Source of the DNA: Alphaproteobacteria bacterium
Lineage (GTDB): Bacteria; Pseudomonadota; Alphaproteobacteria; UBA9219
NCBI GenBank assembly: GCA_028683655.1
Contig: JAQUHK010000002.1
Coordinates: 996-64,995 of the forward strand
DNA length: 64,000 nt
Reading direction: 5' to 3'
In this document: one piece after another, positions 1 to 64,000 of the stretch
Layout of the letters: each line of letters starts with the position of its first letter
Position numbering within the stretch: position 1 is the stretch's first letter
Made by a program: the position numbers and the translations under genes
The notes under the pieces: generated by a model
Databases searched by the model: none
What the model was told of the DNA's origin: nothing
Seen by the model: the letters and a program-made list of their open reading frames with translations, nothing else

Positions 1-781
1 CTCCTGTTGTCGTCGAATAAACAGAAAGCACTTTATAGCCGCTTTGGTCTGGCTTCATCTTGGCGTCGATGATCTTGTAGGGAAGGCCACCACTCGTGAC
101 CTGGAAGGCCGGCAAGATGCCTGTAATAATGCCATTCTCGTCAAGCGTCCAAATCGTTCCCAAACCTGTTAGCTTGGTACACATGAATATTTTGGCACCA
201 AGGCTATTCCCTCCGGACCCATTGGTCAGATCCGCGTTGTCGGTCACAACCCACCCTCCATTCGCGGCAGTCGCAAAGGTGCCGCCGATCGCAGTGGATA
301 GGGTTCCAGTTAGTGAATCGACAGTGACTACGGCAACATTCCCGTTGGCAGTGCCCGATGAGGCTGTCGCGGTTGTTTTATCTAACCCGAAGTTAAATGG
401 TGCAGACTGTGGGCTTTCTGAGCCGTCCGAGAAACCAGCCGTCAGTGTGAAGGGGGTAATCGCCGCCGTTAGTGTAACATTGAAATCAGCAGCATAACCC
501 CCATCCGATTTGACATAGAACTTGTTTTTGTTCCCGTCGTTTATGGCTTTACTGGTTGCTGTCGCAACCAAGGCACCATCTTGGTACAACTTGTAGGAAG
601 TAACAGTAGGTTCACTGGGTGGGGTATATCCCCATTCAACATGGATACCCTGCGCGCTGACAAGTCGCGGAGCCAGAGCACTTGCGGCAACCAGATAAAA
701 AAGTGCTTTTTTGCCAATAGTCAGCCATCTCTTGGATAGCTGGGGCGAATGTTGGCTGCTCTCATCATGTTGGGTCTTCAT
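1..781 (-). CDS. Secreted/surface protein, partial (runs off window start); signal peptide then Thr/Ser/Gly-rich beta-type (Fn3/Big-like) repeats
   Basis: Minus-strand frame is open from ATG (revcomp of 779..781) to position 1. AGGTGA RBS (revcomp of 784..790) sits 5 nt upstream. N-terminus MKTQHDESSQHSPQLSKRWLTIGKKALFYLVAASALAPRLVSAQG is signal-peptide-like. The plus ORF 96..497 on the opposite strand is low-complexity. Confidence 0.5.
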   Translation of the reverse strand, partial: MKTQHDESSQHSPQLSKRWLTIGKKALFYLVAASALAPRLVSAQGIHVEWGYTPPSEPTVTSYKLYQDGALVATATSKAINDGNKNKFYVKSDGGYAADFNVTLTAAITPFTLTAGFSDGSESPQSAPFNFGLDKTTATASSGTANGNVAVVTVDSLTGTLSTAIGGTFATAANGGWVVTDNADLTNGSGGNSLGAKIFMCTKLTGLGTIWTLDENGIITGILPAFQVTSGGLPYKIIDAKMKPDQSGYKVLSVYSTTTG

Positions 782-1105
782 AACTCACCTGCAATATCGT
801 TCCTTGGGTGTATCTGAATACATTGGCAACTCAAGCATACTTTGTAAATGGTTGCAAGTATGGTTAATCACTTTTTTTCAGGTGTCCCAGCCTTCATGGC
901 CTCTCAAGAGGGCTGGCGTGGTGTTTCTTGGGCGGAAAGCCAATAACTCCCAGCAGAGCTGGGAGTTATTGGCTCCAGCTCACGAGATGCGAACGCAACG
1001 TGAACGGATATCACATATCTTAGGTAATGACAATTGGCTACCCATGAAGAGGCGGATGGATAGAGATTATTACAGCTGTAATAATTTTTCAGGGCAACCG
1101 ATCAG

Positions 1106-1168
1106 CTAACCCTTTGAAAAGCGTGGTGGGTGCGACAGGGATTGAACCTGTGACCCCTACCGTGTGAA
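1106..1168. repeat. Direct repeat copy 1 of tRNA-Val 3' half plus 3' flank (att-like, distal island boundary)
   Basis: ctaacccYttgaaaagcgtggtgggtgcgacagggattgaacctgtgacccctaccgtgtgaa recurs near-identically at 38852..38916 and 59031..59095. The last copy overlaps the intact tRNA-Val. Confidence 0.8.
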
Positions 1169-1346
1169 CGGACAAAGAAGGACGGAAATGCTGGAAAATC
1201 AGTGCGTTATTGTGCATCAAAAGTCGCCAAATGTCGTCTTGTGCAGCCCATAACTCACACATGACTCGCACAAACTTCTTTTCAGTTGTTATATTGCTAC
1301 CCCAGCCATGCTTGCCGGATTGATGATGTTAGGCGATGTTATGGGC

Positions 1347-1757
1347 TTATCCAATGTCGAGGTGCTGGATGAACTTCTTGGCTTTTTCTCTACCAAGATA
1401 ACATCTTAAGAACCAAGCTTTCTCACGGGGCGTGGCGGGGCGTAGTTCACCTAGAAAGGAACTCGTGAGAACAATTGTCTGGTTATCTTTGCCAAAGATT
1501 TTGCGGCGGCTGATGAGTCTCTCAATTTCTTCGGGGCTCTTGTTGGCTACCCATACCCGCGTTTTATTCAGCCATTGATAGTGGGGAAGAGAGTAGTCGG
1601 CGTCACAGTTGTCCCAAAATATAACTTTCTTCCCGTCTCGTGAGGGATACAGTGCACCAGCAAAGGGGTTCTCAGCCATCCTCGCACCACCATTATAAAC
1701 CGTGGCAATTGCCTGCAGTGGCAGGGAACCATTGTGCGGGCGTATCGGCGTTTCCAT
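1347..1757 (-). CDS. Hypothetical protein (136 aa)
   Basis: ORF only; no recognisable motifs. Confidence 0.35.
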   Translation of the reverse strand: METPIRPHNGSLPLQAIATVYNGGARMAENPFAGALYPSRDGKKVIFWDNCDADYSLPHYQWLNKTRVWVANKSPEEIERLISRRKIFGKDNQTIVLTSSFLGELRPATPREKAWFLRCYLGREKAKKFIQHLDIG

Positions 1758-2378
1758 TTAGAAGAACCTCAATAGTGTTTGGTAAGAACATCAGTTGTAT
1801 TGGATCGACAGAAAGCTGGGTCATGCCCTGCGCAAACAGCCGTTGTTTGTTGCACAAGGTGCCGAAGTTTTGGCAAGAAAAGCACTCTCGAACTGAAGAT
1901 GCGAGGGCGTCTTAAGCGCGACAAGCTGGTAGGCAGGGCCATCTGCATAAACAATCGAAGGCAGACTTTGATAATCACTTATGGTTTCGATCAGAGCTGG
2001 CATTTACAATTTCTACACATAAAAATGGCATTCAGTGTGACAGCGAATGACAACTGGCCCATTGTCTTTTTTTGTGTATCTGAACGTTTCCGCGGATAAC
2101 TAATAACTCTAACTGAATGAGATCAAAAGGAAAGACATTCTTTATGACAACTCATGCTTATCGATCCGTTGGGTTCATAGGCTTGTAACACATTGTTATA
2201 TATATGATCTCATTTAGGCCAATGACGTTAAATTAAGAAGAAAAACTAGACAATATCAATAGGTTGGGTCTATCTTCGCCTGTATCAGAGTCAAGTCAAT
2301 ATACCCGTAGTTTCTAAAAGTTTCCCTTTCATGGGGACAACTCATGAGTTCCTCTCGTAAGAAAGTTTGATTGATACA

Positions 2379-4688
2379 ATGAACCAAGCCACGCACAACA
2401 AGATAGTCTCCTTTGTTTGGGGCATTGCGGATGATGTATTAAGGGACTTATTCAAACGTGGCAAATACCCTGATGTCATCCTTCCGATGTGCGTGTTGCG
2501 GCGATTGGACGCCGTGTTGGAGCCGACAAAGCAAGCGGTAATCGATACGAAAAAGATGCTCGATGATGCGCGCATTACCGAGCAAGGGCAGGCTCTCTGC
2601 TCAGCCGCAGGACAGGCTTTCTACAACATTTCACGGTTTACTCTACGCGACCTCAAATCACGCGGAAGCCAGCAACAGCTATTGGCAGATTTCGAAGATT
2701 ATCTAAATGGGTTTTCTCAGAACGTTCAGGATATTCTTGAGAACTTCAAGTTCAGAAATCAGCTCTCGACACTTTCAAAAAGCGATGCACTCGGAACCTT
2801 AATCAACAAGTTCCTTGATCCTGAATTTGATCTTTCGCCCACTGGCATCGACAACCATTCAATGGGGACAGTATTTGAAGAGCTTGTCCGTCGCTTTAAC
2901 GAAGAGAACAATGAAGAGGCCGGAGAGCACTGGACACCTCGCGATGCCGTAAGTCTGATGGCAAATCTTGTTTTCCAGCCTATTGAGAAAGACCTCAAGT
3001 CTGGAACCTACCTTCTTTACGATTGTGCGTGTGGAACAGGCGGTATGCTAACCGTTGCTGAAGAAACGTTGAAGGGCATTGCTAAAAAACGAAAGATAGA
3101 TATCAACGCGGCTCTGTATGGACAGGAAATCAATCCTGAAACCTATGCTATCTGCAAAGCCGATATGATTTTAAAGGGTGAAGGAGAAAACGCCAATCAC
3201 ATCGTAGGCGGCGCTGAGTGGTCAACTCTTTCGCATGATGCCTTTCCGGCGCGAGAATTCGACTTTATGTTGGCCAACCCTCCTTATGGAAAAAGCTGGA
3301 AAAAAGATTTAGAGGCGATGGGTGGCAAAGATGGCATCCGCGATCCTCGCTTCAAAGTTATGCTCAACGATGAGGAATTGTCGTTAGTGACGCGGTCAAG
3401 CGATGGGCAGATGCTTTTCCTTGCCAACATGGTTTCCAAAATGAACGACAAGTCATCTTTGGGTAGCCGCATAGCCGAGGTTCATAACGGAAGCTCACTT
3501 TTCACAGGAGATGCAGGACAAGGTGAAAGCAACATTCGCCGTTGGATCATTGAGAGTGATTGGTTAGAAGCTATCGTCGCGCTCCCGCTTAATATTTTCT
3601 ACAACACGGGCATTGCAACTTACATTTGGGTGCTGTCGAACAGGAAGCCAAAACACCGCAAAGGAAAAGTTCAGCTTATTGACGCAAGCCAATGGTTTGA
3701 GCCGTTACGGAAAAACCTTGGCAAAAAGAGCTGCAAGTTAAATGAAGAAAATATAGACCGCATTATGCGCACATTTTTGGAGTTTAAAGAAACTCCGGAG
3801 TCCAAGATTTTCTCCAACGAGGCTTTTGGTTATTGGAAAGTGACCGTTGAAAGGCCGTTACGCCTGAACAGTCAGTTCTCAGTGAAGGCCATTGAGCCCT
3901 TGCGTTACGCGTCCGGTGATGAGGACATTCGAACCATTCTTTATGATGAATTCGGAGATAAGCTTTTCACCAACTTTAAATCCATTCTGCCCAGCCTTGA
4001 GAAGAGGCTTGAGGAATGGGGCGGCGATGAAGATCAGACTGATGCGGATGGTGATGAAGAAACACCCGCTAAGAAAGGGCTCGCAGAAAAGAAGAAAAAG
4101 AAGCTTCTTGACCCTAAAACGTGGGAGCGCGATGGGCGTTTGGTTGATGTAGCCAATAAGCTAAGAGCTGAGCTTGGCGATAAGCTTTATGATGACCACA
4201 ACGCATTCCGCGCCAAGCTCGATGAAGTTCTTAAACGGCTTGATATAAAACTTCCCGCTTCGGAACTGAAACAAATTATCAAAGCTGTGAGCTGGCAGGT
4301 TGAAACGGCTCCCCCCGTGATTGCAAAAGTTCATAAGGCAGGCAAGATAAAGGCTGACCCGATCCATGGGCTGTTTGAGGTTACGCTGAACGGTAAGGCG
4401 GCCATCGTTGAATATGAGACTGACAGTGATTTGCGCGATACAGAGCAAGTCCCCTTGCTTGAAGAAGGTGGCATCGAAGCTTTTATCCAGCGCGAGGTTC
4501 TTCCCTACACGCCGGATGCTTGGATCAAAGAAGGCGCAACCAAGATTGGGTATGAAGTCAGCTTCACCCGCCACTTCTATAAGCCAAAGCCACTGCGCAC
4601 GTTAGAGGAGATCAGCAAAGATATCCTCGCGCTTGAGCAGGAAACGGAAGGTTTGTTGGATGATTTGTTAAAAGGAGGCTCGAAGTGA
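2379..4688 (+). CDS. hsdM: Type I restriction-modification system, N6-adenine DNA methyltransferase subunit HsdM (long C-terminal extension)
   Basis: HsdM N-terminal domain pattern; DCACGTGGML motif I; LANPPYG (NPPY) motif IV. Track ORF starts at TTG 2367; first ATG is at 2379. Confidence 0.9.
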   Translation: MNQATHNKIVSFVWGIADDVLRDLFKRGKYPDVILPMCVLRRLDAVLEPTKQAVIDTKKMLDDARITEQGQALCSAAGQAFYNISRFTLRDLKSRGSQQQLLADFEDYLNGFSQNVQDILENFKFRNQLSTLSKSDALGTLINKFLDPEFDLSPTGIDNHSMGTVFEELVRRFNEENNEEAGEHWTPRDAVSLMANLVFQPIEKDLKSGTYLLYDCACGTGGMLTVAEETLKGIAKKRKIDINAALYGQEINPETYAICKADMILKGEGENANHIVGGAEWSTLSHDAFPAREFDFMLANPPYGKSWKKDLEAMGGKDGIRDPRFKVMLNDEELSLVTRSSDGQMLFLANMVSKMNDKSSLGSRIAEVHNGSSLFTGDAGQGESNIRRWIIESDWLEAIVALPLNIFYNTGIATYIWVLSNRKPKHRKGKVQLIDASQWFEPLRKNLGKKSCKLNEENIDRIMRTFLEFKETPESKIFSNEAFGYWKVTVERPLRLNSQFSVKAIEPLRYASGDEDIRTILYDEFGDKLFTNFKSILPSLEKRLEEWGGDEDQTDADGDEETPAKKGLAEKKKKKLLDPKTWERDGRLVDVANKLRAELGDKLYDDHNAFRAKLDEVLKRLDIKLPASELKQIIKAVSWQVETAPPVIAKVHKAGKIKADPIHGLFEVTLNGKAAIVEYETDSDLRDTEQVPLLEEGGIEAFIQREVLPYTPDAWIKEGATKIGYEVSFTRHFYKPKPLRTLEEISKDILALEQETEGLLDDLLKGGSK

Positions 4689-6787
4689 AAGCGACTGAAG
4701 CCAAACTTCTCGATTTCCTGAAGAAATCACCACAGTTCGTTATTCCGATTTATCAGCGTACCTATTCGTGGACAGAAAAGGAATGCAGACAGCTTTGGGA
4801 CGACATTGTTCGCACGGGTGCTGATGATCATATCTCGGTGCATTTTGTTGGGTCTATAGTTTACATCGATAAAGCTGACTCCACGGTCACAACGTGGGAG
4901 CCGCTACTCGTTATCGATGGACAACAACGGCTGACAACTGTGACGCTGCTCATTGCTGCGCTTGCCAATGCCCTTGGGGATAGGGAGCCAGTTGATGGTT
5001 TCTCCGCTGATGCCTTGCGGGGGTACTATCTTATGAACCCGTTGGAAAAAGGTGAGCGTAAATTAAAACTGCTCCTTTCCCAAACGGATAAAGCGACGCT
5101 AATCAACATTGTTTCGGGCCAAGATAGACCGAAAGAATATTCCCTGCGCGTCGACCAGAACTTCAAGCTCTTTGAGGGTTTGATTGCAGCAAACCAAAGC
5201 AATTTGGAGGCCGTGTGCAAGGGCTTGGTTAAGCTGATGATGGTGGACATCAAACTCAAACGTGGGGACGACAACCCGCAGCTTATCTTTGAAAGCATGA
5301 ACTCCACGGGCAAAGAACTAAGCCAAGCAGACCTAATCCGTAATTATATCCTGATGGGATTGGAGCCGGAACTGCAAACGAGGCTGTATGAGCAGTATTG
5401 GCGTCCTATGGAAGTGGATTTCGGACAGGAAGCCTATAGCAGTTATTTTGACGCGTTCATGCGGCATTACCTCACGGTGAAAACTGGCGAGATACCGCGC
5501 ATAGACGAAGTCTATGAGGCATTTAAGGCTCACGCCTGCTCACCTGCCGTCGTGGCCACTGGCATTGAAGAGATTGTAAAAGATATTCGTTCTTTTGCGC
5601 GGTTCTTCTGCGCCATGGCGCTTGGTGCTGAGACGGATAAGGAACTCAATCAAGCTTTCCATGATTTGCGTGAGCTGAAGGTTGATGTCGCTTATCCCTT
5701 TCTTTTGGAATTGTATGATGACTACGCCAATGGAAGGCTGAGTGTTGAAGACTTTGTTGCGGCTGTTCGCTTGGTTGAAGCTTATGTGTTCCGCCGTGCT
5801 GTATGCGCCATACCAACAAACTCTATGAACAAGACCTTTGCTACCTTTAACAAGGTTCTTAAAAAAGACAGATACCTTGAGAGCATTCAGGCGCACTTCC
5901 TCACGCTGCCATCCTATCGTCGCTTCCCAAGTGATGAGGAGTTCCGCCGAGACCTTGTTATCCGCGATCTTTATAACTTGAGAACCCGTAGTTATTGGCT
6001 AAGACGGCTCGAGAACCATGGGCGCAAAGAGCGTGTCGTGGTTGATGAATACACCATCGAGCATATTATGCCGCAGAACCCCAACCTGTCAGCGGCATGG
6101 AGGGAAGCCCTTGGCGCTGAGCATGAACGGGTGCAGGAGCAATGGCTCCATACCCTCGGAAATCTTACGCTTACGGGATACAATGCTGAATACAGCGACC
6201 GACCCTTCGTTGAAAAACGTGATATGAAGGGCGGATACAAGGAAAGCCCGCTTAAACTCAACGCAGGTCTTGGGCAACTCGAAAATTGGAATGAGACAGC
6301 AATCCAAGAACGTGCGGCGCGTCTTGCAGATCAAGTTCTTATTGTATGGCGTGCGCCAAAGCTAGATGCGGAAACGTTGGCTGCCTATAAGCCCGTTACG
6401 CCTGAGGGAACAGACTCTTTCACGATTGATGACCATCCACACTTACTCGCGCCTTCTATGCGAGAAGTTTTTGAGGCCTTTCGCAAGGAAGTGCTCGCCC
6501 TTGATCCCTGTGTCACAGAAACATTCTTGAAGCTTTATGTAGCGTATAAGGCCGAGACAAACTTTGTCGATGTGGTGCCACAGGCCAAAGGGTTCCGCCT
6601 TAGCCTGAATATGCGTTTTAATGAGATTAATGATCCCAAGGGACTTTGTCTCGACACAACAAACAAGGGGCGCTGGGGTAATGGTGATGTTGAAGTGCGC
6701 CTGAAATCGCTTGATGAGTTGCCCTATGTCATGGGGCTTGTTCGCCAATCCTATGAACGTCAGATGGGTGATGGTGTCCAATCATGA
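4685..6787 (+). CDS. DUF262/DUF1524 (GmrSD-like, ParB-like N-term plus HNH-like C-term) putative Type IV restriction nuclease embedded in the hsd operon
   Basis: IPIYQRTYSW and VIDGQQRLTT (DGQQR) motifs of DUF262. C-terminal YTIEHIMPQNP His-Me finger-like (DUF1524). GTGA overlap with the hsdM stop. Confidence 0.8.
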   Translation: MKATEAKLLDFLKKSPQFVIPIYQRTYSWTEKECRQLWDDIVRTGADDHISVHFVGSIVYIDKADSTVTTWEPLLVIDGQQRLTTVTLLIAALANALGDREPVDGFSADALRGYYLMNPLEKGERKLKLLLSQTDKATLINIVSGQDRPKEYSLRVDQNFKLFEGLIAANQSNLEAVCKGLVKLMMVDIKLKRGDDNPQLIFESMNSTGKELSQADLIRNYILMGLEPELQTRLYEQYWRPMEVDFGQEAYSSYFDAFMRHYLTVKTGEIPRIDEVYEAFKAHACSPAVVATGIEEIVKDIRSFARFFCAMALGAETDKELNQAFHDLRELKVDVAYPFLLELYDDYANGRLSVEDFVAAVRLVEAYVFRRAVCAIPTNSMNKTFATFNKVLKKDRYLESIQAHFLTLPSYRRFPSDEEFRRDLVIRDLYNLRTRSYWLRRLENHGRKERVVVDEYTIEHIMPQNPNLSAAWREALGAEHERVQEQWLHTLGNLTLTGYNAEYSDRPFVEKRDMKGGYKESPLKLNAGLGQLENWNETAIQERAARLADQVLIVWRAPKLDAETLAAYKPVTPEGTDSFTIDDHPHLLAPSMREVFEAFRKEVLALDPCVTETFLKLYVAYKAETNFVDVVPQAKGFRLSLNMRFNEINDPKGLCLDTTNKGRWGNGDVEVRLKSLDELPYVMGLVRQSYERQMGDGVQS

Positions 6788-8136
6788 TTGCTGATTTGAA
6801 GCCATATCCAGAGTACAAGCCAACCGATCAGGTTTGGATTGGTGATGTACCCGCGCATTGGAAAGTTTTACCAAATCGTGCGCTGTTTGCTGAGGTGAAG
6901 GATCGAGACAATGTTGACGAAGAAATGCTGTCCGTTACTATAAAACGAGGCATTGTTCAACAGAGAGCCCTACTTGCATCAGGATCGAAGAAAGACAGTT
7001 CAAATTTAGACAAGTCGGCTTACAAGCTCGTGCGGCCACACGATATTGCTTACAATAAAATGAGAGCTTGGCAGGGAGCAATAGGCGCATCAGATCTTCG
7101 TGGAATCATAAGTCCCGCTTATGTCGTTATGCGCCTACGTGAAGATTATAACCTCTCGCGCTATTTTCACCATCTATACCGAACGCCGCAGTTTGCAAAG
7201 GAAGCTGAACGATGGTCTTACGGAATAACATCAGATATGTGGAGTCTGCGGCCTGAGCATTTTAAAATGATTTATACTCCTGAGCCGCCACCCACTGAGC
7301 AGTTCGCAATTAACCGTTTCTTAGATTGGGCGAATGGGAGGTTTGAGCGGGCGATTAAGGCTAAACGCAAAATGATTGCGCTGTTGAATGAGCAGAAGCA
7401 GAGCATCATTCACCGTGCCGTAACCCAAGGCCTTGATCCCAACGTTCCCCTCAAACCCTCCGGCATTCCCTGGCTTGGCGATATCCCCGCTCATTGGAAA
7501 ATATCTAGGGTCAAGAACGAGTTTCGTTGTTTGAACACACAAAGAGTTCCTCTAAATGCTGTCGAACGCGGAGCAATGACTTCACGAATCTACGATTACT
7601 ATGGGGCATCAGGTATTATTGATAAGGTTGATGCTTTTCTTTTTAATGATGACCTGCTTCTGATTGCGGAGGATGGGGCCAACTTAGTGCTTCGCAATCT
7701 TCCCCTCGCGATAATTGCTAGGGGTAAGTTCTGGGTTAATAACCATGCACATATCCTTAAGCCGAAACGAGGCAGCCTTGTTTATCTCGCTCATCTTCTT
7801 GAGACGTTGAGCTACAATCCTTGGATCTCTGGAGCAGCACAGCCAAAGCTAACGCAAGATCGACTAATGTCTATTTCCATCGCGGTTGCACCACCAGAAG
7901 AGCAAGATGCAATTGTTGCTTATACGACTGAGCAAACTCGTCCGTTAATAACAGCCATTACACGCCTTGAACATGAAATAGAACTCCTTCGCGAATATCG
8001 CACACGGCTTGTGGCCGATGTCGTTACAGGTAAACTTGATGTGCGTGAGGTAGCAAGAAATCTACCTGATCTTCAGAAGGATGAAATTTTTCTTGAATCA
8101 GAGGGTGATATTATGTCCGAGTTGGAGGAGGCGTGA
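6784..8136 (+). CDS. hsdS: Type I RM specificity subunit HsdS (two target-recognition domains)
   Basis: Two repeated TRD halves with conserved central and C-terminal coiled-coil spacers (LITAITRLEHEIELLREYRTRL). ATGA overlap with the upstream gene. Confidence 0.85.
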   Translation: MIADLKPYPEYKPTDQVWIGDVPAHWKVLPNRALFAEVKDRDNVDEEMLSVTIKRGIVQQRALLASGSKKDSSNLDKSAYKLVRPHDIAYNKMRAWQGAIGASDLRGIISPAYVVMRLREDYNLSRYFHHLYRTPQFAKEAERWSYGITSDMWSLRPEHFKMIYTPEPPPTEQFAINRFLDWANGRFERAIKAKRKMIALLNEQKQSIIHRAVTQGLDPNVPLKPSGIPWLGDIPAHWKISRVKNEFRCLNTQRVPLNAVERGAMTSRIYDYYGASGIIDKVDAFLFNDDLLLIAEDGANLVLRNLPLAIIARGKFWVNNHAHILKPKRGSLVYLAHLLETLSYNPWISGAAQPKLTQDRLMSISIAVAPPEEQDAIVAYTTEQTRPLITAITRLEHEIELLREYRTRLVADVVTGKLDVREVARNLPDLQKDEIFLESEGDIMSELEEA

Positions 8137-8786
8137 CCATGCCGAATCCTCCCACAAACCCGAAGATATATCATATTGCTCATGTGGATCGTTTGGCTTC
8201 CGTTATAGAATCAGGGGGATTGCTATCAGACTCGGTTATGTGTCAACGGGCAGGAGCTGGAACCACGATAGGGATGGGGAAAATTAAGCAAAGGCGGCTT
8301 TCTTTGGCTATTGAGTGCCATAGAGATACATATGTTGCGGATTATGTTCCGTTCTACTTTTGTACTCGCTCTGTCATGCTATATTTGATATATATGGGGA
8401 ATCATCAGGACTTGACTTATCGTGGAGGGCAAGGCCCCATCGTTCATATGGAATCCGACTTATCTGAAGTTGTGGATTGGGCCAATGAACAGGGACGTAA
8501 ATGGTGCTTTTCTTTGTCCAACGCTGGGGCGTGTTATACTGAGTTCCGTAACGACTTAACCCAACTTAGTGAAATTAATTGGCCTGCTGTCATGGCTACC
8601 GACTTTCGTCAGGCCGATATCAAGGAAGGTAAACAAGCCGAGTTTTTGCTTCATGGTTACTTCCCATGGCATCTAGTTCGGCGGATCGGTGTACATTCAA
8701 CGGCTGTAGCGCAACAGGTATATGCTGCTACGCAAGGAGCTGATCATCGTCCACCTGTCGAAATACGGACTGAGTGGTATTACTGA
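8133..8786 (+). CDS. darT: DarT (DUF4433) ssDNA ADP-ribosyltransferase toxin
   Basis: KIYHIAHVDRLASVIESGGLL, YVPFYFCTRSVMLY, KQAEFLLHGYFPW and C-terminal EWYY match DarT hallmark motifs. Overlaps the hsdS stop (GTG 8133, or ATG 8139). Confidence 0.8.
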   Translation: MTMPNPPTNPKIYHIAHVDRLASVIESGGLLSDSVMCQRAGAGTTIGMGKIKQRRLSLAIECHRDTYVADYVPFYFCTRSVMLYLIYMGNHQDLTYRGGQGPIVHMESDLSEVVDWANEQGRKWCFSLSNAGACYTEFRNDLTQLSEINWPAVMATDFRQADIKEGKQAEFLLHGYFPWHLVRRIGVHSTAVAQQVYAATQGADHRPPVEIRTEWYY

Positions 8787-8803
8787 AAAGAGGGGAGGTC
8801 AAA

Positions 8804-9865
8804 ATGATTACATACAGAAAAGGCGATATCCTCTCGGCAGATGTTGAAGCTTTGGTCAATACCGTTAATTGTGTTGGCATCATGGGGCGTGGAATTGCGC
8901 TCCAATTCAAGAATGCGTTTCCTTATAACTTTAAGGCCTATGAAGAAGCCTGCCAAAAGGGTGAAGTACAGCCAGGAAGAATGTTTGTTCATGATATGAA
9001 CACTTTAGTAAATCCGCGGTATATTATTAACTTTCCTACCAAGCGGCATTGGCGGGGTAAGAGTCGCATGGAGGACATTCAGTCCGGCTTGCAGGCATTG
9101 GTCGAAGTAATACGCAAAAGAAACATTCGCTCAATCGCTATTCCTCCTTTAGGAAGCGGACTTGGTGGTTTGTCGTGGTTAGACGTTCGTCCCCAGATCG
9201 AAGAAGCCCTTAGGGGATTTAATAATCTTGAGGTTGTGGTTTACGAGCCTAATGGTGCCCCAGAAGCAAAGAATATGTCTAAATCAAGTGACGTTCCAAA
9301 AATGACAGCAGGGCGCGCGGCTCTGGTTGTCCTTGTTGATCGCTACTTGAAAGGGTTGCTCGACCCTTTCGTCACTCTTCTTGAGCTTCATAAGCTTATG
9401 TACTTTATGCAAGAGTCTGGTCAAAATTTGCGATTGAAGTATGTTAAGGCTCCCTATGGTCCATATGCTGAGAATCTTAGACATGTTTTACGACATGTAG
9501 AGGGGCACTTAATCTCTGGTTATGCGGATGGTGGGGACGCACCGGATAAGCAAATTGAACTCGTTCCTGGCGCAATAGCTGACGCTGAATTATTTCTTCG
9601 AGATAACGATGAAACCCGTTATCGATTTGATCGAGTGGCTAATTTGGTTGAAGGGTTTGAATCTCCTTTTGGGTTGGAGTTGCTTTCAACTGTGCACTGG
9701 ATTTCCACTCATGATGAAGGTGAAAAGACTTTAGGTAATATTATTCAGCAAACGTATGCTTGGAACGAACGTAAACGCCAGTTTAGTCCCAATCAAATAC
9801 AACTTGCATGCCAGGTTTTAGCCGATAAGGGTTGGTCTTCAGGCGTATTAACGAGAAGCGCATGA
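8804..9865 (+). CDS. darG: DarG macrodomain antitoxin (ADP-ribosyl-DNA glycohydrolase)
   Basis: N-terminal macrodomain MITYRKGDILSADVEALVNTVNCVGIMGRGIALQFKN. Strong RBS gaggggagg before the ATG at 8804. Sits immediately downstream of darT. Confidence 0.8.
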   Translation: MITYRKGDILSADVEALVNTVNCVGIMGRGIALQFKNAFPYNFKAYEEACQKGEVQPGRMFVHDMNTLVNPRYIINFPTKRHWRGKSRMEDIQSGLQALVEVIRKRNIRSIAIPPLGSGLGGLSWLDVRPQIEEALRGFNNLEVVVYEPNGAPEAKNMSKSSDVPKMTAGRAALVVLVDRYLKGLLDPFVTLLELHKLMYFMQESGQNLRLKYVKAPYGPYAENLRHVLRHVEGHLISGYADGGDAPDKQIELVPGAIADAELFLRDNDETRYRFDRVANLVEGFESPFGLELLSTVHWISTHDEGEKTLGNIIQQTYAWNERKRQFSPNQIQLACQVLADKGWSSGVLTRSA

Positions 9866-12800
9866 CGACGGACACGAGCGAAAAGGGTCTTGAAACTCTT
9901 ATCATCCGGCATATGACTGGCTTGGATGGCATTGGCGTTGCGCCCAATCAGGTGGCGGAGCAACCCAATGCCTCCGGCACAGGCTACCATGCTGGAAGCC
10001 CCAAGGACTTTGATCGCACCCATATACTCGATGTGCCACAACTCTTTGCCTTCTTACGTGCCACTCAACTCGCCGCCTTTGAAAAGCTTGGCATCGCCAA
10101 TGCTGATGATCCCAAAGACATTACTCGGTTACAGCTTCTTGCGCGACTGTCCTCAGAGATCGGCAAGCGCGGTGTTATCGATGTGATACGCAAAGGCATT
10201 GAGCACGGGCCTGTTCATTTTGATCTGTTCTATGCCACGCCCTCAGAAGGCAATGTTAAGGCGCAAGAGCTTCACGCCAAGAACCGCTTCTCAATCACGC
10301 GTCAGGTTGGATATAGCCTTGATGAGGCACGTCGCGCTCTTGACCTTTGCCTTTTTATCAATGGTCTCCCTATCTCAACGTTTGAGCTGAAAAACAGCCT
10401 GACCAAACAGACCGTCGAAGACGCCGTTGAACAATACCGCCGTGACCGCGACCCACGCGAACTTCTTTTCGGGTTTGGTCGTTGTGTTGTTCATTTCGCC
10501 GTGGATGATAGCGAAGTGCGTATGTGTACAGAACTGAAAGGGAAAGCCTCTTGGTTCCTGCCATTCAACAAGGGGTACAATGATGGAGCAGGAAATCCGC
10601 CAAATTCTACTGGCCTCAAGACGGATTATTTGTGGAAAGAAATCCTTCACCCGCAAAGGCTAACAGAAATTCTTGAAAACTATGCGCAGATTGTCGAAAT
10701 TAAAAATGAAAAGACGGGCAGGAAAAAACGCGTCCAGATTTTCCCTCGCTATCATCAGCTCCGCGTTGTCCGTAAGACTCTGGCGGATGTTCAGGCCAAT
10801 GGGGTCGGTAAACGCTATTTAATCCAGCATTCGGCGGGAAGCGGTAAATCAAACTCTATCGCGTGGCTCTCCCATCAGTTGATCGGTGTGAAACGTAATG
10901 ACAAGGAAGTCTTTGGTTCGGTCATCGTCGTAACAGATCGCACCATATTGGATGACCAGATTCAAAAGACCATTAAGCAATTTTTACAGGTTGGTGCCAT
11001 CGTCGGCCATGCCGAACATTCAGGCGACCTTCGTAAGTTTATTACTGAGGGCAAAAAGATCATCGTCTCTACGGTTCAAAAGTTCCCCTTTATCCTCGAT
11101 GAAATCTCCGCCGTTGGGGGCAAGACGTTTGCCATCGTGATTGATGAGGCTCATTCGAGCCAAGGCGGCAAGACCTCGACTGCCATGAGCAGAGCCCTAA
11201 GCAACCCAACAACCGAAGAAGAAGTTGATCCAGAAGATACCGTCAATGAGGCTTTGGAAAAGCGGATTGCTGGCCGCAGGATGCTCACGAATGCGAGTTA
11301 TTTTGCGTTTACCGCGACGCCCAAGAACAAAACGCTCGAAATGTTTGGTGAGGCTTTGCCACCGGATTCAGAAGGCAAAGTCAAACATACACCCTTTGAC
11401 AGCTATACAATGAAACAGGCCATTGAAGAGAGGTTCATCCTTGATGTTTTGAAGGCCTACACACCTGTTGATAGCTATTACAAGCTAATCAAGCGGATTG
11501 AAGATGATCCTGAGTTTGATGCTAAACGCGCCAACAAAAAGCTTCGCAAGTTCGTTGAAACTCATGATCACGCCATCCGCCTAAAGGCGGAGATTATGGT
11601 TGACCACTTCCATAATCAAGTTATCGCCTCCGGTAAGATCGGTGGGCAAGCCCGCGCCATGATCATCACGAATGGCATTGAGCGTGCGATTCAATACTAT
11701 CACGCGGTCAAAGACTATCTTGTCGAGCGAAAGAGCCCCTATCAAGCCATCGTTGCCTTCTCTGGTGAGCCAGAATACAAGGGCATCAAAGTCAGTGAAG
11801 CTTCCCTAAACGGCTTTTCTAGCAATGACATTGCGGACAGAATTCAAAATGATCCGTATCGTTTCCTGATTTGTGCCAACAAGTTCCAAACAGGCTATGA
11901 CGAACCGCTTTTGCACACAATGTATGTGGACAAGCCTCTTGCTGGCATTCAGGCTGTGCAGACCCTTTCACGGCTTAATCGGGCGCATCCGCAAAAACAT
12001 GACTGCTTTGTCCTCGACTTCCAAAATAACAGCGAGTCCATCACTCTCGCGTTTCAGGATTACTACCGCACAACTATCCTGAGTGAAGAAACCGATCCCA
12101 ATAAGCTTCACGACTTGAAAGCCGCGTTGGACGACGCTCAGGTCTATTCACCGCAACAGATTGAGACATTCGTCTCGCTATTTTTGGCGGGTGCAGAGCG
12201 CGACAAGCTAGACCCCATTTTGGATGTCTGCGTTGCAACATACAGTGAAGCCCTTGATGAAGATCAGCAGGTCGATTTTAAGGGCAAGGCAAAGATGTTC
12301 ACAAGAACTTATGACTTCCTTGCCTCGGTGATGCCGTACACGAACAGCGAGTGGGAAAGGCTTTCAATACTGTTGAACCTCCTTGTTCCGAAACTCCCTG
12401 CACCTAAGGAGCAAGATTTATCGAAAGGCATTTTAGAAGCCATCGATATGGATAGCTACCGCGTCGAGAAAAAGGCCGTGATGAAGCTTGCCTTAGAGAA
12501 TAAGGATGCAAGCATTGCTCCGATCCCATTGGATAACCGTGGTGGGAGGGCGGAGCCTGAGTTGGATAGGCTTAGCAACATTATTCATAGCTTTAATGAA
12601 AACTTCGGCACATTGTTCACGGACTCCGACCGCGTCGTAAAGCGTATCAGAGAAGATATTGTGCCTCAGGTGGCTGCGGATATTGCATACCAGAACGCCA
12701 AGCAGAACACCCCACACACAGCTCGCATGGCTCACGATCAAGCGTTAAATCGAGTTATGCAGGCACTTTTGAAAGACGACACACACGTCTACAAACAGTT

Positions 12801-12876
12801 TGTTGAGAACGAGTCCTTCAAACGCTTTGTCAGCGACATGGTCTTTGGGATAACAAACGAGGCTCGGCCAACTTGA
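9862..12876 (+). CDS. hsdR: Type I restriction enzyme R subunit HsdR (ResIII/SF2 helicase)
   Basis: Walker A HSAGSGKSNS; DEAH-like VIDEAHSSQ; motif III FTATP; QTLSRLNR motif VI. ATGA overlap with the darG stop. Confidence 0.9.
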   Translation: MTTDTSEKGLETLIIRHMTGLDGIGVAPNQVAEQPNASGTGYHAGSPKDFDRTHILDVPQLFAFLRATQLAAFEKLGIANADDPKDITRLQLLARLSSEIGKRGVIDVIRKGIEHGPVHFDLFYATPSEGNVKAQELHAKNRFSITRQVGYSLDEARRALDLCLFINGLPISTFELKNSLTKQTVEDAVEQYRRDRDPRELLFGFGRCVVHFAVDDSEVRMCTELKGKASWFLPFNKGYNDGAGNPPNSTGLKTDYLWKEILHPQRLTEILENYAQIVEIKNEKTGRKKRVQIFPRYHQLRVVRKTLADVQANGVGKRYLIQHSAGSGKSNSIAWLSHQLIGVKRNDKEVFGSVIVVTDRTILDDQIQKTIKQFLQVGAIVGHAEHSGDLRKFITEGKKIIVSTVQKFPFILDEISAVGGKTFAIVIDEAHSSQGGKTSTAMSRALSNPTTEEEVDPEDTVNEALEKRIAGRRMLTNASYFAFTATPKNKTLEMFGEALPPDSEGKVKHTPFDSYTMKQAIEERFILDVLKAYTPVDSYYKLIKRIEDDPEFDAKRANKKLRKFVETHDHAIRLKAEIMVDHFHNQVIASGKIGGQARAMIITNGIERAIQYYHAVKDYLVERKSPYQAIVAFSGEPEYKGIKVSEASLNGFSSNDIADRIQNDPYRFLICANKFQTGYDEPLLHTMYVDKPLAGIQAVQTLSRLNRAHPQKHDCFVLDFQNNSESITLAFQDYYRTTILSEETDPNKLHDLKAALDDAQVYSPQQIETFVSLFLAGAERDKLDPILDVCVATYSEALDEDQQVDFKGKAKMFTRTYDFLASVMPYTNSEWERLSILLNLLVPKLPAPKEQDLSKGILEAIDMDSYRVEKKAVMKLALENKDASIAPIPLDNRGGRAEPELDRLSNIIHSFNENFGTLFTDSDRVVKRIREDIVPQVAADIAYQNAKQNTPHTARMAHDQALNRVMQALLKDDTHVYKQFVENESFKRFVSDMVFGITNEARPT

Positions 12877-13139
12877 TAACTCTTAGCTCCATATAAAATT
12901 GATACGTTTGCCTTTAGAAGTTTTTCTAAAGAGGTGGGTGCGATTAAAATCTTCCTACGTTACCAATATCTGGCAACTTCCTACCTGTAAGTGGTAGATT
13001 AGCGCTTTTTAAACCATTGTTTTTCCTAATAGTTTCATGCGCTGGCTGGTACAATGCCTTCATTGGATTTTGCGTGATGGCTACGGATTTTAGTTAACAA
13101 ATAGTGAAAGCATTTTGACTTAACACATAAGGAGGAGAT

Positions 13140-13619
13140 ATGTTGGGAATAGCTTTTTTAGATTTCAGACCCCTTTCAATTCCAACGATTGACTGGGGCA
13201 AAAAGGTTCGGAGCTTTTTGAACGTGACCGAGAGTCCTCGCTTCACATATGTCATGTCTGTAATAACTACAGAAGATGATATGCGCGAGCCCACTAGTTT
13301 GGGAATGATTTATCGTGACGAATTGCTCGGCAAGACCTATAGCGCTGACAGCCTCCTTTTTGAGAAAAAAGGGAATACCCATAAATCTCTTTGCTCAGCA
13401 CTAGAAGTTGAACGTCCTGAACAGCTTAAAGCTAAAATGACCCGGGCTGCCTTTAAGAAAGCTGGATTGAAGCCGCTTGGTATTGACGTTGAAAATGATT
13501 TTGTTTCCTTCCTGAAGGAAACAGCCGAAAAGGCAGGGATCGTTTTCATAGATCGTAGGGCACGGACAGCTACTAATGGAATGTCGCCGAATGGCATTCC
13601 TGTATGCGCACTCGTCTAA
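13140..13619 (+). CDS. Hypothetical protein (159 aa)
   Basis: Good RBS taaggaggagat before the ATG; no recognisable domain. Confidence 0.45.
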   Translation: MLGIAFLDFRPLSIPTIDWGKKVRSFLNVTESPRFTYVMSVITTEDDMREPTSLGMIYRDELLGKTYSADSLLFEKKGNTHKSLCSALEVERPEQLKAKMTRAAFKKAGLKPLGIDVENDFVSFLKETAEKAGIVFIDRRARTATNGMSPNGIPVCALV

Positions 13620-13992
13620 TCATTCTCATTTCGGAGACTGACCATGTCGAAGTGTGCGTTCGTTGCGCCACCATCCGGGCTTGTGCCTGTTGATTACCGG
13701 AAGAACATCCAAAATCAGATTTTGGCGTGCGATCCCGCCATTGTATTGGCATGCAAAGACTATGTTGTATTTTATTCCGGCCCGTCCATTGCGGTTATTA
13801 ATGAACTCGGTTACATATCGTACAATAATAACGACAGATCAGCGATACTGGCCCACGCCCTTAGCCCTTGGTTCAAATATGGAAGAGCCTCTTTAAAGCG
13901 TTGTTCAAGAGGAAGTCCAGCAAACTCGCGGGCATTCGGGCGAAGGTCCAAGATCAAGCCCTCCGTATCCTCAACGCTTCCGTCTGCCCATG

Positions 13993-14517
13993 TTAAGCAA
14001 TCTTAAGCCGTTCAAGAGCACTAGGGGGGATAAGCCGTTCAAGATAACAAATTGGGGCTGATGATCCATCGGCAAAAAGGGCAATTGTTTTACTTTTAAT
14101 AATTGCCCCTCTACGAACATGGGCCTGTAGCCACTTCGTATAGTCCTCACGAATTGTAAACACAGATAAATGCTGCCCGTGAGAAAGAGCCCAGTTGTCA
14201 AGCATAGCAAGAAATACGCTTACCGCTTTTGATCCCCTGTAATTGGGATACACATAGGCCTCGCCATATCGGACCGTCATTTCGTCAACCTTATTTGCCG
14301 TCATCGCACCGACAAGAGATTCCCCTGAAAACGACCCTACAATTACATGGTTTGGCGTTTCCTTGCAGCGGGCCCCCCATTCGCTCATTGTACAGACCAG
14401 TTCCGTTTTGGGATTGCCTGTCGAATAACGGCTGTCAGGTCCCGTTAGCGCGATTGTGCGAAGCTGTTTATATTTCGCCGCGTCATTTTCATCCAGAAAA
14501 CGGAAAGTCATACTCAT
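13993..14517 (-). CDS. GNAT-family N-acetyltransferase (putative)
   Basis: VYPNYRGSKAVSVFLAMLDNWAL resembles GNAT motif A (R/Q-x-x-G-x-G/A). Confidence 0.5.
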   Translation of the reverse strand: MSMTFRFLDENDAAKYKQLRTIALTGPDSRYSTGNPKTELVCTMSEWGARCKETPNHVIVGSFSGESLVGAMTANKVDEMTVRYGEAYVYPNYRGSKAVSVFLAMLDNWALSHGQHLSVFTIREDYTKWLQAHVRRGAIIKSKTIALFADGSSAPICYLERLIPPSALERLKIA

Positions 14518-15158
14518 TCAACAATCTCCGCTTCTTTCCATGCCGCATCAAAAGCAAATCTATACGCTGCCGCAAATGGACCTGCTTTGTGAAGGACAAC
14601 ATAGGGGGGGGTCTGGTGATCGAAAGAAATAAGTGCCAGATTATCGCCATAGGCATAGAAAGAGACGTCAGGCATTCCAATAATTTTTTTCTGTCGTCGT
14701 AAATCAGCCCACGTTCGTTTGAAGTTACCATCGGCTGCCAAAATCCGACCTCGTATCTTGCCTGTCTTTGCAAGATCAAGCATTTTCTTGCGATAAGCTT
14801 CTATGTTCTTAACAGCTTTTTGAAACGCACACTCGTTTGTAATGGATGCAAAAACATCCCCACCAAATTGTTCGAGGTAAGCTTCAACCTGTATTAAGAA
14901 ATCATTAAACCTATCTCGCCCTTCAAAAATCTCAACACCGATCGGTGCGCGACGAACGCCTTCATTTTCGATAAACTCAACACCAGCGTTACGAAAAGCC
15001 ACTGCTATTTTTTCAATCGTTTCTCTCTTCGGCGAGCTTTCTTCATTTTCAATATAGTGGATCGCTGCTGTGCTTAATCCACTATGCTTCGCGAGATCAC
15101 TACGATCCCAACCTAAAAGGACACGCGCTGCCCGAATTTGCTTGCCTGAAACGTGCAT
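14514..15158 (-). CDS. XRE-family HTH transcriptional regulator with C-terminal unknown domain (paralog family member)
   Basis: N-term QIRAARVLLGWDRSDLAKHSGLSTAAIHYIENE shares its pattern with 15983, 17444, 29168 and 53523. Confidence 0.65.
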   Translation of the reverse strand: MHVSGKQIRAARVLLGWDRSDLAKHSGLSTAAIHYIENEESSPKRETIEKIAVAFRNAGVEFIENEGVRRAPIGVEIFEGRDRFNDFLIQVEAYLEQFGGDVFASITNECAFQKAVKNIEAYRKKMLDLAKTGKIRGRILAADGNFKRTWADLRRQKKIIGMPDVSFYAYGDNLALISFDHQTPPYVVLHKAGPFAAAYRFAFDAAWKEAEIVE

Positions 15159-15446
15159 TACCTTACCTCATAAAAAGTATGTGCAGTTTATACCATTGCA
15201 GCAATTAAGATTGAAAGAAAAATCGTTCGATATGACGTTCGCTACCCATTATGAGTAAAAGGATGCCATTTATTGGTAGTCAAAAGGTTACTATTTTATT
15301 AACCCTCCTAGCTTACGCGCCCCATCGGTATAATCGGATTATACTGGCAGGCTATATCGAATATACATTATTGTTGCTTGAACCTGAGCTTTACGCTATT
15401 GTCCAACACATGCATTAAGTCGAATTTTCAATTATGAGGATACAAA

Positions 15447-15617
15447 ATGATTGATTTTGAAACGATTTACAAAAAGCACGGCGAAGATTTTATCTGGAAT
15501 ATCATGCATATCTGGGAAAAAGACAACAAAGTTCAGCATTTTCATATGACACTAGAACAACGTTGGGAACATTTTATCCTCTGCACAGACACCGCAGCCC
15601 ATTCAGTGATGCATTAA
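15447..15617 (+). CDS. Small hypothetical protein (56 aa)
   Basis: ATG preceded by gagga RBS; below the ORF-track size cutoff. Confidence 0.3.
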   Translation: MIDFETIYKKHGEDFIWNIMHIWEKDNKVQHFHMTLEQRWEHFILCTDTAAHSVMH

Positions 15618-15627
15618 GGTCTGCGCC

Positions 15628-15963
15628 ATGACAAAACCTAAGAGCCTTTCCCCCGACCAGCTATTTGCTAAAGCCGTCAATCAGGTGGGCCGCGACCTTT
15701 CTTCCAGCGATCTACGCCTTTTGACTTCCGGCCTCGTGGCTCTGCGCGAAGCGCATGGAAAGCTTTTGAACGAAATCGAACTCAAAGCTCTTTCTGGCAT
15801 GATTGCCTTTGTGGCCTATTCACAAGAAGCCAACGAAACAACCGTCATGGCCGTTCTATTGGCGCATTTTTGTTTTGAAGACGTAAAAATGATTCCCTCG
15901 CGCCTGTATGATAGCGCGATGGATTTCTTGATGAATGTAAAGATGAAACACATCGTAAACTGA
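15628..15963 (+). CDS. Hypothetical protein (111 aa)
   Basis: ORF only. Confidence 0.4.
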   Translation: MTKPKSLSPDQLFAKAVNQVGRDLSSSDLRLLTSGLVALREAHGKLLNEIELKALSGMIAFVAYSQEANETTVMAVLLAHFCFEDVKMIPSRLYDSAMDFLMNVKMKHIVN

Positions 15964-15982
15964 TTTTTGGAAAACAAATTTT

Positions 15983-16672
15983 ATGAACACCGTGACCGCC
16001 GAACAGATTAGAGGGGCGCGATCCATGCAAAAATGGACACGCGAGGAAATGGCCGAGGCATCGGGGCTGTCTCGCAATACCATTTGCAATTTGGAATCCG
16101 GCGATCTTATTCCGCGCGGCAAGACGCTTGAGAAACTGTGCCAGGCCATGAAAGAGGTCGGGCTTGAGTTTACTGATGGCGGCGTTCGTCGCATAAGAAT
16201 GGATGTTGCGCTAATAGAAGGGGAAGACAGCGTTGACATTTTCCTCGACCTTCTTTTGAGCAAGGCAAAGAGCAAGGGGGGAGAAATCATCGGCATTTTT
16301 CCAACTCAAAAAGTTATGATGAAATCCCTTGGCATTGAAAACGGAAATTTTGAGCGTCTCAAAAAGATTCTGGTTCATGCCGATATGAAGGTTCTGTTAC
16401 GGGAAGCTGACGCGCCACAGTTCTTGCTCGACAAATTCCAGTACAAAATTGCACATGAAAGCTGCAATTGCGCCATGTCGTATTTTGTTTTTGATAATAG
16501 CTTTGCGATGGTGTTCCACGGCAACCGAGTACAATATAAGTACGCTGTTTTTAACAACACAGAAACAGCTATAGGAAACAGGATATATTTCAGTGGTGCG
16601 TGGATTGCTGCATCCTTCCGTCAAGCTTCGCGCCCCGTTCAACATAAGAAAGAAGAGCGTGCCCGCGCATAA
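15983..16672 (+). CDS. XRE-family HTH regulator paralog (229 aa)
   Basis: EQIRGARSMQKWTREEMAEASGLSRNTICNLESGD HTH motif; same family as 14514..15158 and 29168..29821. Confidence 0.65.
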   Translation: MNTVTAEQIRGARSMQKWTREEMAEASGLSRNTICNLESGDLIPRGKTLEKLCQAMKEVGLEFTDGGVRRIRMDVALIEGEDSVDIFLDLLLSKAKSKGGEIIGIFPTQKVMMKSLGIENGNFERLKKILVHADMKVLLREADAPQFLLDKFQYKIAHESCNCAMSYFVFDNSFAMVFHGNRVQYKYAVFNNTETAIGNRIYFSGAWIAASFRQASRPVQHKKEERARA

Positions 16673-16908
16673 CAAAAGGCGCATTAAGGCTTGAAGTCGC
16701 ACAATTCCCTGTGCGGCTTCTTTTTTGTTCACAGCACCGCATAATATGTTTGCGCTTTTGCACAACAGATTCAGCAGAACAACCAAATTGAATCGCAATT
16801 GGTTCTTATAACCAAAAACTTGGTTCCTGTGCCTTAAAATTGGTCTTCTTTTTTTCTCCTCAAACCGCGCATGTAATCCTTGTTGATATTGAACAAGGAG
16901 ATTTCAAC

Positions 16909-17436
16909 ATGACGATAGGCACGACAAACAAACACCTCATCCACAACATTCATGAACCGCTTTTCACGTTCGCTTGGGATCGCGCGGAGCGCGTCAATCT
17001 CATCCTTTTCAGCGAAGACGGTAACGAGGTTCTGACCGTGAAGAAAGGCAAAGACTTCGATATTCTACGCGGGGTCCGCGAATGGGACGACAACACGCTA
17101 GAAGATACGGCACGACGCGTGGCAATAGATCATGCCAGCGCAACGCTTGATGCGGTGACAATCTGCGCCGTGCTTTCAACTCAGGGCGAACTACTTTGTG
17201 AAGTCTCGTATGAACTTGTCATAACCGCCTTTGTCAAAAGTCTAGGGCCGCGCCGCGCATGGCAAGAAACAGAATGCGAATTCATCGACAAAGAAACATT
17301 TCTTAAACGCTATCGTTCCGGCGACCGTGAGGAAATGGAAGTGCTGATTGGTATGGCAGAAGATTTTCGGGTGCGCCGTAGAACAGGCAAAAATTACCGT
17401 GAGCTGTCACAAACGAAATTCTCACAAAAGGCATAG
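16909..17436 (+). CDS. Hypothetical protein (176 aa)
   Basis: GGAGA RBS before the ATG at 16909; track ORF starts upstream at 16840. Confidence 0.4.
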   Translation: MTIGTTNKHLIHNIHEPLFTFAWDRAERVNLILFSEDGNEVLTVKKGKDFDILRGVREWDDNTLEDTARRVAIDHASATLDAVTICAVLSTQGELLCEVSYELVITAFVKSLGPRRAWQETECEFIDKETFLKRYRSGDREEMEVLIGMAEDFRVRRRTGKNYRELSQTKFSQKA

Positions 17437-17443
17437 GACACAA

Positions 17444-17770
17444 ATGATTTCTCGACAGCCTATCCCTAGACAAATCAAAGCCGCACGGGCATTGCTGAGT
17501 TGGACACGCAAGGATCTTGGCAACGAATCCGGCATGTGCGCAGAAACGATCAAAAACATCGAATATGGCGTCTCTTCGCCAAAGAAAGAAACACTAGCGG
17601 CGCTTGTCGATGCCTTCGCCCGTCATGGCGTTCAATTTGTTCACTATGAGACGCTTACCGGCGGTCCAACGGAGAGGGCCTCGAAGTGCTCATTGAAAGT
17701 CATTTCTTATGTTGGCGCGGTTCATCTCACTGTTACCGCACCTGAAATCATGGAGGAAGATCATGATTAA
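17444..17770 (+). CDS. Short XRE-family HTH regulator (108 aa), same paralog family
   Basis: RQIKAARALLSWTRKDLGNESGMCAETIKNIEYG. Confidence 0.6.
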   Translation: MISRQPIPRQIKAARALLSWTRKDLGNESGMCAETIKNIEYGVSSPKKETLAALVDAFARHGVQFVHYETLTGGPTERASKCSLKVISYVGAVHLTVTAPEIMEEDHD

Positions 17771-18035
17771 CTGCATGCACCCAAGTCGCATTCTCGATCA
17801 AATCACCACCGCAACAGATAAACGGTTTGAGCTTGTCGCGTGTATTGCTGACGCAATAGTTGAAACGACAATGGAGGTCGGTTACTGCGCGCAGGTAACT
17901 CTCATAGACAAAGGCTTCACGCATCAAGATGTAGCATATCTCTGGCATTTTGCCTGTGCGCTTGCTGACGTTGAACTTAAGTGCAGCAAGAACGGCATTT
18001 GTTCCCCTTTCGAGAAGGGGGTGCGCTATGCATAA
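17763..18035 (+). CDS. Hypothetical protein (90 aa)
   Basis: ATG at 17763 preceded by ggaggaag; overlaps neighbouring genes by a few nt. Confidence 0.35.
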   Translation: MINCMHPSRILDQITTATDKRFELVACIADAIVETTMEVGYCAQVTLIDKGFTHQDVAYLWHFACALADVELKCSKNGICSPFEKGVRYA

Positions 18036-18315
18036 AACGAAAGCTTGCTCGTCCCCTGCCTACATTAAGAAAGAGAGAATATCAAAACCAACAGAGAAAC
18101 TAACGCATAGAGAAGTCGAAATTTTGACTTGGAGCGCGAGAGGCAAGACACGCTCGGAAATATCCATCATACTGTCACTTTCTGAAGAAACAGTCAAAGA
18201 TCATTTAGCAAGAATCCTTCGGAAGCTGGGAGCAGTTAATAAAGTGCATGCTGTTTCAATAGCGTGTGTTCTAGGACTGATTGTGCCCTATCAAGAAAGC
18301 AACTTGAACGAGTGA
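18028..18315 (+). CDS. LuxR/GerE-type HTH transcriptional regulator (DNA-binding domain only)
   Basis: LTHREVEILTWSARGKTRSEISIILSLSEETVKDHLARILRKLGAVNKVHAV matches the GerE HTH. Confidence 0.65.
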   Translation: MHKTKACSSPAYIKKERISKPTEKLTHREVEILTWSARGKTRSEISIILSLSEETVKDHLARILRKLGAVNKVHAVSIACVLGLIVPYQESNLNE

Positions 18316-18457
18316 ATAAGAGAACAATGCCCCCAAACGGGGGATAACAATTAATTTGGCAAAGTGCTATGGGATGATGGCGGGCTAACAGGCAAGACAT
18401 AGAAAACATGGACGCTTAGTATATAAAATATGTCAAAATTGTGGCTTGATCTTTATT

Positions 18458-18481
18458 CCAATGAGCAATAGGCTCATTAGG
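18458..18481. promoter_or_regulatory. Near-palindromic putative operator (CCAATGAGC-N5-GCTCATTAGG) about 55 bp upstream of the aaRS-like gene
   Basis: Inverted repeat ATGAGC / GCTCAT with flanking complementarity, seen directly in sequence. Confidence 0.3.
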
Positions 18482-18533
18482 CAAGGGCTTTTATGACGAT
18501 CAGTGGCTTATTTCTCAAACATAGGAGGAACTA

Positions 18534-19589
18534 GTGCTTAGTGGTGCTCAAAAAGAAGTAGACGTGGCTAATCAACCGATTATAACGCCTTGTAATGCTT
18601 GGAAGAACAAGGAATTCTACCTTAAAAATCTTTTGCAAGACCCTTGGTACGCCTTCACTTCAAAACTTCTGAGTGCAATCTACGTGGCAACACACGATTT
18701 CTTTGAAAAGAAATCTATCAAGCCTTTTGTTTTCCCGATTACAACGGGCTCTGTCAGCAGCCCCATGGGCATGGGAAGTGATTCTCTTCCTGTTCAGATA
18801 TCACTGAGGGGCAATGATGTCTTCCTAGCCGATTCCATGCAGTTTTCGCTTGAAGTCGGAACTAGGCTTAATCGAGATGGAGCGTACTATGTTATGCCAA
18901 CCTTTCGTGGGGAATCTGTTGATTCACGTCACTTAAATGAATTTGTTCACGCCGAAGTTGAGATTCCCGGAGTGCTTAATGACGTTCAAGATCTGGCTGA
19001 AGGCTATATCCGCCACCTCGTGGCTTACTTGCTCGAAAACTGTGAAAAGGAAGTAGCAGAAATTGCTGGAGACATTGATCATCTTCTTCTCTTGTCGGCG
19101 CGACGCGATCCTTTCACAAAAATTTCCTACAGCGATGCGATACAGGAAATTTTATCCGTGGATGGTGCGCTAGAAGATATTGGCACTGGGTTCTCCAACA
19201 TCACAGCTCTTGGTGAGAAAGCCCTTATGCGCAAACATGGCGACTTCATCTGGTTAACTCATATGCCATGGAGAAATGTGCCGTTTTATCAAGCACAATT
19301 GCAGGGCACCGCCTATTCGATGACGGGTGACCTTCTTGCCGGAATAGGGGAAATTCTTGGATGCGGGCAGCGTGTTGGCTCGCTAGCAGATCTTGAAGAG
19401 TCCCTGCGGGTTCACAATGTTAGCGCAGCGGGTTATGAGTGGTATGCTGAAATGCGTGATCTTTGCCCTATGCAAACCTCTGGCTTTGGCCTTGGAATTG
19501 AGCGATTTCTGCTTTGGGCAACACAAACAAATGATATCCGGAATTGCAGCCTCCTGTATCGTGATCACAACCAGATCTTTTACCCATAA
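18534..19589 (+). CDS. Class II (subclass IIb) aminoacyl-tRNA synthetase catalytic-core paralog / AsnA-like amino-acid ligase, no anticodon-binding domain
   Basis: Motif 2-like PTFRGESVDSRHLNEFVHAEVE (fRxE); motif 3-like SGFGLGIERFLLWAT. GTG start 6 nt after AGGAGG. Length 351 aa is a catalytic core only. Confidence 0.6.
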   Translation: MLSGAQKEVDVANQPIITPCNAWKNKEFYLKNLLQDPWYAFTSKLLSAIYVATHDFFEKKSIKPFVFPITTGSVSSPMGMGSDSLPVQISLRGNDVFLADSMQFSLEVGTRLNRDGAYYVMPTFRGESVDSRHLNEFVHAEVEIPGVLNDVQDLAEGYIRHLVAYLLENCEKEVAEIAGDIDHLLLLSARRDPFTKISYSDAIQEILSVDGALEDIGTGFSNITALGEKALMRKHGDFIWLTHMPWRNVPFYQAQLQGTAYSMTGDLLAGIGEILGCGQRVGSLADLEESLRVHNVSAAGYEWYAEMRDLCPMQTSGFGLGIERFLLWATQTNDIRNCSLLYRDHNQIFYP

Positions 19590-19620
19590 ACCTGTCTACC
19601 TTATATGAAAGGCCTTCACC

Positions 19621-20505
19621 ATGACTCTAGATATTGCATGGCCAAGCAGAGAAAAAAAAGATCGCGCTCGCGAAACAGTGGAATATTTCAATCCGAAAGC
19701 TAAAGATTATGACAAGACGGATGAACAGAGCTATTGGGTTTTTTCTGATCGACTCTTGTGGAGGTTGTTAAACGACCATATTTTGAGCGATTTGGCAAAA
19801 ATTAAGCCGTCATTTTCTCTTCTCGACGCAGGCTGTGGCACAGCGCGCTGGTCGTCAAAGATTTTAGAGGCTTACCCACAAAGTAGTGCAACTCTTCTGG
19901 ACATTACGCCAAACATGCTCGAAGTTTCTAAACAGAAACTTGAGAGCATGGGGCTTTCGTCACGAGCTGTATTGAAGCAACTGGATCTGAATGATTTAGA
20001 AGGCTTTCCGTTAAATCCACACGATTTGGCAATTTGTTTTCACAACGTGCTAAGTTTTGTTGTTGATCCTGCGGCAGTCATTCGAAGCCTTGTGAATAAA
20101 ATCAACGGTGGAGGAACGATATGTCTTGTTATTCCCAATCTTTTCCATGCCGTAAGTTTCAGCGCATCACTCGGGCGAATGATTGAGGTTAAGAGAGCCA
20201 TGAAGTCCTGCGCCGTCAAGTTTACAGATGAGGTTCCTGAGATGTGGGTATTCTCACCTGACAAAATCAAGAAAATCTTTGCATCTGCCGGTGTTTTGGA
20301 CTGCAGCGTCTTTGGCTTTCCCGTAACAGTATACCCACAGTTCGAAGAGACACAAATTGTAGGCAACAGCTCAAACAACAGCAAGCTTTTTGCAAATGAT
20401 GCTGCCGTTCAAACGTTGTTCGAAACTGAGCTGGTTTTATCAAACCAGCAAGAAGCGGCAGCACGTGGAAACAATCTGTTGGTAATTGCAAGAAAAGCAA
20501 CGTGA
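19621..20505 (+). CDS. Class I SAM-dependent methyltransferase
   Basis: LLDAGCGTARWS motif I (G-x-G-x-G). Confidence 0.7.
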   Translation: MTLDIAWPSREKKDRARETVEYFNPKAKDYDKTDEQSYWVFSDRLLWRLLNDHILSDLAKIKPSFSLLDAGCGTARWSSKILEAYPQSSATLLDITPNMLEVSKQKLESMGLSSRAVLKQLDLNDLEGFPLNPHDLAICFHNVLSFVVDPAAVIRSLVNKINGGGTICLVIPNLFHAVSFSASLGRMIEVKRAMKSCAVKFTDEVPEMWVFSPDKIKKIFASAGVLDCSVFGFPVTVYPQFEETQIVGNSSNNSKLFANDAAVQTLFETELVLSNQQEAAARGNNLLVIARKAT

Positions 20506-20569
20506 TCCTGTTTCTGGCATAACTTTATTATGAAATGAGCCACCGCATCAGCGGTTTATTGGGGGAAGA

Positions 20570-21859
20570 ATGCAGGCCAAAGATTTTTCGGATAGCTGCG
20601 CTCGTATTCGAGACGCCTTTATCCAGTCATTTCAAGATGCTCAGTTTGTCAATTTCGGCGTTAAGCCTCTAGTTCCGGAAGCTGATCAAAGCGTCATTTT
20701 TGTCGGTGCCTCTATTTCTGCTTTCAAACCATTCTTAACCAACCAATTGGTCTTTAACCAGAAATTCGATAACATGGTGCTTGTGCAACCATGTTTGCGT
20801 TTACACAATCTCAATAACCTTCTGAAGACACCTGTTCTTCAATACTACAGTTATTTCAATATGCTTGGCGCACTATGTCAACCATCTGCCGAAAAGCTAA
20901 CGATTGATGCCCTTGTCCGTTTCGTGGGTCAAATAATGACGAAAGGCATCATTAGAGCAAGCCGTCAGGAAACACCTTATTACTCAATATTCAATAATGC
21001 ATTCTCTATTGAACTTGACACACGTCCACCAGAATATTACAGCTGGATTTTTGGCACCAAAGAGTACATTGGGAAAGGCGTGACTCTTGCTCTTTCTAAC
21101 CACAACAAGAACTTCTGGCAGTTTAGCGTCAAAGATATTAGCAAGCCAGGTGCTGCTGCCTTGCCAGAAAACTTTGGAACAGGATTTCAGGATGTAGGCA
21201 ACCTTATCCGCCTATATGACCATAGTGGTCGACATATTGCGTCCGAAATTGGGCTTGGAATTGAAACAATTCATCAAGCTCAAAGTAATTGTGCGAGCCA
21301 GGTTGAAAGCTATGCGTACAAATCCATTCTTGAAAAGGTGTGTTCTAACGCCAGCGACCATTTTGTCGACTCAGCTGTTACATCGACAATCATCGTACAA
21401 GCAGGCGTGCGCGACGAAAATTCAAAAAGGGGTCAGCTTCTGAACAAAGCTGTGCGTAATACCGTATACACGGGATTAATAGAAGGGATGAATTTGGATC
21501 AAATAACGCGATCCACAGACACCTTGAATCAATTTTTAGGTGGCTCCCCATCAAACGCTGAAGACGTGCGCAAAATTGTAGAAAAGCAGTACTATGCTGC
21601 GATAAAGAATATTACAAATCTTGGCAGAGTTTTATCATCACCGCCCTCATCTGGGCGCGATGAGCATAGCCGAAAAAAGCTTGTAAAAAAAGTAATGAAC
21701 CTTGCTGATGGTGAATACTATATTCCGGATGTTGTGAGGGATCATCTTTTAAGCCAAAAAGGTCTGGTTGATCCTAGTCAGAATGGAGCTACTCCCTATC
21801 GCCCGCTTGACAGGCTGTTCCAGTTCATTCAGTCCAATCCTGCGCCAATTATGTGCTAA
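20570..21859 (+). CDS. Divergent alanyl-tRNA-synthetase catalytic-domain-like protein (paralog of 23076..24380)
   Basis: PLVPEADQSVIFVGASISAFKPFL and VQPCLRLHNLNN...YFNMLGA parallel AlaRS SLVPxNDPTLLFTNAGMxxFK and QxCxRxxxxHNDxxNVG...TFFEMLGN. The GDTGPCGPC block is absent. Confidence 0.45.
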   Translation: MQAKDFSDSCARIRDAFIQSFQDAQFVNFGVKPLVPEADQSVIFVGASISAFKPFLTNQLVFNQKFDNMVLVQPCLRLHNLNNLLKTPVLQYYSYFNMLGALCQPSAEKLTIDALVRFVGQIMTKGIIRASRQETPYYSIFNNAFSIELDTRPPEYYSWIFGTKEYIGKGVTLALSNHNKNFWQFSVKDISKPGAAALPENFGTGFQDVGNLIRLYDHSGRHIASEIGLGIETIHQAQSNCASQVESYAYKSILEKVCSNASDHFVDSAVTSTIIVQAGVRDENSKRGQLLNKAVRNTVYTGLIEGMNLDQITRSTDTLNQFLGGSPSNAEDVRKIVEKQYYAAIKNITNLGRVLSSPPSSGRDEHSRKKLVKKVMNLADGEYYIPDVVRDHLLSQKGLVDPSQNGATPYRPLDRLFQFIQSNPAPIMC

Positions 21860-21874
21860 AACGGGAGATATAAG

Positions 21875-22942
21875 ATGTCAGTGCTATTGAAAAATTTGGT
21901 TCGTCCGCGATGCCTTCAAGCCGGTGACTTAGTTGCTGCTGTAAGCTTATCTTGGGGTGGAGCTGCGATTTTTCCTCACCGGTATGAAACGGGCAAAAGT
22001 CAGTTTGAGCAGGCTTATGGCATCCGCGTGGTTGAGATGAAACATACGCTTAAATCTCCTGCGTGGATTGCTCAAAATCCGGCAGCAAGAGCCGATGACT
22101 TAATGGAGGCCTTCACAAATCCCGAAATATCAGGAATCGTGTCTGTCATTGGTGGCGATGATTCAGTGCTTATTTTGCCCTATTTGGATATAGGGGTAAT
22201 CGAGAAGAATCCGAAGCTATTTGTCGGTTATTCGGATACAACGGTAACTCATTTTGCTTGTTTAAAAGCTGGTGTGACAAGTTTTTACGGCCCCAGCATT
22301 ATGGCAGGATTTGCTGAAAATGCGGGTTTGCATAGTTATATGCGTCATTCTATCGAGAAAACCATGTTTTCACCTGAACCCGTCGGAACCATTATGCCAG
22401 CACAGGGCTGGACTACCGAACATCTTGACTGGGCCAGTCCTGAAAATCAAAAGCAGGCGCGAAAGATGAATCCTAATACAGGCTGGGTGTGCTTGCAAGG
22501 CACAGGCCGCACACAAGGTCGCTTGATTGGCGGGTGTGTAAGTACAATGCAGATGATTGAGGATACAAACATATGGCCAGAGCTTGATGTTTGGCGCGAC
22601 GGAATTCTTTTCTGCGAAGTCTCTGAGGAACTATCGTCAGCAGATGACTTCAAATTATGGCTACGCCATATGGGAGAAAAAGGCATATTGCAGGTTCTTA
22701 ACGGCATTCTCTTTGGGCGTCCCAGTGGACAAACGCCAAAAGCCGATTGGCATTTGTTTGACGAGGCATTTCTTTCGGTGATCCGTGATGAGCTTTCCCT
22801 GACAAGCCTTGCCATACTCTCACATCTGGATTTTGGCCATACGGACCCTATGTTTGTATTACCCTACGGTGTCATGGCCGAAATTGACTGTGACAAAACC
22901 TCGCTTGCTATACTTGAAAAAGCTGTGTTACCAAGGAGTTAG
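21875..22942 (+). CDS. Peptidase S66 family (LD-carboxypeptidase LdcA / microcin C immunity MccF-like)
   Basis: KLFVGYSDTTVTHFACLKAG contains the S66 GYSD catalytic-serine motif. Confidence 0.65.
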   Translation: MSVLLKNLVRPRCLQAGDLVAAVSLSWGGAAIFPHRYETGKSQFEQAYGIRVVEMKHTLKSPAWIAQNPAARADDLMEAFTNPEISGIVSVIGGDDSVLILPYLDIGVIEKNPKLFVGYSDTTVTHFACLKAGVTSFYGPSIMAGFAENAGLHSYMRHSIEKTMFSPEPVGTIMPAQGWTTEHLDWASPENQKQARKMNPNTGWVCLQGTGRTQGRLIGGCVSTMQMIEDTNIWPELDVWRDGILFCEVSEELSSADDFKLWLRHMGEKGILQVLNGILFGRPSGQTPKADWHLFDEAFLSVIRDELSLTSLAILSHLDFGHTDPMFVLPYGVMAEIDCDKTSLAILEKAVLPRS

Positions 22943-23075
22943 GAATGCAAAGGTGTGTTGGCGGAACAAGCAACAAGGTGTAAACTCTGGCGCAGGTTGA
23001 GATGTTTGGCGTGCTTTAGCGTGAGCCGAATAAATAGAAAAAAAGATACCAACTTAACAATGAAAAGGGGGAATT

Positions 23076-24380
23076 ATGACAACCACCACACAAATTATTC
23101 GTGAGCAATTTTTAGAGTTCTTTCAATCACGTGATCACATGATCATCCCTGGAGCCAGCCTAGTTCCCTCGAACGATCCAACTTTATTGCTGATAAATTC
23201 TGGCATGGCTCCTATCAAACCCTATTTTACAGCGGAAGCTGTGCCCATTAGCCCCCGCCTGTGCAATGTTCAAAAATGCATCCGCACTAATGACATTGAG
23301 GATGTCGGCGATCGTTCACATTTAACATTCTTTGAGATGCTTGGCAGCTGGTCGATTGGAGATTATTTTAAAGATGTCGCGGTAGAGCTTGCCGGAGATC
23401 TGCTGATGGGGAAGTTAAATATTCCTCAAAGTAAACTATATGCTACTGTCTATAAAGGAAACGACACAATTGGGCTAGCTTACGATGAAGAAAGCCATCG
23501 CGCATGGGAACGGTTGGGTTTCAAAAGCAATCAAATTGTTCCTCTTGGTGATGAAGATAATTTATGGGGGCCCGCTGGTGACACAGGGCCATGTGGACCA
23601 TGCACCGAGGTGTTCATTGATCTTGGCGACAAAACAGGTATTGGCAGCTATGAAGAAACTGGCATCTTTAACACACGCCGCTACATTGAGATTTGGAATG
23701 CTGGTGTCTTTATGCAGCTTAACAAAAATGCTGATGGCTCGTATGCCCCACTTCCATTTACCAGCGTGGACACAGGCGCAGGCCTAGAGCGTCTAACTAT
23801 GGCCATTAATGGCAATGAAAATGTGTATCAGGAGGAGCCGTACACATTACTTCTGACACAAATGCCTTCGGTTTTCTCGCAACATGAATGTCGTGTCGTT
23901 GCAGATCATGTGCGCGCCGCTTCACACCTTATTAGTGATGGTGTGTCGCCTGGGCGTAATGGCAGGGAATATATTACGCGACGCCTTATCCGTCGAATGG
24001 AAACAATCGCCGCATGTCATCGAACAAAGATTCCATATCCAGAACTGTTAAATGTCGTGCAGGCTAAAGACGGCAGAAATCACGAGGAATTTAAAAAAAG
24101 CGACGCCTTAATTAGAGAAGTTGTTGCGGCGGAAGTTGCCGTGTTTTCCCGCACACTGTCTTCAGGTCTTAAGGCATTCGATAAAGTTACCCGTAAGTTG
24201 AATGGATCAGCTGAATTGCCAAGCCAACATGCTTTCAACATCGTTACGGCTCATGGCTTTCCCTTAGAGGCCCTTGAACAAATTGCGACGACGCGTGGGC
24301 TGCGTATTGATCGACCAGGGGTGGAGCTTCTTATGGATCGACACAAAGCACTGTCACGCGGCGCGCCAAAACCAAAGTAA
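23076..24380 (+). CDS. Alanyl-tRNA synthetase N-terminal fragment-like protein (aminoacylation plus tRNA-recognition domains only; no editing or C-Ala domains), 434 aa
   Basis: Near-collinear match to the AlaRS N-terminus: LVPSNDPTLLLINSGMAPIKPYF, CIRTNDIEDVG, HLTFFEMLGSWSIGDYFK, GDTGPCGPCTEVF, RYIEIWNAGVFMQ, SVDTGAGLERL, RVVADHVRAASHLISDGV. Ends where the editing domain would begin. Confidence 0.8.
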   Translation: MTTTTQIIREQFLEFFQSRDHMIIPGASLVPSNDPTLLLINSGMAPIKPYFTAEAVPISPRLCNVQKCIRTNDIEDVGDRSHLTFFEMLGSWSIGDYFKDVAVELAGDLLMGKLNIPQSKLYATVYKGNDTIGLAYDEESHRAWERLGFKSNQIVPLGDEDNLWGPAGDTGPCGPCTEVFIDLGDKTGIGSYEETGIFNTRRYIEIWNAGVFMQLNKNADGSYAPLPFTSVDTGAGLERLTMAINGNENVYQEEPYTLLLTQMPSVFSQHECRVVADHVRAASHLISDGVSPGRNGREYITRRLIRRMETIAACHRTKIPYPELLNVVQAKDGRNHEEFKKSDALIREVVAAEVAVFSRTLSSGLKAFDKVTRKLNGSAELPSQHAFNIVTAHGFPLEALEQIATTRGLRIDRPGVELLMDRHKALSRGAPKPK

Positions 24381-24396
24381 TAGGCCTTTCCTCAAA

Positions 24397-24423
24397 AGAT
24401 ATAGCCTCGTCGAGGCTATATCT
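24397..24423. terminator. Perfect palindrome / hairpin after the mini-AlaRS gene
   Basis: AGATATAGCCTCG / CGAGGCTATATCT inverted repeat. No clear T-run, so it may be a terminator or a protein-binding site. Confidence 0.3.
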
Positions 24424-24525
24424 TGAAAGGAGACGTGCTGGACAACACACCTTTCTCATTATCTGTTGCGCACGTCGGATCGAGTAATTAGGAAAGGTTG
24501 ATAGATGCTTCTAATTAGAAATCAA

Positions 24526-24942
24526 ATGAAGGCATTTAAGAACACACTGCTTCTTGTTCTAGTTGCACAGGCAATCGTCGGATGTCGCGGACAAGAAAAA
24601 AACGACAAGCGAAGCGATTTTATGAAGCAGTGCATTTCATTCAGAACGAATGACAAAATTCATTCAGTCGTGTTTAAGCAAGGGCAAGTCGTTATAACAA
24701 GAAGCTTTCTTGCACCGACTAGATTTGAAAGTTTTTACGTTTGTTTAAATGAACCACGCTGTGAGGATAAATTGGAATCTTGGCATTTGGGACCAGACAC
24801 GACGGGTCGTTTTGTGCGGCTTGTGAGTCCGAGCTCATTACCTACTCCTACGATGGTAAAGCGTGTGGACAAAACCGAGCCATTGCTGGCCAGAGGGAAC
24901 GCATTTCACGCCACGATTAAAGAGTGCGTAGCTTATGAATAG
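24526..24942 (+). CDS. Putative lipoprotein (about 138 aa)
   Basis: MKAFKNTLLLVLVAQAIVGC is a lipobox-like signal peptide (IVGC). Confidence 0.4.
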   Translation: MKAFKNTLLLVLVAQAIVGCRGQEKNDKRSDFMKQCISFRTNDKIHSVVFKQGQVVITRSFLAPTRFESFYVCLNEPRCEDKLESWHLGPDTTGRFVRLVSPSSLPTPTMVKRVDKTEPLLARGNAFHATIKECVAYE

Positions 24943-24964
24943 GCCACAAAAACAAAGGAACACG

Positions 24965-26065
24965 ATGAAAAAGATTCAACGTAACAAATATCTAGCCTAT
25001 GCGAGCAACTTGAAGCGGGAAGAAATTAAACAGATTGCAACCTATGTGCTGTGGCTTCCCGATCAAATCATCGACTGCCATGCACACTGCAATCTGGACA
25101 TACATGTTAAATCTTTGTCCCCAACTGTCTACAATCATATGATGTCAACCTTTCCAAGTTTTAATTTGGATGAATCTGAATCTTGGACAAAAGTCTTGCT
25201 GCCCGGCAAGGACGTTCAGCACCTCCGTTTTCCACATGCTTTTCCTGGCATTGATCACAGGGCTGCAAACACGTATCTCTTGGAAAACTCGCCCGACAAG
25301 GACTTGGTCGCGATCTATGGAATCCCCAATGATATTCCCTACACAATTGAAACGCTTAATCATCCTCGCGCTTCGGCTCTCAAAATGTACTATTTATATT
25401 TAGATCCTCCAGCGAAAGATGTATATCAATTTTTTCCAACACAGGTTTTGAAAGAGGCTGAGCGTTTAAAAAAGCCGATCATTTTGCATCTTCCGAGCCC
25501 GCTCCCTCAATGCGTTGATCAAGTCGAACGTTTAGCACAAGATTTTCCTGAGCTGAAGATTTGCCTCGCGCATTTGGGTGTTTGCGAAACAGTTACCTCT
25601 GAATTGGAATCGGCCTTTCGGAAGATCAGGCCCTATCCCAATATCAATATGGACACGGCACTTGTGCCCTCTTCTAAAGTTGTAAGTTTGGCCTACGATG
25701 TTTTGGGTTTGAAAAGGATCATGTATGGTTCGGATGCCCCCTTAAATCTCATCCGTTCAGTTTGGTATCAAAATCCAGAATTAGGAACCAGATTGGCAAC
25801 CGAATTCCCCTATCATTGGGCAAACCCATCAGAATACGTTAAATATAAACACCTAGCGCTGAATTCCATTCATGCTCAATGGACGGCCTTGGGGGCGATC
25901 CATTCCTTTTTTGATGGGAAGTGGGGTCCAGAACGCATTCAAGCTAAATTAGCCATTTTCCACAGCAACGCCAAAATATTTTTTGGTTTTCCTGATTATG
26001 AACCCACACGGCCTTGTAATACTATACCCAACCTGCAGAACAGCAACGAACAAACATTGAAATAA
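24965..26065 (+). CDS. Amidohydrolase-2 / TIM-barrel metal-dependent hydrolase family protein
   Basis: IIDCHAHC metal-binding start, internal HLPSP and LAHLG, late GSDAP motif. RBS aaggaac before the ATG at 24965. Confidence 0.5.
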   Translation: MKKIQRNKYLAYASNLKREEIKQIATYVLWLPDQIIDCHAHCNLDIHVKSLSPTVYNHMMSTFPSFNLDESESWTKVLLPGKDVQHLRFPHAFPGIDHRAANTYLLENSPDKDLVAIYGIPNDIPYTIETLNHPRASALKMYYLYLDPPAKDVYQFFPTQVLKEAERLKKPIILHLPSPLPQCVDQVERLAQDFPELKICLAHLGVCETVTSELESAFRKIRPYPNINMDTALVPSSKVVSLAYDVLGLKRIMYGSDAPLNLIRSVWYQNPELGTRLATEFPYHWANPSEYVKYKHLALNSIHAQWTALGAIHSFFDGKWGPERIQAKLAIFHSNAKIFFGFPDYEPTRPCNTIPNLQNSNEQTLK

Positions 26066-26082
26066 TCTTACAGGAGAACGAT

Positions 26083-27105
26083 ATGACAACCGTTAATTTA
26101 AGTATTCGTGATTTTGGTGACCATGCCTGTTTATTTATTCCTGTGCAGCGAGGCGTTCGTGTTCTGTGGGAACTGACCAAACGCTGCAATCTTGCATGCA
26201 AACATTGCTTCGTTCCTCCATATTCTAAGGAACGCGGTGATCTTTCTACGGCTCAATGCATCTCAATCATGGACAGTTTTCCTCAAGCTGAAGTCACACG
26301 CATTATATTCAGCGGCGGCGAACCTTTGACGAGGCGAGACATTCCAGAATTGATCCAAGCATCAAATGCGCGAGGCATTCAGGCCGCATTGTGCACAAAT
26401 GCGACACTTGTTACTGACTCTATTGCAAGAGATTTATATCGATCTGGACTTCGCGAAGCTTTCGTCAGCTTAGATGGTGCAACAGCTGAAGTTCATGACG
26501 GACAGAGGGGCCTTTCCGGCAGCTTTGACAGGACTATCAAAGGGATCAAAACGCTTAAGTATAATGGTCTGACCGTTGATATCTCCTGTATTCCGACAAA
26601 GCTAAACATCCATGACTTGCAAGAACTTCCCCGACTATGCAGTTCGCTTGGCTGTTCATCAATAACTTTCGGGGGATGGTTTCCTAAGCAAAACATGCGC
26701 GGCACTGGCGGTGATCTGACGCCTGACGCTCAATCAATGACTAAGTTCCTTCACTCATTCCGAGAGGTCGGTGAGAAAGCCAACATGCCTATGCACACGA
26801 GCAGGCTTGTTCCTCACGCGCCGCTTGAAGCTTGTCCCGCTGGCGTATCTATCATTGGGATAGATGCCAGTGGCCACTACCACCCATGTCTCAATATTCC
26901 TACAACGCATTCCGAAATTACCGATGCGCTGAAGGCATCAATCACAGAAATCCTGAAGAGATTTAAAAAGATACCCGAACTGCCTACGTGCGCAAAAAAT
27001 TGCCCTAGCGGCGAAGAATGCTTTGGCGGCTGCCCAGCGGATAAAATCAATGGGGTAGATAGGGTATGCTCACAAAAAGGATTAGTTTCTTTACAAATTA
27101 GGTAG
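26083..27105 (+). CDS. Radical SAM enzyme with C-terminal SPASM-like Cys-rich domain
   Basis: CNLACKHC (CxxxCxxC) with downstream FSGGEPL. C-terminal CPAGVS...HYHPC...CAKNCPSGEECFGGC cysteine cluster. Confidence 0.8.
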   Translation: MTTVNLSIRDFGDHACLFIPVQRGVRVLWELTKRCNLACKHCFVPPYSKERGDLSTAQCISIMDSFPQAEVTRIIFSGGEPLTRRDIPELIQASNARGIQAALCTNATLVTDSIARDLYRSGLREAFVSLDGATAEVHDGQRGLSGSFDRTIKGIKTLKYNGLTVDISCIPTKLNIHDLQELPRLCSSLGCSSITFGGWFPKQNMRGTGGDLTPDAQSMTKFLHSFREVGEKANMPMHTSRLVPHAPLEACPAGVSIIGIDASGHYHPCLNIPTTHSEITDALKASITEILKRFKKIPELPTCAKNCPSGEECFGGCPADKINGVDRVCSQKGLVSLQIR

Positions 27106-27405
27106 ATTCCTTATCTCCACTTAAAACCGCAACGAAATTTGAGCAAGCGGCTTAGCACGGCTAACTGTCCGCCTCCTAGATAAGTATTAAGCGGCGTCGG
27201 GGATCGCCGCATCTAGATCATCGACAAATGTTTATTGTTCCAGCAGACCAGTAAGCAGGCATTACAGGGGAACCAGTCTGTGATGAGAGAGCATATTAGC
27301 GGGACCACATAGACACGTTATGGGAATCATACCTGACACAAAAAGACAGAATCAATGATAATCGACCGCCATCTTTTGTATCAGATTCAGATGGTTATGG
27401 CGACA

Positions 27406-27861
27406 TTAGATTTGGCCAGAATTTGCCTTAATAAGTCCAAGAAGAGCCGTAACACTGCTAAGCATCAATTTGGCGTCGCCTTCGGTGATTTCGTCAAGGA
27501 CGCTCCAATCATGCGCTTCGCGCAGACCTGCGACGGTGTCGATGACATGCTCAATATTTTGGCACTCATCGGGGGTTGAGCCGATATTGCGGGTGCTTTT
27601 CACAAACCTCTCGAAGACTTTGATAGAAGTGATGGCGGCAGCATTGTCATTATTGGCCGTATGCTGAGGGAGCTGTTTTTCTGTTGCCCGTTCTGCCTCA
27701 CAGCCGAGACTCGCCATATAGCCCGCGGCAATGCTGTCCGAAGCCCGATAAGCCAATCGTTCTGCTTCGCCATATTGTGCGGCTGTAAGCAACTCTCGCG
27801 CTTGCCGTAGCTGTTCCGTTGCTTGATCGAATAGGGTTTGGCTGTGCGCTGTCATCATCAT
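27406..27861 (-). CDS. Conserved island-backbone hypothetical protein (151 aa), helical
   Basis: Paralog at 51800..52201 (MMMTAHSQTLFDQATEQLR vs MMMNSHSQTLFDQATEQLR). Shared REAHDWS motif. Confidence 0.5.
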   Translation of the reverse strand: MMMTAHSQTLFDQATEQLRQARELLTAAQYGEAERLAYRASDSIAAGYMASLGCEAERATEKQLPQHTANNDNAAAITSIKVFERFVKSTRNIGSTPDECQNIEHVIDTVAGLREAHDWSVLDEITEGDAKLMLSSVTALLGLIKANSGQI

Positions 27862-29090
27862 GCCGCCAGTGAAAAAATCGGGTCATGTCTTGCCGCATCG
27901 GGACTGATAAGTTTAAGGGGCCGTGACGGCGCATTATGTTTTTGCGCCGCCTTGCGCAAGTCAAGGCTTGCCGTTTGCATCGGACGATTACCTAGCACAC
28001 GCTCTTTTCCGCCGATGGCTTTGATTGCGGCGGCAATCTCCGGCTCCTCCAAAACATGGATGTGCATCGGCGGTGTCATGACAGGTTCTCGACGTTTAGG
28101 GGCTAACAGAATGATGTTCTGGGCATCGAACAGGGCCGCAAAAACCTCTCGCACACTCCCGTCACAGGGGATTTGAGGACTTGGCGCGCTTTGGACAAGG
28201 CCGCCCCAGCTACGCTCGCCAATCTCTTGATCCGCTGCTTTGAGTATAGACGACACCACACATTCCAAAACACCTGCATTCGGCAGGCTGCCGTTGCTGA
28301 TAAACTGGCATTGCGTTACAGGCGTTCCCTTAAAGGTAGAAAGACCCTTGGTAAAGCTAGCCATCACCTTTTGCTTCGCATTCGGGCTTTCCCAACTCAC
28401 AACAAAGTTATTGGGATCAATCGTTCCGTCAGCCATCCGCACAAACTGGACATCCACGGGTACTTTGAATCTATCTTCAAGCCCATGCACGCTCTCAATC
28501 TTGAAAAGTGCACTCTCTTCATCCTTACCGAGATGCGCTCCCAACTTTTCTTGGATCGTGACAATACTTCTATTGTCCGGCGCAAACTCGAATATCTCAC
28601 CGACAGGTACACTGCCATCCTTGAACCCATGCGTTGCGTAGTAATCAATGCTGGCTTGAATAAGAGAGTGGCCGAGCCCGCCCTCTGGACGCCTCTTTGC
28701 ATATGGCTTCTCAAGAATTATCTTCTTCATCTCGGAAGGCAGAATGCATACATCCTCGCTATAAATCCCGCGATGAACATCGATGTCATTTCCGTTTCTT
28801 TGCAAAAAGAGTGAACGGAAATTGATCGTCGCACCAACAATCTTTGGATCGCAAGTATCCCATGCAGTGGCAAAGAATAACACTTCAACGTCGCCTGCAG
28901 ACATGACTTTCATGGCGCGTCGGAAACCAACAGCGTCAAATGTCGCTCCATGGATTTTGGCTTCATGTTGAATCGAGTCGCGCAGAATGCCGCTCAACGC
29001 ACAATTGTGGAGGATGTCTTTCTCGTTCTGGGGCAACACGGCGACGTTGAGTCCGCCCATGAGCTGTTGAAAGTTTTTTGTTTCAATCAT
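27858..29090 (-). CDS. Conserved island-backbone hypothetical protein (410 aa)
   Basis: About 75% identical paralog at 52198..53445. No recognisable catalytic motif. Confidence 0.55.
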   Translation of the reverse strand: MIETKNFQQLMGGLNVAVLPQNEKDILHNCALSGILRDSIQHEAKIHGATFDAVGFRRAMKVMSAGDVEVLFFATAWDTCDPKIVGATINFRSLFLQRNGNDIDVHRGIYSEDVCILPSEMKKIILEKPYAKRRPEGGLGHSLIQASIDYYATHGFKDGSVPVGEIFEFAPDNRSIVTIQEKLGAHLGKDEESALFKIESVHGLEDRFKVPVDVQFVRMADGTIDPNNFVVSWESPNAKQKVMASFTKGLSTFKGTPVTQCQFISNGSLPNAGVLECVVSSILKAADQEIGERSWGGLVQSAPSPQIPCDGSVREVFAALFDAQNIILLAPKRREPVMTPPMHIHVLEEPEIAAAIKAIGGKERVLGNRPMQTASLDLRKAAQKHNAPSRPLKLISPDAARHDPIFSLAA

Positions 29091-29167
29091 TGTGCGACAC
29101 CCAAAATTTGAGGAGCCAAAACTAATCCGAGTTTATCACAAAATCCTGCACATTCACTGGGGGCTTA

Positions 29168-29821
29168 TTACTTTCGTTTCTTTTTGGGCAGGCCGGAGCT
29201 TTTTGCCCAGAAAGCATCGAACTCACGAAGGTAACGCTGGGCGACCTGCTTGGAATAGATGGTTACGCATTCGCGTTTGGAGGCGTTATCTGTCAGCGGG
29301 ATAACGACATAGTCCCCATAAAGGTACCACGGGGCCACATCCTTAAACTCGTCATCAAGGAGCTTATAGCTGCAATAGCTGAGCGGTGCCCCCAGCTCAC
29401 CTTCTTGCACAAGAACCTTGGCATCCAGCCCTTCGATGGCTTCCATGCGTGCAATATGTTCGGCGGCATAATCGTCGGCAATCGGCATATAACGCGCATC
29501 CCCGAAATTGAACTGGCGAATACGACCACCTTTGCGCACAGTTTCGTAAATATGGTCGAGAAGCTGGCGATACCCAGTTTTTCCGCTGTAGGTACGCATC
29601 TGGTGCTTGCGGACACAAACGCCTTCATTCTCGGTAAACTCGATCCCTTCCTGATCCAAAACAGTCAGGATACGCGCTAGCGTTCTTTCTTGGGGCTGCA
29701 CGGTTTCATTTTCAATCTGGCGGATCGTCAGGCGCGTCAGCTCGCACTGATCGGCCAATTCTTCCATCGACCAACCGAGAAGCCCACGTGCGCCCCGTAT
29801 CTGTCTGCCTGTAATGCTCAT
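29168..29821 (-). CDS. XRE-family HTH regulator with C-terminal unknown domain (217 aa)
   Basis: MSITGRQIRGARGLLGWSMEELADQCELTRLTIRQIENE. Near-identical copy at 53523..54176. Confidence 0.7.
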   Translation of the reverse strand: MSITGRQIRGARGLLGWSMEELADQCELTRLTIRQIENETVQPQERTLARILTVLDQEGIEFTENEGVCVRKHQMRTYSGKTGYRQLLDHIYETVRKGGRIRQFNFGDARYMPIADDYAAEHIARMEAIEGLDAKVLVQEGELGAPLSYCSYKLLDDEFKDVAPWYLYGDYVVIPLTDNASKRECVTIYSKQVAQRYLREFDAFWAKSSGLPKKKRK

Positions 29822-30138
29822 AACGCTTCATCCTTCTAAAATAATCATTATGGTTGTTTATACCATATGAATATGAAGAAAGCGAGAACATTCTTATGGT
29901 GTAACGTTCGAAATCTGCAAAAAATGTTTGGTCTGGTCAACAGGAATACGGCTGAACTGCCTCATAAACGTTGTTTATCAATACATTAGCCGCTAAATCC
30001 ATTCTGAAAGCAATTTGCAATCATTTTGTATATTCGTATTGACATCGTAACAGAAAGGTGCTATGGTGCCTCTCAGATTGATAAGAAACTTTAGTAGCCA
30101 TAGCCCAAACCGATTTTTAGCACCAAAGGATGAAGACC

Positions 30139-30660
30139 ATGAAAAAATCCCTTAAGAGAACGACCCAGAAGGTCAGAGCGGAGCAGGCTCCATGCCCCGA
30201 ACGCTTCCAGCACAGCGGTGGGCTGCGCCGCGATCTTGTCAAAAGCAATGGCAAGAAGAAGCTAGATACGTTGCGTTACCGTGCCCGCTGGTCGAGCCCG
30301 CTCGACCGCTATTGTGAGAAGAAGCTGATCGGCTATGCCCAATATGAGGCGGGCATCCGGTTCTGGAAGGCCTATCACCACGCCGTGTCGGGCGGAGCCG
30401 CCTGTTCGGTGCGTGCCAGCCGCATCGATAGCCCTGCGCGGCTTGGTCTGCCGGATCGTTTGCGCCGCGCCCTAGCTTATGTCGAACAAGCCTATGCCGT
30501 CCTCACCGCCGATGTGCTTGGTGTTGTGATCGACGTATGCGCCTATGACCAGCCAGCAGCCAGCCCGCAGGAGCTAGGCCTGTTGCGCAAAGGCCTTGGC
30601 CGCTTGGCACAAGAATGGGGGATGGCGGCAACGGAGCTGTGCCAGCCAAGACGCAGCTAG
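30139..30660 (+). CDS. Conserved backbone hypothetical protein (about 173 aa)
   Basis: Paralog at 54496..55017. aaagga RBS before the ATG. Confidence 0.5.
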   Translation: MKKSLKRTTQKVRAEQAPCPERFQHSGGLRRDLVKSNGKKKLDTLRYRARWSSPLDRYCEKKLIGYAQYEAGIRFWKAYHHAVSGGAACSVRASRIDSPARLGLPDRLRRALAYVEQAYAVLTADVLGVVIDVCAYDQPAASPQELGLLRKGLGRLAQEWGMAATELCQPRRS

Positions 30661-30711
30661 CCCCAACCAGTTTTATACTCGGTCAGTCATTTTAAGAGAG
30701 AACATTAACGA

Positions 30712-30744
30712 CCCCCAGTCCGGCCAGACTGGGGGTTTCTTTTT
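30712..30744 (+). terminator. Rho-independent terminator (GC hairpin plus T-run)
   Basis: CCCCCAGTC-CGGCCA-GACTGGGGG followed by TTTCTTTTT. Identical element at 55070..55102. Confidence 0.6.
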
Positions 30745-30765
30745 GCCTAGATCAGATCGTGAAAA

Positions 30766-30789
30766 GGTTGGCGGCTACGCCTGCCAACC
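30766..30789. promoter_or_regulatory. Inverted repeat GGTTGGC-N10-GCCAACC upstream of mobC; candidate oriT / MobC-relaxase binding site
   Basis: Seen in sequence; conserved at 55124..55147 before the second mobC. Confidence 0.3.
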
Positions 30790-30832
30790 GTTCGCGTGAA
30801 TCTGATCGATAACCAAAGAAAGGAGGCCCCTT

Positions 30833-31417
30833 ATGTCCTCAGACACAAACAACCGCCCGCCCATCACCCCTCAGTTCCGGCACACAGCCCGCGCCGTGTG
30901 TCGACCCCTCGGTCTTTATGACAGCCTGAAAAATCAAGTCCCGCCCCAAAGCGGCGAGACACAAGAACGGTCAGACACTTTGTCTGACAAAAAAGCTAAA
31001 AGCTTCGCGCAAGTTGCGCCTTTGGTCAGACCACCAGTGGTCAGACCAAAGCCATGCGAGCTAAAGCTCGGAAGAGAAAGACCTCATCGCCTGATGGCAA
31101 GGTTCTCCGACGATGAAAAGGCTTTCGTTCAGCGGAAGGCAAAAACCGCCCGCCTATCGTTGAGCGAATATATCCGTGTCTCGGTCTTGGGGGATGTCTA
31201 TGTCTCGACCGTTGATCCGGAGCGGCAAAAGCTTCTGCACGATTTGAGCCGTGAGCTTGGTTATCAGGGCAACAACCTTAACCAGATCGCCAAACACCTC
31301 AATGCAGGCGGGGAGTCCCAGCAAGGCGAAGGCATGCTGGCGGCGATCTTTGACTCGCTTGTTGACGCTCACAATGCCGTGCGCCGCGCCATGGCAGAAA
31401 GGAAGCGTTATGAATGA
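30833..31417 (+). CDS. mobC: MobC-family mobilization protein (ribbon-helix-helix)
   Basis: RLSLSEYIRVSVLG and LSRELGYQGNNLNQIAKHLN match MobC hallmark motifs. Confidence 0.8.
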   Translation: MSSDTNNRPPITPQFRHTARAVCRPLGLYDSLKNQVPPQSGETQERSDTLSDKKAKSFAQVAPLVRPPVVRPKPCELKLGRERPHRLMARFSDDEKAFVQRKAKTARLSLSEYIRVSVLGDVYVSTVDPERQKLLHDLSRELGYQGNNLNQIAKHLNAGGESQQGEGMLAAIFDSLVDAHNAVRRAMAERKRYE

Positions 31418-32157
31418 TTATTAAATCAACCATACGCGGCGGCTATCTTTCGGCGGCCCAATATATGAAGGATATTGGCGAGAACGAGAAAACGCGCATT
31501 GTTGAACTGAGTGATCCAAAGGCCAAAGACCTTGACGATGCCTGTTATAAGATGTGGGTGATCGCTTGCCCAACCAAGGTTAAAAAGCCGCTTCACCACA
31601 TCAGCATCAACCCGATGAAGGGCGAGCATCTGACCGACAAGCAGGTTCTGGCCATCGCGGACAGGTGCGAAGAGGTTTATGGCTATAAAATGTTTCATCA
31701 CCAGCGTGTGATTGTCGAACACGTCAAGGACGGGCGGCAGCACTTTCACGTTATCTGGAACCGCGTGAGCCTTGTCACGGGCACGACAGTATGGCCGGGG
31801 CATCACTGGAAAAAGTCCAAGCAAGTCGCTCGCGAGATGGAAGTCAGGCTTGGCCTTAAACGACCACAGCCAAGGAGTACGGGAGCCAAGGGAAGCAAAA
31901 CGAGAACAGCAAAACCGCGTTCGACAGGCTTGCGATTATCGAATCCGGACAGGAAGTCACCTCAAACAAAAAGCAAGTCCACGCCGCCGCCAGCTCGCTA
32001 TAGACCGGAGAGAAAGAAGGCCGCGCCACCACCGCCTATGCAGCCCACGCACCCCAAGAAAAAACGCTGGCCAGAGCAAGCCATCATCGACTGGGAAGTC
32101 TGGGGTCATTTATGGCCGAGGCGCTTCTTCGCGCTCTGGCCGGAACTGACGATTTAA
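31414..32157 (+). CDS. MobA/MobL-type relaxase (relaxase/mobilisation nuclease domain)
   Basis: N-term MIIKSTIRGGYLSAAQYM (catalytic Tyr region); HHISINP; HFHVIWNRV histidine triad. ATGA overlap with mobC. Confidence 0.75.
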   Translation: MIIKSTIRGGYLSAAQYMKDIGENEKTRIVELSDPKAKDLDDACYKMWVIACPTKVKKPLHHISINPMKGEHLTDKQVLAIADRCEEVYGYKMFHHQRVIVEHVKDGRQHFHVIWNRVSLVTGTTVWPGHHWKKSKQVAREMEVRLGLKRPQPRSTGAKGSKTRTAKPRSTGLRLSNPDRKSPQTKSKSTPPPARYRPERKKAAPPPPMQPTHPKKKRWPEQAIIDWEVWGHLWPRRFFALWPELTI

Positions 32158-32594
32158 GGAGCTTCGTTGCGTTCGCCCAAATCCTGATAAAAACGCAGCA
32201 TATAGCCGTCCGGATCAAGAACGATAAATTGTCGGTTGCCGACATAAACATCATCGGCCCGATACCATTTTTCTTCAATGGGAAGGAAGACTGTAGCTCC
32301 GGCTTTTTGTACGCGAGCATAAAGACCGTCAACGTCATCCGTTTCGATTTGCAGGTTCATACCACGACCAAATGGAGGCTCCAGCGACGCGGCAGTCCAG
32401 CTCCTGTCGCTGCTGGGGACAAGTTCGTCGAGCATGATCCGTGCGCCTTGGCGTTCGAGCATGGCGAAGCCTTCTTCTTCTCGCTGATACTGAACCTTGA
32501 AACCCAGCACATCGAGATAGAAAGACAAGCTTCCCTTAATGTCGCGGCACATGAGTTCCGGTGTCAGGACTGTATACAAAAAATCATTACTCAT
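32154..32594 (-). CDS. VOC / glyoxalase-bleomycin-resistance family protein
   Basis: MSNDFLYTVLTPELMCRDIKGSLSFYLDVLGFKV is a typical VOC N-terminus. Island A only; a remnant is at 56433..56684. Confidence 0.6.
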   Translation of the reverse strand: MSNDFLYTVLTPELMCRDIKGSLSFYLDVLGFKVQYQREEEGFAMLERQGARIMLDELVPSSDRSWTAASLEPPFGRGMNLQIETDDVDGLYARVQKAGATVFLPIEEKWYRADDVYVGNRQFIVLDPDGYMLRFYQDLGERNEAP

Positions 32595-32863
32595 CACAAA
32601 CCTCATACAGAGAAAGGGGATCATGCCACCGAACCGCATTAAAACAAAATCATTTTACCTATCGAAACACAAACGCCGCGTTTATCGCGTCATGGAGGAA
32701 AACACAGCCACAGTATTCTTTTTATCAAAAACCCAAGCCGCCCTTTATGTCCTCGGACGGCAACTCATGAAGATGATGGACAAACAGCAATAAACCTCAA
32801 ACCCGCTCCGTAAGGAGCTTCTTTTAACCCACCCGCCGGAACGCCTTCCGAGCGGGATTTTTT

Positions 32864-33856
32864 ATGGAGAAACGCATGGAACAGACCAACAAATTTAACA
32901 TCTACAGCCACGTCACGGACAAGATCATTGCCGACCTCGAAAAGGGCGTTCGTCCTTGGCAAAAACCTTGGAACTCTGCCCACACAAGTGGGCGCATTGT
33001 CCGCCCGCGCCGTCACAATGGTCTGCCTTATAACGGTGTCAACATCCTGCTTTTGTGGAGCGAGGCCTATGACAAGGGCTATCAAAGCCCCACATGGATG
33101 ACTTTCCGGCAAGCGCAAGAATATGGTGGTCACATCCGCAAAGGTGAGAAGTCTTGCACCGTTGTTTACGCCAGCACCTTCAGCAAAACCGAACAAGACG
33201 AGACGACAGGCAAGGATATTGAAAAGGATATTCCCTTCCTGAAGGGCTATCGCGTCTTTAATGCCGAGCAAATCGAAGGCCTGCCGGAACGGTTCACAGT
33301 TCAACCAGAGACGAGCGAGCTTTCCAAACCTGAACGGCTTGATCTTGTCGATCAGTTCATTCGCAACACAGGAGCCGACCTGCGCCATGGCGGCGATAAG
33401 GCCTTTTATGCCGAAACGCCGGATTATATCCGCGTGCCGCGTATAGAGGCTTTCAAGGAACCCGAAAGTTATTACGGCACCCTGACGCATGAGCTGACGC
33501 ACTGGACAAAACACAAAAGCCGTCTTGAGCGGACTTTTGTAACCGACTGCAACGCGCCAAGAAGCTTCGGCGATGAATCTTATGCGAAGGAAGAACTCGT
33601 CGCCGAAATCGGCTCGGCGTTCTTGTGTGCCGATCTCGGCATCACGCCAGAAGTCCGTGAAGACCATGCGTCCTATATCGGTCACTGGCTCAAGGCTCTG
33701 AAAGATGATCGCAAGCTGATCTTCTCAGCCGCCGCCCATGCAGGCCGCGCCTCTGAATATCTGAAAGACCTGCAAAGCAAAGTCACGTGTGTGCCCACGC
33801 CGCCCAGTGCAGCCGCGCCAACGTTATTGCCCGCGACAACCTTGGCTCAACAATGA
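32864..33856 (+). CDS. ardC: ArdC-like antirestriction protein (N-terminal ssDNA-binding domain plus C-terminal zincin HExxH metallopeptidase)
   Basis: KIIADLEKGVRPWQKPW N-domain; HELTHWTKH zinc-binding motif. Confidence 0.8.
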   Translation: MEKRMEQTNKFNIYSHVTDKIIADLEKGVRPWQKPWNSAHTSGRIVRPRRHNGLPYNGVNILLLWSEAYDKGYQSPTWMTFRQAQEYGGHIRKGEKSCTVVYASTFSKTEQDETTGKDIEKDIPFLKGYRVFNAEQIEGLPERFTVQPETSELSKPERLDLVDQFIRNTGADLRHGGDKAFYAETPDYIRVPRIEAFKEPESYYGTLTHELTHWTKHKSRLERTFVTDCNAPRSFGDESYAKEELVAEIGSAFLCADLGITPEVREDHASYIGHWLKALKDDRKLIFSAAAHAGRASEYLKDLQSKVTCVPTPPSAAAPTLLPATTLAQQ

Positions 33857-33869
33857 TGGGAGGTTCTGC

Positions 33870-34289
33870 ATGACAGAAAACAATCCTTATCAAAGCATAC
33901 ACGGGGGCAGGGAAGAGCGGCTCGATTTTCCAGAATTAAAGGAACTTCCCAGTCTCGCCACCGCAAGTCAAATTGCCTGCTTTTTAAAATGTTCGAGACG
34001 GCATGTTTTGAATGAGTGCCATGCCGGACGCATTGAGTTCGTCAACATTGCAGGCCGTTTTTTAATCACACCACACAGTCTCAAAAATTATATTCAAGAA
34101 AGGATACAACCATGTCAAAGAGCAATAAAGGAGCCTATCTCAAATGGATTGAAGCGCGTAACGCGTGGTACATTGTCTGGTTCGAACACGGACGCGAGTA
34201 CAAGAAATCGACGGGCACTCGAAATCGCATTGAAGCTGACCAAGCACTCAGTTTGCACAACATCGAAAAAGACCAACCCATTGACATAG
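33870..34289 (+). CDS. AlpA/excisionase-like HTH protein (putative Xis); 3' end overlaps the integrase by about 177 nt in another frame
   Basis: ELPSLATASQIACFLKCSRRHVLNECHAGRIEFVNIAGRFLI is an AlpA-like HTH. The true stop is uncertain. Confidence 0.4.
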   Translation: MTENNPYQSIHGGREERLDFPELKELPSLATASQIACFLKCSRRHVLNECHAGRIEFVNIAGRFLITPHSLKNYIQERIQPCQRAIKEPISNGLKRVTRGTLSGSNTDASTRNRRALEIALKLTKHSVCTTSKKTNPLT

Positions 34290-35272
34290 TAAGCCCGACA
34301 CGCCGCATTATTGCAGATGTCCTTGTCTCATATGCTGAAGAACATGCCGTTCATGTTGCAAGCTCGACAACGATTGGCTTTAACATCAAGGCACTCATTC
34401 CATTTTGGGGACACCGTACCGTAGCCGATGTGCGCCCTGTGGCTTGCCGCGAATATCTGGCCTATCGACACAAGAATGCCCGCAGACAGGGTAAAACGCT
34501 TTCCGATGCTACTATATCACGGGAACTTGGGGTTCTCGCGGCAGCGATCCGACACGACTATAAACAGGGCCGCCTTGCTGCTCCGGCTCCCGTTTGGAAA
34601 CCAGCGCAATCTGCTCCGAAAGACCGTTGGTTGACGCGTGAAGAGGTCGCTCATCTGCTTAGAACTGCCCGTAACAAGAGGAGAGCAGACCACAAACATG
34701 AAAGTCGAACGCGCACGCACTCTTTCTCGCGTTGGCATTTGTCTTTCTTCATTCTTTTGGCTCTTTATACTGCTGCCAGAAAAGAGGCCATTCTGACACT
34801 GACTTGGTCACAGGTTGATCTTCAGAAAGGCATTATTGACCTGAACAAGCAGGGAGCCAAAATCACGAACAAACGTCGGGCCATTGTCCCCATACCGAGA
34901 AAGTTGATGACGTTTCTTCGTATTGCCAAAAGCCGTGCGCCTGAAATTTGCGACGACAAATGCGTGATGGATTACTTTGGCAAGCCAATTCTACGCATTG
35001 ACCAGAGCTTCCGTCGTGTTGTCGCAGATGCAGGATTGAAGAAGGTTACACCTCACACACTGCGCCACACAGCAGCAACATGGATGGCACAGGCAGGCGT
35101 GCCCATGTGGGTTATTTCAAAATACCTTGGCCACACCAGCACACGGACGACCGAGCGCATCTATGCTCATCACAATCCAGACTTTTTGGTTGAAGCAAAA
35201 GAGGCGTTGGAGAGGGGTGCAGGTAAGCAGAAAGAAGTGATCAAGAATCTTTCCACACCGTCACCATGCTGA
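34112..35272 (+). CDS. int: Tyrosine-type site-specific integrase (island A)
   Basis: TPHTLRHTAATWMAQAGVPMWVISKYLGHTSTRTTERIYAHH (R...HxxR...Y catalytic box). Confidence 0.85.
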   Translation: MSKSNKGAYLKWIEARNAWYIVWFEHGREYKKSTGTRNRIEADQALSLHNIEKDQPIDIVSPTRRIIADVLVSYAEEHAVHVASSTTIGFNIKALIPFWGHRTVADVRPVACREYLAYRHKNARRQGKTLSDATISRELGVLAAAIRHDYKQGRLAAPAPVWKPAQSAPKDRWLTREEVAHLLRTARNKRRADHKHESRTRTHSFSRWHLSFFILLALYTAARKEAILTLTWSQVDLQKGIIDLNKQGAKITNKRRAIVPIPRKLMTFLRIAKSRAPEICDDKCVMDYFGKPILRIDQSFRRVVADAGLKKVTPHTLRHTAATWMAQAGVPMWVISKYLGHTSTRTTERIYAHHNPDFLVEAKEALERGAGKQKEVIKNLSTPSPC

Positions 35273-35428
35273 TGACATGATGTATCAGAGCAGGCTCACA
35301 CCGTTATCCCCGCTGGCACAGGCCAGCGGGTGTAGCGCAGAGGCCGGTACACGGGGGTTCTCTGTCACCCTTCGCAAATATTTGTTGCTATGTTGCGTAA
35401 GAAGAGACTAGAGAACACGATCTGATCA

Positions 35429-35902
35429 TTACAGGTTATTAAATATGGGGTATCCACATCTAAGACAGTTTTCCAAGCCCAGTGCGCTGTTGTAATGGAC
35501 GCCACCGCCCCATCCACACTGTGGGCAAAATTCATCTATCTCAGTATCAAGCCACTCCCATGGACCTATATATTCTGGAACAGCATCGTTATCGCAGCCA
35601 AGAAACTCTCCTACATTTGCTTGAACGCAGATAAAAGATGACGTGCTTTCAGTCTTCAACTCATCCAGTACGTTCCATGGCTCAATGGAAAACCATTCGC
35701 CATTAAGCCTGTATTTTTCATACTTTTTGTGAAGTTGCTTTTCATGCGACTGGTCAGCAGTTTCAACCCAACCCATTATTGCAAGTTTTCTAGAATTTCC
35801 TGTCTGGAGTTGTATAATTCTGTCATTTGGAGCACGACTAAACCCAATCTTGATTCTAGAATTATCACTGTCCTCATTTTCGATAATAAAATATGTACAC
35901 AT
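35429..35902 (-). CDS. T5orf172 (GIY-YIG-like) domain protein with C-terminal zinc ribbon
   Basis: RIKIGFSRAPNDRIIQLQTGNSRKLAIMGW...HEKQLHKKYEKYRLNGEWFSI; CPQCGW...CLRCGYP. Confidence 0.55.
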   Translation of the reverse strand: MCTYFIIENEDSDNSRIKIGFSRAPNDRIIQLQTGNSRKLAIMGWVETADQSHEKQLHKKYEKYRLNGEWFSIEPWNVLDELKTESTSSFICVQANVGEFLGCDNDAVPEYIGPWEWLDTEIDEFCPQCGWGGGVHYNSALGLENCLRCGYPIFNNL

Positions 35903-35952
35903 ATAAAGCCCAATCTTGCTATAGCCATAAAAGGTTACTTACAAAAAAAACA

Positions 35953-36198
35953 TTAAGACTCTGGCCCTTCCTCATCAGAGAAAAAGTCAGCGACTTCAGT
36001 ATTTATATGCTCAACCATTGAGATAATGCTCTCCTTCTCTGTATCAGTAAATTTACCCTCCAACTCAGGCTCATCTAGCCTTCTTGTATTGATCAGATCT
36101 TTGATCATGTCGGTATAACTAAATGCTGTCTTTTCACCAGCAACCAGTTTATGAACCGATATTTCTAACTCTTCATTTTTGCTAAATACCAATTTCAT
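35953..36198 (-). CDS. Small acidic hypothetical protein (81 aa)
   Basis: ORF overlaps the downstream gene start by 4 nt (operon-like). Confidence 0.35.
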   Translation of the reverse strand: MKLVFSKNEELEISVHKLVAGEKTAFSYTDMIKDLINTRRLDEPELEGKFTDTEKESIISMVEHINTEVADFFSDEEGPES

Positions 36199-38522
36199 TC
36201 TTCACCTCGAAAGTCTTTGAGATTGTACTTCTTTACTCGCTTTTTAATTGATGATTTTCCTCCGTCTGCGACTTCGGCTACTAGGTCTACCACGCTCTTT
36301 CCACCAATACTGCCCTCTAGTGGATTTGAAGAGATAGTTATTTTATTATTATCATTAGTACACATCACTATGTTTTGGGCATCACCTAACATAGGTATTG
36401 TGGCGTTATGAGAAACAAGAATGATTTGTTTTTTTAATTTGCATTTCTTGATCGCTGAAAGTAGTCCTGCGTTAATATAGCTGGTGGCAAGGTTATCTTC
36501 TGGCTGATCAATTATTAAAGGCGCACAATCAGAATCCCATCCAAGCACCAAGTCTAGAATGACGGATGTCTTCCACCCAGCACTCAAATGATCAAAGTTT
36601 CTTCCGTCCTTTGTTATGATTTTGTAGGTTTTTTTATTCATTTCTGAAAACCTACGGTTCACATAGTTCTCGAACTCTTGATAACTAGTGATCTTAGGGT
36701 CTCTTCTCTTAAACCTGTCTTTAAACAAGGACTCTGGCGTTATTCCTTCAAATGAACCAATCTGTATATCTGCTCTAAGGGTTTCGTTTATTACCTCCAG
36801 AAAGCTGTTCTTAGATAACTCAAACTTATTCTCAATATGAAGTCTATGCCCCATGGAAACGATTGGTTTATTATCAATCGTTATTGAGAACTGAGATATT
36901 TTGTCCAGTGCTTCATAAAACTGTTTGTGGTATTTCAAATATTTTTCCATACTATCCAATAATTTTTGAAAGCTTTGCGTTCTCGATTTAACCTTTTGAT
37001 CTTCTTTCTCCTGAGCATTATCTAATTCTAACCTATGCTCCTCAATTACTTCTCTAACAGTTTTTTCAAGAAGAGAGTTATTGAACGCTTCAATTAATTC
37101 ATTATTTAGGGCCTCAACTAATTTAGTGTCGTGCGTTACGGTGGGATTGCTTGAGAGGATTCTATCTATTTCATCAAGAACTCTCTTGTGACGATCATAA
37201 TCTGCTTCTGAATAACCAATTAACTTCGACTCCCTATCATTTGGTAGAATAAACCGTATAGGATTATCATGAATTTCTTCTGTAACTATCAATCTAGATA
37301 AGGCGGGGATTTTGCTTAACGCTCCGTGCAATAATTCTATTTCTGTTATAGACTGAGCAAGGTCTGTTAGATTAGAGCTTAGGTCATGTAAGACATTTAC
37401 AATTTTTTGTCTTTCAACTTCATCGGGAGGGAAAACGCTTTTTAAAATTGAAATATTCTCAATAGTATTGTTGCGATCTCTGTGATCACAAACTTTCATA
37501 ATATAGTTCTGATTAAAATAATGTGGGTGTTGTCCTGATGGATTTTTAACCTCTATATCTTTTATGTTGTAAGGAGTTCTAATGTAATCACTCTCTTCAA
37601 TTTTATTCACAATTTTACGATACAAAGAATCAACAAATAATGATTTTCCACTAGAAGAACCGCCGATCACAACATTTAATCCAGGTGTCAGCTTTACGTC
37701 TATGTCAATATTTTCATTTTTGAGTGAGACCGATTCAATACATTCAACCCAAGCATCTGGTTTTTTATCATATACCAACCTAGATGATTCAGAGAGCGAC
37801 AACCTAAGACCACTGAATGTTGGAGATGCGAGCATCCATGTTGGGACAAAATTTGATGCCTCTTGACCTGCTTTACAATCAGGATAGGTTTCGGGCGTGT
37901 AATTGTCTGAGGCAGTGATTAGGTTTACAAACTCCTTTATGCCTAGACGCTCAAAATAGTTATGCGTTCTTTCTAAACCACTAGTTCCTCTCGCTGTAAA
38001 TCCATCAAAATGATTGTAATAGATATTTCTTTCCATGGTTTTGTCGAACTCGACCCCATTTGGTATCGATTTATCAAATGTAGAGTGGTTTTGTCCTCCA
38101 TGCGGAAGCAGTAAAAACTCATAATTATCGAAACAATTCATTATTGCTTCTAAACTTGGAACATCATCATCATTGGTAACAGTTTTTTTAGGATACAGAC
38201 TGTCTAGTTTTTTATTAACGTCATCAATAATTGTTTCGTTGATTTTTTCAGCGTTAAAAATCATATGACAATGATAAGGCCTGCATTCTGTATAGTTTCT
38301 TATATGTAGTTCTACACCGAGAAGGATATTGTCAACAGATTGAACAGCTTCCAAATATACCTTTTTGTTGATAAAGTTATGATCCGTTATGGAGATTAAG
38401 TATGGCTGTTCCTCTGCAATTTTTTCTATGCCTGCTATTAGCGCCTCCAAATCATAATTCTCATTAGGGCAGTCAGGATTCTCTGAAGTGTGGATATGAA
38501 CATCGATGAATACTGGTTGCAT
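36195..38522 (-). CDS. PHP-domain phosphoesterase fused to ABC/SMC-like ATPase (Ppl-like candidate anti-phage protein)
   Basis: N-term FIDVHIHTS and ISITDHN (PHP His motifs); Walker A GGSSSGKS; Walker B PLIIDQPEDNL. Confidence 0.6.
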   Translation of the reverse strand: MQPVFIDVHIHTSENPDCPNENYDLEALIAGIEKIAEEQPYLISITDHNFINKKVYLEAVQSVDNILLGVELHIRNYTECRPYHCHMIFNAEKINETIIDDVNKKLDSLYPKKTVTNDDDVPSLEAIMNCFDNYEFLLLPHGGQNHSTFDKSIPNGVEFDKTMERNIYYNHFDGFTARGTSGLERTHNYFERLGIKEFVNLITASDNYTPETYPDCKAGQEASNFVPTWMLASPTFSGLRLSLSESSRLVYDKKPDAWVECIESVSLKNENIDIDVKLTPGLNVVIGGSSSGKSLFVDSLYRKIVNKIEESDYIRTPYNIKDIEVKNPSGQHPHYFNQNYIMKVCDHRDRNNTIENISILKSVFPPDEVERQKIVNVLHDLSSNLTDLAQSITEIELLHGALSKIPALSRLIVTEEIHDNPIRFILPNDRESKLIGYSEADYDRHKRVLDEIDRILSSNPTVTHDTKLVEALNNELIEAFNNSLLEKTVREVIEEHRLELDNAQEKEDQKVKSRTQSFQKLLDSMEKYLKYHKQFYEALDKISQFSITIDNKPIVSMGHRLHIENKFELSKNSFLEVINETLRADIQIGSFEGITPESLFKDRFKRRDPKITSYQEFENYVNRRFSEMNKKTYKIITKDGRNFDHLSAGWKTSVILDLVLGWDSDCAPLIIDQPEDNLATSYINAGLLSAIKKCKLKKQIILVSHNATIPMLGDAQNIVMCTNDNNKITISSNPLEGSIGGKSVVDLVAEVADGGKSSIKKRVKKYNLKDFRGEE

Positions 38523-38851
38523 GTGTTAGTTCCATTCTGAATGGCAAAAGCATTTCATAAACTAACTTATTTAATCCAGATTCGCAGTAAGTTGTTTCAG
38601 AATGAACCAGCATATCCCCTGTTGTCTCATCCCGCATAGCAGGCAAAAAATAGGCAAAAACGACAAAACAGCCCTGAGGAGGATATATTTATCTGATTCT
38701 GTTGGTGTCTCCTACGGGATTCAAGCTTTCGGCCCCGAGTTTAGGAAACTAGAGGGCGTCCCTCATGTGGATATACATTTCAATAACGCGTTAACGATTT
38801 AACTCGCACGGAGACTCGCACAAACGAAAAATGAGTGATGTCGGAGGGTAT

Positions 38852-38916
38852 CTAACCCCTTGAAAAGCGTGGTGGGTGCGACAGGGATTGAACCTGTGAC
38901 CCCTACCGTGTGAAGG
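38852..38916. repeat. Direct repeat copy 2 of tRNA-Val 3' half (junction between islands A and B)
   Basis: 65-nt match to 59031..59095. Confidence 0.8.
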
Positions 38917-39097
38917 GTTTAAAAGTCAACACATACAGTAAGTTAGCACCCATTTCTTGATGAAGTTGTCGCATATTTTACACATAATCACACTGATTGT
39001 GTTTTACTGAAACACGGGCCCCATTCCGTCAGGTACTATCTAGCTATACTACTAACCAACGGGTTTAATGGGATAAATTACCATAACCTGTTTAACG

Positions 39098-41377
39098 TTA
39101 ACTAGCTTTAACAATACGCAATGTTCGTTTAGTAAAACCAGTCAGCTCTGTAGCATCAATGGATTCTGGTATTGTATCTGTCACGTTTTCACCATGGTGA
39201 TATTGCTTAGTATAATCGTTTATCTGATCCAACTCATCGTAAAGACCGGCAGCTGGGTGGATATCTCCACCTGCACGAATTTTTCCGACAATGTCACCAA
39301 GCCAATCTGAGTCCACGAATTGCACCGGATACGTGGTGCGCATATAGGTTTCCAAAACAGTCCGCATTTTACGGATGATGTCGATATGCTGACCTGCACC
39401 AGACGTTATAAACGCTTGTAGGTCATCTGTATCGGTTGCGGTGCGACCCTGACAGGCTTTTTCTAAGTCATGCGGCAGAATTTTGACGCCTTGCTTCTTG
39501 TTATCCGCCAGAATGATGGAGGCCCTATCAGAGGGTTGGCATTTATCCCAAAGCTGTTTGAGGAATGTCGGGTCGTGCGATAGCACAATCACCTGTGCAC
39601 ATAGACGGCCAACCTTGATGATCTCGTGGATGGTCTGCCTGCGACGGAAAGCATCCTGGCTGTTAAAGGGATCATCAAAAATGATAATTTTCCGTGCAAG
39701 CCCTGGGTCGCGTTCCAGATGCGCTAAGAAAAAGGCCAGAGCCAGCGTCGAGCGATCGCCTGCGCTCAAGGTGTTTTTGAAACTCGGTGTATTCGAAGGG
39801 GTGTTGCCGTTGCCGATGTCGATTTTCGTTCCGTTGATACCGAGTTGATAGGTTGATGTGGCGGAACCGCCTAAATAGCTGTGCTTCGTCTCTGCAATTG
39901 AAAAATCAGCATTAAAAGCTTCTAGAAATTCATTGATCCGCGCCTGATAGGGAGCGATGACTGTCTGTGTGTGGTTGTTAAGTTGATTCCTGATAACTTT
40001 CTTTTGAGTTTCAATATCGGCTTGCTCTGTTACTAGCTTTTTATATGCGACACAAAGAGGAACGACGGCGGCACTGAAGCGGGACTTGTTGAGCTTCAGC
40101 CTATTTAATTCTGCTGTGGTTGCAGGCAAGTCAGCCGTTCCAGCGGCGGTTTTTTGGTTTGAGACAAGAACGTTGGCGGCATCAACGGCCTTATTAAATG
40201 ATGAGATTTTGGATTTCATCACCTCATAGGTGGCAAGCGCCTGTAAAAATGTCTGATCGGTTTCAATAGCCTCCAACGGGGCATGTGCTTTCTTGTCTAT
40301 CAGTGCAGTAGCGGCTGTGCGCAGATCTGTGATTGCTTGTGCTAAATCGGGATGAATCTGCAATTCGTGCTGATCTAGAGCACAATATTTAGCCCAGTAC
40401 TCAATTGCGGCCCCGTGGTTTGCGTTGAAGGTTTCCAACTTAGCAAGAGCCGTATCGCCCATATTTAGCTCGATGCTATCCTTCGCTGCTTTGATGTCAC
40501 GGCGCAGTGTTTTGTACCTCTCGCTGAAGACGGATTTATAGGCCGCGATCAATGGAATATCCTTTGTGCCCTGACCGCAGAATGGGCAGGACTCTCCCGC
40601 ATGGTCGATCTGTTGCACGGCCCAACTCACGCCGTCTTTGGTTGTCATACCATGGGTGGTAAAATGAGTTTTAATCTGCTGTTCCGCATCCGTAGCGATA
40701 TCGTCGATTGTCCTGGCCAGAAGGTCGATGAAGCTGGTCGGCAATTCAGGAACGATGACTTTAGACAGTGGATTGCGTGCCTTGATGGCGGCAGATTCCT
40801 TTACGGCACTAAGCGTTTTCTCCTGTGCAGCAATTTTATGGTCAATATCGTCAATCTGCTGAAGAGAAAGGAAATCGTCTAGCTTCATGTTGCCTATATG
40901 CGGCTTTATGGCATTTGCCGCATTTTTCACTTCCGTCGTTTTCTTGCGGCCATCTTCGGCAAGGGCCTTTTCCTTCTCGGCCAAAGCAACACCAGCATCG
41001 CCAATAATTACACGATACAAGTTTCGCTTCTGGTCGCTGTCGACTACATCGCCGGAATGGACGTTCTGGGCTACAAAGGCACTATCAAAAATGGCAAGTT
41101 CCGGCCTAGCCGCATCCCAGGATGTTCCATTGAACGTTACAAGGCCGCTGCTGGTCAGAAGCTCGACAGAGGCAGCGTCAGTCACGCCCAAGGTCTTGCG
41201 TCCGATTACATGGGCAGGGTCATTCTCCTTCACCGAGCGGAGAATGGCGCAGATTGTGGTCTTACCGTGCCCGTTTGCTCCAAAAATAAAGCTGTGCTTA
41301 GCCAGCGAAGTATCGCCGACGCCAGCAGAATTGCGGAAGCGCCCCACATTCTTGATACCGACAATCTTTTTCAGCAT
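39098..41377 (-). CDS. Rad50/SMC-like AAA ATPase with central CxxC zinc-hook; RloC-like putative anticodon nuclease / abortive-infection ATPase
   Basis: Walker A GANGHGKTT; long coiled-coil; central CPFCGQG; Walker B IIIFDDPFNSQD. Confidence 0.5.
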   Translation of the reverse strand: MLKKIVGIKNVGRFRNSAGVGDTSLAKHSFIFGANGHGKTTICAILRSVKENDPAHVIGRKTLGVTDAASVELLTSSGLVTFNGTSWDAARPELAIFDSAFVAQNVHSGDVVDSDQKRNLYRVIIGDAGVALAEKEKALAEDGRKKTTEVKNAANAIKPHIGNMKLDDFLSLQQIDDIDHKIAAQEKTLSAVKESAAIKARNPLSKVIVPELPTSFIDLLARTIDDIATDAEQQIKTHFTTHGMTTKDGVSWAVQQIDHAGESCPFCGQGTKDIPLIAAYKSVFSERYKTLRRDIKAAKDSIELNMGDTALAKLETFNANHGAAIEYWAKYCALDQHELQIHPDLAQAITDLRTAATALIDKKAHAPLEAIETDQTFLQALATYEVMKSKISSFNKAVDAANVLVSNQKTAAGTADLPATTAELNRLKLNKSRFSAAVVPLCVAYKKLVTEQADIETQKKVIRNQLNNHTQTVIAPYQARINEFLEAFNADFSIAETKHSYLGGSATSTYQLGINGTKIDIGNGNTPSNTPSFKNTLSAGDRSTLALAFFLAHLERDPGLARKIIIFDDPFNSQDAFRRRQTIHEIIKVGRLCAQVIVLSHDPTFLKQLWDKCQPSDRASIILADNKKQGVKILPHDLEKACQGRTATDTDDLQAFITSGAGQHIDIIRKMRTVLETYMRTTYPVQFVDSDWLGDIVGKIRAGGDIHPAAGLYDELDQINDYTKQYHHGENVTDTIPESIDATELTGFTKRTLRIVKAS

Positions 41378-41397
41378 TACGCCTCCTTTGCTTTCTC

Positions 41398-44300
41398 CTA
41401 CGCCACCGCTTTCACCCCAATCACATCCATCAGCTTGCCGTAGCTGTCGACTACGTCGTACTTAACCTTGTCCTTTTCGATCTTCACGTTGATCTTATCG
41501 AAGAATTTGCGGGCGCATTCGATCTTCTTCTTCTCGATCTCGCGCAACTCCATGGACGACATGCTGCCCTTCGTTTCGGCGACGAAGTAGATATATTTGA
41601 CCTTACCCTCGGTAAAGGAGATGGCCCAATCGGGGTTATAGTCGCCCACAGGCGTAGGTATCAGGAAGCCACGCGGCAGCTTTGCATAGACGACAACCTC
41701 GGTGCTGGTGTCCAGTTCGCGCACAAAAGCGCGCTCGTTTTTGGAATCCGTGATAACGTAGTCGTAAATATGCTTCTTAAGCTTCTCGCTGGCCTTCGTG
41801 AAGTCCTGACGATTTTGTCCTGCGGTAAAGATGCTGGTGTCATAAGTTCCCGCTACTTCATCATAGGCAAGCTTCTCGACGATAATGGTAGCCTTCTGCT
41901 CATTGATCAGACGCGAGGCTTCGGCGATAAACTGTTCGGGGTTCTGTTTGAACTGCTCGAAAACAACCTTTTCTATGCCGCCCAGGATATCTGCCAGTGT
42001 TTTGCGGGTCAGGTGAACATTCTCGGCGATTTTGCCCAGCAGATCATATTTGACCGATGAAGCGATGGAAGCGTTTAATACGCCCGTTTCTGTATTCTTG
42101 AGCGTAAAGCCTTCGCCATCAGCAAGCTGAGCGTCGGTGATTTGGTCGCCCTGAATGCCGGCATGGATGGTGTATTGAAGAGGCGAGACTTTAAGCTCGC
42201 TGTTCAAGGTTGAAACGCATTTGCCGACAAGCTCGGTTGAGTCGAAATCAACACGATAGACAGCGCGCTTGTTGATCCGCGCCCACAATTCCTGAAACTC
42301 TTTCTTGTTGAAATTGTCGTTGAGTGGGTTCGGCTTGGGCTTTCGGTCGTCTCCAGGTTGGGGCAACTGGGATTCACTAAACACGCTGTCGATCAGGGCG
42401 ATAATGCCTGCCTCATGTGGTTTCAGATCGTCAGGAAGAGCCGCAAGCGTGCCGTCAGCCTTGGCCTTATGATAGGCTTCAGTGATCTTGTCATCCGTGT
42501 CCGTATAGTCGTTTTTGACAAGCCAGCGTTCGATTTGCTTCGCTAACGCCGCCGTGATCTCTAATGTACCGCCGTCTGCGGTCGGAATAATCTTGCCCGT
42601 AAAGTACTCTTCGTTGGCCTGGCGCGGGCGGGCAGAAAGAGAGTCGCTGATTTCTCGCTGAAGGTTGCCGACGAAGTCTTTGTAGCTCTCGCTTGCGACG
42701 ACAGTAAGAATGTTGATCTCATGCACCGTGGCGGGGTGATCCATGCGTTCACCGTTCTGGTTGACGGAGAGACGTAGGCCGCGACCCACTTCCTGACGGC
42801 GTGAGATAGTGTTATCGCTGTGCTTGAGCATGCACATGATAAAGACATTAGGGTTGTCCCAACCTTCGCGCAGGGCAGAGTGGGAGAAGATGAACCGCAC
42901 GGGCTCATCAAAAGAAAGAAGCCGTTCTTTGTCTTTCAGGATTAAATCATAGGCATCAACGTCATTGGACAACCCTGCGTTATCTCCACGAGCCTCAACA
43001 TCAGGGTCTTTGAGGTGTTTGGTTTTCTTGTCGATAGAAAAATATCCGGCATGGGTCGATGATGCGTCGATGCCCTCAAGATGCTTGCGCCAGTCGTGAT
43101 CATCCAACGCCAGTGTGCCCAGATATTCCTGCTTCGCGTTTTCGTATTCTTCTTCGAAAATTCGGGCATATTCGCCTTTTTCGTCATCGCGGCCATAGTC
43201 GCGGTACTTCACCACTTCATCGATGAAGAACAGTGACAAGACCTTGATCCCCTGCGTGAACAGTGCAGCTTCTTTTTCAAGGTGCGCTTTGATTGTTTCA
43301 CGGATTTGAATGCGGCGAATGGCGGCCTCGGTTACGTCGCCCGTGGCATCGCCCACCGTCAGAACTTCGCCGTTGGTAAATTCAACGGTATCTTGCGTGT
43401 AGTCGATCTGCGAGACTACGAAGCCCTTGTACTGGTCAAGGCTGCCTGAGAGGTCGTAAAGGTTGTCGCCCTTGTTCAAGCGTTTGACGACTCGTTTGAT
43501 CCCGCCAGTCTGCTTGATTTCCATCTCTACCTTAGCGACAGGCGGGGCGTTCTTCGAGATTTGAATGGATTCCAGATATAGGTAGGCATTCGTTCCCGCC
43601 AACCCTCTAACGGTCAGACCACGCACGGCGATCTTCTTGACTAGCTTTTGGTTATAGGCGTCCAGAGCGTCCAAGCGATGCACCTTATTATGCTCAACCT
43701 TATGAGTAGCCGAATAGCGTAGGATCATAAGCGGCTTGAACTTTGGCAGGGCATCCATTGTTGCCTTGCCGCCCATCTTTTGCGGTTCGTCAAGGATCAG
43801 GATCGGGCGATTGCTGGCAATAACATCAATGGGCTTGCGCGACTGAAAGTCGTCCAATTCATCATAAATACGTCTGTTATCTGCTCCCTTTGCATTAAAC
43901 GCCTGAATGTTGATGATCATGACATTAATGCCCGCATCGGAAGAGAAGCTCTCCAGATGATGTAGCTGCTTGGAATTATAGATAAAGAACCGCACTTTCT
44001 TGCCGTAGGCTTCCGTGAAGTGATCGGCGGTGATTTCAAATGATTTATAGACCCCTTCGCGGATAGCGATGCTGGGAACCATGACGATAAACTTGTTCCA
44101 ACCATATCGCTTGTTCATTTCGAAGATGGTTTTGATATAGCAGTAGGTTTTGCCCGTACCTGTTTCCATCTCCATGTCGAGATTGATTTTACATCCAGCA
44201 CTGACCGCAAGATGGTCGGACAAAGGCAGGTTCTGGCGTTTCTGCACGGCATGAATGTTCTGGATCAGCTGCGTTTCGGTCAAGCGAAGGTCGGCGTTTC

Positions 44301-44466
44301 TAAACCCTTCATATTCGGACTCTGGCCGGTAATGCTCACCTTTCTTTATGATACCGGGGTCAATGCGATAGGACGCGCCCGTCACAAGGGGCTGCCCCGC
44401 AAAGCAATCCACCACGGATTCCACGGCATTGGTCTGATAGGGCTGGACTTTAAATTTGAGCTTCAT
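41398..44466 (-). CDS. res: Type III restriction enzyme Res subunit (SF2 helicase plus C-terminal PD-ExK nuclease)
   Basis: [16 protein letters not shown]-box-like; C-terminal [10 protein letters not shown] endonuclease motif; N-term [11 protein letters not shown]. Confidence 0.8.
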
Positions 44467-44485
44467 GTTTGACTATCCAGTGGGT

Positions 44486-45535
44486 TCATAGTTTCCAACG
44501 TCTTTTGGGCGGCTTCTGTTTGCACAAGTCGAGCAATTCAGAGAAGCGACTTGGATCTATGGCTTGCCGCACTATCTCAAAAATAAATTTTTGTGGTTTT
44601 CTTGTTTTTTGGAAAACAAGAACGCATGGGCGGCTTCTATATTCAAGTTCGCTGATAGTAAGACGAGCTGTAGAGTTTTTGTTATGAGTAAATGTTAGTG
44701 ATCGCTGTTCTTTCGTAGCCATGTTTTCTAGTGTCAGCTCAATAGAACTTCCGACCTCGCCACCTAATCCAAAAAACCTTTGTGCGGCGTCCAACGGAAT
44801 TTGAATCTGACGACCCTCATTACTGGTTTCCCTAGGCATAACCTCCAGAATCATTTCTCCGCTACTGACCTTCGCGGTTCGCGGACCACGGCTAGTGGAC
44901 GACTTGGTTTTCTTTTTGCCACTGGTTCGCATTGACCATGTAAATGTTCCACCTTGAGAAATTTTTGCCCTTTTTTCGCCGTGTTTTTCCTTTTCAGTCC
45001 TGTAACTCTTTAGTAACTGGGGAGTGGCCAGCTCGCTAGCCTTATGAATTTCTTCATGCCAGCGCAGGAGATTGGCATCAGCCTTGGTAATTTTTGTGAC
45101 AGAAGCGAACTCGATGTTGTTCGCTAATCCGTCTTCTGTCAGGTTGTTGCTTCCGGACAGAATAGTGATGCTTGTTCCCCCCGAAAACCAGATGACTTTA
45201 GGATGGAATGTACCTGTGTAGTGGCGCATGAGACGAACTTCCATTCCGTCTCCCTGCATGGCTGCTATCGCATCAGCATCGGTAAGTGCGTGGTCGGTTC
45301 CGATATATGCTGTGACGGAACGATTTGAGGATTTACTCCAGCTCAATATGCTGCTGCGGAGCCGTCTCCATCCTGCGACAGTTACAGCGTAAAAATACAA
45401 TCTCAGTTGGGTCGAACTTGTTTCCGTACGACACAGGTTGATAGCCGCATCAAGAAAATCGGTAACGGCCCACGCCGCAGTTCTCATGGTAGGAGCTGGG
45501 CTTGTTAGGTCTACGGATTTGCGCCTAGCAATCAT
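44486..45535 (-). CDS. Phospholipase D-family nuclease (HKD motif)
   Basis: FHPKVIWFSGGTSITILSGSNNLT matches HxK(x)4D(x)6GSxN. Confidence 0.65.
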   Translation of the reverse strand: MIARRKSVDLTSPAPTMRTAAWAVTDFLDAAINLCRTETSSTQLRLYFYAVTVAGWRRLRSSILSWSKSSNRSVTAYIGTDHALTDADAIAAMQGDGMEVRLMRHYTGTFHPKVIWFSGGTSITILSGSNNLTEDGLANNIEFASVTKITKADANLLRWHEEIHKASELATPQLLKSYRTEKEKHGEKRAKISQGGTFTWSMRTSGKKKTKSSTSRGPRTAKVSSGEMILEVMPRETSNEGRQIQIPLDAAQRFFGLGGEVGSSIELTLENMATKEQRSLTFTHNKNSTARLTISELEYRSRPCVLVFQKTRKPQKFIFEIVRQAIDPSRFSELLDLCKQKPPKRRWKL

Positions 45536-47463
45536 ATGACTTTGACCTCTGTGACTGGGGAAATCTGCTTGAAGATTTGATCAACATTAATCTTCACTGC
45601 ATCGTTGGCAAAGCCGTTATCGCGGAAAACCACCCTCAGCGGCTTACGCGCGGCCAGTTCTTTCACAAAGTCTTCAGAAATGTCTGTATCAAAACAGGCG
45701 GCTAGCGCATTGCTGTCCACGAAATAGACTTGCTTGTTCAAAAGGGTTTCTCGCTCAATAGGGGCTGTTAGAAGGTGCGCACTTCCCCAATCAACAATTA
45801 CCTGAAAAAGCAAGTCTTCCGGTGTGCGGTCGGTTTTAACATAGCCTGTTGCGGCAACAAGCAAATTGTCCTGGTTCCAATCGTCTGGGACTCGCTTGTA
45901 AAAAGCATCATCCATGTTGGAAGTTGCGATTTTCAACACACGAAATCCGACATCTCCATTGAATAGTGGATTATCTTCTTGGATCTTCTTCCCAGCACGG
46001 CGGATGCGTTCTTTGGAAATTTCAGCAATGGTTTTGTAGCCCGCCTTGTATGCCTCAGATTTTGGATCACATTCTTCTGGCAGTTGGATCATAATGAACG
46101 TACGATTACCCCCATCCTCAGCATTAAGCCTCAGGACTGCATGAGCAGTGGTAGATGATCCTGCAAAAAAATCGACTACTATGGCATCTGGCGCATCGTA
46201 AGTAACAGCCTTGCAAAGAACGTGAATTAGGCTGGATGGCTTTGGATTATCAAATAACACTGCCCCAAACAGGCTTTCCAATTCTGAAGTTCCGTCTTCG
46301 TTCGTTCCTGATTGATATGTTTCTGGGCTAAGAAGGTTATGCATTTTCTTTACATCACCTCCCGCCTTAATGTGATTTGGACGAAATGGTGCTTTTGATA
46401 TTGTTATGGCCTCTCCTGCACGAATAATCTCATCGAGATAAGTCTGACTGTATCTAAATTCTCCTTCCAAACGAAAGGCATCGACGTTCAAATTGTCGAG
46501 CACATCGACCTTATCTAGTAAGCGCGTAATGATATTCCCCTCGCTCATGTCTTGAGGCTCATAAGAGGCCAATTTCTCAGAAAATCTAACTGATCTCGAC
46601 GGGAACGTAAGAACACCTATTGAATTGCCAGCATTATTAAGTGGGTACTTCTTTCCAGCTGTTGTGACGTCGACTGAGAATGGAGGTGCAAAGGCTCTAT
46701 TTTTGGCTACACAAACAACGTACTCAAACATAGAGCCGACATTCGAATGTAAAAAAGATGGTTTCTTTTTTCGTTGGCGAATAAACGTGGTTACAAAATT
46801 TTCTTCTCCAAATACTTCCTTGCACAATTTTAGCAAATTATCTATTTCATGCTCACCAATGCTGATAAAAACAACCCCATCATCTGACAATAAGTTTCTT
46901 GCAAGCCTTAATCTTGGATAAATAAATGACAACCAGTCAGAGTGGAATCTTCCATTGGTTTCCGAATTGGCCACCAACGGAATTCCATCTGAAGTTTTCT
47001 GGTTGCTTCGAACTTTGAATGTTTCCACATCCTCCGCAAAATCATCCTCATAGATAAAATCGTTTCCCGTATTATACGGCGGGTCGATATAGATCATCTT
47101 GATCTTGCCGAGATAGGTTTCCTGCAAGAGCTTCAAGGCTTCGAGGTTATCGCCCTCGATGAACAAGTTTTTGGTGGTGTCGAAATTGACGCTTTCGTCA
47201 CGCGCGGGGCGCAGGGTTTTGGCGATGGGTGCGTTGGCGGTGAGCAAAGCTTCGCGCTTGCCCGGCCAATTGAGATGATAGCGTTCCTGCGGCCCTTCCA
47301 CGATCTGGCCGGAGAGTTCCTGTTTCAGCAGGTCAAAATCCACCGCCAGCTTAATCGCACCTTGCGCGTCTTTCGCCTCGGTCACGCAATTCGGGAACAT
47401 CTCACGGATCCGGGCGATATGATCCTGCGTCAGGTCGTGGGTGTGCATTTTCAGTTTTTCCAT
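45532..47463 (-). CDS. mod: Type III-like N6-adenine DNA methyltransferase (Mod; beta-class)
   Basis: IYIDPPYNTGNDFIYEDDF (DPPY) precedes DFFAGSSTTAHA (FxGxG). Confidence 0.85.
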   Translation of the reverse strand: MEKLKMHTHDLTQDHIARIREMFPNCVTEAKDAQGAIKLAVDFDLLKQELSGQIVEGPQERYHLNWPGKREALLTANAPIAKTLRPARDESVNFDTTKNLFIEGDNLEALKLLQETYLGKIKMIYIDPPYNTGNDFIYEDDFAEDVETFKVRSNQKTSDGIPLVANSETNGRFHSDWLSFIYPRLRLARNLLSDDGVVFISIGEHEIDNLLKLCKEVFGEENFVTTFIRQRKKKPSFLHSNVGSMFEYVVCVAKNRAFAPPFSVDVTTAGKKYPLNNAGNSIGVLTFPSRSVRFSEKLASYEPQDMSEGNIITRLLDKVDVLDNLNVDAFRLEGEFRYSQTYLDEIIRAGEAITISKAPFRPNHIKAGGDVKKMHNLLSPETYQSGTNEDGTSELESLFGAVLFDNPKPSSLIHVLCKAVTYDAPDAIVVDFFAGSSTTAHAVLRLNAEDGGNRTFIMIQLPEECDPKSEAYKAGYKTIAEISKERIRRAGKKIQEDNPLFNGDVGFRVLKIATSNMDDAFYKRVPDDWNQDNLLVAATGYVKTDRTPEDLLFQVIVDWGSAHLLTAPIERETLLNKQVYFVDSNALAACFDTDISEDFVKELAARKPLRVVFRDNGFANDAVKINVDQIFKQISPVTEVKVI

Positions 47464-47467
47464 TGGT

Positions 47468-48157
47468 TCATTCGCTCCTTGATGTCTTGCCGGTCAAATC
47501 CGCGATCTCTTGCTGTATCGTGCGGATATTGGCATTGATTTCAACCTTGCGGTTAAACTGTTTCTCGCGGCCCAGTCGCGCTTCGGCTTTTGTGACTTCC
47601 TTCTGTCGCGCGCGGATGGCATCCACCCGCACGATATGATCGGATAGGCTTTCACCCTGTATCGCGGGATGCGGGATAATCGCCCGCAACAATTCGGCAT
47701 ACAGAGCCGCCAGATCAAGTGTGATGGGCAGAGCTGTGCGCTTTGCCTCTGCCGCAAGCCACGGCGTTTCAAAATAGCTGCTCAAGACCCACTTCGTGCT
47801 ATCGGCCTCATTCGGTCGTTTATAGCACGCCACGGCCTTGACCTTGCTGTCATAGGCCAGCTCAAACAGGATGGGAAACGGGATGGCCTTGTCGATACAG
47901 CGAAGAACGTCTTCCTTCAGCTCTCCCGTCTTGAGGGCGATGGTGAAAACCTGAATTTCCGGTACGGCCTTGGTGGCTTTGATGTTGATCGTCTCCGGTG
48001 CCAGTTTATACGCCCAGGCGATTTGATCCACCTGATCCACAAACAGCTTTTTCATTGCTGTGCTGGGGCCAGCATATTGGTAGATTTTTGTTTTAGGCAG
48101 GATGCGTCCAAAGGCGGCTTTCTGCGGATAGGCGAAGAGCGTCATGCGGTTATTCAT
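47468..48157 (-). CDS. Hypothetical protein linking the SNF2 helicase and Mod (229 aa)
   Basis: Short gaps to both neighbours; no motif recognised. Confidence 0.45.
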   Translation of the reverse strand: MNNRMTLFAYPQKAAFGRILPKTKIYQYAGPSTAMKKLFVDQVDQIAWAYKLAPETINIKATKAVPEIQVFTIALKTGELKEDVLRCIDKAIPFPILFELAYDSKVKAVACYKRPNEADSTKWVLSSYFETPWLAAEAKRTALPITLDLAALYAELLRAIIPHPAIQGESLSDHIVRVDAIRARQKEVTKAEARLGREKQFNRKVEINANIRTIQQEIADLTGKTSRSE

Positions 48158-51100
48158 TTTTCTTGGCCCTCCTGAATAACCAGAAAGGCGATCAGCTCAA
48201 AATCATCAAGGCCTGAGATGGCATTCACAAGTGCCGTAGTCTTGCCACCGCTGAATAGGCTGTCGAGGTCTTTTTCTTCCTTGACCTCAATCATCGAGCG
48301 GATGGCCGCACCTAGAAGGTCAGAATACGGCTTCATGTTTCGCCCGTCGTCGGTTTCGCTGTTAAACAAGCGACAGACGGTGGCGATTGGTTCGTCATAC
48401 CCTTTGCTGCTGGTGCGCACAAGGTCGAGCAACTTTTTGGCCTCGGTATGGTTGGCAATGATTTCGCCATCCTTGGCAATATAAATCAGATAATACGGAT
48501 GCAGGCGGTTTTGCTGGTTGATATTCACGCCGTTGTTGCGGTTGCGCAGTGCAAAAATGACGCCGGGCTTCAGACCAAGATCAGGCTCGGCAGAAACAAC
48601 GGCATGCATGCCCTTGGGCGCATCTTCCAGATCGCCATGCTGTTTTACGTAGTTGATCAAATCCATGCGGAAATCGTTGAGGCCAAGGTCTGTGATGGAA
48701 ACGCCTGTTTTTAAATCTTCTAACTCGATCACTTCTTCCTGCAAGCGGCGGAGCTGTTCCTTGCGGTAAGCAACTTCGCTGCTTTTGGCTGTCAAAACGT
48801 TATCGTCGCCCGTGGCTGTTACATCGGCGATGATCATGCGATTTTCAACGCGCTCTTTCAGATTGATATATTCGTCGAGCGAGATATCGGGCCAGTAATT
48901 GACAAGCTGGATGCTGGCGTTGGGGGAGCCGATACGGTCGATACGTCCGAAACGCTGGATAATGCGCACGGGGTTCCAGTGAATGTCGTAGTTGATCAGA
49001 TAGTCGCAATCCTGAAGGTTCTGGCCTTCGGAAATACAGTCTGTGCCGATCAGGATATCCAGTTCGCCCATTTCGTCGGGCATCACCAGAGTTTTTTCTT
49101 TTGATCGTGGAGAGAAGAGGGTGAGGACGGACTGATAATCATATCCTGTGCCGAGCGTTGATTTAGGCGCGCCTTGCCCCGTTACCACGGCGACGTTGAT
49201 GTCGGTTTGGATGCCTGCAATGTTTTTGTAGAGATACTGGGCTGTGTCGGCAAACGCCGTGAAGATCAAAACTTTCTTATTGCCGCCATTAATGGGGTTC
49301 GCGATCTTGCCGACGATCCGCGTTTTAAGGTCTTGGAGCTTGGCATCGTCTTCCGGTGTGATCTTGCGCATGGATTCCAGAAGCGTGTGAATTAGCTGCA
49401 AGTCGCCGTTTAGGTCGTCCTTCCAACGCGGGACATCCATGTCGGAGAGGCTGATCTTGACCTTGCCGCTGACGCTGTTACCATCGTCAAGCTCGTCGAT
49501 ATTGTCCTCGTCTCCCTCTAGACGGTCTTCTACGTCTTCAGTAAAGTCTGAGACGCCGATATCTTGTCCTGCCTCAAACTTAGCGATGGTGGTCAGTGTG
49601 TTTGTGAGCTTACCTTCCAGCGTTTCCAGCGTCAGGCGGAAGGATTCTACCGAGCTTTCCAGCCGCTTGAGCAGGTTGGTCGTCATCAACGCTTTGAGCG
49701 CGATTTCACGGTCTGCTTGTTTCAGTTTTCCACCACCACCAGATACTTCTGTATCATAAATGTCTTCATATTTTTTAAGGCGACTGGGTAGAATGTAGCT
49801 GATTGGCGCATATACTGCGAGTTTCAGTAAGGAAAGTTGGCCAAAAATATCGTTGAAACCCATCACATCGGTGCGCTGGGTCAATGGGCAATGGATGGAG
49901 ATGGGTTTCCGGCGTTCTGGGAACTTGCCAATATCCTTTGTGTCGTAGAACGTCTCGATATGCTTGCGCGAACGAGCGATGGTCACGCTGTCCAACACCT
50001 CGAAGAAATCGAAGTCAAGCTTGTCGAGAATGGCGCGGGCCGTGCGTTGTTCAGGCGGCAATTCCGACCAGGCGTTGAAAGCCGATTGCGCACGGCGGAA
50101 TATTTCCTCGATACTCCGCTTGGTTTTCAATTTTTCGTTGAGGGTGTCGGACTCACCCTCATAGGCCAGAGCTAGTTGATTTTTAAGGTCGTTGAAGCGA
50201 TTATTGACAGGGGTCGCCGAAAGCATCAGTACCTTGGTTTTAACACCCTCGCGGATGACCTTGTTCATTAGCTTCTGGTAGCGCGTCTCGCGCTCTTTGA
50301 AAACTTCATTGTTGCGGAAGTTATGGGACTCGTCGATGACAACCAGATCATAGTTGCCCCAATTCACGCGGTCGAGGCGCATGCCGAAGGATTCTCCCGA
50401 CGTGCGCGATAGGTCGGTATGGCACAGCACATCATAACCAAAGCGATCCTGCGCGAAGATATTGGTCTTGAGGTTCTTATTGTAGTTGAGCCAGTTATCG
50501 GCCAGCTTTTTCGGGCACAGCACCAGCACGGACTTATTCCGAAGCTCGTAATATTTGACGACCGCAAGGGCCGTAAATGTTTTACCCAAGCCTACACTGT
50601 CAGCAAGGATGCATCCGTTATAGGTTTCCAGTTTGTTGATGATGCCGACGGCGGCATCACGCTGGTAATTGAACAACTTTTTCCAGACTAGGCTTTCCTG
50701 ATAACCCGTGCGGTCGTTCGGTAGAACATCCTCGTTAATGTCTTCGAGGAACTCATTGAAAATGTTGTAGAGCATCTGGAAATAAATGCGCTCCGGCGCA
50801 TTCTCCTGATACACCGACTCGATGTGGTCGCAAATAGCACTAGTAACATCCTCCAACTTGGCGGGGTCGTTCCAAATCCTATTGAAAAGCTGGAGATATG
50901 TCGCGGTGTGTGCGCTGTCGCCGAAACGGTTGACAATATTGGAGACAGCATCACCTGGCTGATAACCCAAGTCCACGGCGGTAAAGCCATGCAGGGGCGC
51001 ATATGCTGTTTGCTGCTCATCATCTGCAATGCAGATAAACTGCTGCATCTGGGCCTTTGTTCGGTTTGAACGAAAGGTTGCCTTGTCTCGTATCCACTCC

Positions 51101-51426
51101 GCGCATTCCCTAGCTATCGCCCGTTGGGTCAGCTTGTTACGAAGCTGAATTTCAAACTCGGAGCCGTACAGGCTACTTTCACGGTTCGCCTTGGGAATAA
51201 AGAACTCGCGTCGTTCCTTGCGAACCTTATCCGTGACTTCGTTGGTAACAAACGTTGGGGCGGTGAAAATGAATTCTAGGGACTCGACCTTGGACAATTC
51301 AGCCTTCAACGCCTCGTAAGCATAAATCGAAAAACATGACGCCGCGATCTTTACCCTGGACTTCGGTGAAAGCGATGTCTTTAGGTCGTCGCCAAGTAGA
51401 GCATTTATGTTGTCGATTATTTTCAT
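48154..51426 (-). CDS. SNF2-family helicase (1090 aa)
   Basis: ILADSVGLGKTFTALAVV (motif I); VVIDESHNFRN (DExH); C-terminal helicase domain with QRFGRIDRIGS. Confidence 0.85.
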   Translation of the reverse strand: MKIIDNINALLGDDLKTSLSPKSRVKIAASCFSIYAYEALKAELSKVESLEFIFTAPTFVTNEVTDKVRKERREFFIPKANRESSLYGSEFEIQLRNKLTQRAIARECAEWIRDKATFRSNRTKAQMQQFICIADDEQQTAYAPLHGFTAVDLGYQPGDAVSNIVNRFGDSAHTATYLQLFNRIWNDPAKLEDVTSAICDHIESVYQENAPERIYFQMLYNIFNEFLEDINEDVLPNDRTGYQESLVWKKLFNYQRDAAVGIINKLETYNGCILADSVGLGKTFTALAVVKYYELRNKSVLVLCPKKLADNWLNYNKNLKTNIFAQDRFGYDVLCHTDLSRTSGESFGMRLDRVNWGNYDLVVIDESHNFRNNEVFKERETRYQKLMNKVIREGVKTKVLMLSATPVNNRFNDLKNQLALAYEGESDTLNEKLKTKRSIEEIFRRAQSAFNAWSELPPEQRTARAILDKLDFDFFEVLDSVTIARSRKHIETFYDTKDIGKFPERRKPISIHCPLTQRTDVMGFNDIFGQLSLLKLAVYAPISYILPSRLKKYEDIYDTEVSGGGGKLKQADREIALKALMTTNLLKRLESSVESFRLTLETLEGKLTNTLTTIAKFEAGQDIGVSDFTEDVEDRLEGDEDNIDELDDGNSVSGKVKISLSDMDVPRWKDDLNGDLQLIHTLLESMRKITPEDDAKLQDLKTRIVGKIANPINGGNKKVLIFTAFADTAQYLYKNIAGIQTDINVAVVTGQGAPKSTLGTGYDYQSVLTLFSPRSKEKTLVMPDEMGELDILIGTDCISEGQNLQDCDYLINYDIHWNPVRIIQRFGRIDRIGSPNASIQLVNYWPDISLDEYINLKERVENRMIIADVTATGDDNVLTAKSSEVAYRKEQLRRLQEEVIELEDLKTGVSITDLGLNDFRMDLINYVKQHGDLEDAPKGMHAVVSAEPDLGLKPGVIFALRNRNNGVNINQQNRLHPYYLIYIAKDGEIIANHTEAKKLLDLVRTSSKGYDEPIATVCRLFNSETDDGRNMKPYSDLLGAAIRSMIEVKEEKDLDSLFSGGKTTALVNAISGLDDFELIAFLVIQEGQEK

Positions 51427-51599
51427 GTGCGCTTTTCTTTTTCTTTAATCCACCGATCAATCTCGGTTTTACGAAAACGCCACGATCCACCTACCTTAAA
51501 TCCTGGAATCTCTCCCTCAGCGACAAGACTGTAGACGGTCTTTTCTGCCAATTTGAGCATTTCCGCTACTTCACGAACGGTAAGGATGTCGTCTTTCAT
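51423..51599 (-). CDS. AlpA/excisionase-family small HTH protein (58 aa) heading the SNF2 operon
   Basis: MKDDILTVREVAEMLKLAEKTVYSLVAEGEIPGFKVGGSWRFRKTEIDRWI. Stop overlaps the SNF2 ATG (ATGA). Below the ORF-track cutoff. Confidence 0.5.
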   Translation of the reverse strand: MKDDILTVREVAEMLKLAEKTVYSLVAEGEIPGFKVGGSWRFRKTEIDRWIKEKEKRT

Positions 51600-51799
51600 A
51601 GGTGTTATTGCCCGCTGCTGATTCTTTTTCTACAGCAGAAAATACGGCAAAATTCTCCAATCACAAAGCTAAAAGAGCCCAATAGTGCTGGTTTGCCAAT
51701 TAAACCATCGCAATATCGTTCATTCCTAATAAAATGGCAGCTATAGGGGTATCAATGGTAAGGCCACAATGCTAACACTGGGGCATTTTATAAACCCGC

Positions 51800-52201
51800 T
51801 TAGTCCATCAATGGAAACAAACACCTAGCATACTTCAGCACCTCGCCCACACGTTGCAGTGTCAATTCAGCATCGGCCTTGGATATGTCGTTAGGGAGGC
51901 TCCAGTCGTGGGCTTCACGCAGGACTTTGACGTCTCCTACGATGCCCCAAGCTTCCTTCATTGCATCGGACGTTGTTCTGGCATTCCAGATATGGGTTGC
52001 GAACTTCTCAAAGATTTCATCTGACGGGGTGGCAGGCTCATTGTCGAGCTGGGTCATGTAACTGGCCGCTATGGTATCCGATGCTTGCAAAGCCAGCTTT
52101 TCACTTTCGGCATATTGACCTGTTTCAAGCGCGGATTGTGCCAGCCGGAGCTGTTCCGTTGCTTGATCGAATAGGGTTTGGCTGTGTGAGTTCATCATCA
52201 T
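51800..52201 (-). CDS. Conserved backbone hypothetical protein (133 aa), paralog of 27406..27861
   Basis: See the paralog. Confidence 0.5.
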   Translation of the reverse strand: MMMNSHSQTLFDQATEQLRLAQSALETGQYAESEKLALQASDTIAASYMTQLDNEPATPSDEIFEKFATHIWNARTTSDAMKEAWGIVGDVKVLREAHDWSLPNDISKADAELTLQRVGEVLKYARCLFPLMD

Positions 52202-53445
52202 GCCGTTAATGAGAAAATCGGGTTGTATCTGGCCGCGTCGGGCGCAATGAGCGTCAAGGGACGGTTGGGCGCATCATGCCGCTCGGCAGCTTTGCGAAGA
52301 TCAAGGGATGCCGTTTGCATAGGCCTGCCGCCTAGCTCGCGCTGTTCTGCCCCCAAGGATTTAAGCGCGGCAACAATCTCTGGTTCCTGTAAAACATGAA
52401 TATGTATTGGTGGTGGCACAATGCCCAGCAAAGGGCTGGATCGCCTTGGCGACAACAAAACGATGTTCTGCGCCTTGAACAAAGCCGCATAAACATCCTG
52501 TAAACTCCCGCCGAGAGGAACAGCAGGGCTGGCCTCTTGCCGAGGCTTAGCGAGACTCCCCCAACCACGCTCACCGATCTCTTGCTCTGCCGCTTTCAGG
52601 ATGGAGGCTGCAACACATCGCAACACACCCGAATTGGGCATTTGGCCATTGCTCATAAACTGGCATTGCGTCACAGGCGTTCCCTTGAAGGTCGAAATGC
52701 CTTTGGTAAAGCTGGCCACCACTTTTTGCCGAGAGTCCGGACTTTCCCAACTCACGACAAAGTTATTGGGATCAATCGTGCCATCTGCACGCAGAACATA
52801 GCGAACCTCTACGGGTAGCTTGAATAGACCAGCAGGAAGGCGGCCACTGGCAATTTTCAGCAACGCACTGTCTTCACCGCGCCCAAGGGTCGCACCCAGA
52901 CTTTCCTGAACAGCGATAATCTTGCTGTTATAGGGAGCAAACTCGAAAGCTTGTCCCACAGGGATGATGCCATCCTTGAATCCATGCGTTGCGTAATAAT
53001 CTATGCTGGCTTGAATAAAGGGCAAGCCCAATCCGTTTCTTGGAAGAGACTTGGTTCGTGGCCTTTCAAGAATGATCTCGCGCATCTTTGCGGGAAGCAA
53101 AGCCACATCCTCGCTGTAGATGCCGTGATGAACATCTATGTCATTCCCGTTTCTTTGCAAGAAGAGTGACCGAAAGTTTATAGCCGCGCCAACAATTTTC
53201 GGATCACAAACATCCCACGCGGCAGCGAAGAACAAAACTTCCACATCATCGGTGGACATAGCCCTCATAACTTGGCGAAAGCCTACGGGATCGAATGCCG
53301 CGCCATGCACCTTGGCTTCGTACTGGATGGCATCGCGCAGCATACCGCCAAGCGTGCTGCAATGAATGACATCCGAGTCAATTTGCGGGAGAATGGCGAC
53401 GTTAAGGCCGCCCATGAGCTGCTGAAAGTTTTTTGTATCAATCAT
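52198..53445 (-). CDS. Conserved backbone hypothetical protein (about 415 aa), paralog of 27858..29090
   Basis: MIDTKNFQQLMGGLNVAILPQ start, same as the paralog. Confidence 0.55.
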   Translation of the reverse strand: MIDTKNFQQLMGGLNVAILPQIDSDVIHCSTLGGMLRDAIQYEAKVHGAAFDPVGFRQVMRAMSTDDVEVLFFAAAWDVCDPKIVGAAINFRSLFLQRNGNDIDVHHGIYSEDVALLPAKMREIILERPRTKSLPRNGLGLPFIQASIDYYATHGFKDGIIPVGQAFEFAPYNSKIIAVQESLGATLGRGEDSALLKIASGRLPAGLFKLPVEVRYVLRADGTIDPNNFVVSWESPDSRQKVVASFTKGISTFKGTPVTQCQFMSNGQMPNSGVLRCVAASILKAAEQEIGERGWGSLAKPRQEASPAVPLGGSLQDVYAALFKAQNIVLLSPRRSSPLLGIVPPPIHIHVLQEPEIVAALKSLGAEQRELGGRPMQTASLDLRKAAERHDAPNRPLTLIAPDAARYNPIFSLTA

Positions 53446-53522
53446 TGTTGCGACACCCATAATTTGAGGAGCCAAACTAATCCGAGCGTATCACAAAATC
53501 CTCTACCTGTACTGGGGGCTTA

Positions 53523-54176
53523 TTACTTTCGTTTCTTTTTGGGCAGGCCGGAGCTTTTTGCCCAGAAAGCATCAAATTCTCGCATATATCGCTGGGCGAC
53601 CTGCTTGGAATAGATGGTTAAGCATTCGCGTTTGGAAGCGTTATCTGTCAGCGGGATCACGACATAGTCCCCATACAGATACCACGGGGTCACGTCTTTG
53701 AACTCGTCGTCGAGGAGCTTATAGCTGCAATAGCTTACCGGAGCCCCCAACTCACCTTCCTGCACAAGAACCTTGGCATCCAGTCCTTCGATGGCAGCCA
53801 TGCGCTTGATATGCTCGGCGGCGTAATCGTCGGCAATTGGCATATAACGCGCATCCCCGAAATTGAACTGGCGGATGCGCCCGCCTTTGCGAACGGTTTC
53901 ATAGATATGGTCGAGAAGCTGGCGATAGCCTGTTTTGCCGCTATAGGTACGCATCTGGTGCTTGCGGACGCAAACGCCTTCATTCTCGGTAAACTCGATC
54001 CCTTCCTGATCCAGAACGGTCAGGATACGCGCCAGTGTTCTTTCTTGCGGCTGCACGGTTTCGTTTTCAATCTGGCGGATCGTCAGGCGCGTAATCTCGC
54101 ATTGATCGGCCAGTTCTTCCATTGACCAACCGAGAAGCCCGCGTGCGCCCCGTATCTGTCTGCCTGTAATGCTCAT
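53523..54176 (-). CDS. XRE-family HTH regulator (217 aa), near-identical to 29168..29821
   Basis: Paralog. Confidence 0.7.
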   Translation of the reverse strand: MSITGRQIRGARGLLGWSMEELADQCEITRLTIRQIENETVQPQERTLARILTVLDQEGIEFTENEGVCVRKHQMRTYSGKTGYRQLLDHIYETVRKGGRIRQFNFGDARYMPIADDYAAEHIKRMAAIEGLDAKVLVQEGELGAPVSYCSYKLLDDEFKDVTPWYLYGDYVVIPLTDNASKRECLTIYSKQVAQRYMREFDAFWAKSSGLPKKKRK

Positions 54177-54495
54177 AACGCTTCATCCTTCTAAAATAAT
54201 CATTATGGTTGTTTATAACATATGAATATGAAGAAAGCGAGAACATTTTTAGGGCGTAACGGTTGTGATCTGTAAAAAAATGTTTGGTTATCGCGGCACA
54301 AAACAGTCATATTTTCTCTATAACCATTATATATCAACATATTAATAGTGATAATCCGATATGAAAGCCTTTTGCAATCATTTTGTATATTCGTATTGAC
54401 ATGGCAACAAAATCGTGCTAGCGTGCCATCAGATCATTAAGAAACTTTATACGCGCACAGTAAAAACCGATTTTTATAACCAAAGGATGAAGACC

Positions 54496-55017
54496 ATGAA
54501 AAAATCCCTCAAGAGAACGACCCACAAGGTCAGGACGGGGCAGGCTCCATGTCCCGAACGGTTTCAGCACGGCGGCGGGTTGCGCCGCGACCTCATCAAA
54601 AGTCACGACAAGAGAAAGCCTTCCACGTTGCGGTATCGCGCCCGCTGGTCAAGCCCGCTTGACCGCTATTGCGAGATGAAGCTGATCGGCTATGCCCAAT
54701 ATGAGGCGGGCATCCGGTTCTGGAAGGCCTATCACCGTGCCGTATCTGGCGGAGCCGCTTGTTCAGCCCGTGCCAGCCGGATCGATAGCCCTGCGCGGCT
54801 TTGCCTGCCGGATCGTTTGCGCCGTGCCTTTGCTTGTGTCGAACAAGCCTATGCCGTCCTCACCGCCGACGTGCTTGGTGTTGTGATCGACGTATGCGCT
54901 TATGACCAACCGGCGGCCAGCCCGCAGGAGCTAGACCTCTTACGCAAAGGCCTTGGCCGTTTGGCGCAAGAATGGGGGATAGCAGCATCGGAGCTGTGCC
55001 ACCGAAAGAAAGGATAA
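54496..55017 (+). CDS. Conserved backbone hypothetical protein, paralog of 30139..30660
   Basis: Paralog. Confidence 0.5.
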   Translation: MKKSLKRTTHKVRTGQAPCPERFQHGGGLRRDLIKSHDKRKPSTLRYRARWSSPLDRYCEMKLIGYAQYEAGIRFWKAYHRAVSGGAACSARASRIDSPARLCLPDRLRRAFACVEQAYAVLTADVLGVVIDVCAYDQPAASPQELDLLRKGLGRLAQEWGIAASELCHRKKG

Positions 55018-55069
55018 CCCCAAACCCGTTTTATACTCGGTCAGTCATTTTAAGAGTGAACATTACCGA

Positions 55070-55102
55070 CCCCCAGTCCGGCCAGACTGGGGGTTTCTTT
55101 TT
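55070..55102 (+). terminator. Rho-independent terminator (copy of 30712..30744)
   Basis: Same hairpin plus T-run. Confidence 0.6.
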
Positions 55103-55189
55103 GCTTAGATCAGATCGTGAAAAGGTTGGCGGCTACGCCTGCCAACCATTCGCGTGAATCTGATCGATAATCAAAGAAAGGAGGCCCCT

Positions 55190-55774
55190 ATGTCCTCAGA
55201 CACAAGCAACCGCCCGCCCATCACCCCTCTGTTCCGCCACACAGCCCGCGCCGTGTGTCGCCCATTGAGTCTGTACGACAGCCTTAAAAATCCAGCCCCG
55301 CCGCAAAGAGGCGAGACGCAGGAACGGTCAGACATTTTGTCTGACAAAAAAGCTAAAAGCTTCGCGCAAGTTGCGCCTTCGGTCAGACCACCAGTGGTCA
55401 GACCAAAGCCATGCGAGCTAAAGCTCGGAAGAGAAAGGCCTCATCGTCTGATGGCACGTTTCAATGACGATGAAAAAGCTTTAGTTCAACGCAAAGCCAA
55501 AACAGCCCGTCTGTCTTTAAGCGAATATATCCGCGTCTCTGTTCTGGGGGATGTCTATGTCTCGACCGTTGATCCGGAGCGGCAAAAGCTCCTGCACGAG
55601 CTGAGCCGCGAGCTTGGCAAGCAGGGAAGCAATCTTAACCAGATCGCCAAACACCTCAACACACGCGGGGAGTCCCAGCAAGGCGAAGGCATGCTGGCGG
55701 AACTCTTTGACTCGCTGGTCGCCGCTCACAACGCCGTGCGCCGCGCCATGGCAGAAAGGAAGCGTTATGAATGA
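55190..55774 (+). CDS. mobC: MobC-family mobilization protein (island B)
   Basis: RLSLSEYIRVSVLG; NLNQIAKHLN. aaggagg RBS. Confidence 0.8.
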   Translation: MSSDTSNRPPITPLFRHTARAVCRPLSLYDSLKNPAPPQRGETQERSDILSDKKAKSFAQVAPSVRPPVVRPKPCELKLGRERPHRLMARFNDDEKALVQRKAKTARLSLSEYIRVSVLGDVYVSTVDPERQKLLHELSRELGKQGSNLNQIAKHLNTRGESQQGEGMLAELFDSLVAAHNAVRRAMAERKRYE

Positions 55775-56523
55775 TTATCAAATCAACCATACGCGGCGGC
55801 TATCTTTCGGCGGCCCAATATATGAAGGATATTGGCGAGAACGAGAAAACGCGCCTTGTCGAACTGAGCGACCCAGAGGCCAAGAACCTCGACGATGCCT
55901 TTCAAAAAATGTGGGAGGTCGCTTGCCCGACCAAGGTCAAGAAGCCACTTCACCACATCAGCATCAACCCGATGAAGGGCGAGCATCTGACCGACAAGCA
56001 GGTTCTGGCCATCGCGGACAGGTGCGAAGAGCTTTACGGCTATAAAATGTTTCATCACCAGCGGGTGATTGTCGAACATATCAAGGACGGGCGGCAGCAC
56101 TTTCACGTTATCTGGAACCGTGTGAGCCTTGTCACGGGCAAGACAGTCTGGCCGGGGCATCACTGGAAAAAGTCGAAGCAAGTCGCCCGCGAGATGGAAG
56201 AGCGTCTAGGCCTTAAACGGCCTCAGCCAAGGGGCAAGGCGATCAAAAAGACTACAAGCAGCAAAACGAGAGCGGTGAAACCGCGTTCGTCTGGATTGCG
56301 TTTATCCAGTCCGGACAGGAAACCGCCCCAAACAAAAAGCAAGTCCCTGTTACCGACGGCAAGCCACAGACCAGCGCAAAAGAAGTCCGAACCGCCGCCG
56401 CCGATGCAGCCCATGCACCCCAAGAAAAAACGTTGGCCGGATCAAGCCATCATCGACTGGGAAGTCTGGGGTCATCTATGGCCAAAGCGTTTCTTCGCGC
56501 TCTGGCCGGAACTTATTCCCTGA
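55771..56523 (+). CDS. MobA/MobL-type relaxase (island B)
   Basis: Paralog of 31414..32157. Confidence 0.75.
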   Translation: MIIKSTIRGGYLSAAQYMKDIGENEKTRLVELSDPEAKNLDDAFQKMWEVACPTKVKKPLHHISINPMKGEHLTDKQVLAIADRCEELYGYKMFHHQRVIVEHIKDGRQHFHVIWNRVSLVTGKTVWPGHHWKKSKQVAREMEERLGLKRPQPRGKAIKKTTSSKTRAVKPRSSGLRLSSPDRKPPQTKSKSLLPTASHRPAQKKSEPPPPMQPMHPKKKRWPDQAIIDWEVWGHLWPKRFFALWPELIP

Positions 56524-56781
56524 ACAGCAAAGGAGGAACATGCCACCAAACCGCATTAAAACAAAATCATTTACCCTCTCGAAACACAAACGCCGCGTTT
56601 ATCGCGTCATGGAGGAAAACACAGCCACAGTATTCTTTTTATCAAAAACCCAAGCCGCTCTTTACGTCCTCGGACGGCAACTGATGAAGATGATGGACAA
56701 ACAGCAATAAACCACAGACCCGCTCCGCAAGGAGCATTTTTTAACCCCGCCCGCCGGAACGCCTTCCGAGCGGGATTTTTT

Positions 56782-57774
56782 ATGGAGAAATACATGGAAC
56801 AGACGAACAAATTTAACATCTACAGCCACGTCACGGACAAAATCATCGCCGATCTCGAAAAGGGCGTTCGTCCTTGGCAGAAACCTTGGAACTCTGCCCA
56901 TACCAGCGGGCGCATTGTCCGCCCGCGCCGTCATAATGGCCTGCCTTACAACGGAGTGAACATTCTGCTTTTGTGGAGCGAGGCCTATGACAAGGGCTAT
57001 CAAAGTCCCACATGGATGACGTTCCGGCAAGCGCAAGAATATGGCGGTCATATCCGCAAGGGGGAGAAGTCTTGCACAGTTGTTTATGCCAGCACTTTCA
57101 GCAAAGCGGAAACAGATGAAACCACCGGACAGGATATTGAAAAGGATATTCCCTTCCTGCGGGGTTATCGGGTCTTTAATGCCGAGCAAATCGAAGGCCT
57201 GCCGGAAAGGTTCACCGTTCAACCAGAGGGCAGCAGTCTTTCCAAACCTGAGCGGCTTGATCTTGTCGATCAGTTTATCCGCAACACCGGAGCAGATTTG
57301 CGCCATGGCGGTGACAGAGCCTTTTATGCCGAGAAAGCGGATTATATCCGCATGCCTCGCATCGAAGCCTTCAAAGACCCTGAAAGCTATTACGGCACGC
57401 TGACGCATGAGCTGACGCACTGGACAAAGCACAAAAGCCGCCTTGACCGCACTTTTGCAACCGACAGCAACGCGCCAAGAAGCTTTGGGGATGAATCTTA
57501 TGCCAAGGAAGAACTCGTTGCCGAAATCGGCTCGGCCTTCTTGTGTGCTGATCTCGGCATCACGCCCGACGTGCGCGAAGACCACGCAGCCTATATCGGC
57601 CACTGGCTCAAGGCTCTGAAAGATGATCGCAAGCTGATCTTCTCAGCCGCCGCTCACGCAGGCCGCGCCGCCGATTATCTCAAAGACCTGCAGAGCAAAG
57701 TCACCTGCACGCCAACACTGCCCACAACAACGGTGCAGCCGTCTTTGTCCACAACAACCCCAGCCCAACACTAA
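56782..57774 (+). CDS. ardC: ArdC-like antirestriction protein (island B)
   Basis: HELTHWTKH; paralog of 32864..33856. Confidence 0.8.
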   Translation: MEKYMEQTNKFNIYSHVTDKIIADLEKGVRPWQKPWNSAHTSGRIVRPRRHNGLPYNGVNILLLWSEAYDKGYQSPTWMTFRQAQEYGGHIRKGEKSCTVVYASTFSKAETDETTGQDIEKDIPFLRGYRVFNAEQIEGLPERFTVQPEGSSLSKPERLDLVDQFIRNTGADLRHGGDRAFYAEKADYIRMPRIEAFKDPESYYGTLTHELTHWTKHKSRLDRTFATDSNAPRSFGDESYAKEELVAEIGSAFLCADLGITPDVREDHAAYIGHWLKALKDDRKLIFSAAAHAGRAADYLKDLQSKVTCTPTLPTTTVQPSLSTTTPAQH

Positions 57775-57789
57775 CAGATCGGAGGAAAC

Positions 57790-58149
57790 ATGGACGATCA
57801 AACCGTCGTCATGCCAGCGAGACACTTCACCGTGCAATCGCTGGCCGCCTACTGGGGCGTATCTCCCAGCCATATTTACAACCTGATCCATTCAAACGCC
57901 CTGCACCACATGCGCATCGGCAAAGCCATTCGTATCCCATCCATTTTTGTCAAAGAATTTCAGGAGGCAGCATGTCAATTAACAACGATTTCTACCGTTT
58001 GTGGCAACACGATAACGGAACTTGGTACATCATCTGGTCACCACAAGGCGAAGAAAAAACGAACGCCCGTGGAACAAAGCGCATATCAACGAGGACAGGA
58101 GATCGCCGTGAAGCGGAGCAATTCCGAGCCCAGTTCATCGCGGGACTAA
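57790..58149 (+). CDS. Excisionase-like HTH protein (putative Xis, island B); 3' end overlaps the integrase
   Basis: FTVQSLAAYWGVSPSHIYNLIHSNALHHMRIGKAIRIP is HTH-like. Confidence 0.4.
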   Translation: MDDQTVVMPARHFTVQSLAAYWGVSPSHIYNLIHSNALHHMRIGKAIRIPSIFVKEFQEAACQLTTISTVCGNTITELGTSSGHHKAKKKRTPVEQSAYQRGQEIAVKRSNSEPSSSRD

Positions 58150-59006
58150 ACAACGAAACACCAAAGGAAGAACCAACGATAGCAGAACTGTTAAAGCTTT
58201 ATAGGAATCAACATGGCGTCAATACGCGCTCGTTGAAAACGATTGATTATCATCTCAAAACACTTCGGCCTTTTTTCGGAGATTTGTTGCCATCCCACGT
58301 TAGTAATAATTTGCTGAAAGAATATGTCGCTCAGCGTGGCGTTAAGGCTGGCACAATTTTGCGCGAACTTGGTACACTTAAAGCCGCTTTACATTATGCA
58401 GAAGGCAACAGATGGATTGAGAGACAACCGCAGTTCATCATGCCAGTTAAGTCTCCGCCGCCGCGTGATCTGTGGTTGAAGAGGGAGGAGGTGGTCATGC
58501 TTATAGAAAAGGCAAAATCTCCACATATCGCTCTTTTTATCAAAATTGCTGTTTCCACTGCGGCGCGGTCAGGGGCGATCCTTGATCTGAAGTGGGATCA
58601 GTTGGACATGGAGCAGCGGATCATTGACTTCGGTAGGGGCTATGGCAACAAGCGTCGGTCTATCGTCCCTATGAATGACGCGGTTTATGAAGCCCTGCTT
58701 GAGGCAAAGGAACTTGCTCAAACGGATCATGTGATTGAGTACAACGGAAGGCCAACGAGAGCTATCAAAAAGGCCTTCAGCCGTCTGTGCGAGTCATGTG
58801 GGATTAAGGCCAGTCCCCACGTCCTACGCCACACGGCCGCGACATGGCTGGTCATGGACGGGGTGCCATTGTCTGAGGTTGCCCGTCTGTTGGGAGACAG
58901 TGAGAAGACGGTTGAAACCGTTTACGGCAAACACTCGCCGGATTATCTCCGCCGAGCTGTAACAGCCCTAAATCTCACGAAAAACAAGCCCGTGTTACAG
59001 CTGTAA
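57972..59006 (+). CDS. int: Tyrosine-type site-specific integrase (island B), adjacent to tRNA-Val
   Basis: HVLRHTAATWLVMDGVPLSEVARLLGDSEKTVETVYGKH. Confidence 0.85.
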   Translation: MSINNDFYRLWQHDNGTWYIIWSPQGEEKTNARGTKRISTRTGDRREAEQFRAQFIAGLNNETPKEEPTIAELLKLYRNQHGVNTRSLKTIDYHLKTLRPFFGDLLPSHVSNNLLKEYVAQRGVKAGTILRELGTLKAALHYAEGNRWIERQPQFIMPVKSPPPRDLWLKREEVVMLIEKAKSPHIALFIKIAVSTAARSGAILDLKWDQLDMEQRIIDFGRGYGNKRRSIVPMNDAVYEALLEAKELAQTDHVIEYNGRPTRAIKKAFSRLCESCGIKASPHVLRHTAATWLVMDGVPLSEVARLLGDSEKTVETVYGKHSPDYLRRAVTALNLTKNKPVLQL

Positions 59007-59030
59007 CACCGTTTCTGTGGGCCCACCACG

Positions 59031-59095
59031 CTAACCCCTTGAAAAGCGTGGTGGGTGCGACAGGGATTGAACCTGTGACCCCTACCGTGTGAAGG
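59031..59095. repeat. Direct repeat copy 3 (overlaps the intact tRNA-Val 3' half)
   Basis: See the other repeat copies. Confidence 0.8.
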
Positions 59096-59123
59096 TAATG
59101 CTCTACCGCTGAGCTACGCACCC
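59049..59123 (-). tRNA. tRNA-Val (anticodon CAC), 75 nt including CCA
   Basis: Reverse complement folds as a cloverleaf: acceptor GGGTGCG/CGCACCC, D-arm GCTC..GAGC, anticodon stem TTACC/GGTAG, loop TTCACAC, T-arm ACAGG-TTCAATC-CCTGT, then CCA. Confidence 0.85.
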
Positions 59124-59302
59124 ACGCTTTGTTTTCAGTGTGTTGGCGGGGCGTCGGGAGGTCCTGTCCAGCCTTGTAGGGCTTGGGATAGTGTCACGAC
59201 GAGCCAACGTCAAGACGGCGGTGATCGTCTTGGGCTGAGGAGGGCAAATAGACAGGATTTTACCCTTTGCTGTCAAGCACAAGCCTGATATTTTCTTCTT
59301 CC

Positions 59303-60025
59303 ATGGCCCATATTGTCACACCCGCCCTTAAACCCCATATCCTTGTTGTCGATGACGATGACCGGTTGCGTGAGCTTTTGGGCCTTTTTTTAAGTGAAAA
59401 TGGCTTTTTGGTCAGTACGGCGGATGGGGCAGCGGGGGCGCGCAGTAAGTTGGCTACGCTGGTCTATGACCTGATGGTTTTGGACATTATGATGCCGGGA
59501 GAGACAGGGCTAGAGCTGGCTTTTTCCCTTCGAAACAATCCTCAAAATCGTATTCGTGCCATGCCTATCTTGCTCCTTACCGCCCGTGGGGAGGCCTCAG
59601 ACCGTATCGGGGGGCTGGAGACAGGCGCCGATGATTATCTTGTTAAGCCGTTTGAGCCACGTGAGCTGCTCTTGCGGATTAATGCGATTTTACGGCGTGT
59701 TCCTAAACAAGGCGAGACGATGGCTCCTTTGAGGATGGGGAAGTGGATTTATGATCCGGCGCGAGATGAATTGCGAAGTGAAGATGAAACCGTACGGTTG
59801 ACAGACGGCGAGGCGGCGATGATGCGTTTGCTGGCGGCTCAGCCCGGCGGTGTTGTCACTCGTGAAGCCCTTGGAGATCGCGGTAGGGGAACGGTCAACG
59901 ACCGCACGATTGACGTTCAAGTGACGCGCTTGCGGCGTAAGATCGAAGGCGATATGCGCAACCCGCGTTATTTGATTACAGTGCGTGGTGAGGGGTATAT
60001 GCTGATGCCGGATGCGGAGGGGTAG
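59303..60025 (+). CDS. OmpR-family two-component response regulator
   Basis: HILVVDDDDRLRELL receiver domain with a winged-helix C-terminus. Confidence 0.8.
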   Translation: MAHIVTPALKPHILVVDDDDRLRELLGLFLSENGFLVSTADGAAGARSKLATLVYDLMVLDIMMPGETGLELAFSLRNNPQNRIRAMPILLLTARGEASDRIGGLETGADDYLVKPFEPRELLLRINAILRRVPKQGETMAPLRMGKWIYDPARDELRSEDETVRLTDGEAAMMRLLAAQPGGVVTREALGDRGRGTVNDRTIDVQVTRLRRKIEGDMRNPRYLITVRGEGYMLMPDAEG

Positions 60026-60029
60026 GCAG

Positions 60030-61355
60030 ATGAACACATTGTCATGGCGTTGGTTGAAAAGGCTGATGCCGAAAAGCCTTTATGTCCGCACGATTCTGAT
60101 TATCGTGATTCCGACTTTCATCGCGTTGGCCGTTGCTACTTTTGTCTTTTTTGATCGCCACTGGTCGACGACGACCAACAGGCTGGCCTATGCTGTTTCT
60201 GGCGATATTGCTGCTATTATCGCGCTTGCGGAAACGGTGCCGTCTACTGCGGCGCGACAAGAGGTTATTGACAAGATCGCCATCAGAACTGATTTGTTTG
60301 CTACCTTTGATGTAGGGCGCAAATTGGATCGTGATCCCAAGAAATACAGTAGTCCTCTGCGCCAAATCCTTGATGATGCTTTAAACGAGCGGGTGAGGTT
60401 TCCTCACATCATTGAGGCACGGCGCGAGACTGAAGAACTTGCCATTATGATTGAGACTCCTGATGGGCTTTATACGGTTCTAGTGCCGCGTAAGCGGCTT
60501 TATACGCCGACGACCGAGGTTTTTATCGGCTGGATGTTGGGCAGCTCCATTCTATTATCTGTCATTGCTCTGTTGTTCATGCGCAATCAGGTCAGGCCTG
60601 TCCGGCGTCTTGCTGAAGCGGCTGAGGCTATCGGCAAGGGACAGGACGTGCCTTGGTTCAAGCTTGAAGGCGCGACTGAAGTGCGTCAGGCCGGATCGGC
60701 TTTGCTGGTTATGCGTGATCGTATCCGGCGTTCGTTTAATCAGCGAACAGCGATGTTGGCAGGTGTTTCGCATGATTTGCGGACTCCCTTGACGCGAATG
60801 AGACTACAGCTCGCCATGATGCCGGAGGGAGCCCAGACGCGGGGCATTCTGTCTGATATTGGCGAGATGGAGGTCATGCTAGAGGGGTATTTGGCTTTCG
60901 CGAAGGGCGAAGAAGGCGAGGCGACAGTCAAAACGGATTTGGCCGCCCTGCTTGATGATATTGTCCAGACAGCCAGAAGACAGCACGAGCATGTTTCTTT
61001 CAAGGGATCGGAAGCAGTTATGGCGACAATCCGCCCCCATGCCTTGCGTCGCTGTGTGAATAATCTTATCGGCAATGCGTTGCGCTATGGCAAGCAGGCG
61101 CAGATTGCCTTGTCCGAACGTGACCACGCGATTGATATCGTGATAGATGATGATGGCCCCGGTATTCCCGAGGAGAAGCGAGAGGATGTGTTCCGCCCCT
61201 TCTGCCGCCTTGATGCCTCACGCAATATGGATACGGGGGGCGTGGGTTTGGGGCTGACAATTGCGCGTGATATCGCTCGCGCACATGGGGGCAACCTCGT
61301 CTTAGAGGACAGTCCGTTAGGTGGTCTGCGGGCACGGATATGGTTGCCGGTCTAG
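60030..61355 (+). CDS. EnvZ-type sensor histidine kinase
   Basis: Two TM segments; HAMP; H-box VSHDLRTPLTRM; G-box DDDGPGIP and GGVGLGL. Confidence 0.8.
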   Translation: MNTLSWRWLKRLMPKSLYVRTILIIVIPTFIALAVATFVFFDRHWSTTTNRLAYAVSGDIAAIIALAETVPSTAARQEVIDKIAIRTDLFATFDVGRKLDRDPKKYSSPLRQILDDALNERVRFPHIIEARRETEELAIMIETPDGLYTVLVPRKRLYTPTTEVFIGWMLGSSILLSVIALLFMRNQVRPVRRLAEAAEAIGKGQDVPWFKLEGATEVRQAGSALLVMRDRIRRSFNQRTAMLAGVSHDLRTPLTRMRLQLAMMPEGAQTRGILSDIGEMEVMLEGYLAFAKGEEGEATVKTDLAALLDDIVQTARRQHEHVSFKGSEAVMATIRPHALRRCVNNLIGNALRYGKQAQIALSERDHAIDIVIDDDGPGIPEEKREDVFRPFCRLDASRNMDTGGVGLGLTIARDIARAHGGNLVLEDSPLGGLRARIWLPV

Positions 61356-61691
61356 TGCAGCCTCCTTTTGCCCCGGTTTTGCTTCCTTCTTTGGCTGCTG
61401 TTTGGATTTGGAAAAAGCCGTTTAGAATCAACGATCCGAGGGGAAAATGAGGCCTGTGACGCAGCTGAGCCGATATTTGGTACGCTCATGGGCCTGTTCG
61501 CGAGTCTTTTTGGGCTAACCTGCTGATTTATAACAACTTTCCCAAAATCGAGGACAACAGCTAACTCATTGATCTAAAACAATATTCTGAATCACATCTC
61601 CACCGAGACATAAAACGACGAAGTTTGTCAGACTGGAGGATACCTGTTCCCTGTTTTCCCTGTGGGAGCGTGGGGCCTTCCCAAGGTGGGA

Positions 61692-63797
61692 TCAGCAGTT
61701 CGTTCCAGCTGGCAAATCTACTGGGCATACTTTGTGCGGTTCCTTGGCTTCGTCCAGGGCGTCAATGACAGTGCTGGCCGTTAGCAGTTCGGACAGGAGG
61801 AGGCCGCCCGGTACCTTGGGGCCGAAGACGGCGTTAAAGGGGATGCCATAGCGGCCATGTTTGCGCAGGAAGGCTGTGAGGGCCGGATCAGGCGTTGTCC
61901 AGTCTCCCTGCATCGCGATAACGTCTGGATCGTCGAAAAGGTGTTTTTGGACATCGCTGCGCGACAGGGTGAATCTTTTGTTGGCTTTGCAGGTGAGGCA
62001 CCAGTCTGCTGTGATATCGACGAAGACGGTTTTGCCTTCGCGCACATGGCGGTACAGGGCTTCTTCGTCAAATTTTTCCCATAGACCGCTTTGAGGGGCC
62101 AGCGCAGTGGGAACCGAGGTAATGAAGCCAAAACCAAGCGAGGCGATGAGAAGGAAAGCGATAACCGGCTTGGTGAGTTTAACAGCGATTGACCTGTGGT
62201 GCAGATAAAGCTGTATGATGATAACAAGCATCGCTGCCGCGATCCCGAAGGCAGCCCAAAGGCCGAGTTGTTCGCCTAAAACTGTTAGGAGCCAGACGGC
62301 TGTTCCGGCCAAACAGAACCCGAGAAGTTTGGTCAGCTTCCCCATCCATGGACCGGGTTTGGGGAGGCTGGAGGCTAGGCGCGGATAAAAGGCGATGAGA
62401 AGATAGGGAAGGGCCATGCCTGTTCCCAAAGCTAAAAAGATCGCCATTGTTTTGACAGCACTTGCTGCAAGCGCAAATCCCAGCGCGGTTCCCAAGAAGG
62501 GCGCGGAACAAGGGGTGGCCAGAAGCGTGGCCAGCATACCTGTGGCGAAATTACCGGCCAGTTGCGGATGATGGGTTGTGTCGATTCTGTCCATCACAAA
62601 GCGCGGCAACGTAATCTCGAAGAACCCCCAAAGATTGCACGCAAAGAGCGTGGTCAAAAAGATCATGAAAATGATGAATGAGGGCTGCTGGAACTGGACG
62701 CCCCAGCCGATCAAGGTACCGCCGTGACGCAGCAAGATCAGAATGACGGCAAGCGCGCCAAAAGAAAAAATGATCCCTGCCGCAGTCGCTGTGAAGGATC
62801 GACGTATGGTTGTGCGGGCGGCTCCTCCGTGTTTGATCACGGACAAAACCTTAAGAGACAAAACGGGCAGGACGCAGGGCATCAAGTTCAAAATAAACCC
62901 GCCACTCAGCGCAAGAAAAAGCATGGTCCAGCCGCGTGAATCGGGGACATCTTCGGGTGGAGGCGGTGTTTCTGGGTGTAGAGGCAGATCGACTTCAAGG
63001 GCCTTGTTGCCATTTGTGATGGTTGCTTTTAAAGGCAGTTCCGCCAGCGTTTGGCCTGCGCCCAGCTCGCCGGACAAGGCAGATTTAAGGATGATCTTAT
63101 CGGGTTTGTCTGTCGGGATTGTCTCTGGCTTGGCAAAGAAAACGGTATCGCCGCCTTCAAGGAACAGGTCAGGTTCGTGAAACCCGTTTGCGGTTTTAAG
63201 GGTAACGCTCACGCTGTTGGCATCGCGTGATACGCTGTCTAATGCGAGCGCATTCGTTCCGTGTGTCGCGGGCAGGTTGTTGAATCCTGTTTCGATAAGT
63301 CCGGCTTCGCTTCCTTTGGCTCCATCACCGGCGGGAAGGATGAGGGAAAGATCGAAATGTTTGGGAAGGCACAAGTCTTTGCAGATCAGGATGTTCGCTT
63401 TTATATGTAGAGCTGTCTCTTGTTGCGCCGTCTTCAGTTGAAGGTGCAGAGGAAAAAAGACATGGTCGCTGTAGCCAATTGTCTCCATGCCATATAGTTC
63501 GGCGCGGTGCGGTGCGGGATAAAGGAGTTTCAAGCCCTCAATGTTGTTGGAAGCGGACCAGTCAAGGGAGGGGGGGAGTCCGGCTTCTCCGCCGGAACGC
63601 CAATAAGTATGCCACCCGTCGGCAAGCGTCAAATCGAGTCCCAGACGAAGGTTAGACGTGGGGCCAACGGAGTCGGTTTCCGATACAAGGCGAGCCGTAA
63701 GGGTTTCGTCCCCGGCACTGTTACTTACAAGGGCCTGCGCCTTAGGCGCAAAGGACAAAATGAACAGGGCCAAGAAGAGAAAAAGTCGCCTTACCAT
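61692..63797 (-). CDS. dsbD: Thiol:disulfide interchange protein DsbD
   Basis: Signal peptide; TM Cys motifs MPCVLPVL and TPCSAPFLG; C-terminal thioredoxin WCLTCK. Alternative start at 63818. Confidence 0.8.
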   Translation of the reverse strand: MVRRLFLFLALFILSFAPKAQALVSNSAGDETLTARLVSETDSVGPTSNLRLGLDLTLADGWHTYWRSGGEAGLPPSLDWSASNNIEGLKLLYPAPHRAELYGMETIGYSDHVFFPLHLQLKTAQQETALHIKANILICKDLCLPKHFDLSLILPAGDGAKGSEAGLIETGFNNLPATHGTNALALDSVSRDANSVSVTLKTANGFHEPDLFLEGGDTVFFAKPETIPTDKPDKIILKSALSGELGAGQTLAELPLKATITNGNKALEVDLPLHPETPPPPEDVPDSRGWTMLFLALSGGFILNLMPCVLPVLSLKVLSVIKHGGAARTTIRRSFTATAAGIIFSFGALAVILILLRHGGTLIGWGVQFQQPSFIIFMIFLTTLFACNLWGFFEITLPRFVMDRIDTTHHPQLAGNFATGMLATLLATPCSAPFLGTALGFALAASAVKTMAIFLALGTGMALPYLLIAFYPRLASSLPKPGPWMGKLTKLLGFCLAGTAVWLLTVLGEQLGLWAAFGIAAAMLVIIIQLYLHHRSIAVKLTKPVIAFLLIASLGFGFITSVPTALAPQSGLWEKFDEEALYRHVREGKTVFVDITADWCLTCKANKRFTLSRSDVQKHLFDDPDVIAMQGDWTTPDPALTAFLRKHGRYGIPFNAVFGPKVPGGLLLSELLTASTVIDALDEAKEPHKVCPVDLPAGTNC

Positions 63798-63896
63798 ATC
63801 AAACTCCAGAAAGATCATAGTGATTCAGTTCTTTGTCTTTTTACGCCCTCTGGTGTAAAATGACCAGCGAGAGGCAAAACGAGGTAGGGATATCTA

Positions 63897-64000
63897 TGGC
63901 TGGCAGACCGGAACTCACAATGACCCCTCAAGGGGGATGGCTGACAGGCAAGATCCTTGTTGCCATGCCGTCGATGTTGGACCCCCGTTTTGAGAAAACC
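63897..64000 (+). CDS. YqgE/AlgH-family (UPF0301) protein, partial (runs off window end)
   Basis: MAGRPELTMTPQGGWLTGKILVAMPSMLDPRFEKT matches the family N-terminus (hhhAMPxMxDPxF). Confidence 0.45.

Follow-up and report, generated by a model that had tools for sequence, protein, structure and literature searches.

What does an aminoacyl-tRNA synthetase (aaRS) core do when it carries no anticodon-binding domain and is encoded directly beside a methyltransferase? We addressed this question for a 351-aa protein from an uncultured alphaproteobacterium, encoded in a 64,000-nucleotide stretch of contig JAQUHK010000002.1 (the window, to which all coordinates refer) and identical to P0001 of the NCBI annotation of this metagenome-assembled genome (351 aa, 100% identity and coverage). 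An initial annotation of the sequence had proposed a class IIb (Asn/Asp-type) synthetase core acting as an amino-acid ligase, comparable to AsnA or EpmA/PoxA. We found that the gene heads a five-gene block (18534-24380) and that its closest named relative is AgnA, the 'Agrocin84-synthetase' of plasmid pAgK84; together, the five genes probably direct the synthesis of an undescribed inhibitor that mimics an activated amino acid, most likely alanine. The features of the region, all on the plus strand, are as follows.

17950..18315, +, LuxR/GerE-type helix-turn-helix regulator (Pfam GerE, E 6e-17), of uncertain cluster membership
18523..18528, +, strong ribosome-binding site AGGAGG, read from the sequence, 5 nt 5' of the AgnA-like GTG
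18534..19589, +, AgnA-like class IIb aaRS catalytic core, AsnRS-derived (351 aa, GTG start, no anticodon-binding domain)
19621..20505, +, class I SAM-dependent methyltransferase (Pfam Methyltransf_31/25/12/11), 31 nt 3' of the AgnA-like gene
20570..21859, +, AlaL1, degenerate AlaRS-like protein (429 aa; Pfam tRNA-synt_2c on residues 13-100 only)
21875..22942, +, S66 serine peptidase, MccF/AgnC5-like (355 aa; Pfam Peptidase_S66, S66C)
23076..24380, +, AlaL2, stand-alone AlaRS catalytic fragment (434 aa; Pfam tRNA-synt_2c 379 bits, profile positions 2-430 of 552)
24505..27105, +, three tightly spaced co-directional genes, encoding a putative lipoprotein (145 aa) and proteins matching Pfam Amidohydro_2 and Radical_SAM, respectively; of uncertain cluster membership

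Residues 45-340 of the protein match the Pfam tRNA-synt_2 (D/K/N) profile PF00152 (E 5e-32), scoring 111.6 bits against a cut-off of 25 and spanning profile positions 24-303 of 308. Its AlphaFold2 model (mean pLDDT 84.9) adopts the antiparallel beta-sheet fold of class II synthetases, with the AsnRS catalytic domains 9sh8 and 1x54 as the best Foldseek matches (TM-score normalised to the query 0.78, E ~1e-23) and with AsnRS or AspRS throughout the best 50 (TM-score normalised to the query up to 0.79), leaving no place among these for an ATP-grasp or other unrelated fold. Pfam detected no OB-fold in the protein, and its alignments to AsnRS begin only at AsnRS residue ~130-180, consistent with a core that has no anticodon-binding domain. 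The initial annotation was thus right about the class and architecture of the protein, and also about its motif 2 and motif 3 signatures, which lie at residues 124-127 ('FRGE', F124-R125-G126-E127) and 317-327 ('GFGLGIERFLL'); the motif 1 proline is P68. Across an alignment of 78 family members, P68, FRGE 124-127, G317-F-G-L-G-I-E-R324 and the Mg ligands D266 and E273 are invariant. The same holds, AgnA included, for the wider set of ATP, Mg and pocket residues (R125, E127, H133, F137, E141, E143, D266, E273, R280, R324, D100, S101, Q103 and L106). Since catalytic residues are so strictly conserved, we regard the reading frame as a genuine selected gene rather than a chance one.

The protein is nevertheless no canonical AsnRS. 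It shares the catalytic fold with AsnRS (1x54, 9sh8), together with all three class II motifs, the residues that bind ATP and Mg, and the Glu/Arg pair responsible for recognising the side chain of Asn, but it lacks the N-terminal OB-fold anticodon-binding domain and falls far short of the AsnRS equivalog models TIGR00457/NF003037 (133.5 bits against 342.6; 135.7 against 414). Moreover, the AsnRS flipping loop is replaced in the AgnA family by a longer invariant loop, 'SSPxGxGSDSxP', and five further positions set the family apart from AsnRS: residue 100 is Asp where AsnRS has Gln/Val, residue 126 is Gly (Ala in AsnRS), 253 is Gln (Met), 278 is Gly (Ser) and 315 is Thr (His).

The relationship to AgnA, encoded on pAgK84 of Rhizobium rhizogenes K84, extends over 340 of the 351 residues (97%) at 40.6% identity (blastp E 7e-100; tblastn on pAgK84 E 3e-86), and includes the family-specific invariants, namely the loop S76-P77...G81-S82-D83-S84-x-P86 together with D100, G126, H139, Q253, G278 and T315. 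The two genes also have similar surroundings: a SAM methyltransferase gene adjoins each of them, and the cluster further encodes an S66 peptidase of the MccF kind and a paralogue of an aaRS. On pAgK84 the order is agnA, methyltransferase, agnB2 and, further on, agnC5; here it is AgnA-like gene, methyltransferase, AlaRS-like gene, S66 gene and AlaRS fragment. Both clusters thus combine the same truncated-AsnRS architecture and a methyltransferase gene directly 3' of it with an MccF-like S66 peptidase (AgnC5 on the plasmid) and a synthetase of the presumed target type. We consider the family assignment and the genomic context well supported; neither the AgnA homology nor the presence in the cluster of an MccF-like peptidase gene and two genes derived from AlaRS had appeared in the initial annotation.

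Agrocin 84 is a crown-gall biocontrol antibiotic in commercial use, and agnA resides on the plasmid responsible for its production. Its biosynthetic pathway is unsolved: AgnA has been proposed to join the amide moiety to AMP through a phosphoramide bond, and AgnB2 is a resistant LeuRS (PMC8323819; PMC4392301). Agrocin 84, which contains no Asx moiety and targets LeuRS, is the only known product of the AgnA family (PMC8323819; PMC4392301). The present block is a compact, five-gene relative of that system, from which it differs in several respects. In place of the full-length resistant LeuRS AgnB2 it has two AlaRS-derived genes; its methyltransferase is not of the AgnB1/MccD type found on pAgK84; and AgnC1, sugar or opine-mimic genes and an exporter are all missing from it, whereas pAgK84 encodes AgnC1 to C7, AgnD to F and exporters. 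The acyl group predicted here is alanyl, in contrast to the Leu-like dihydroxy-methylpentanoyl group of agrocin 84. In the literature we found no description of a cluster joining an AsnRS-like gene with MccD-like and MccF-like genes, and no account of AgnA homologues beyond a 2021 review.

The five genes are kept as a unit in a related locus with different flanks (L001), where the methyltransferase orthologue is 82% identical and occupies the same position. The methyltransferase, whose presence beside the core had been noted at the outset, shows no more than weak similarity to AgnC3 (E 1e-5), and homologues at 35-39% identity adjoin AgnA-like genes in ~20 loci.

The S66 peptidase is 29.6% identical to E. 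coli MccF (E 3e-37) and 28.7% identical to AgnC5 (E 6e-43). It keeps the catalytic triad Ser118/Glu243/His311, the adenine-stacking Trp186 and a loop of ~30 residues of the MccF type, compared with 9 residues in LdcA. These features recur among the S66 proteins that accompany other AgnA-like genes: the triad equivalents are present in 60/60 and Trp186 in 57/60, and the median loop length is 29 residues (MccF, 30). On the other hand, positions 220, 246 and 247, which in MccF presumably form the Asp/Glu-specific acyl pocket, are S, L and S in the block protein and vary across the partner proteins, within a part of the alignment that is less certain. Such variation fits an immunity function directed against varying acyl groups, and weakens the idea that the peptidase trims a constant Asp. 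We therefore downgraded a biosynthetic role in which it would release adenosine 5'-phosphoramidate by removing Asp, also because one locus (L093, a 70% identical relative) has no S66 gene.

The two remaining genes both derive from AlaRS. The AlphaFold2 model of AlaL1 superimposes on the AlaRS catalytic fragments 1riq and 3hxu over ~445 columns (Foldseek TM-score normalised to the query 0.62), and the protein corresponds to a truncated AlaRS fold, comprising the aminoacylation and tRNA-recognition domains, in which elements of the ATP site have been lost. In the alignment the motif 2 Arg is retained, the GPCGPC loop is deleted, Asp235 is replaced by Glu and the motif 3 Arg by Thr, while some members of the AlaL1 clade also carry Gln for Asn. 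AcmF of the ascamycin pathway transfers Ala from Ala-tRNA(Ala) to the NH2 group of adenosine 5'-O-sulfamate, and is marked by an Asp to Glu change, loss of the motif 3 Arg and deletion of the ATP loop (PMC12945691). By analogy, and comparing with the published description of AcmF alone, we consider AlaL1 a candidate Ala-tRNA-dependent transferase of the AcmF kind. AlaL2, by contrast with AlaL1's degenerate site, keeps all catalytic residues (Asn212, Asp235, Gly237, the GPCGPC loop and the motif 3 'GLER') but has neither the editing nor the C-terminal domain; judging from its sequence, it is a candidate resistant AlaRS, a candidate dedicated supplier of Ala-tRNA, or both. Its orthologue in L001 is 82% identical and has the same length of 434 aa, and AlaRS fragments of ~435 aa also adjoin AgnA-like genes in L026 and L095, with an AlaL1-like gene alongside. 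The ascamycin enzymes AcmD and AcmF likewise pair an intact AlaRS-type enzyme with a truncated AlaRS-like protein whose ATP site is degenerate, although the acceptor here would be a phosphoramidate rather than ascamycin's sulfamate, and the ascamycin sulfamate and halogenation genes have no counterpart here.

A scan of GTDB species-representative genomes placed AgnA relatives in 324 stretches, including many from gut Alphaproteobacteria, Clostridia, Bacilli, Saccharibacteria, actinomycetes and Enterobacterales, and we counted neighbouring genes at 83 AgnA-like loci from many phyla. An S66 peptidase was found near the AgnA-like gene in 67 of the 83 (median distance 910 bp), a SAM methyltransferase in 65, and a second ligase-like gene, variable in kind, in 67. 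The methyltransferases fall into two main types that never co-occur, the commoner of which matches AgnB1 (E 2e-64) and MccD (E 1e-26). Full or near-full aaRS genes, present in 20 of the 83 loci, differ in type (LeuRS 6, AlaRS 4, TyrRS 4, MetRS 4, GlyRS 3), and this type follows the type of cluster while the AgnA-like protein, the methyltransferase and the S66 peptidase stay constant. A word-indexed search with AlaL1 returned four matches, and its wider family was therefore drawn from the retrieved AgnA-like loci; some of its members accompany GlyRS instead of AlaRS. A GlyQ origin for the short GlyRS-linked AlaL1-like proteins was rejected, as they score higher against AlaRS than against GlyQ. 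L093 combines AgnA-like, methyltransferase and AlaL1-like genes, with no S66 gene or AlaRS fragment nearby and with an ArgRS gene after the block.

These neighbourhoods qualify the suggestion that the core adenylates an amino acid and passes it to a non-tRNA acceptor. A tRNA-independent adenylating or ligase role is still the best reading of the enzyme, but simple transfer of the amino acid may be too simple an account, because the pocket of the AgnA family is constant while the type of the partner aaRS varies. The same invariance, whatever the partner aaRS, leads us to infer a constant phosphoramidate-adenosine scaffold that is acylated later, in this block with alanine.

We accordingly favour, at a probability of roughly 55%, a model in which the AgnA family consists of AsnRS-derived, tRNA-independent, ATP-using enzymes for the synthesis of antibiotics that mimic aminoacyl-adenylates, and in which this block makes an alanyl-adenylate mimic directed against AlaRS. 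Its chemical steps and the identity of its product are all inferred from the observed fold, family membership, conserved residues and neighbourhood statistics. The product would share the agrocin 84 chemotype, acyl-NH-P(O)(OR)-O-5'-adenosine. The AgnA-like enzyme would bind ATP together with a substrate or nitrogen donor that is Asx-like and invariant, and would create an N-P (phosphoramidate) adenosine scaffold, which could be adenosine 5'-phosphoramidate itself or an Asx-linked precursor. The SAM methyltransferase would then alkylate this scaffold, O-methylation of the phosphoramidate being one option, as in phosmidosine. AlaL1 would acylate the phosphoramidate nitrogen with alanine taken from Ala-tRNA(Ala) in what was formerly its adenylate pocket, a step equivalent to the AcmF reaction on the sulfamoyl nitrogen, moved to a phosphoramidate. 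AlaL2 may supply the Ala-tRNA, serve as a drug-insensitive AlaRS and counterpart of AgnB2, or do both, and the MccF-like peptidase would confer self-protection through cleavage of the acyl-N bond. The end product would be an alanyl-adenylate mimic with AlaRS as its target. The Streptomyces compound phosmidosine, an N-acyl phosphoramidate of 8-oxoadenosine that carries a prolyl group and an O-methylated phosphate, resembles this predicted chemotype, aminoacyl-NH-P(O)(OMe)-O-adenosine, which needs a single methyltransferase; we found no phosmidosine gene cluster in the published literature.

Several observations weigh against this model. The N-P-forming role of the AgnA family is a proposal and not that of a biochemically characterised enzyme (PMC8323819). 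The block methyltransferase is not of the AgnB1/MccD type, and an exporter was not found within the five genes in the open reading frame list or by Pfam, in contrast to pAgK84 or L095. The missing editing and C-terminal domains of AlaL2 would be unusual for an immunity synthetase, and it could be an Ala-tRNA supplier only. L093 does without both the S66 peptidase and the AlaRS fragment, and some AlaL1-like genes occur with GlyRS. Lastly, the retained AsnRS-like residues E141, R280 and L106 would fit a product that contains Asx just as they would fit Asx as the donor of nitrogen.

A rather unlikely alternative is a miniature, non-ribosomal microcin C. Here free Asn and two ATP would yield an aspartamidyl-adenylate by MccB-type chemistry via a succinimide, the methyltransferase would decorate it, AlaL1 would add alanine to the alpha-amino group as a Trojan-horse uptake moiety, AlaL2 would supply Ala-tRNA, the S66 peptidase would provide MccF-type immunity, and the target would be AspRS. 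The invariance of the AsnRS-type side-chain residues (E141, R280 and the Leu that replaces the AspRS Lys) favours this scheme, as do the ~30% identity of the S66 peptidase to MccF with its triad and Trp186 retained, the MccD-like character of the commonest partner methyltransferase, the PLP-dependent decarboxylases weakly similar to the MccE N-terminal domain in 9 related loci, the PNP/Mtn-like nucleosidases in 5, and the retention of an AlaL1-like gene by L093 in the absence of the AlaRS fragment. Related loci resemble microcin C further in having MccD-like methyltransferases in most cases and GNATs in some, and the two systems would share the logic of a stable N-acyl phosphoramidate that mimics an adenylate. 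However, the only known family product has no Asx moiety and hits LeuRS (PMC8323819; PMC4392301), the co-located full-length aaRS vary in type with AspRS none of those identified, and an AcmF-type active site places an N-nucleophile attached to the adenosine 5'-O, not an alpha-amine (PMC12945691). Nor are the positions of the MccF Asp pocket conserved in the block peptidase. The block itself contains neither a gene for an MccA peptide nor a ThiF-like MccB, whose place is taken by the aaRS-derived enzyme. A purely microcin-C-like framing was dropped, given a methyltransferase that is not MccD-like and agrocin 84 as the closer relative.

A generic tRNA-independent ligase, which would adenylate an amino acid and transfer it to a non-nucleotide amine, thiol or carrier to give a small peptide or amide that has nothing to do with adenylate mimics, strikes us as improbable. 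The adenylation machinery of the core is intact, and the ATP-grasp ligases, AMP-binding enzymes and YcaO proteins of many related loci suggest peptide-like chemistry; yet Pfam detects no carrier protein in the block, and the strong, specific linkage to MccF-like peptidases, MccD/AgnB1-like methyltransferases and duplicated aaRS genes, together with the AgnA homology, points to nucleotide-linked aaRS inhibitors. Very little probability goes to a housekeeping archaeal-type asparagine synthetase A making Asn from Asp, NH3 and ATP. That enzyme too is an AsnRS/AspRS-derived core without an anticodon domain, the PRK06462 asparagine synthetase A models are the nearest curated HMMs to our protein, NF005053 and NF005055 are its best NCBIfam matches, and several homologues are named 'asparagine synthetase A' or 'asparaginase'. 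The scores nonetheless lie far below all cut-offs (211.4 bits against 322; 205.7 against 389), as do those of six other AgnA-family members; this identity was rejected, and the database names are probably wrong. Neither a phmmer search of PDB sequences (24 matches at E<=1e-3) nor the best 50 Foldseek matches of the model included the solved archaeal enzyme (3reu, 3rl6). The context is moreover one of secondary metabolism rather than amino-acid biosynthesis, the gene lying in a genomic island, inside a block with MccF-like and AlaRS-derived genes, and agnA on the agrocin plasmid. The initial likening to E. coli-type AsnA fails as well, with no Pfam match to PF03590 at E<=0.01. We give scant credence, finally, to an aaRS paralogue that aminoacylates a macromolecule, in the manner of EpmA acting on the protein EF-P or of GluQRS acting on a modified base in tRNA. 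The anticodon-less architecture is common to such paralogues, and the motif 2 loop is near normal in length, but the proposed EpmA/PoxA likeness was not borne out (no EpmA model among the matches listed; LysRS models at E ~2e-4, 20 bits), neither the block nor the loci examined showed an EF-P or EpmB-type partner, and there is no tRNA gene in or near the block.

Returning to the alanyl-adenylate mimic, the accompaniment of the AgnA-like core by MccF-like and MccD/AgnB1-like genes across many phyla, with a partner synthetase that changes in type, allows a broader and decidedly tentative proposal. The AgnA-like enzyme, SAM methyltransferase and MccF-like peptidase may be the unchanging machinery behind a large superfamily of aminoacyl-adenylate mimics, hardly explored so far and in effect 'programmable'. 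The AsnRS-derived enzyme would form the N-P bond on adenosine, drawing its nitrogen from an amide or from ammonia, and interchangeable aaRS-derived transferases or ATP-grasp ligases would install the amino acid that sets the target. If so, N-P bond formation by an AsnRS-derived enzyme would represent a novel way of making nucleotide phosphoramidates enzymatically, and the product of the cluster would be the first natural AlaRS inhibitor of the phosphoramidate type, uniting the logic of agrocin 84 with ascamycin-style, Ala-tRNA-dependent transfer. The block is accordingly a source of a candidate natural AlaRS inhibitor, and offers a small, tractable system for studying AgnA-type function, including the formation of N-acyl phosphoramidates. 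The co-located synthetases open resistance-gene-guided target prediction for many cryptic aaRS inhibitors.

The surroundings of the block are less constant than the block itself. The genomic island that holds it also carries genes for mobility and defence. A search of the cluster for a dedicated tRNA and for a riboswitch or T-box found none, and promoter and terminator scans did no better than on shuffled sequence. In L001 a PAS-domain protein takes the place of the GerE regulator 5' of the block, and the lipoprotein, Amidohydro_2 and radical SAM genes are all missing from the 3' side. These last three may be strain-specific tailoring genes whose membership of the cluster is uncertain; the radical SAM protein shares 30% identity with AgnC7 over 187 aa (E 3e-9).

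The open reading frame at 18534-19589 (+) is a real gene: it encodes 351 aa from a GTG start, AGGAGG lies at 18523-18528, 5 nt before that start, and an identical protein is present in the NCBI annotation of an 'Alphaproteobacteria bacterium' MAG. A profile search, proposed in the initial annotation, matched the protein to Pfam tRNA-synt_2 (class II, D/K/N) at E 5e-32 over residues 45-340, and the family alignment revealed invariant motifs 2 (F124-R-G-E127) and 3 (G317-FGLGIE-R324). The AlphaFold2 model is confident overall (mean pLDDT 84.9) but drops to low confidence at residues 76-83, the counterpart of the 'flipping loop' that is mobile in class IIb enzymes. Comparing this model to the PDB with Foldseek, we found that all of the top 50 matches were AsnRS or AspRS catalytic domains and none an unrelated fold, the best being Thermus and Pyrococcus AsnRS (TM-score normalised to query 0.78-0.79). 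No anticodon-binding domain was found in the 351-aa core. The initial annotation had described a class IIb synthetase core beside a methyltransferase, an observation confirmed by the reading frame, profile match, motifs, fold, missing anticodon domain and adjoining gene (19621-20505), which encodes a class I SAM methyltransferase.

The likeness to AsnA or EpmA that was also suggested did not hold up. E. coli-type AsnA (PF03590) gave no match to the core in the Pfam search, and no EpmA model was among the matches listed for it, with LysRS models reaching just E ~2e-4. The best curated matches were NCBIfam 'asparagine synthetase A' models, yet their scores of 211 and 206 bits fell far below the respective cut-offs of 322 and 389. 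The solved archaeal asparagine synthetase A was neither retrieved by sequence search with the core nor present in its top 50 fold matches. Six further family members, some of them named 'asparagine synthetase A' by NCBI, also scored under those cut-offs. As none of the 7 members tested reached a curated cut-off, the NCBI names 'asparaginase' or 'asparagine synthetase A', given to many AgnA-like proteins (P0001, P0044, P0048, P0086 and others), are, judging by sequence, probably misleading.

A tblastn search of plasmids with the core identified agnA ('Agrocin84-synthetase') of pAgK84 from Rhizobium rhizogenes K84 (40.6% identity over 97% of the query, E 3e-86; blastp against AgnA, E 7e-100), and we place the core in the AgnA family as a new member. 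The agnA gene is a truncated AsnRS homologue without an anticodon-binding domain (PMC4392301), proposed to join the amide moiety of agrocin 84 to AMP via a phosphoramide bond; a 2021 review describes the exact pathway as unknown, and the only carriers of agn-like clusters that it found were Ensifer sp. ENS09 and 19 actinobacteria (PMC8323819). Downstream of agnA on pAgK84 come a SAM methyltransferase gene and then agnB2 (agrocin-resistant LeuRS), and the cluster also holds agnC5, annotated as 'MccF-like protein'.

The core gene belongs to a run of five closely spaced genes in one direction, at 18534-24380:

18534-19589, +, AgnA-like core (tRNA-synt_2)
19621-20505, +, class I SAM methyltransferase (Pfam)
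20570-21859, +, AlaL1, diverged AlaRS-like protein, 429 aa (Pfam match confined to the first 100 residues)
21875-22942, +, S66 peptidase (Pfam)
23076-24380, +, AlaL2, AlaRS catalytic fragment, 434 aa (Pfam, 379 bits)

In another MAG (GCA_053526855.1), which holds an 80% identical relative, the five genes occur in unchanged order between unrelated flanks, and the five-gene block is therefore the unit. No exporter was found within it. Its G+C content (45.2%, compared to 48.2% for the entire window) and its surroundings, namely two flanking restriction/defence clusters with a NikA-like mobilisation protein and an integrase nearby, fit a mobile island. Past the block, at 24505-27105 (+) and separated by tiny gaps, come genes for a putative lipoprotein whose signal peptide ends in IVGC, for an Amidohydro_2 protein and for a radical SAM protein that weakly resembles AgnC7 (E 3e-9); all three are missing at the locus of the 80% identical relative.

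The S66 peptidase shares 29.6% identity with E. coli MccF (E 3e-37) and 28.7% with AgnC5 (E 6e-43), retains the Ser/Glu/His triad and the adenine-stacking Trp186, and has a ~30-residue loop missing from E. coli LdcA. AlaL2, one of a sizeable group of stand-alone ~435-aa AlaRS fragments, retains all AlaRS catalytic features checked (motif-2 Arg, GPCGPC loop, Asn212, Asp235, Gly237 and motif 3 'GLER') and is without an editing domain. The full-length model of AlaL1 adopts the AlaRS catalytic-fragment fold (1riq, 3hxu; TM-score normalised to query 0.62), and its alignment with AlaRS shows loss of the GPCGPC loop, Asp235 replaced by Glu and the motif-3 Arg by Thr. These changes follow the pattern of AcmF in ascamycin biosynthesis, likened here by its published description: a truncated AlaRS-like protein, unable to activate alanine, which moves alanine from Ala-tRNA(Ala) to the NH2 of adenosine 5'-O-sulfamate after the canonical-like AcmD has charged the tRNA (PMC12945691). 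The window holds a compact, previously undescribed cluster with features of both systems, agrocin 84 and ascamycin. Its methyltransferase belongs to a type other than AgnB1/MccD.

Scanning GTDB species-representative genomes, we found 324 stretches encoding relatives of the core, spanning Alphaproteobacteria (many of them gut or rumen MAGs), Clostridia, Bacilli, Saccharibacteria and actinomycetes, as well as Providencia, Rahnella, Photobacterium, Xylophilus and Legionella. Neighbours were counted in 83 loci, comprising the best 80 from the scan, L001 (which has the same five-gene block), L004 and the window.

Neighbours of AgnA-like cores in 83 loci (ORFs within 7 kb, clustered de novo; lower bounds, because contig ends cut many loci)
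S66 peptidase: 67/83; median distance 910 bp, within 200 bp in 27
Any SAM methyltransferase: 65/83
Commoner methyltransferase type: 45/83
Window methyltransferase type: 20/83; the two types never co-occur
Second ligase-like gene (class IIa-like, AlaRS-like, HisRS-like, ATP-grasp, AMP-binding or YcaO): 67/83
Full or near-full aaRS: 20/83 (LeuRS 6, AlaRS 4, TyrRS 4, MetRS 4, GlyRS 3)

The commoner methyltransferase type is related to AgnB1 (33% identity, E 2e-64) and MccD (E 1e-26). The window, L001, L026 and L095 combine AlaL1-like genes with AlaRS fragments of ~435 aa. A separate AlaL1-like subclade co-occurs with GlyRS (L017, L040, L047). No report of the breadth and modularity of this AgnA/methyltransferase/MccF-like association was found in the literature searched.

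Agrocin-84-like modules, ordered AgnA-like, AgnB1-like methyltransferase, S66 peptidase, PNP/Mtn-like nucleosidase and LeuRS, occur in Providencia burhodogranariea (L028), Rahnella sp. (L032) and an uncultured Clostridia bacterium from a chicken MAG (L044), outside the Rhizobiales and Actinobacteria of the earlier-reported clusters; the one LeuRS tested, that of Providencia, is 40.5% identical to AgnB2. MAGs of an uncultured Clostridium sp. (L040) and Candidatus Coprosoma intestinipullorum (L047) each encode two GlyRS of ~455-475 aa and a short AlaRS-derived AlaL1-like gene, and of the two GlyRS, one may be a source of aminoacyl-tRNA and the second an immunity enzyme. At L093 (10001-15158), a 70% identical AgnA-like gene precedes a window-type methyltransferase, an AlaL1-like gene and a full-length ArgRS, which may merely be a housekeeping gene; no S66 peptidase or AlaRS fragment lies within 10 kb. 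A minimal arrangement is carried by Pantoea agglomerans plasmid pPA-MXU-210 (L092, 8779-11290) and five sister plasmids, in which a 427-aa protein named 'GNAT family N-acetyltransferase' holds the entire AgnA-like core (~43% identity) and the only gene after it encodes an MFS transporter. No S66 peptidase or methyltransferase is listed there in the PLSDB gene table, itself incomplete.

Among 78 aligned family members including AgnA, the ATP and Mg ligands are invariant, as are D100, S101, Q103, L106, E141 and R280, which correspond to amino-acid contacts in AsnRS, and the family-specific loop S76-P77...G81-S82-D83-S84. The invariant pocket positions are the same whether a locus has LeuRS, AlaRS, MetRS, TyrRS or GlyRS, from which we infer that the substrate of AgnA-type enzymes would be constant, and so would not be the acyl group, which varies. 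Amino-acid amide nitrogen has precedent as a donor passed into nucleotide phosphoramidate. In the simplest reading, AgnA-type enzymes would use ATP and Asx, amide or ammonia nitrogen to build a shared N-P adenosine scaffold, to which a variable second enzyme would add the acyl group that sets the target; co-located aaRSs would provide immunity (as AgnB2 does) and/or aminoacyl-tRNA (as AcmD does), and the MccF-like peptidase would detoxify the product. For the window, with all chemistry predicted, the product would be an alanyl-N-acyl-phosphoramidate of adenosine, which may carry an O-methyl group like phosmidosine. Its main rival is a 'mini-microcin C' containing Asp, which the retained AsnRS-like pocket fits equally well.

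Elsewhere in the window, 2367-12876 (+) holds a type I restriction-modification system, between whose subunits two additional genes are inserted:

2367-4688, +, HsdM
4685-6787, +, GmrSD-family endonuclease with DUF5655
6784-8136, +, HsdS
8133-8786, +, 217-aa ORF
8774-9865, +, macro-domain protein
9832-12876, +, HsdR

A second defence-like operon at 39098-51426 (-) encodes an AAA_13/SMC-like ATPase, a ResIII helicase with a RE_endonuc domain, a 349-aa protein, an N6/N4 DNA methylase, a DUF4391 protein and a 1090-aa SNF2-type helicase. The NikA-like mobilisation protein and phage-type integrase (30833-31417 and 34112-35272, +) are close to a segment in which G+C falls to 36% (36001-38000) and which contains a 775-aa ORF (36195-38522, -) without a Pfam match, suggesting that the AgnA-like cluster lies within an integrative mobile island. 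Several HTH/XRE-type regulators lie at 14514-17770 and 29168-29821, with Pfam HTH_3 matches at 17348-17770 and 29168-29821. Between them are small ORFs that lack a Pfam match, and the translations of two ORFs, at 14514-15158 and 15983-16672, look paralogue-like by eye.

Follow-up and report, generated by a model that had tools for sequence, protein, structure and literature searches.

The gene at positions 20570-21859 of the window (the whole stretch of 64,000 nucleotides analysed here), which we call ALX, encodes a heavily remodelled N-terminal core of alanyl-tRNA synthetase (AlaRS) that is not a working AlaRS. Its product may well be an Ala-tRNA-dependent alanyl transferase that works within a cassette of five genes; this cassette is related to the agrocin 84 (agn) cluster and would make a mimic of alanyl-adenylate. 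According to this model, ALX would no longer activate alanine with ATP; it would bind Ala-tRNA(Ala) and pass the alanyl group to the amino group of a nucleotide-type acceptor, which would occupy the place that AMP takes in a genuine AlaRS, such that an amide (N-acyl) bond would be formed. The acceptor, most likely a hypothetical adenosine 5'-phosphoramidate-type compound, would be built by an AgnA-like enzyme together with a methyltransferase. A truncated AlaRS, referred to as AlaRS434, would charge tRNA(Ala) and may double as a toxin-insensitive copy, and an S66 MccF-like peptidase would cut the product at its aminoacyl-N bond, for either self-protection or processing. The product, an alanyl-adenylate mimic, would inhibit AlaRS, and the cassette would be a mobile relative of the agn cluster. 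We infer the tRNA dependence, acceptor, product and target of the cassette, whose genes and neighbours are the following.

17950..18315, + strand: LuxR-type HTH protein, directly upstream (translation with the C-terminal HTH EVEILTWSARGKTRSEISIILSLSEETVKDHLARILRKLG)
18534..19589, + strand: 351-aa class II enzyme of the AsnRS/AsnA type, truncated and AgnA-like (Pfam, NCBIfam, BLAST to AgnA)
19621..20505, + strand: class I SAM-dependent methyltransferase, 294 aa (Pfam Methyltransf_31/25/12/11)
20570..21859, + strand: ALX, AlaRS-derived protein, 429 aa (homology, profile, predicted fold)
21875..22942, + strand: 355-aa serine peptidase, S66 family, MccF clade (Pfam Peptidase_S66 and S66C)
23076..24380, + strand: AlaRS434, truncated AlaRS, 434 aa (Pfam tRNA-synt_2c, E 3.9e-113, profile positions 2-430 of 552)
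24505-24942, + strand: lipoprotein-like protein, possible accessory (Pfam, NCBIfam)
24935-26065, + strand: Amidohydro_2 protein, possible accessory (Pfam, NCBIfam)
26083-27105, + strand: radical SAM/SPASM protein, possible accessory (Pfam, NCBIfam)

Judging from its translation, the LuxR-type HTH protein is a possible regulator of the cassette. Cassette membership of the accessory genes at 24505..27105, which L001, the orthologous locus, lacks, is uncertain. The radical SAM protein was considered as an orthologue of AgnC7, with 30% identity over 187 aa, but AgnC7 was not among its best plasmid matches and the assignment was rejected. A promoter and terminator scan returned no more sites than were found in shuffled sequence, and a scan against Rfam found neither a riboswitch nor a T-box, its sole match being a tRNA-Val.

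The ALX reading frame starts with ATG, with GGGGGAAG just upstream. BLASTP and phmmer detected similarity over the first ~100 residues only, and profile and structure methods were employed for the remainder. By itself, ALX matches Pfam tRNA-synt_2c (PF01411) with an E of 7.3e-12 over residues 13-100 only (profile positions 2-90 of 552), and it scores 37 bits against the NCBIfam model TIGR00344 (alaS), whose cut-off is 457. When a profile of the ALX family was instead aligned with an AlaRS alignment using hhalign, the probability was 99.9% (E 1.5e-31, 366 columns aligned), and residues 9-397 of ALX mapped to residues 4-416 of Escherichia coli AlaRS. Given 81 family sequences, AlphaFold2 produced a model (pLDDT 92.6, pTM 0.92) that replaced one based on 4 sequences only (pLDDT 67.9). 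Searched against the PDB with Foldseek, this model returned AlaRS as all of its top 27 matches, with an E of 2.7e-14 for 1riq, TM-scores of 0.62-0.68 and ~445 aligned columns. The similarity of ALX to AlaRS is far above chance, and an earlier, preliminary description of this gene as a highly divergent protein resembling the AlaRS catalytic domain was borne out by both profile search and predicted structure, which assign it to the AlaRS fold and not to an unrelated one. AlphaFold2, Foldseek and hhalign together place in ALX an AlaRS aminoacylation fold followed by a helical tRNA-recognition domain; Pfam matched neither an editing (tRNA_SAD) nor a C-Ala/DHHA1 domain in it.

We then compared the predicted active site with that of E. 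coli AlaRS (EC 6.1.1.7). The three AlaRS-like blocks that the preliminary description had listed are all present, as PLVPEADQSVIFVGASISAFKP, QPCLRLHNLNN and YFNMLGA, and the GDTGPCGPC signature that it had found missing is indeed replaced, its position being occupied by GTKEYIGKG. ALX resembles canonical AlaRS in fold, in the order of domains along the N-terminal 440 residues, and in carrying equivalents of R69, F90, W170, N212, G237, G239 and E241. Of these, R69 is the motif-2 arginine and corresponds to R77 of ALX, F90 corresponds to F96 and W170 to W159, and the pair E209/N212 is represented by D208/N211. ALX differs from canonical AlaRS in lacking GDTGPCGPC, W211, the motif-3 arginine and the editing and C-Ala domains, in having Glu (E226) for D235, and in a hairpin between the N212 and D235 positions that is 8-9 residues shorter. 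Conservation was read from 151 representatives of the ALX family, whose overall identity is only 17-28%. Q73, R77 (151/151) and G230 are invariant and C75, D39, K53, F96 and E226 nearly so; the E226 column holds Glu in 135 and Asp in 2 of the 151. The class II motif-3 arginine is T233 in ALX, and that column is mainly Thr (T110, V10, S8), with Arg not among its five commonest residues. Gln stands at the N211 column in 18/151, ALX itself having Asn. Because the alaS score is 37 bits against a cut-off of 457, the motif-3 Arg has become Thr and the Asp235 position Glu, we conclude that ALX is not a working AlaRS.

The motif-3 arginine is needed for ATP binding in class II synthetases. A transferase is to be preferred to an adenylating enzyme because this arginine is lost, because the tRNA-recognition domain is kept, because anticodon-binding domains have been fused to relatives of ALX, and because the ascamycin enzyme AcmF provides a precedent; the family-wide change of D235 to Glu and loss of the motif-3 Arg, with the AlaRS N-terminal architecture intact, argue in the same direction. 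The ALX segment SKRGQLLNKAVRN aligned with the acceptor-stem helix of AlaRS, NRGYVLRRIIRR, and the family has conserved the tRNA-recognition domain together with the basic helix in it. At the C-terminus of P0005, the closest outgroup to ALX, lies an anticodon-binding domain with 59% identity (E 9e-43) to the one in the adjoining ThrRS, which occupies the place of AlaRS in other loci; P0005 has acquired a copy of its neighbour's domain. Two further family members carry FDX-ACB domains, and fusions of both kinds hint at tRNA use.

Several observations count against the transferase reading. The retention of the motif-2 Arg, F96 and D208 makes nucleotide binding, and perhaps ATP use, possible; ALX has N211 where AcmF has Gln; and the amino-acid pocket residues are alike in the ThrRS-linked P0005, the ArgRS-adjacent P0003 and the Ala-linked members. 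Moreover, Firmicute members of the family retain the motif-3 Arg and the Peribacillus protein also retains Asp235, and part of the family may therefore still adenylate. These features bear on the alternative that ALX is a tRNA-independent ligase, which would still bind ATP, adenylate alanine or another small acid and pass it to an amine or amide acceptor, in the manner of AsnA-type and further synthetase-like amide synthetases, leaving immunity as the only role of the spare AlaRS. Such an enzyme would make sense of the conservation of R77, the adenine-stacking F96, D208 and N211, it would suit the Firmicute relatives found in the same cassette, and AgnA, itself synthetase-like, has been proposed to act without tRNA (PMC8323819). 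We nevertheless consider it an unlikely account, since the motif-3 Arg is missing in the ALX branch and most of the family, D235 is Glu, the GDTGPCGPC segment has given way to another sequence, both the tRNA-recognition domain and its basic helix have been conserved, anticodon-binding fusions exist, one of them copied from an adjoining ThrRS, and AcmF, which is similarly changed, requires Ala-tRNA (PMC12945691).

The preliminary description had suggested repurposing to a different substrate or reaction, such as amide or phosphoramidate bond formation. The neighbours of ALX do point to aminoacyl-nucleotide chemistry, whereas an adenylating enzyme is disfavoured by the loss of the motif-3 Arg, the tRNA features and AcmF. 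As for the P-N (phosphoramidate) bond, its maker is more plausibly the AgnA homologue at 18534-19589 than ALX. This homologue is 40.6% identical to AgnA ('Agrocin84-synthetase' of pAgK84, CP000632.1) over 340 aa (E 8e-100); it matches Pfam tRNA-synt_2 (E 5e-32) and the NCBIfam model for asparagine synthetase A (at an E of 2e-62 that falls short of the cut-off), and has intact motifs 2 (FRGE) and 3 (GLGIER) and no anticodon-binding domain. The best NCBIfam matches of the methyltransferase are the carboxyl-O-methyltransferases CmoM, BioC and Tam, all far under their cut-offs, and its orthologues in L001, L003 and L005 are 51-82% identical to it.

Downstream of ALX, the S66 peptidase matches the PDB entries of Bacillus anthracis BA3275 (E 5e-99; a record without a functional name, deposited as 'MccC family protein') and MccF (3tla, E 5e-32), and matches LdcA at only 1e-5 to 1e-7. 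Over 349 aa it shares 28.7% identity (E 6e-43) with AgnC5, which bears the annotation 'MccF-like protein', and its Ser120 (in GYSD), Glu248 and His322, together with Trp186, do not vary among 8 S66 proteins linked to such clusters. AlaRS434 comprises the aminoacylation and tRNA-recognition domains only, carries GDTGPCGPC and matches an E. coli AlaRS fragment in the PDB (E 1e-76). Since R69, W170, E209, N212, D235, G237 and R242 are all retained, it is predicted by its residues to be catalytically complete. With the truncated AlaRSs of L001, L008 and L011 it shares 47-82% identity. Loss of the residues that read G3:U70 was considered as a sign of altered tRNA use by AlaRS434 and set aside, the same variants being found in the full-length AlaRSs P0167 and P0168. 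The cassette encodes a second-type AlaRS, and the window itself does not show the housekeeping alaS.

With an AgnA-like enzyme of the AsnRS/AsnA type and an MccF-like peptidase in one cassette, we also considered that ALX might alanylate the alpha-amino group of an AgnA-made Asp or Asn adenylate analogue, resembling processed microcin C, to give a dipeptidyl-nucleotide pro-drug or self-protected intermediate. ALX would be the same tRNA-dependent transferase, and alanine would be a removable carrier or protecting group, not a specificity element. MccF does cleave aspartate from processed microcin C (PMC8323819), the nearest named relatives of the methyltransferase are, weakly, carboxyl methyltransferases, and ATP-grasp amino-acid ligases, found in some related loci, suggest peptide decoration. 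We regard this scheme as quite improbable, however: an Asp-adenylate acceptor would, we infer, misfit the AMP site, unlike the acceptor of AcmF, and a spare AspRS or AsnRS is absent. In addition, the spare synthetase varies by cluster (AlaRS, ThrRS, LeuRS, MetRS), and the aminoacyl group is therefore best seen as defining the target enzyme, as with AgnB2 and agrocin 84.

An exhaustive profile search revealed the family to which ALX belongs, a word-indexed search with the family alignment having returned mainly canonical AlaRS. It comprises at least 712 representatives (clusters at 50% identity) of short AlaRS-like proteins, nearly all annotated as hypothetical, from alphaproteobacterial MAGs and from plasmids or islands of Peribacillus, Exiguobacterium, Serratia, Pectobacterium and Actinoallomurus. 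Gene context was examined at 15 loci. A methyltransferase, not always orthologous, accompanied the family in 12 of these, an S66/MccF-like peptidase in 10, a spare AlaRS in 9, and either an AgnA-like truncated AsnRS (7 loci) or paired dCTP-deaminase-like genes (6 loci); the AgnA-like gene adjoins the ALX homologue in L001, L003, L005, L010, L014 and L020. This gene set recurs with ALX relatives that are only 22-28% identical and in hosts as distant as alphaproteobacterial MAGs and the plasmids of Peribacillus and Exiguobacterium. Among the cultured carriers are Peribacillus psychrosaccharolyticus FDAARGOS_1161 (plasmid NZ_CP068052.1) and Exiguobacterium sp. Helios (NZ_CP053558.1). Its recurrence across distant hosts supports the transferase reading, as do the AgnA and AgnC5 homologues adjoining ALX and the extra AlaRS of L010, whose contig also encodes a complete AlaRS of 882 aa, which makes the truncated AlaRS an additional copy. 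The spare AlaRS and S66 peptidase are both missing from L003, L019 and L022, which counts against that reading. An ArgRS gene adjoins the ALX homologue of L003, an arrangement that raised the idea of an 'Arg version'; the pocket residues are the same. Elsewhere, a Xenorhabdus plasmid carries AgnA-like, methyltransferase, S66 and LeuRS genes together with one for a class IIa synthetase-like protein. The pairing of two AlaRS paralogs, thought unusual in the preliminary description, recurs wherever a spare AlaRS accompanies the family and has a precedent in AcmD and AcmF (PMC12945691), and the two are not side by side in the window as had been stated, one gene, that of the S66 peptidase, separating ALX from AlaRS434.

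Comparison of the window with L001 gave a dN of 0.26 for ALX with dS saturated, and ALX evolves at ~2x the rate of its four cassette neighbours. Purifying selection acts on it. A faster rate, together with adenylation residues that are gone from a fold whose ligand-site residues remain, could also describe a non-catalytic AlaRS decoy, which would bind the alanyl-adenylate mimic or tRNA(Ala) and thereby protect the producer or regulate the pathway. This seems very unlikely to us, given that site residues have stayed invariant or nearly so across the 151 divergent representatives, that the ALX family gene sits beside biosynthetic genes even in loci without a spare AlaRS or S66 peptidase, and that two candidate immunity genes are already present in the cassette. 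The surroundings of the cassette raise the further idea of an anti-phage defence module, in which a toxic aminoacyl-nucleotide would be made in the cell on infection. The window is a defence island with type I R-M, GmrSD, PDC-S06, a Gabija/Ppl-like ATPase and more R-M genes, and integrases, ParB/RepB and dCTP-deaminase-like genes adjoin related loci. When the five cassette proteins were submitted to PADLOC, however, the sole match was the methyltransferase domain (mad2, E 5.5e-12), and a secreted antibiotic would fit the homology to genes for agrocin 84 production as well as the presence of MFS exporters in related loci; we give a defensive role hardly any weight.

Natural aminoacyl-adenylate mimics such as agrocin 84, microcin C, ascamycin and albomycin rank with the most powerful inhibitors of synthetases. 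If the transferase model is correct, the cassette would be a minimal five-gene system for N-acyl phosphoramidate assembly, and a new AlaRS-targeting antibiotic and a ThrRS-targeting relative would be predicted. It would also illustrate the re-wiring of tRNA specificity by capture of the anticodon-binding domain of a neighbouring synthetase. More tentatively, and with rather more doubt than confidence, short AlaRS-like proteins could be a general, unrecognised class of aminoacyl-tRNA-dependent N-acyl transferases that add an amino-acid 'address' to nucleotide antibiotics. In that case the five-gene cassette would make a new alanyl-phosphoramidate adenylate poisonous to AlaRS, assembly of agrocin 84-type warheads would draw on charged tRNA to acylate a phosphoramidate made by AgnA, and exchange of the synthetase and the tRNA-binding domain could reprogramme amino-acid specificity, a possibility to which the ThrRS variant points. 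The transferase model, for its part, would supply a function for several hundred 'hypothetical' proteins of cultured bacteria and MAGs.

Among known systems, the agn cluster of pAgK84 from Rhizobium rhizogenes K84 (Kim et al. 2006, via PMC8323819) shares several genes with the cassette. Its AgnA is the proposed phosphoramidate-forming enzyme of agrocin 84, its LeuRS AgnB2 is an immunity copy, and actinobacterial agn-like clusters carry a MetRS (PMC8323819). In both agn and the window, a SAM methyltransferase immediately follows AgnA or its homologue, an MccF-like S66 peptidase is encoded (AgnC5 in agn), a synthetase is present in the operon (the second-copy LeuRS in agn, a putative second copy of AlaRS in the window), and there is a class II synthetase-like protein without an assigned role, AgnC1 in the one and ALX in the other. 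The agn product is an N-acyl phosphoramidate aminoacyl-adenylate mimic. The two differ in that the window lacks homologues of AgnC1, C2, C4, C6, D, E, F and G, BLAST of the cassette against AgnC1, C2, C4 and C6 having found none, in that its methyltransferase is not detectably orthologous to AgnB1, and in that its spare synthetase is a truncated AlaRS. Homology of ALX itself to AgnC1 was rejected, the hhalign probability of the family against AgnC1 being 0.5%. With microcin C, the MccF-like peptidase is the sole shared part: an MccA peptide, MccB (ThiF-like) and MccD/E are all absent from the cluster, in whose ORFs Pfam detected no MccB or MccA domains. MccF cuts the amide between an aminoacyl group and the phosphoramidate nitrogen of an adenylate analogue, and the window peptidase, with its Ser/Glu/His triad, resembles MccF and structures like it far more than it does LdcA.

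Transfer from charged tRNA has two parallels. SbzA, an IleRS-like enzyme of SB-203208 biosynthesis, moves an amino acid from aminoacyl-tRNA to a sulfonamide NH2 (PMC12945691, PMC6331615). It resembles the model for ALX as a synthetase paralogue repurposed to aminoacyl-tRNA-dependent transfer that yields a synthetase inhibitor, and differs in being a class I enzyme of another fold that acts on a scaffold other than a nucleotide. By analogy, the closest characterised counterpart of the putative triad ALX, AlaRS434 and S66 is that of AcmF, AcmD and AcmE in ascamycin biosynthesis of Streptomyces sp. 80H647 (Zheng et al., ACS Catal 2024, via PMC12945691). AcmF moves Ala from Ala-tRNA onto the NH2 of a 5'-O-sulfamoyl adenosine; it is truncated to the aminoacylation and tRNA-recognition domains, is without the residues for ATP use and alanine activation, and carries a D232E change of which E232 is essential, while the cluster AlaRS AcmD supplies Ala-tRNA and better resists the product, and the hydrolase AcmE removes alanine (PMC12945691). 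ALX is likewise a truncated two-domain protein with Glu (E226) at the Asp235 position, residues of AcmF that hold the nucleoside acceptor have counterparts in R77, D208 and N211 (PMC12945691), and an extra AlaRS and a hydrolase lie alongside in both clusters. AcmF has Gln (Q219) at the Asn212 position where ALX has N211, AcmE is an alpha/beta-hydrolase non-homologous to the S66 peptidase, the acceptor genes are of the sulfamate/nucleocidin type in place of AgnA-like enzyme and methyltransferase, and the host is a Streptomyces as opposed to an alphaproteobacterial MAG. The published residue numbers of AcmF fit the ALX family in part: from Q219 to E232 there are 13 residues, where the family has 14-15 and AlaRS has 23-24, but from R93 to F104 there are 11, where the motif-2 loop of the family has 19-20. 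AcmF-type spacing was not found among the top 150 family representatives, and when the high-GC subgroup served as the starting point of a search, the proteins recovered came from Actinoallomurus, Serratia and Pectobacterium and did not include AcmF. Because its motif-2 loop is far shorter and its spacing unmatched in those 150, AcmF may be a lineage separate from ALX. The locus would join the AgnA, MccF-like and spare-synthetase logic of agrocin 84 with a use of charged tRNA of the AcmF type, two themes that are treated apart in the reviews cited.

The 429-residue protein encoded at 20570-21859 (+), here called ALX, whose ATG is preceded by GGGGGAAG, had been portrayed from sequence alone as a divergent AlaRS-like protein repurposed to a different substrate or reaction. 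All three AlaRS-like blocks quoted in that preliminary description were found in ALX, and the GDTGPCGPC signature is, as it stated, missing from ALX. The 434-residue truncated AlaRS encoded at 23076-24380 (AlaRS434) carries this signature. Simple sequence searches detect only the N-terminus of ALX: Pfam tRNA-synt_2c matched residues 13-100 (E 7.3e-12), BLASTP against the neighbouring paralogue AlaRS434 gave 24% identity across 90 aa, and phmmer against PDB AlaRS gave E 3e-4. When a profile of 81 relatives was compared with an AlaRS alignment, the match extended over 366 columns (probability 99.9%, E 1.5e-31) and equated ALX residues 9-397 with E. coli AlaRS 4-416. An AlphaFold2 model built from the 81-relative alignment (pLDDT 92.6, pTM 0.92) aligned over its whole length with AlaRS in all of the best 27 PDB fold matches, which span both the aminoacylation and the helical tRNA-recognition domains. 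Since profile and fold comparisons all returned AlaRS, and an unrelated fold was not obtained, the likeness to the AlaRS catalytic domain stands. Because its score against the alaS model is 37 bits and the cut-off is 457 bits, ALX is not an AlaRS. The preliminary description was right in its central point, that ALX is an AlaRS paralogue put to another use.

ALX was mapped on E. coli AlaRS, and residues were counted over 151 family representatives.

Residues of ALX and their E. coli AlaRS counterparts
R77: R69 (motif-2 Arg), kept in 151/151
F96: F90, kept in 150/151
W159: W170; W in 106, H in 45
D208: E209
G210: W211
N211: N212; N in 133, Q in 18
E226: D235; E in 135, D in 2
G228, G230: G237, G239
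T233: motif-3 Arg; Arg is not among the five commonest residues of the column
GTKEYIGKG: GDTGPCGPC

Between the N212 and D235 positions, ALX has a hairpin shorter by 8-9 residues than that of AlaRS. SKRGQLLNKAVRN, the basic helix of the tRNA-recognition domain, aligns with AlaRS NRGYVLRRIIRR, and the YYIP motif with YGFP; both are conserved in closer relatives. ALX has the AlaRS fold and a tRNA-recognition domain and is without some of the residues that adenylate formation requires. Firmicute members of the family retain the motif-3 Arg, and the Peribacillus protein retains Asp235 too, so part of the family, conceivably including ALX itself, might still use ATP; the residues lost from ALX speak against a new adenylation reaction. 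Residues ~181-205 of ALX form a 24-residue insertion, FWQFSVKDISKPGAAALPENFGTGF, modelled beside the active-site strands at a pLDDT of about 68, which only the window protein and relatives P0002 and P0003 carry; P0004 and all other family members lack it.

Just four close relatives of ALX were found among 5.8 billion clustered proteins. An exhaustive profile search returned 712 representatives at E<=1e-3, of which 253 also pass E<=1e-10; the best 150 of the 712 are all short (218-520 aa), and full-length AlaRS accounts for 0/150. Metagenomic origin was seen in 18 of 20 members with source names, the names given being 'hypothetical protein', and in NCBI the window protein, which comes from an alphaproteobacterial MAG, is named 'alanine--tRNA ligase-related protein'. 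Some members are fused to tRNA-binding domains (HGTP_anticodon in one, FDX-ACB in two).

ALX is the third gene of a five-gene operon.

Window operon
18534-19589, AgnA-like class II enzyme
19621-20505, SAM methyltransferase
20570-21859 (+), ALX
21875-22942, S66 peptidase
23076-24380 (+), truncated AlaRS (AlaRS434)

Fifteen independent loci with a family member were examined (the window, L001, L003, L004, L005, L007, L008, L010, L011, L017, L018, L019, L022, L014 and L020); the partner counts over them are lower bounds, several contigs being short.

Partners of ALX-family genes
Methyltransferase, 12/15 loci
S66 peptidase, 10/15
Spare AlaRS (434-445 aa; 595 aa in Firmicutes), 9/15
AgnA-like enzyme, 7/15
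dCTP-deaminase-like gene pair, 6/15, often accompanied by cytidine-deaminase-like and phosphoribosyltransferase-like genes

The conserved cassette into which ALX is locked also encodes an AgnA homologue, an MccF-clade peptidase, a methyltransferase and a spare AlaRS that is intact. These partners co-vary with it over large distances: between loci, ALX proteins are only 25-29% identical, AgnA-like proteins 39-80%, S66 proteins 30-77% and truncated AlaRSs 34-82%. Between the window and the orthologous locus L001, ALX is 64% identical and four neighbours 78-82%, with dN of 0.26 and 0.11-0.14, respectively, and dS saturated; ALX is therefore constrained yet evolving faster than its neighbours. L010 has, 4 kb from its cassette, a normal AlaRS of 882 aa, which makes the truncated AlaRS of that locus an extra copy. 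The set is plasmid-borne in two cultured Firmicutes, Peribacillus psychrosaccharolyticus FDAARGOS_1161 and Exiguobacterium sp. Helios. AlaRS434 and its cluster-linked relatives depart from typical AlaRS at R294/N295 (PGRNG versus PSNEG) and T391 (T/S versus Asp), positions corresponding to E. coli N303 and D400, which read the G3:U70 pair; the full-length AlaRSs P0167 and P0168 have similar variants.

A second type of cassette (L008 8944-18900, L011 303-7689, L017, L018, L019 and L022) is without the AgnA-like gene. It joins the AlaRS-like gene to a tandem pair of dCTP-deaminase-like genes and to genes resembling those for cytidine deaminase and phosphoribosyltransferase, with a histidine phosphatase, NDK or sulfotransferase added at some loci; this content suggests a pyrimidine-nucleotide acceptor. 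In L022, from Serratia marcescens, an MFS pump and two ATP-grasp enzymes of the L-amino-acid-ligase type are also encoded. At L003, where S66 peptidase and spare AlaRS are absent, a full-length ArgRS (11384-13192) follows the ALX homologue on the same strand; it may simply be a housekeeping gene next door, or the locus may represent an arginine version.

The cassette has a GC content of 44-46%, the neighbouring core 52-54%. Orthologous cassettes occupy unrelated chromosomal settings, beside integrases or ParB/RepB, or lie on plasmids, which indicates horizontal mobility. The cassette region is a mosaic rich in restriction and defence genes; a phage-defence role for the cassette itself we consider less likely. 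A defence island (2367-12876 and 36195-51426) surrounds it.

Genes around the cassette
2367-4688, hsdM, type I R-M
4685-6787, GmrSD gene inserted among the type I R-M genes
6784-8136, hsdS, type I R-M
9832-12876, hsdR, type I R-M
14514-15158 (-), 15983-16672 (+), ~17447-17770 (+) and 29168-29821 (-), XRE-type HTH paralogues
36195-38522 (-), 36% GC ORF with Ppl/Gabija-like ATPase matches
39098-41377 (-), PDC-S06
41398-44466 (-), helicase-endonuclease
45532-47463 (-), DNA methylase
48154-51426 (-), SNF2 helicase

The four XRE-type paralogues flanking the cassette (about 210-230 aa) have an N-terminal 'QIRxARxLLxW' motif in common. Homologues that match them over the full length (27-30% identity, E 1e-20 to 1e-29) adjoin the related cassettes in L005 (7374-8000) and L008 (4527-5186); these proteins may be regulators travelling with the cassette or parts of a mobile element. 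After the spare AlaRS, lipoprotein-like, Amidohydro_2 and radical SAM/SPASM genes follow on the same strand (24505-27105, +) and are absent from L001. The radical SAM/SPASM protein has generic matches to AhbD/NirJ, mycofactocin maturase and viperin models, and no specific link to AgnC7 was found. Between these genes and the fourth XRE paralogue, a 410-aa ORF (27858-29090, -) had zero matches in Pfam, NCBIfam and PADLOC.

The closest outgroup of the ALX clade, P0005 (E 1.5e-74; L005 10001-11563), is followed by a full ThrRS (11632-13581) rather than an AlaRS, after which come genes for an AgnA-like enzyme, an S66 peptidase and a pair of methyltransferases. The 120 extra residues at the C-terminus of P0005 share 59% identity (E 9e-43) with the anticodon-binding domain of this ThrRS, from which we infer that P0005 captured the anticodon reader of the synthetase encoded beside it. 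The capture looks recent and is hard to explain unless P0005 acts on tRNA charged by this ThrRS. The pocket residues show no visible difference among Ala-, Thr- and possibly Arg-linked members. A stand-alone LPG_synthase_C protein is encoded 2 kb upstream of P0005 (8000-8959); in MprF-type enzymes this domain is aminoacyl-tRNA-dependent.

The closest characterised enzyme is AcmF of ascamycin biosynthesis. This AlaRS-like protein is truncated, carries D232E and N219Q, is without the ATP/alanine-activation residues and moves the alanine of Ala-tRNA(Ala) onto the sulfamate NH2 of dealanylascamycin; AcmD, a cluster AlaRS more resistant to the product, charges the tRNA, and AcmE hydrolyses the alanine back off (PMC12945691). 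AcmF R93, E216, Q219 and E232 grip the acceptor and the alanyl group (PMC12945691); their ALX counterparts are R77, D208, N211 and E226. The window has the same three-part set of transferase, spare AlaRS and hydrolase. Compared by residue numbering only, AcmF fits the short N/Q-to-Glu hairpin of the family and implies a shorter motif-2 loop than in the ALX family; ALX and AcmF may belong to one lineage or to two. The AgnA-like enzyme and the methyltransferase would make a nucleotide with a free NH2, our preferred guess being adenosine 5'-phosphoramidate, perhaps O-methylated as in phosmidosine, the phosphorus counterpart of the sulfamate acceptor. Alternatively, the acceptor could be a microcin C-type adenylate derived from Asp/Asn, whose amino group would receive the alanine. 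In the preferred scheme, AlaRS434 would charge tRNA(Ala), and ALX would bind Ala-tRNA(Ala), hold the acceptor where AMP formerly sat and form an N-alanyl bond, giving an Ala-AMP mimic; a decoy role for ALX seems less likely. The S66 peptidase would cleave this bond, a reaction known for MccF, and AlaRS434 might be an insensitive target copy like AcmD and AgnB2. Among the reactions suggested in the preliminary description, amide formation, in a tRNA-dependent form, is the most likely; a novel adenylation is less so.

The pathway of agrocin 84 is unsolved (PMC8323819, PMC4392301), and its operon runs agnA, SAM methyltransferase, agnB2, agnC1, further genes, agnC5, further genes and agnC7, a radical SAM gene. 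The AgnA-like ('asparagine synthetase A-like') protein is 40.6% identical to AgnA of pAgK84 over 340 aa (E 8e-100, plasmid tblastn), and the S66 protein 28.7% identical (E 6e-43) to AgnC5, annotated 'MccF-like protein'. AgnA, a truncated AsnRS, has been proposed as the enzyme that makes the phosphoramide bond, agnB2 encodes an agrocin-resistant LeuRS giving immunity, and actinobacterial agn-like clusters have MetRS in place of LeuRS (PMC8323819, PMC4392301). AgnC1 is hypothetical and reported remotely ProRS-like; it was ruled out as a sequence homologue of ALX (hhalign probability 0.5%). AgnA-like, methyltransferase, S66, LeuRS and class IIa aaRS-like genes also occur on the megaplasmid of the insect-pathogen symbiont Xenorhabdus bovienii CS03 (NZ_FO818638.1, 8929-17579), with nucleoside phosphorylase, VOC, GloA and MFS pump genes beside an XyeAB triceptide RiPP cluster; this appears to be an agrocin-like cluster, and is absent from those listed in the agrocin review. 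AcmF-type transferases and agrocin-type clusters are already published; their combination, the alanine/AlaRS version, the variant with a captured ThrRS domain and an uncharacterised family of such size were not found in the full-text literature searched or in the reviews consulted. The pattern common to the clusters is an AgnA-like enzyme, a methyltransferase, an MccF-like peptidase, a spare synthetase and a synthetase-like protein. The window would be its alanine version, with a truncated AlaRS where agrocin 84 has the AgnB2 LeuRS and an AlaRS-derived protein in the place of AgnC1.

Follow-up and report, generated by a model that had tools for sequence, protein, structure and literature searches.

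In ascamycin biosynthesis (Streptomyces sp. 80H647/JCM9888), AcmF transfers Ala from Ala-tRNA to a nucleoside amine; it carries the changes N219Q and D232E, has lost ATP residues, and its Glu232 is essential (Zheng et al. ACS Catal 2024; PMC12945691). The Ala-tRNA comes from the in-cluster AlaRS AcmD, a full-length protein of 871 aa with editing and C-Ala regions (ORF table PMC4257720), which makes Ala-tRNA-Ala, mischarges Gly and Ser, and resists the product, being more ascamycin-resistant than the housekeeping enzyme (Zheng et al. ACS Catal 2024; PMC12945691). AcmD/AcmF is the single experimentally known pair of the AlaRS-derived, aminoacyl-tRNA-dependent transferase type. In the microcin C system (MccA-F), an MccF-type hydrolase alone suffices for immunity (PMC8323819). 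A natural AlaRS reduced to catalytic and tRNA-recognition domains is known from Tupanvirus: TuAlaRS (461 aa, viral, eukaryote-derived, part of a viral translation gene set) has motifs 1-3 and P/T at the sites of the N/D readers of G3:U70, and is nevertheless active, charges G3:U70 tRNA-Ala specifically and supports yeast growth (PMC10036535). In split AlaRS (Nanoarchaeum equitans alpha/beta), the aminoacylation part is also encoded apart from the editing and C-Ala parts, and the second half is encoded as well. Laboratory truncations of AlaRS (E. coli 441N, PDB 3HXU; E. coli 461N; A. aeolicus N453) keep N303 and D400, and alanine activation and the charging of tRNA-Ala or acceptor-stem helices are known for both 461N and N453.

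We analysed an alphaproteobacterial stretch of 64,000 nucleotides (hereafter, the window) and found a five-gene block (18534-24380) that ends with a gene for an AlaRS of this reduced kind, the mini-AlaRS (Table 1). The gene order is AsnA/AsnRS-like class II core, methyltransferase, catalytically dead AlaRS paralogue, MccF-type S66 peptidase and mini-AlaRS, and all five genes showed dN of 0.10-0.26 with saturated dS. The block has the look of an undescribed, mobile pathway that depends on tRNA, makes an aminoacyl-nucleotide antibiotic similar to microcin C or ascamycin, and brings its own immunity enzyme. An earlier note on this DNA had described the mini-AlaRS as stand-alone; we found instead that it closes a five-gene module, conserved and mobile, in which the other members define its role.

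Table 1. Features of the module and its flanks (window coordinates).
Feature	Position	Strand	Length	Remarks
LuxR/GerE-type regulator	17950..18315	+		shortly upstream of the block; not conserved at the orthologous locus
Class II (D/K/N-type) catalytic core	18534..19589	+	351 aa	without anticodon-binding domain
Class I SAM-dependent methyltransferase	19621..20505	+	294 aa	
AcmF-like dead AlaRS paralogue	20570..21859	+	429 aa	MDD2324484.1; hhalign 99.3% to AlaRS
S66 serine peptidase, MccF branch	21875..22942	+	355 aa	
Mini-AlaRS	23076..24380	+	434 aa	MDD2324486.1; catalytic and tRNA-recognition domains only
Stem-loop	24383..24439	+		directly 3' of the mini-AlaRS stop; -28.7 kcal/mol, z -5.1
Lipoprotein gene	24505..24942			signal peptide and IVGC lipobox

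The LuxR/GerE-type gene is a possible local regulator of the block, and the hairpin probably closes the operon at its 3' end. At the orthologous locus L002, too, the conserved block stops at the end of the mini-AlaRS. The unrelated lipoprotein gene that the earlier note placed next was indeed there, had no Pfam or NCBIfam match and was missing from L002. We rejected this gene and the downstream amidohydrolase and radical SAM genes as module members, as they are missing from L002 and lie beyond the hairpin. Within 16000-28000 we detected no Rfam element (T-box, riboswitch or leader), and the counts of promoter and terminator consensus sequences were no higher than in shuffles. The block itself contained no tRNA gene and no exporter gene.

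The mini-AlaRS is a genuine, intact and selectively maintained gene. It starts with ATG, preceded by a purine-rich SD (AAAAGGGGGA) that ends 3 nt upstream, and there is no longer ORF at the locus. Its match to Pfam tRNA-synt_2c (E 3.9e-113) covered profile positions 2-430 of 552, and its top solved-structure match was the N-terminal 441 fragment of E. coli AlaRS (residues 3-437, E 9.5e-77), so that the aminoacylation and tRNA-recognition domains proposed earlier were both recovered. All the catalytic blocks quoted in that proposal were found as well (AGDTGPCGPCTEVF, RRYIEIWNAG and SVDTGAGLER). In particular, alignment with E. coli AlaRS (MAFFT and phmmer) showed that R69, W170, E209, N212, V214, D235, G237 and the motif 3 Arg are kept, which includes the two Ala-binding residues that had been named for checking (Arg69 and Asp235); the Ala/ATP pocket is complete and the class II motifs are present. 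The adenylate-pocket residues are all canonical, with no visible active-site change hinting at inhibitor resistance. A gap of four residues at the E. coli 'GGKH' (K73) was dismissed as a lesion: it is common to all 120 relatives, including housekeeping-context enzymes, and is therefore a lineage type.

The protein ends, as had been claimed, where the editing domain would start, at the end of the crystallised 441-residue aminoacylation fragment. The engineered fragments thus share its domain content and end point, and differ in being laboratory truncations with N303/D400 where this natural gene has R/T. No editing or C-Ala remnant was found in the window or in L002 by tblastn with E. coli 462-876 and four other AlaRS C-terminal parts; unlike split AlaRS systems, the window and L002 do not encode a second half. 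Without the tRNA_SAD editing domain and the C-Ala domain, the mini-AlaRS does not qualify as a full-length bacterial AlaRS: it scored 383.7 bits against TIGR00344 (alaS), below the cut-off of 457, on profile positions 2-429 of 847 only, and grouped with bacterial short AlaRS in NCBIfam NF002436/PRK01584 (371.9 bits). The comparison with its 82% orthologue in L002 (dN 0.107; synonymous sites saturated, pS 0.785) shows that it is under purifying selection. An AlaRS-like match at 51830-52045 (E 7e-4) was discarded as a spurious third copy.

The alignment extended through the helical tRNA-recognition domain to E. coli residue 437. No member in any of the phyla has lost this domain of 185 residues, and the positions conserved in it are those typical of AlaRS; in the nine module-linked mini-AlaRS we counted 24 invariant positions, 18 of them the same as in E. 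coli, including the basic R310/R314/R315 helix. Both G3:U70 readers are exchanged in the window enzyme (N303R and D400T, in the contexts PGRNG and IVTAHGFP). We did not accept this loss as proof against tRNA charging, since TuAlaRS (P/T) charges specifically and P0033, an AlaRS of 698 aa in housekeeping context, carries Ser at position 400. K/R303 was also rejected as a marker of module membership, as L016 (N/E at 303/400) and L110 (K/D) are module-linked as well; in these two loci the partner paralogues retain N303 and D400. The mini-AlaRS and TuAlaRS share their domain content, motifs 1-3, the missing N/D readers and the Thr at the Asp site, and differ in that the former is bacterial, belongs to another clade and sits in a biosynthetic/immunity module; as the window enzyme groups with bacterial short AlaRS and TuAlaRS belongs to an amoeba-host-derived clade, their origins are likely independent.

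The partner paralogue was AlaRS-like across 355 columns. It keeps the motif 2 Arg and has lost the GDTGPCGPCTE loop and RYIEIWN, with D235 changed to E and the motif 3 Arg to Thr. These changes match those published for AcmF, and we use 'AcmF-like' for this likeness to the published description; by analogy, the paralogue is predicted to be an aminoacyl-tRNA-dependent transferase. At E<=1e-30, its family numbers at least 122 cluster representatives; hundreds of clusters came out of an exhaustive HMMER search, against only 7 from a word-indexed one. R69 was present in 153/153 members and D235 was replaced by E in 134/153, while the motif 3 Arg was retained in only 3/153. A genome scan seeded with the AcmF-like profile gave no matches, pattern seeding being unsuited to so divergent a family. 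The window and the ascamycin cluster thus share two AlaRS-derived genes, one competent and one truncated and dead, and both have a hydrolase, which in ascamycin removes the aminoacyl group. They differ in the size of the competent copy (434 aa against full-length AcmD), in the hydrolase (S66 MccF-type peptidase against AcmE, an alpha/beta-hydrolase), in the presence of an AsnA-like class II core and a methyltransferase instead of sulfamate-forming genes, and in their hosts (Alphaproteobacteria from gut or environment, CPR and others for the window-type module, Streptomyces for ascamycin). We found no sulfate-activation or sulfotransferase genes among the mini-AlaRS neighbours.

The class II core was nearest to archaeal-type asparagine synthetase A and then to AsnRS, with motif 2 (FRGE..RHLNEF) and motif 3 (GFGLGIERF) intact. 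The methyltransferase was not MccD-like (E 0.075 against MccD), and methyltransferases of its type lay beside the class II core in 25/80 related loci. The S66 peptidase matched Bacillus MccF-like structures at 5e-99 and LdcA only at 1e-5 to 1e-7, was 30% identical to E. coli MccF (E 1e-32 to 4e-37 across searches), and keeps the S118/E243/H311 triad and an equivalent of the adenine-stacking Trp186; it is predicted to be a self-immunity hydrolase. The same triad and Trp are shared with microcin C (MccA-F; PMC8323819), which is likewise mobile and whose kind of product, an aminoacyl-nucleotide, is probable for the modules too. Unlike microcin C, and with L019 as the reference mcc cluster for the MccB/MccA comparison, the five module genes include no ThiF-family (MccB-like) gene and no ribosomal MccA precursor. 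The nucleotide-forming step would then fall to the class II core, and peptide extension to the aminoacyl-tRNA-dependent transferase.

The module was present in 9 of the 11 mini-AlaRS contexts that we examined: the window (W), L002, L005, L009, L012, L013, L014, L016 and L110. Its carriers are unrelated organisms, the pairing of a mini-AlaRS with a dead paralogue recurred in all nine loci, and in at least 10 distant organisms the mini-AlaRS kept the same length (431-453 aa). MccD is the 3-amino-3-carboxypropyl transferase of microcin C and alkylates the phosphate; full-length homologues of it (E 1e-24 to 1e-36) were found in L005, L009, L012, L013, L014, L016 and L110, and sister modules also encode an MccE-type (MccE-N) decarboxylase and an MccY-like carbamoyltransferase. 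Two module variants, L005 and L110, lack the class II core and have the mini-AlaRS. An ABC exporter adjoins the module in L012, and an MFS gene lies near that of L002. Outside the module, L010 has a lone mini-AlaRS amid mobile and defence genes (AbiEii, DNA methylase), and L015 proved to be a split AlaRS whose second half (the editing/C-Ala part) is the very next gene. CPR-type mini-AlaRS were considered as housekeeping controls and abandoned, as both of those tested (P0076 and P0081) were module-linked.

With the class II core as seed, we recovered relatives in 301 species-representative genomes, culturable strains included, and therefore the chemistry is directly testable. The common trio in these relatives is class II core, methyltransferase and MccF-like gene, with the AcmF-like gene and the mini-AlaRS as add-ons: among 80 core-seeded loci, the MccF-type hydrolase was present in 59, the AcmF-like gene in 15 and the mini-AlaRS in one. 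Cultured carriers of the trio include Providencia burhodogranariea DSM 19968, Rahnella sp. PCH160 and Virgibacillus alimentarius J18, and the AcmF-like gene occurs in Streptomyces sp. TP-A0874 and S. cinnamoneus JCM 4633. As 14 of the 15 AcmF-containing loci lacked an AlaRS gene, an AlaRS of its own is not a general requirement of the transferase.

The window block lies in a mobile island of lower GC, with a relaxase, ArdC and an integrase downstream and a type I R-M system upstream. Island genes were also found at other loci (type I R-M at L009, HamA and ParB at L014, an integrase at L005), and the L002 orthologue is inserted at a different chromosomal site. The mini-AlaRS was 45-53% identical to module copies elsewhere and 37% identical to the AlaRS of Sphingomonas, an alphaproteobacterium, and of E. 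coli; the latter two are 61% identical to each other and share RAGGKHNDL where the mini-AlaRS has IRT----NDIED. On these comparisons it is shown to be of non-proteobacterial sequence type or ancestry, and the mobile island, this sequence type and the same-length orthologues across phyla argue for an accessory copy. Plasmid and viral collections yielded ordinary alaS only, at <=39% identity.

Drawing on what we observed directly (gene integrity, residue conservation, purifying selection, the recurrent neighbourhood, the dead-site signature of the partner, the mobile context and the MccF/MccD/MccE homologies), we infer the charging of tRNA and the transfer of alanine, the chemistry of the product, and immunity and resistance, as follows. 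From ATP and Asn or Asp as the probable amino acid, the class II core would make a microcin C-type aminoacyl-nucleotide, a non-hydrolysable mimic of an aminoacyl-adenylate, which the methyltransferase-fold enzyme would decorate. [quoted passage not shown] The S66 peptidase would cut the aminoacyl-nucleotide amide inside the producer and so give immunity. Editing would be dispensable, since the housekeeping AlaRS is able to do this in trans, and the mini-AlaRS may, like AcmD, double as a product-tolerant back-up. We regard such a module-dedicated, editing-free AlaRS, feeding Ala-tRNA to the transferase and possibly also a resistant back-up, as somewhat probable. The observations that we counted against the supply role were N303R/D400T, the block without tRNA gene or exporter, the single mini-AlaRS among the core-seeded loci, the methyltransferase that is not MccD-like and the unchanged active site.

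The mini-AlaRS might instead serve immunity only, as an insensitive replacement for a housekeeping AlaRS blocked by an alanyl-adenylate mimic, with no special supply role. Resistant aminoacyl-tRNA synthetase copies occur in the mupirocin, agrocin 84 and albomycin clusters, and the ascamycin resistance of AcmD speaks for the same role. In L005 and L110 no other candidate than the AlaRS-derived pair is present for forming the aminoacyl-nucleotide bond, and alanine would therefore be the warhead amino acid there, with a mini-AlaRS in both; the lone mini-AlaRS of L010 is also as expected of an orphan immunity gene. However, the window-type class II core is of Asn/Asp type, the MccF-type hydrolase that suffices alone for microcin C immunity is the partner in most core-seeded loci, nearly all the AcmF-containing ones lack an AlaRS gene, and the pocket is canonical, so we consider this explanation unlikely. 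The inhibitor-insensitive immunity copy of the earlier note thus pointed in the right direction as regards an in-cluster or immunity-type copy, with the precedent of AcmD. Less probable again is a tRNA-independent ligase, in which the mini-AlaRS makes Ala-AMP and passes Ala directly to a small-molecule acceptor (e.g. an A76-mimicking nucleoside hydroxyl or amine). That the enzyme has lost C-Ala and the two G3:U70 readers would suit it, and truncated paralogues that act without tRNA are known, such as AsnA and the amino acid:carrier-protein ligases. It is opposed by the tRNA-recognition domain kept across phyla, which also left the suggested Ala-AMP generator with no specific support: in E. coli deletion work the catalytic domain alone was reportedly enough for adenylate synthesis. 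The reader loss in TuAlaRS is compatible with specific tRNA charging, Ser400 occurs in the housekeeping-context P0033 too, and the partner paralogue fits a user of aminoacyl-tRNA.

We give still less credence to an intracellular anti-phage or abortive-infection system, in which infection would trigger a translation-blocking aminoacyl-nucleotide with the S66 peptidase as antidote and the mini-AlaRS keeping or restoring alanine charging. The frequent location in defence or mobile islands (window, L005, L009, L010 and L014) and the absence of an exporter from the window block fit such a system, but PADLOC returned no defence model for the aminoacyl-tRNA synthetase-like or S66 genes (only a generic methyltransferase match), L012 has its ABC exporter and L002 its MFS gene, and the MccD, MccE and MccF homologues suggest microcin-like secreted compounds. 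Finally, the reading as a truncated leftover of the sole AlaRS of the organism would agree with the fact that no second alaS was seen within the 64-kb window; a decayed housekeeping gene is, however, very unlikely given the constant length in distant organisms, the strong purifying selection, the lack of a C-terminal remnant, the IRT----NDIED type with its low identity to Sphingomonas and E. coli AlaRS, and the mobile-island location with a different insertion site in the orthologue.

Beyond the supply role that we prefer for the mini-AlaRS, we tentatively suggest that it may mark a widespread, mobile, MccB-independent family for microcin-C-like aminoacyl-nucleotides, antibiotics or intracellular poisons, built almost entirely from recycled aminoacyl-tRNA synthetase parts. 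If so, the AsnRS/AsnA-like core would make the warhead, the dead paralogue would extend or form it with Ala-tRNA, the editing-free AlaRS would feed or protect the system, and MccD/MccE-type decoration with MccF-type immunity would complete the pathway; bacterial mini-AlaRS genes, CPR-labelled ones too, would be module parts and not translation enzymes. This would possibly be a new route to aminoacyl-adenylate-mimic antibiotics that needs neither MccB nor a ribosomal precursor. The AcmD/AcmF-type pair, so far a matter of a single Streptomyces pathway, is extended to a family of hundreds of cluster representatives in Alphaproteobacteria, CPR, Firmicutes and Actinomycetes. TuAlaRS has been termed the sole natural aminoacyl-tRNA synthetase of its kind (PMC10036535), and the bacterial mini-AlaRS therefore extend that: AlaRS cut down to the aminoacylation unit recur in bacteria, in every case with some 435 residues and nearly always in one kind of module, and are not a giant-virus curiosity. 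An editing-free AlaRS beside a housekeeping enzyme is also a natural experiment on the tolerance or use of tRNA-Ala mischarged with Ser or Gly. As regards the S66 peptidase, its close homologues in Spirosoma and Rhizobium replicons stand alone.

The mini-AlaRS open reading frame has 434 codons and an ATG start, with a purine-rich Shine-Dalgarno sequence directly 5' and a hairpin (-28.7 kcal/mol, z -5.1) directly 3' of its stop codon. Positions 2-430 of the 552-position Pfam tRNA-synt_2c profile were matched at E 3.9e-113, and among solved structures the N-terminal fragment of E. coli AlaRS came top (residues 3-437, E 9.5e-77). The catalytic blocks quoted in the earlier note are present. The NCBIfam alaS score (383.7 bits) fell below the full-length cut-off of 457 because only profile positions 2-429 of 847 are present. 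The alanine/ATP pocket is fully kept (R69, W170, E209, N212, V214, D235, G237 and the motif 3 Arg, in E. coli numbering), including the alanine-binding R69 and D235 singled out earlier. The predicted lack of editing and C-Ala domains was confirmed: tblastn with E. coli AlaRS residues 462-876 and the C-terminal parts of four other AlaRS detected neither a remnant of these domains nor a second alaS in the window or in L002, the 82% orthologous locus of GCA_053526855.1. Between the two orthologues dN was 0.107 with synonymous sites saturated, which indicates a maintained gene.

The earlier description as a stand-alone gene did not hold. The mini-AlaRS is real and unbroken, and it is a module component, the last of five closely spaced genes in one direction; exactly the same five genes occur in L002. 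The flanks there are entirely unlike those of the window and comprise hupB, lon-clpX-clpP-tig and a tRNA-Val; thus, the block is the unit. All five genes are under purifying selection, and block GC is about 5 points lower than that of the housekeeping flank in L002. The class II catalytic core has intact motifs 2 and 3, and its best NCBIfam match was the archaeal-type asparagine synthetase A (211 bits, below cut-off), followed by AsnRS.

Genes of the block containing the mini-AlaRS in the window
Product	Position	Strand
Class II D/K/N-type catalytic core, without anticodon-binding domain	18534-19589	
Class I SAM methyltransferase	19621-20505	
Second, highly diverged AlaRS-like protein	20570-21859	
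S66 peptidase	21875-22942	
Mini-AlaRS	23076-24380	+

On one side, the window block is bordered by type I restriction genes and HTH regulators, and on the other by a MobA/VirD2 relaxase, ArdC and a tyrosine integrase. In L002, the mini-AlaRS gene directly adjoins tRNA-Val(TAC) (11323-11397, minus strand) at its 3' end, a typical genomic-island insertion site. Three window genes follow the module on the same strand (24505-27105): one for a lipoprotein-like product (IVGC lipobox), one for an Amidohydro_2 protein and one for a radical SAM/SPASM-like protein (best NCBIfam match AhbD/NirJ-like; PADLOC viperin models weakly, E about 1e-17). All three are absent from L002 and were excluded as members, since the L002 block consists of the five genes only. 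Further on, there are two like-oriented copies (27406-29821 and 51800-54176, both minus strand) of a three-gene segment (151/133-aa ORF, 410/425-aa ORF without Pfam match, near-identical 217-aa HTH_3 protein), and these copies may be repeats bounding an integrated mobile element; the relaxase, ArdC, the integrase and large helicase-like ORFs lie between them (29.8-51.8 kb). Within that interval (36195-38522 and 39098-41377, both minus strand), a 775-aa ORF lacking a Pfam match lies beside an AAA_13 ATPase in a stretch of markedly low GC (36%), and helicase-like ORFs of 1022 aa and 1090 aa come next; the arrangement resembles a defence-type island beside the integrase.

In the 882-aa housekeeping AlaRS of Sphingomonas, also alphaproteobacterial, N303 and D400 are present and the sequence reads KCVRAGGKHNDLDN; this enzyme shares 61% identity with that of E. 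coli but only 37% with the mini-AlaRS of the window. In a neighbour-joining tree, the latter grouped with module-linked minis of unrelated organisms, far from proteobacterial enzymes; both results indicate that the gene is an acquired, accessory one rather than the native alaS in truncated form. Two apparent lesions were considered. The 4-residue gap at 'GGKH' (K73) in the alignment with E. coli AlaRS is common to all 120 closest relatives, housekeeping-context enzymes included, and was rejected as a lesion in favour of a lineage type. The G3:U70 readers N303 and D400 are replaced by R and T ('PGRNG', 'IVTAHGFP') in an unambiguous part of the alignment. Loss of tRNA charging cannot be concluded from this: with P and T at the two positions, the Tupanvirus mini-AlaRS still charges tRNA-Ala G3:U70-specifically and replaces yeast AlaRS (PMC10036535), and position 400 is Ser in a 698-aa AlaRS whose neighbours (Sua5, rnpA-yidD-yidC) mark a housekeeping context. 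Across nine module-linked mini-AlaRSs, the tRNA-recognition domain has 24 invariant positions, 18 of them with the E. coli residue, among them the basic R310/R314/R315 helix.

In profile-profile comparison, the second AlaRS-like protein resembled AlaRS over 355 columns (99.3%, E 2.7e-20). The motif 2 Arg is retained; the GDTGPCGPCTE loop and RYIEIWN are gone, SEIGLGIET stands in place of SVDTGxGLER (D235 to E), and the motif 3 Arg is replaced by Thr. An exhaustive HMMER search yielded 122 cluster representatives with E<=1e-30, rising to 439 with E<=1e-10; lengths of the best 150 matches all fell within 218-520 aa. R69 was present in 153/153 members, position 235 was Glu in 134 and Asp in one, and three kept the motif 3 Arg. 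These changes match the published description of AcmF, to which we liken the family by description and not by sequence. AcmF is a 370-aa AlaRS-like ascamycin enzyme (PMC4257720) that has lost the residues for ATP and alanine activation, carries N219Q and D232E with Glu232 essential, and moves alanine from Ala-tRNA-Ala to the sulfamate nitrogen of a nucleoside (PMC12945691). Its Ala-tRNA source is AcmD, an extra AlaRS of the cluster that is more ascamycin-resistant and also misactivates tRNA charging with Gly and Ser (PMC12945691). N303 and D400 are both kept by the partner paralogues of two sister modules, L110 and L016, which would fit tRNA-Ala binding. In two Streptomyces loci (L070 18529-20817, L099 12695-15589), AcmF-like and S66 matches share one stop-to-stop ORF (763 and 965 codons); these could be real transferase-peptidase fusions, or adjacent genes without an in-frame stop between them in high-GC DNA.

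The module S66 peptidase and METHYLTRANSFERASES were compared with MccF and MccD of microcin C, using MccF from a real mcc plasmid (L019) as reference. The S66 protein is a member of the MccF branch: E was 5e-99 against Bacillus MccF-like structures and 1e-32 against MccF of E. coli and B. anthracis, compared with only 1e-5 to 1e-7 against murein LD-carboxypeptidases. It keeps S118, E243, H311 and the adenine-stacking W186 of L019 MccF. MccF cleaves the aminoacyl-nucleotide amide of microcin C, and LdcA gives no protection (PMC8323819). The window methyltransferase is not of the MccD type (E 0.075). MccD, a methyltransferase-fold enzyme that alkylates the microcin C phosphate, has full-length homologues in seven sister modules (L005, L009, L012, L013, L014, L016 and L110; E 1e-24 to 1e-36). 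Further genes in L110 encode a carbamoyltransferase and a PLP decarboxylase of the MccE type (E 2.5e-11), and L016 additionally encodes an AdoMet decarboxylase.

For ten further mini-AlaRS relatives (42-82% identical) we inspected the gene neighbourhood. Eight of them (L002 and the seven loci with MccD homologues) again have the partner families nearby, so that 9/11 contexts, window counted, contain a module; gene order and orientation differ, and among the add-ons are an ATP-grasp ligase, additional methyltransferases, an ABC exporter and AdoMet decarboxylase. The CPR-type enzymes P0076 and P0081 (the latter from a Moranbacteria MAG) were rejected as housekeeping controls, both being module-linked. 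In L012 (10001-12543) and L014 (3544-6134), the mini-AlaRS stop overlaps the start of an ATP-grasp_4 ligase by 4 bp, which suggests a translationally coupled, functional pair in that module subtype. There were two exceptions. L015 (10001-12638), on an actinobacterial-looking contig without a module, has a split AlaRS, with a 439-aa aminoacylation gene and, 170 bp on, a 382-aa gene with tRNA_SAD and DHHA1. L010 (10001-11317) has a lone mini-AlaRS amid AbiEii, DNA-methylase and resolvase genes, without partners; this close relative of the module-linked L041 copy may represent the remnant of a module or an orphaned immunity gene.

When species-representative genomes were scanned with the class II core as seed, relatives turned up in 301 of them, and 80 loci were fetched for an HMM census within 8 kb of the core. 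An S66 peptidase was found in 59/80, an MccD-like methyltransferase in 43 and the window type in 25; core, S66 and a methyltransferase co-occurred in 53. AcmF-like genes (15/80), ATP-grasp (8/80) and a mini-AlaRS (1/80; L041, a rumen alphaproteobacterial MAG) were less frequent, indicating that the trio is the basic unit and these are add-ons. A mini-AlaRS gene nearly always belongs to such a module, but most modules have none. Hosts included gut and rumen Alphaproteobacteria, CPR, Clostridia, Bacilli and Actinomycetes; among those in culture were Providencia burhodogranariea DSM 19968, Rahnella sp. PCH160, Virgibacillus alimentarius and several strains of Streptomyces, Kitasatospora and Nonomuraea.

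We lean towards a biosynthetic role. The class II core would make an aminoacyl-nucleotide that the methyltransferase modifies, the mini-AlaRS would charge host tRNA-Ala, and the dead paralogue would move alanine from that tRNA onto an amino group on this aminoacyl-nucleotide; the MccF-type peptidase would protect the producer, and the mini-AlaRS could double as a product-tolerant back-up, as AcmD does. An editing domain may be dispensable because the housekeeping AlaRS can edit in trans. Against this reading, the canonical G3:U70 readers are replaced, most AcmF-containing modules have no private AlaRS, the mini-AlaRS shows no visible resistance-type substitution and the window block has no exporter. 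Judged from gene content, the block places an AcmD/AcmF-type pair, in which the AlaRS is a natural mini form, inside a microcin-C-like module that lacks MccB.

A role in immunity only, for which the resistance of AcmD is a precedent, is rather unlikely for an enzyme in which no resistance-type substitution is visible. The altered G3:U70 readers would suit a tRNA-independent alanine ligase, an unlikely reading given the invariant E. coli-type residues of the tRNA-recognition domain. Restriction genes next to the block and a missing exporter could point to an intracellular anti-phage system, and this we consider improbable beside the MccF-type peptidase. A broken housekeeping gene, the outcome that the earlier note had set against its own proposal, is barely credible: no remnant of the missing domains was detected in the window, and the gene is intact, maintained and grouped away from proteobacterial AlaRS.

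In a second architecture (L005 4155-14111, L110 4422-13902), the class II core is missing, and paired dCTP-deaminase-like (DCD) genes accompany those for the AcmF-like protein, mini-AlaRS, MccD-like enzyme and S66 peptidase. The AlaRS-derived pair is there the only candidate for aminoacyl-nucleotide bond formation, and the gene set suggests a cytidine-based nucleotide product. L005 also has His_Phos_1 and cytidine-deaminase-like genes. No paper naming MccF together with an AsnRS-like or AsnA-like enzyme was found in the searchable library. Finally, two core-seeded loci have other AlaRS-related genes near the trio. In L095 (Coxiellaceae MAG), where the methyltransferase of the trio is MccD-like, a proteobacterial-type AlaRS of full length (4858-7461; 868 codons stop-to-stop, with GGKH and N303/D400) lies 2.5 kb upstream, and could reflect chance adjacency of a housekeeping alaS or an AcmD-like arrangement. 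In the cultured P. burhodogranariea DSM 19968 (L043 4896-5567, minus strand), a 224-codon ORF 4.3 kb upstream of the trio matches only the AlaRS C-terminal (editing-type) profile and may be an AlaX-like trans-editing protein.
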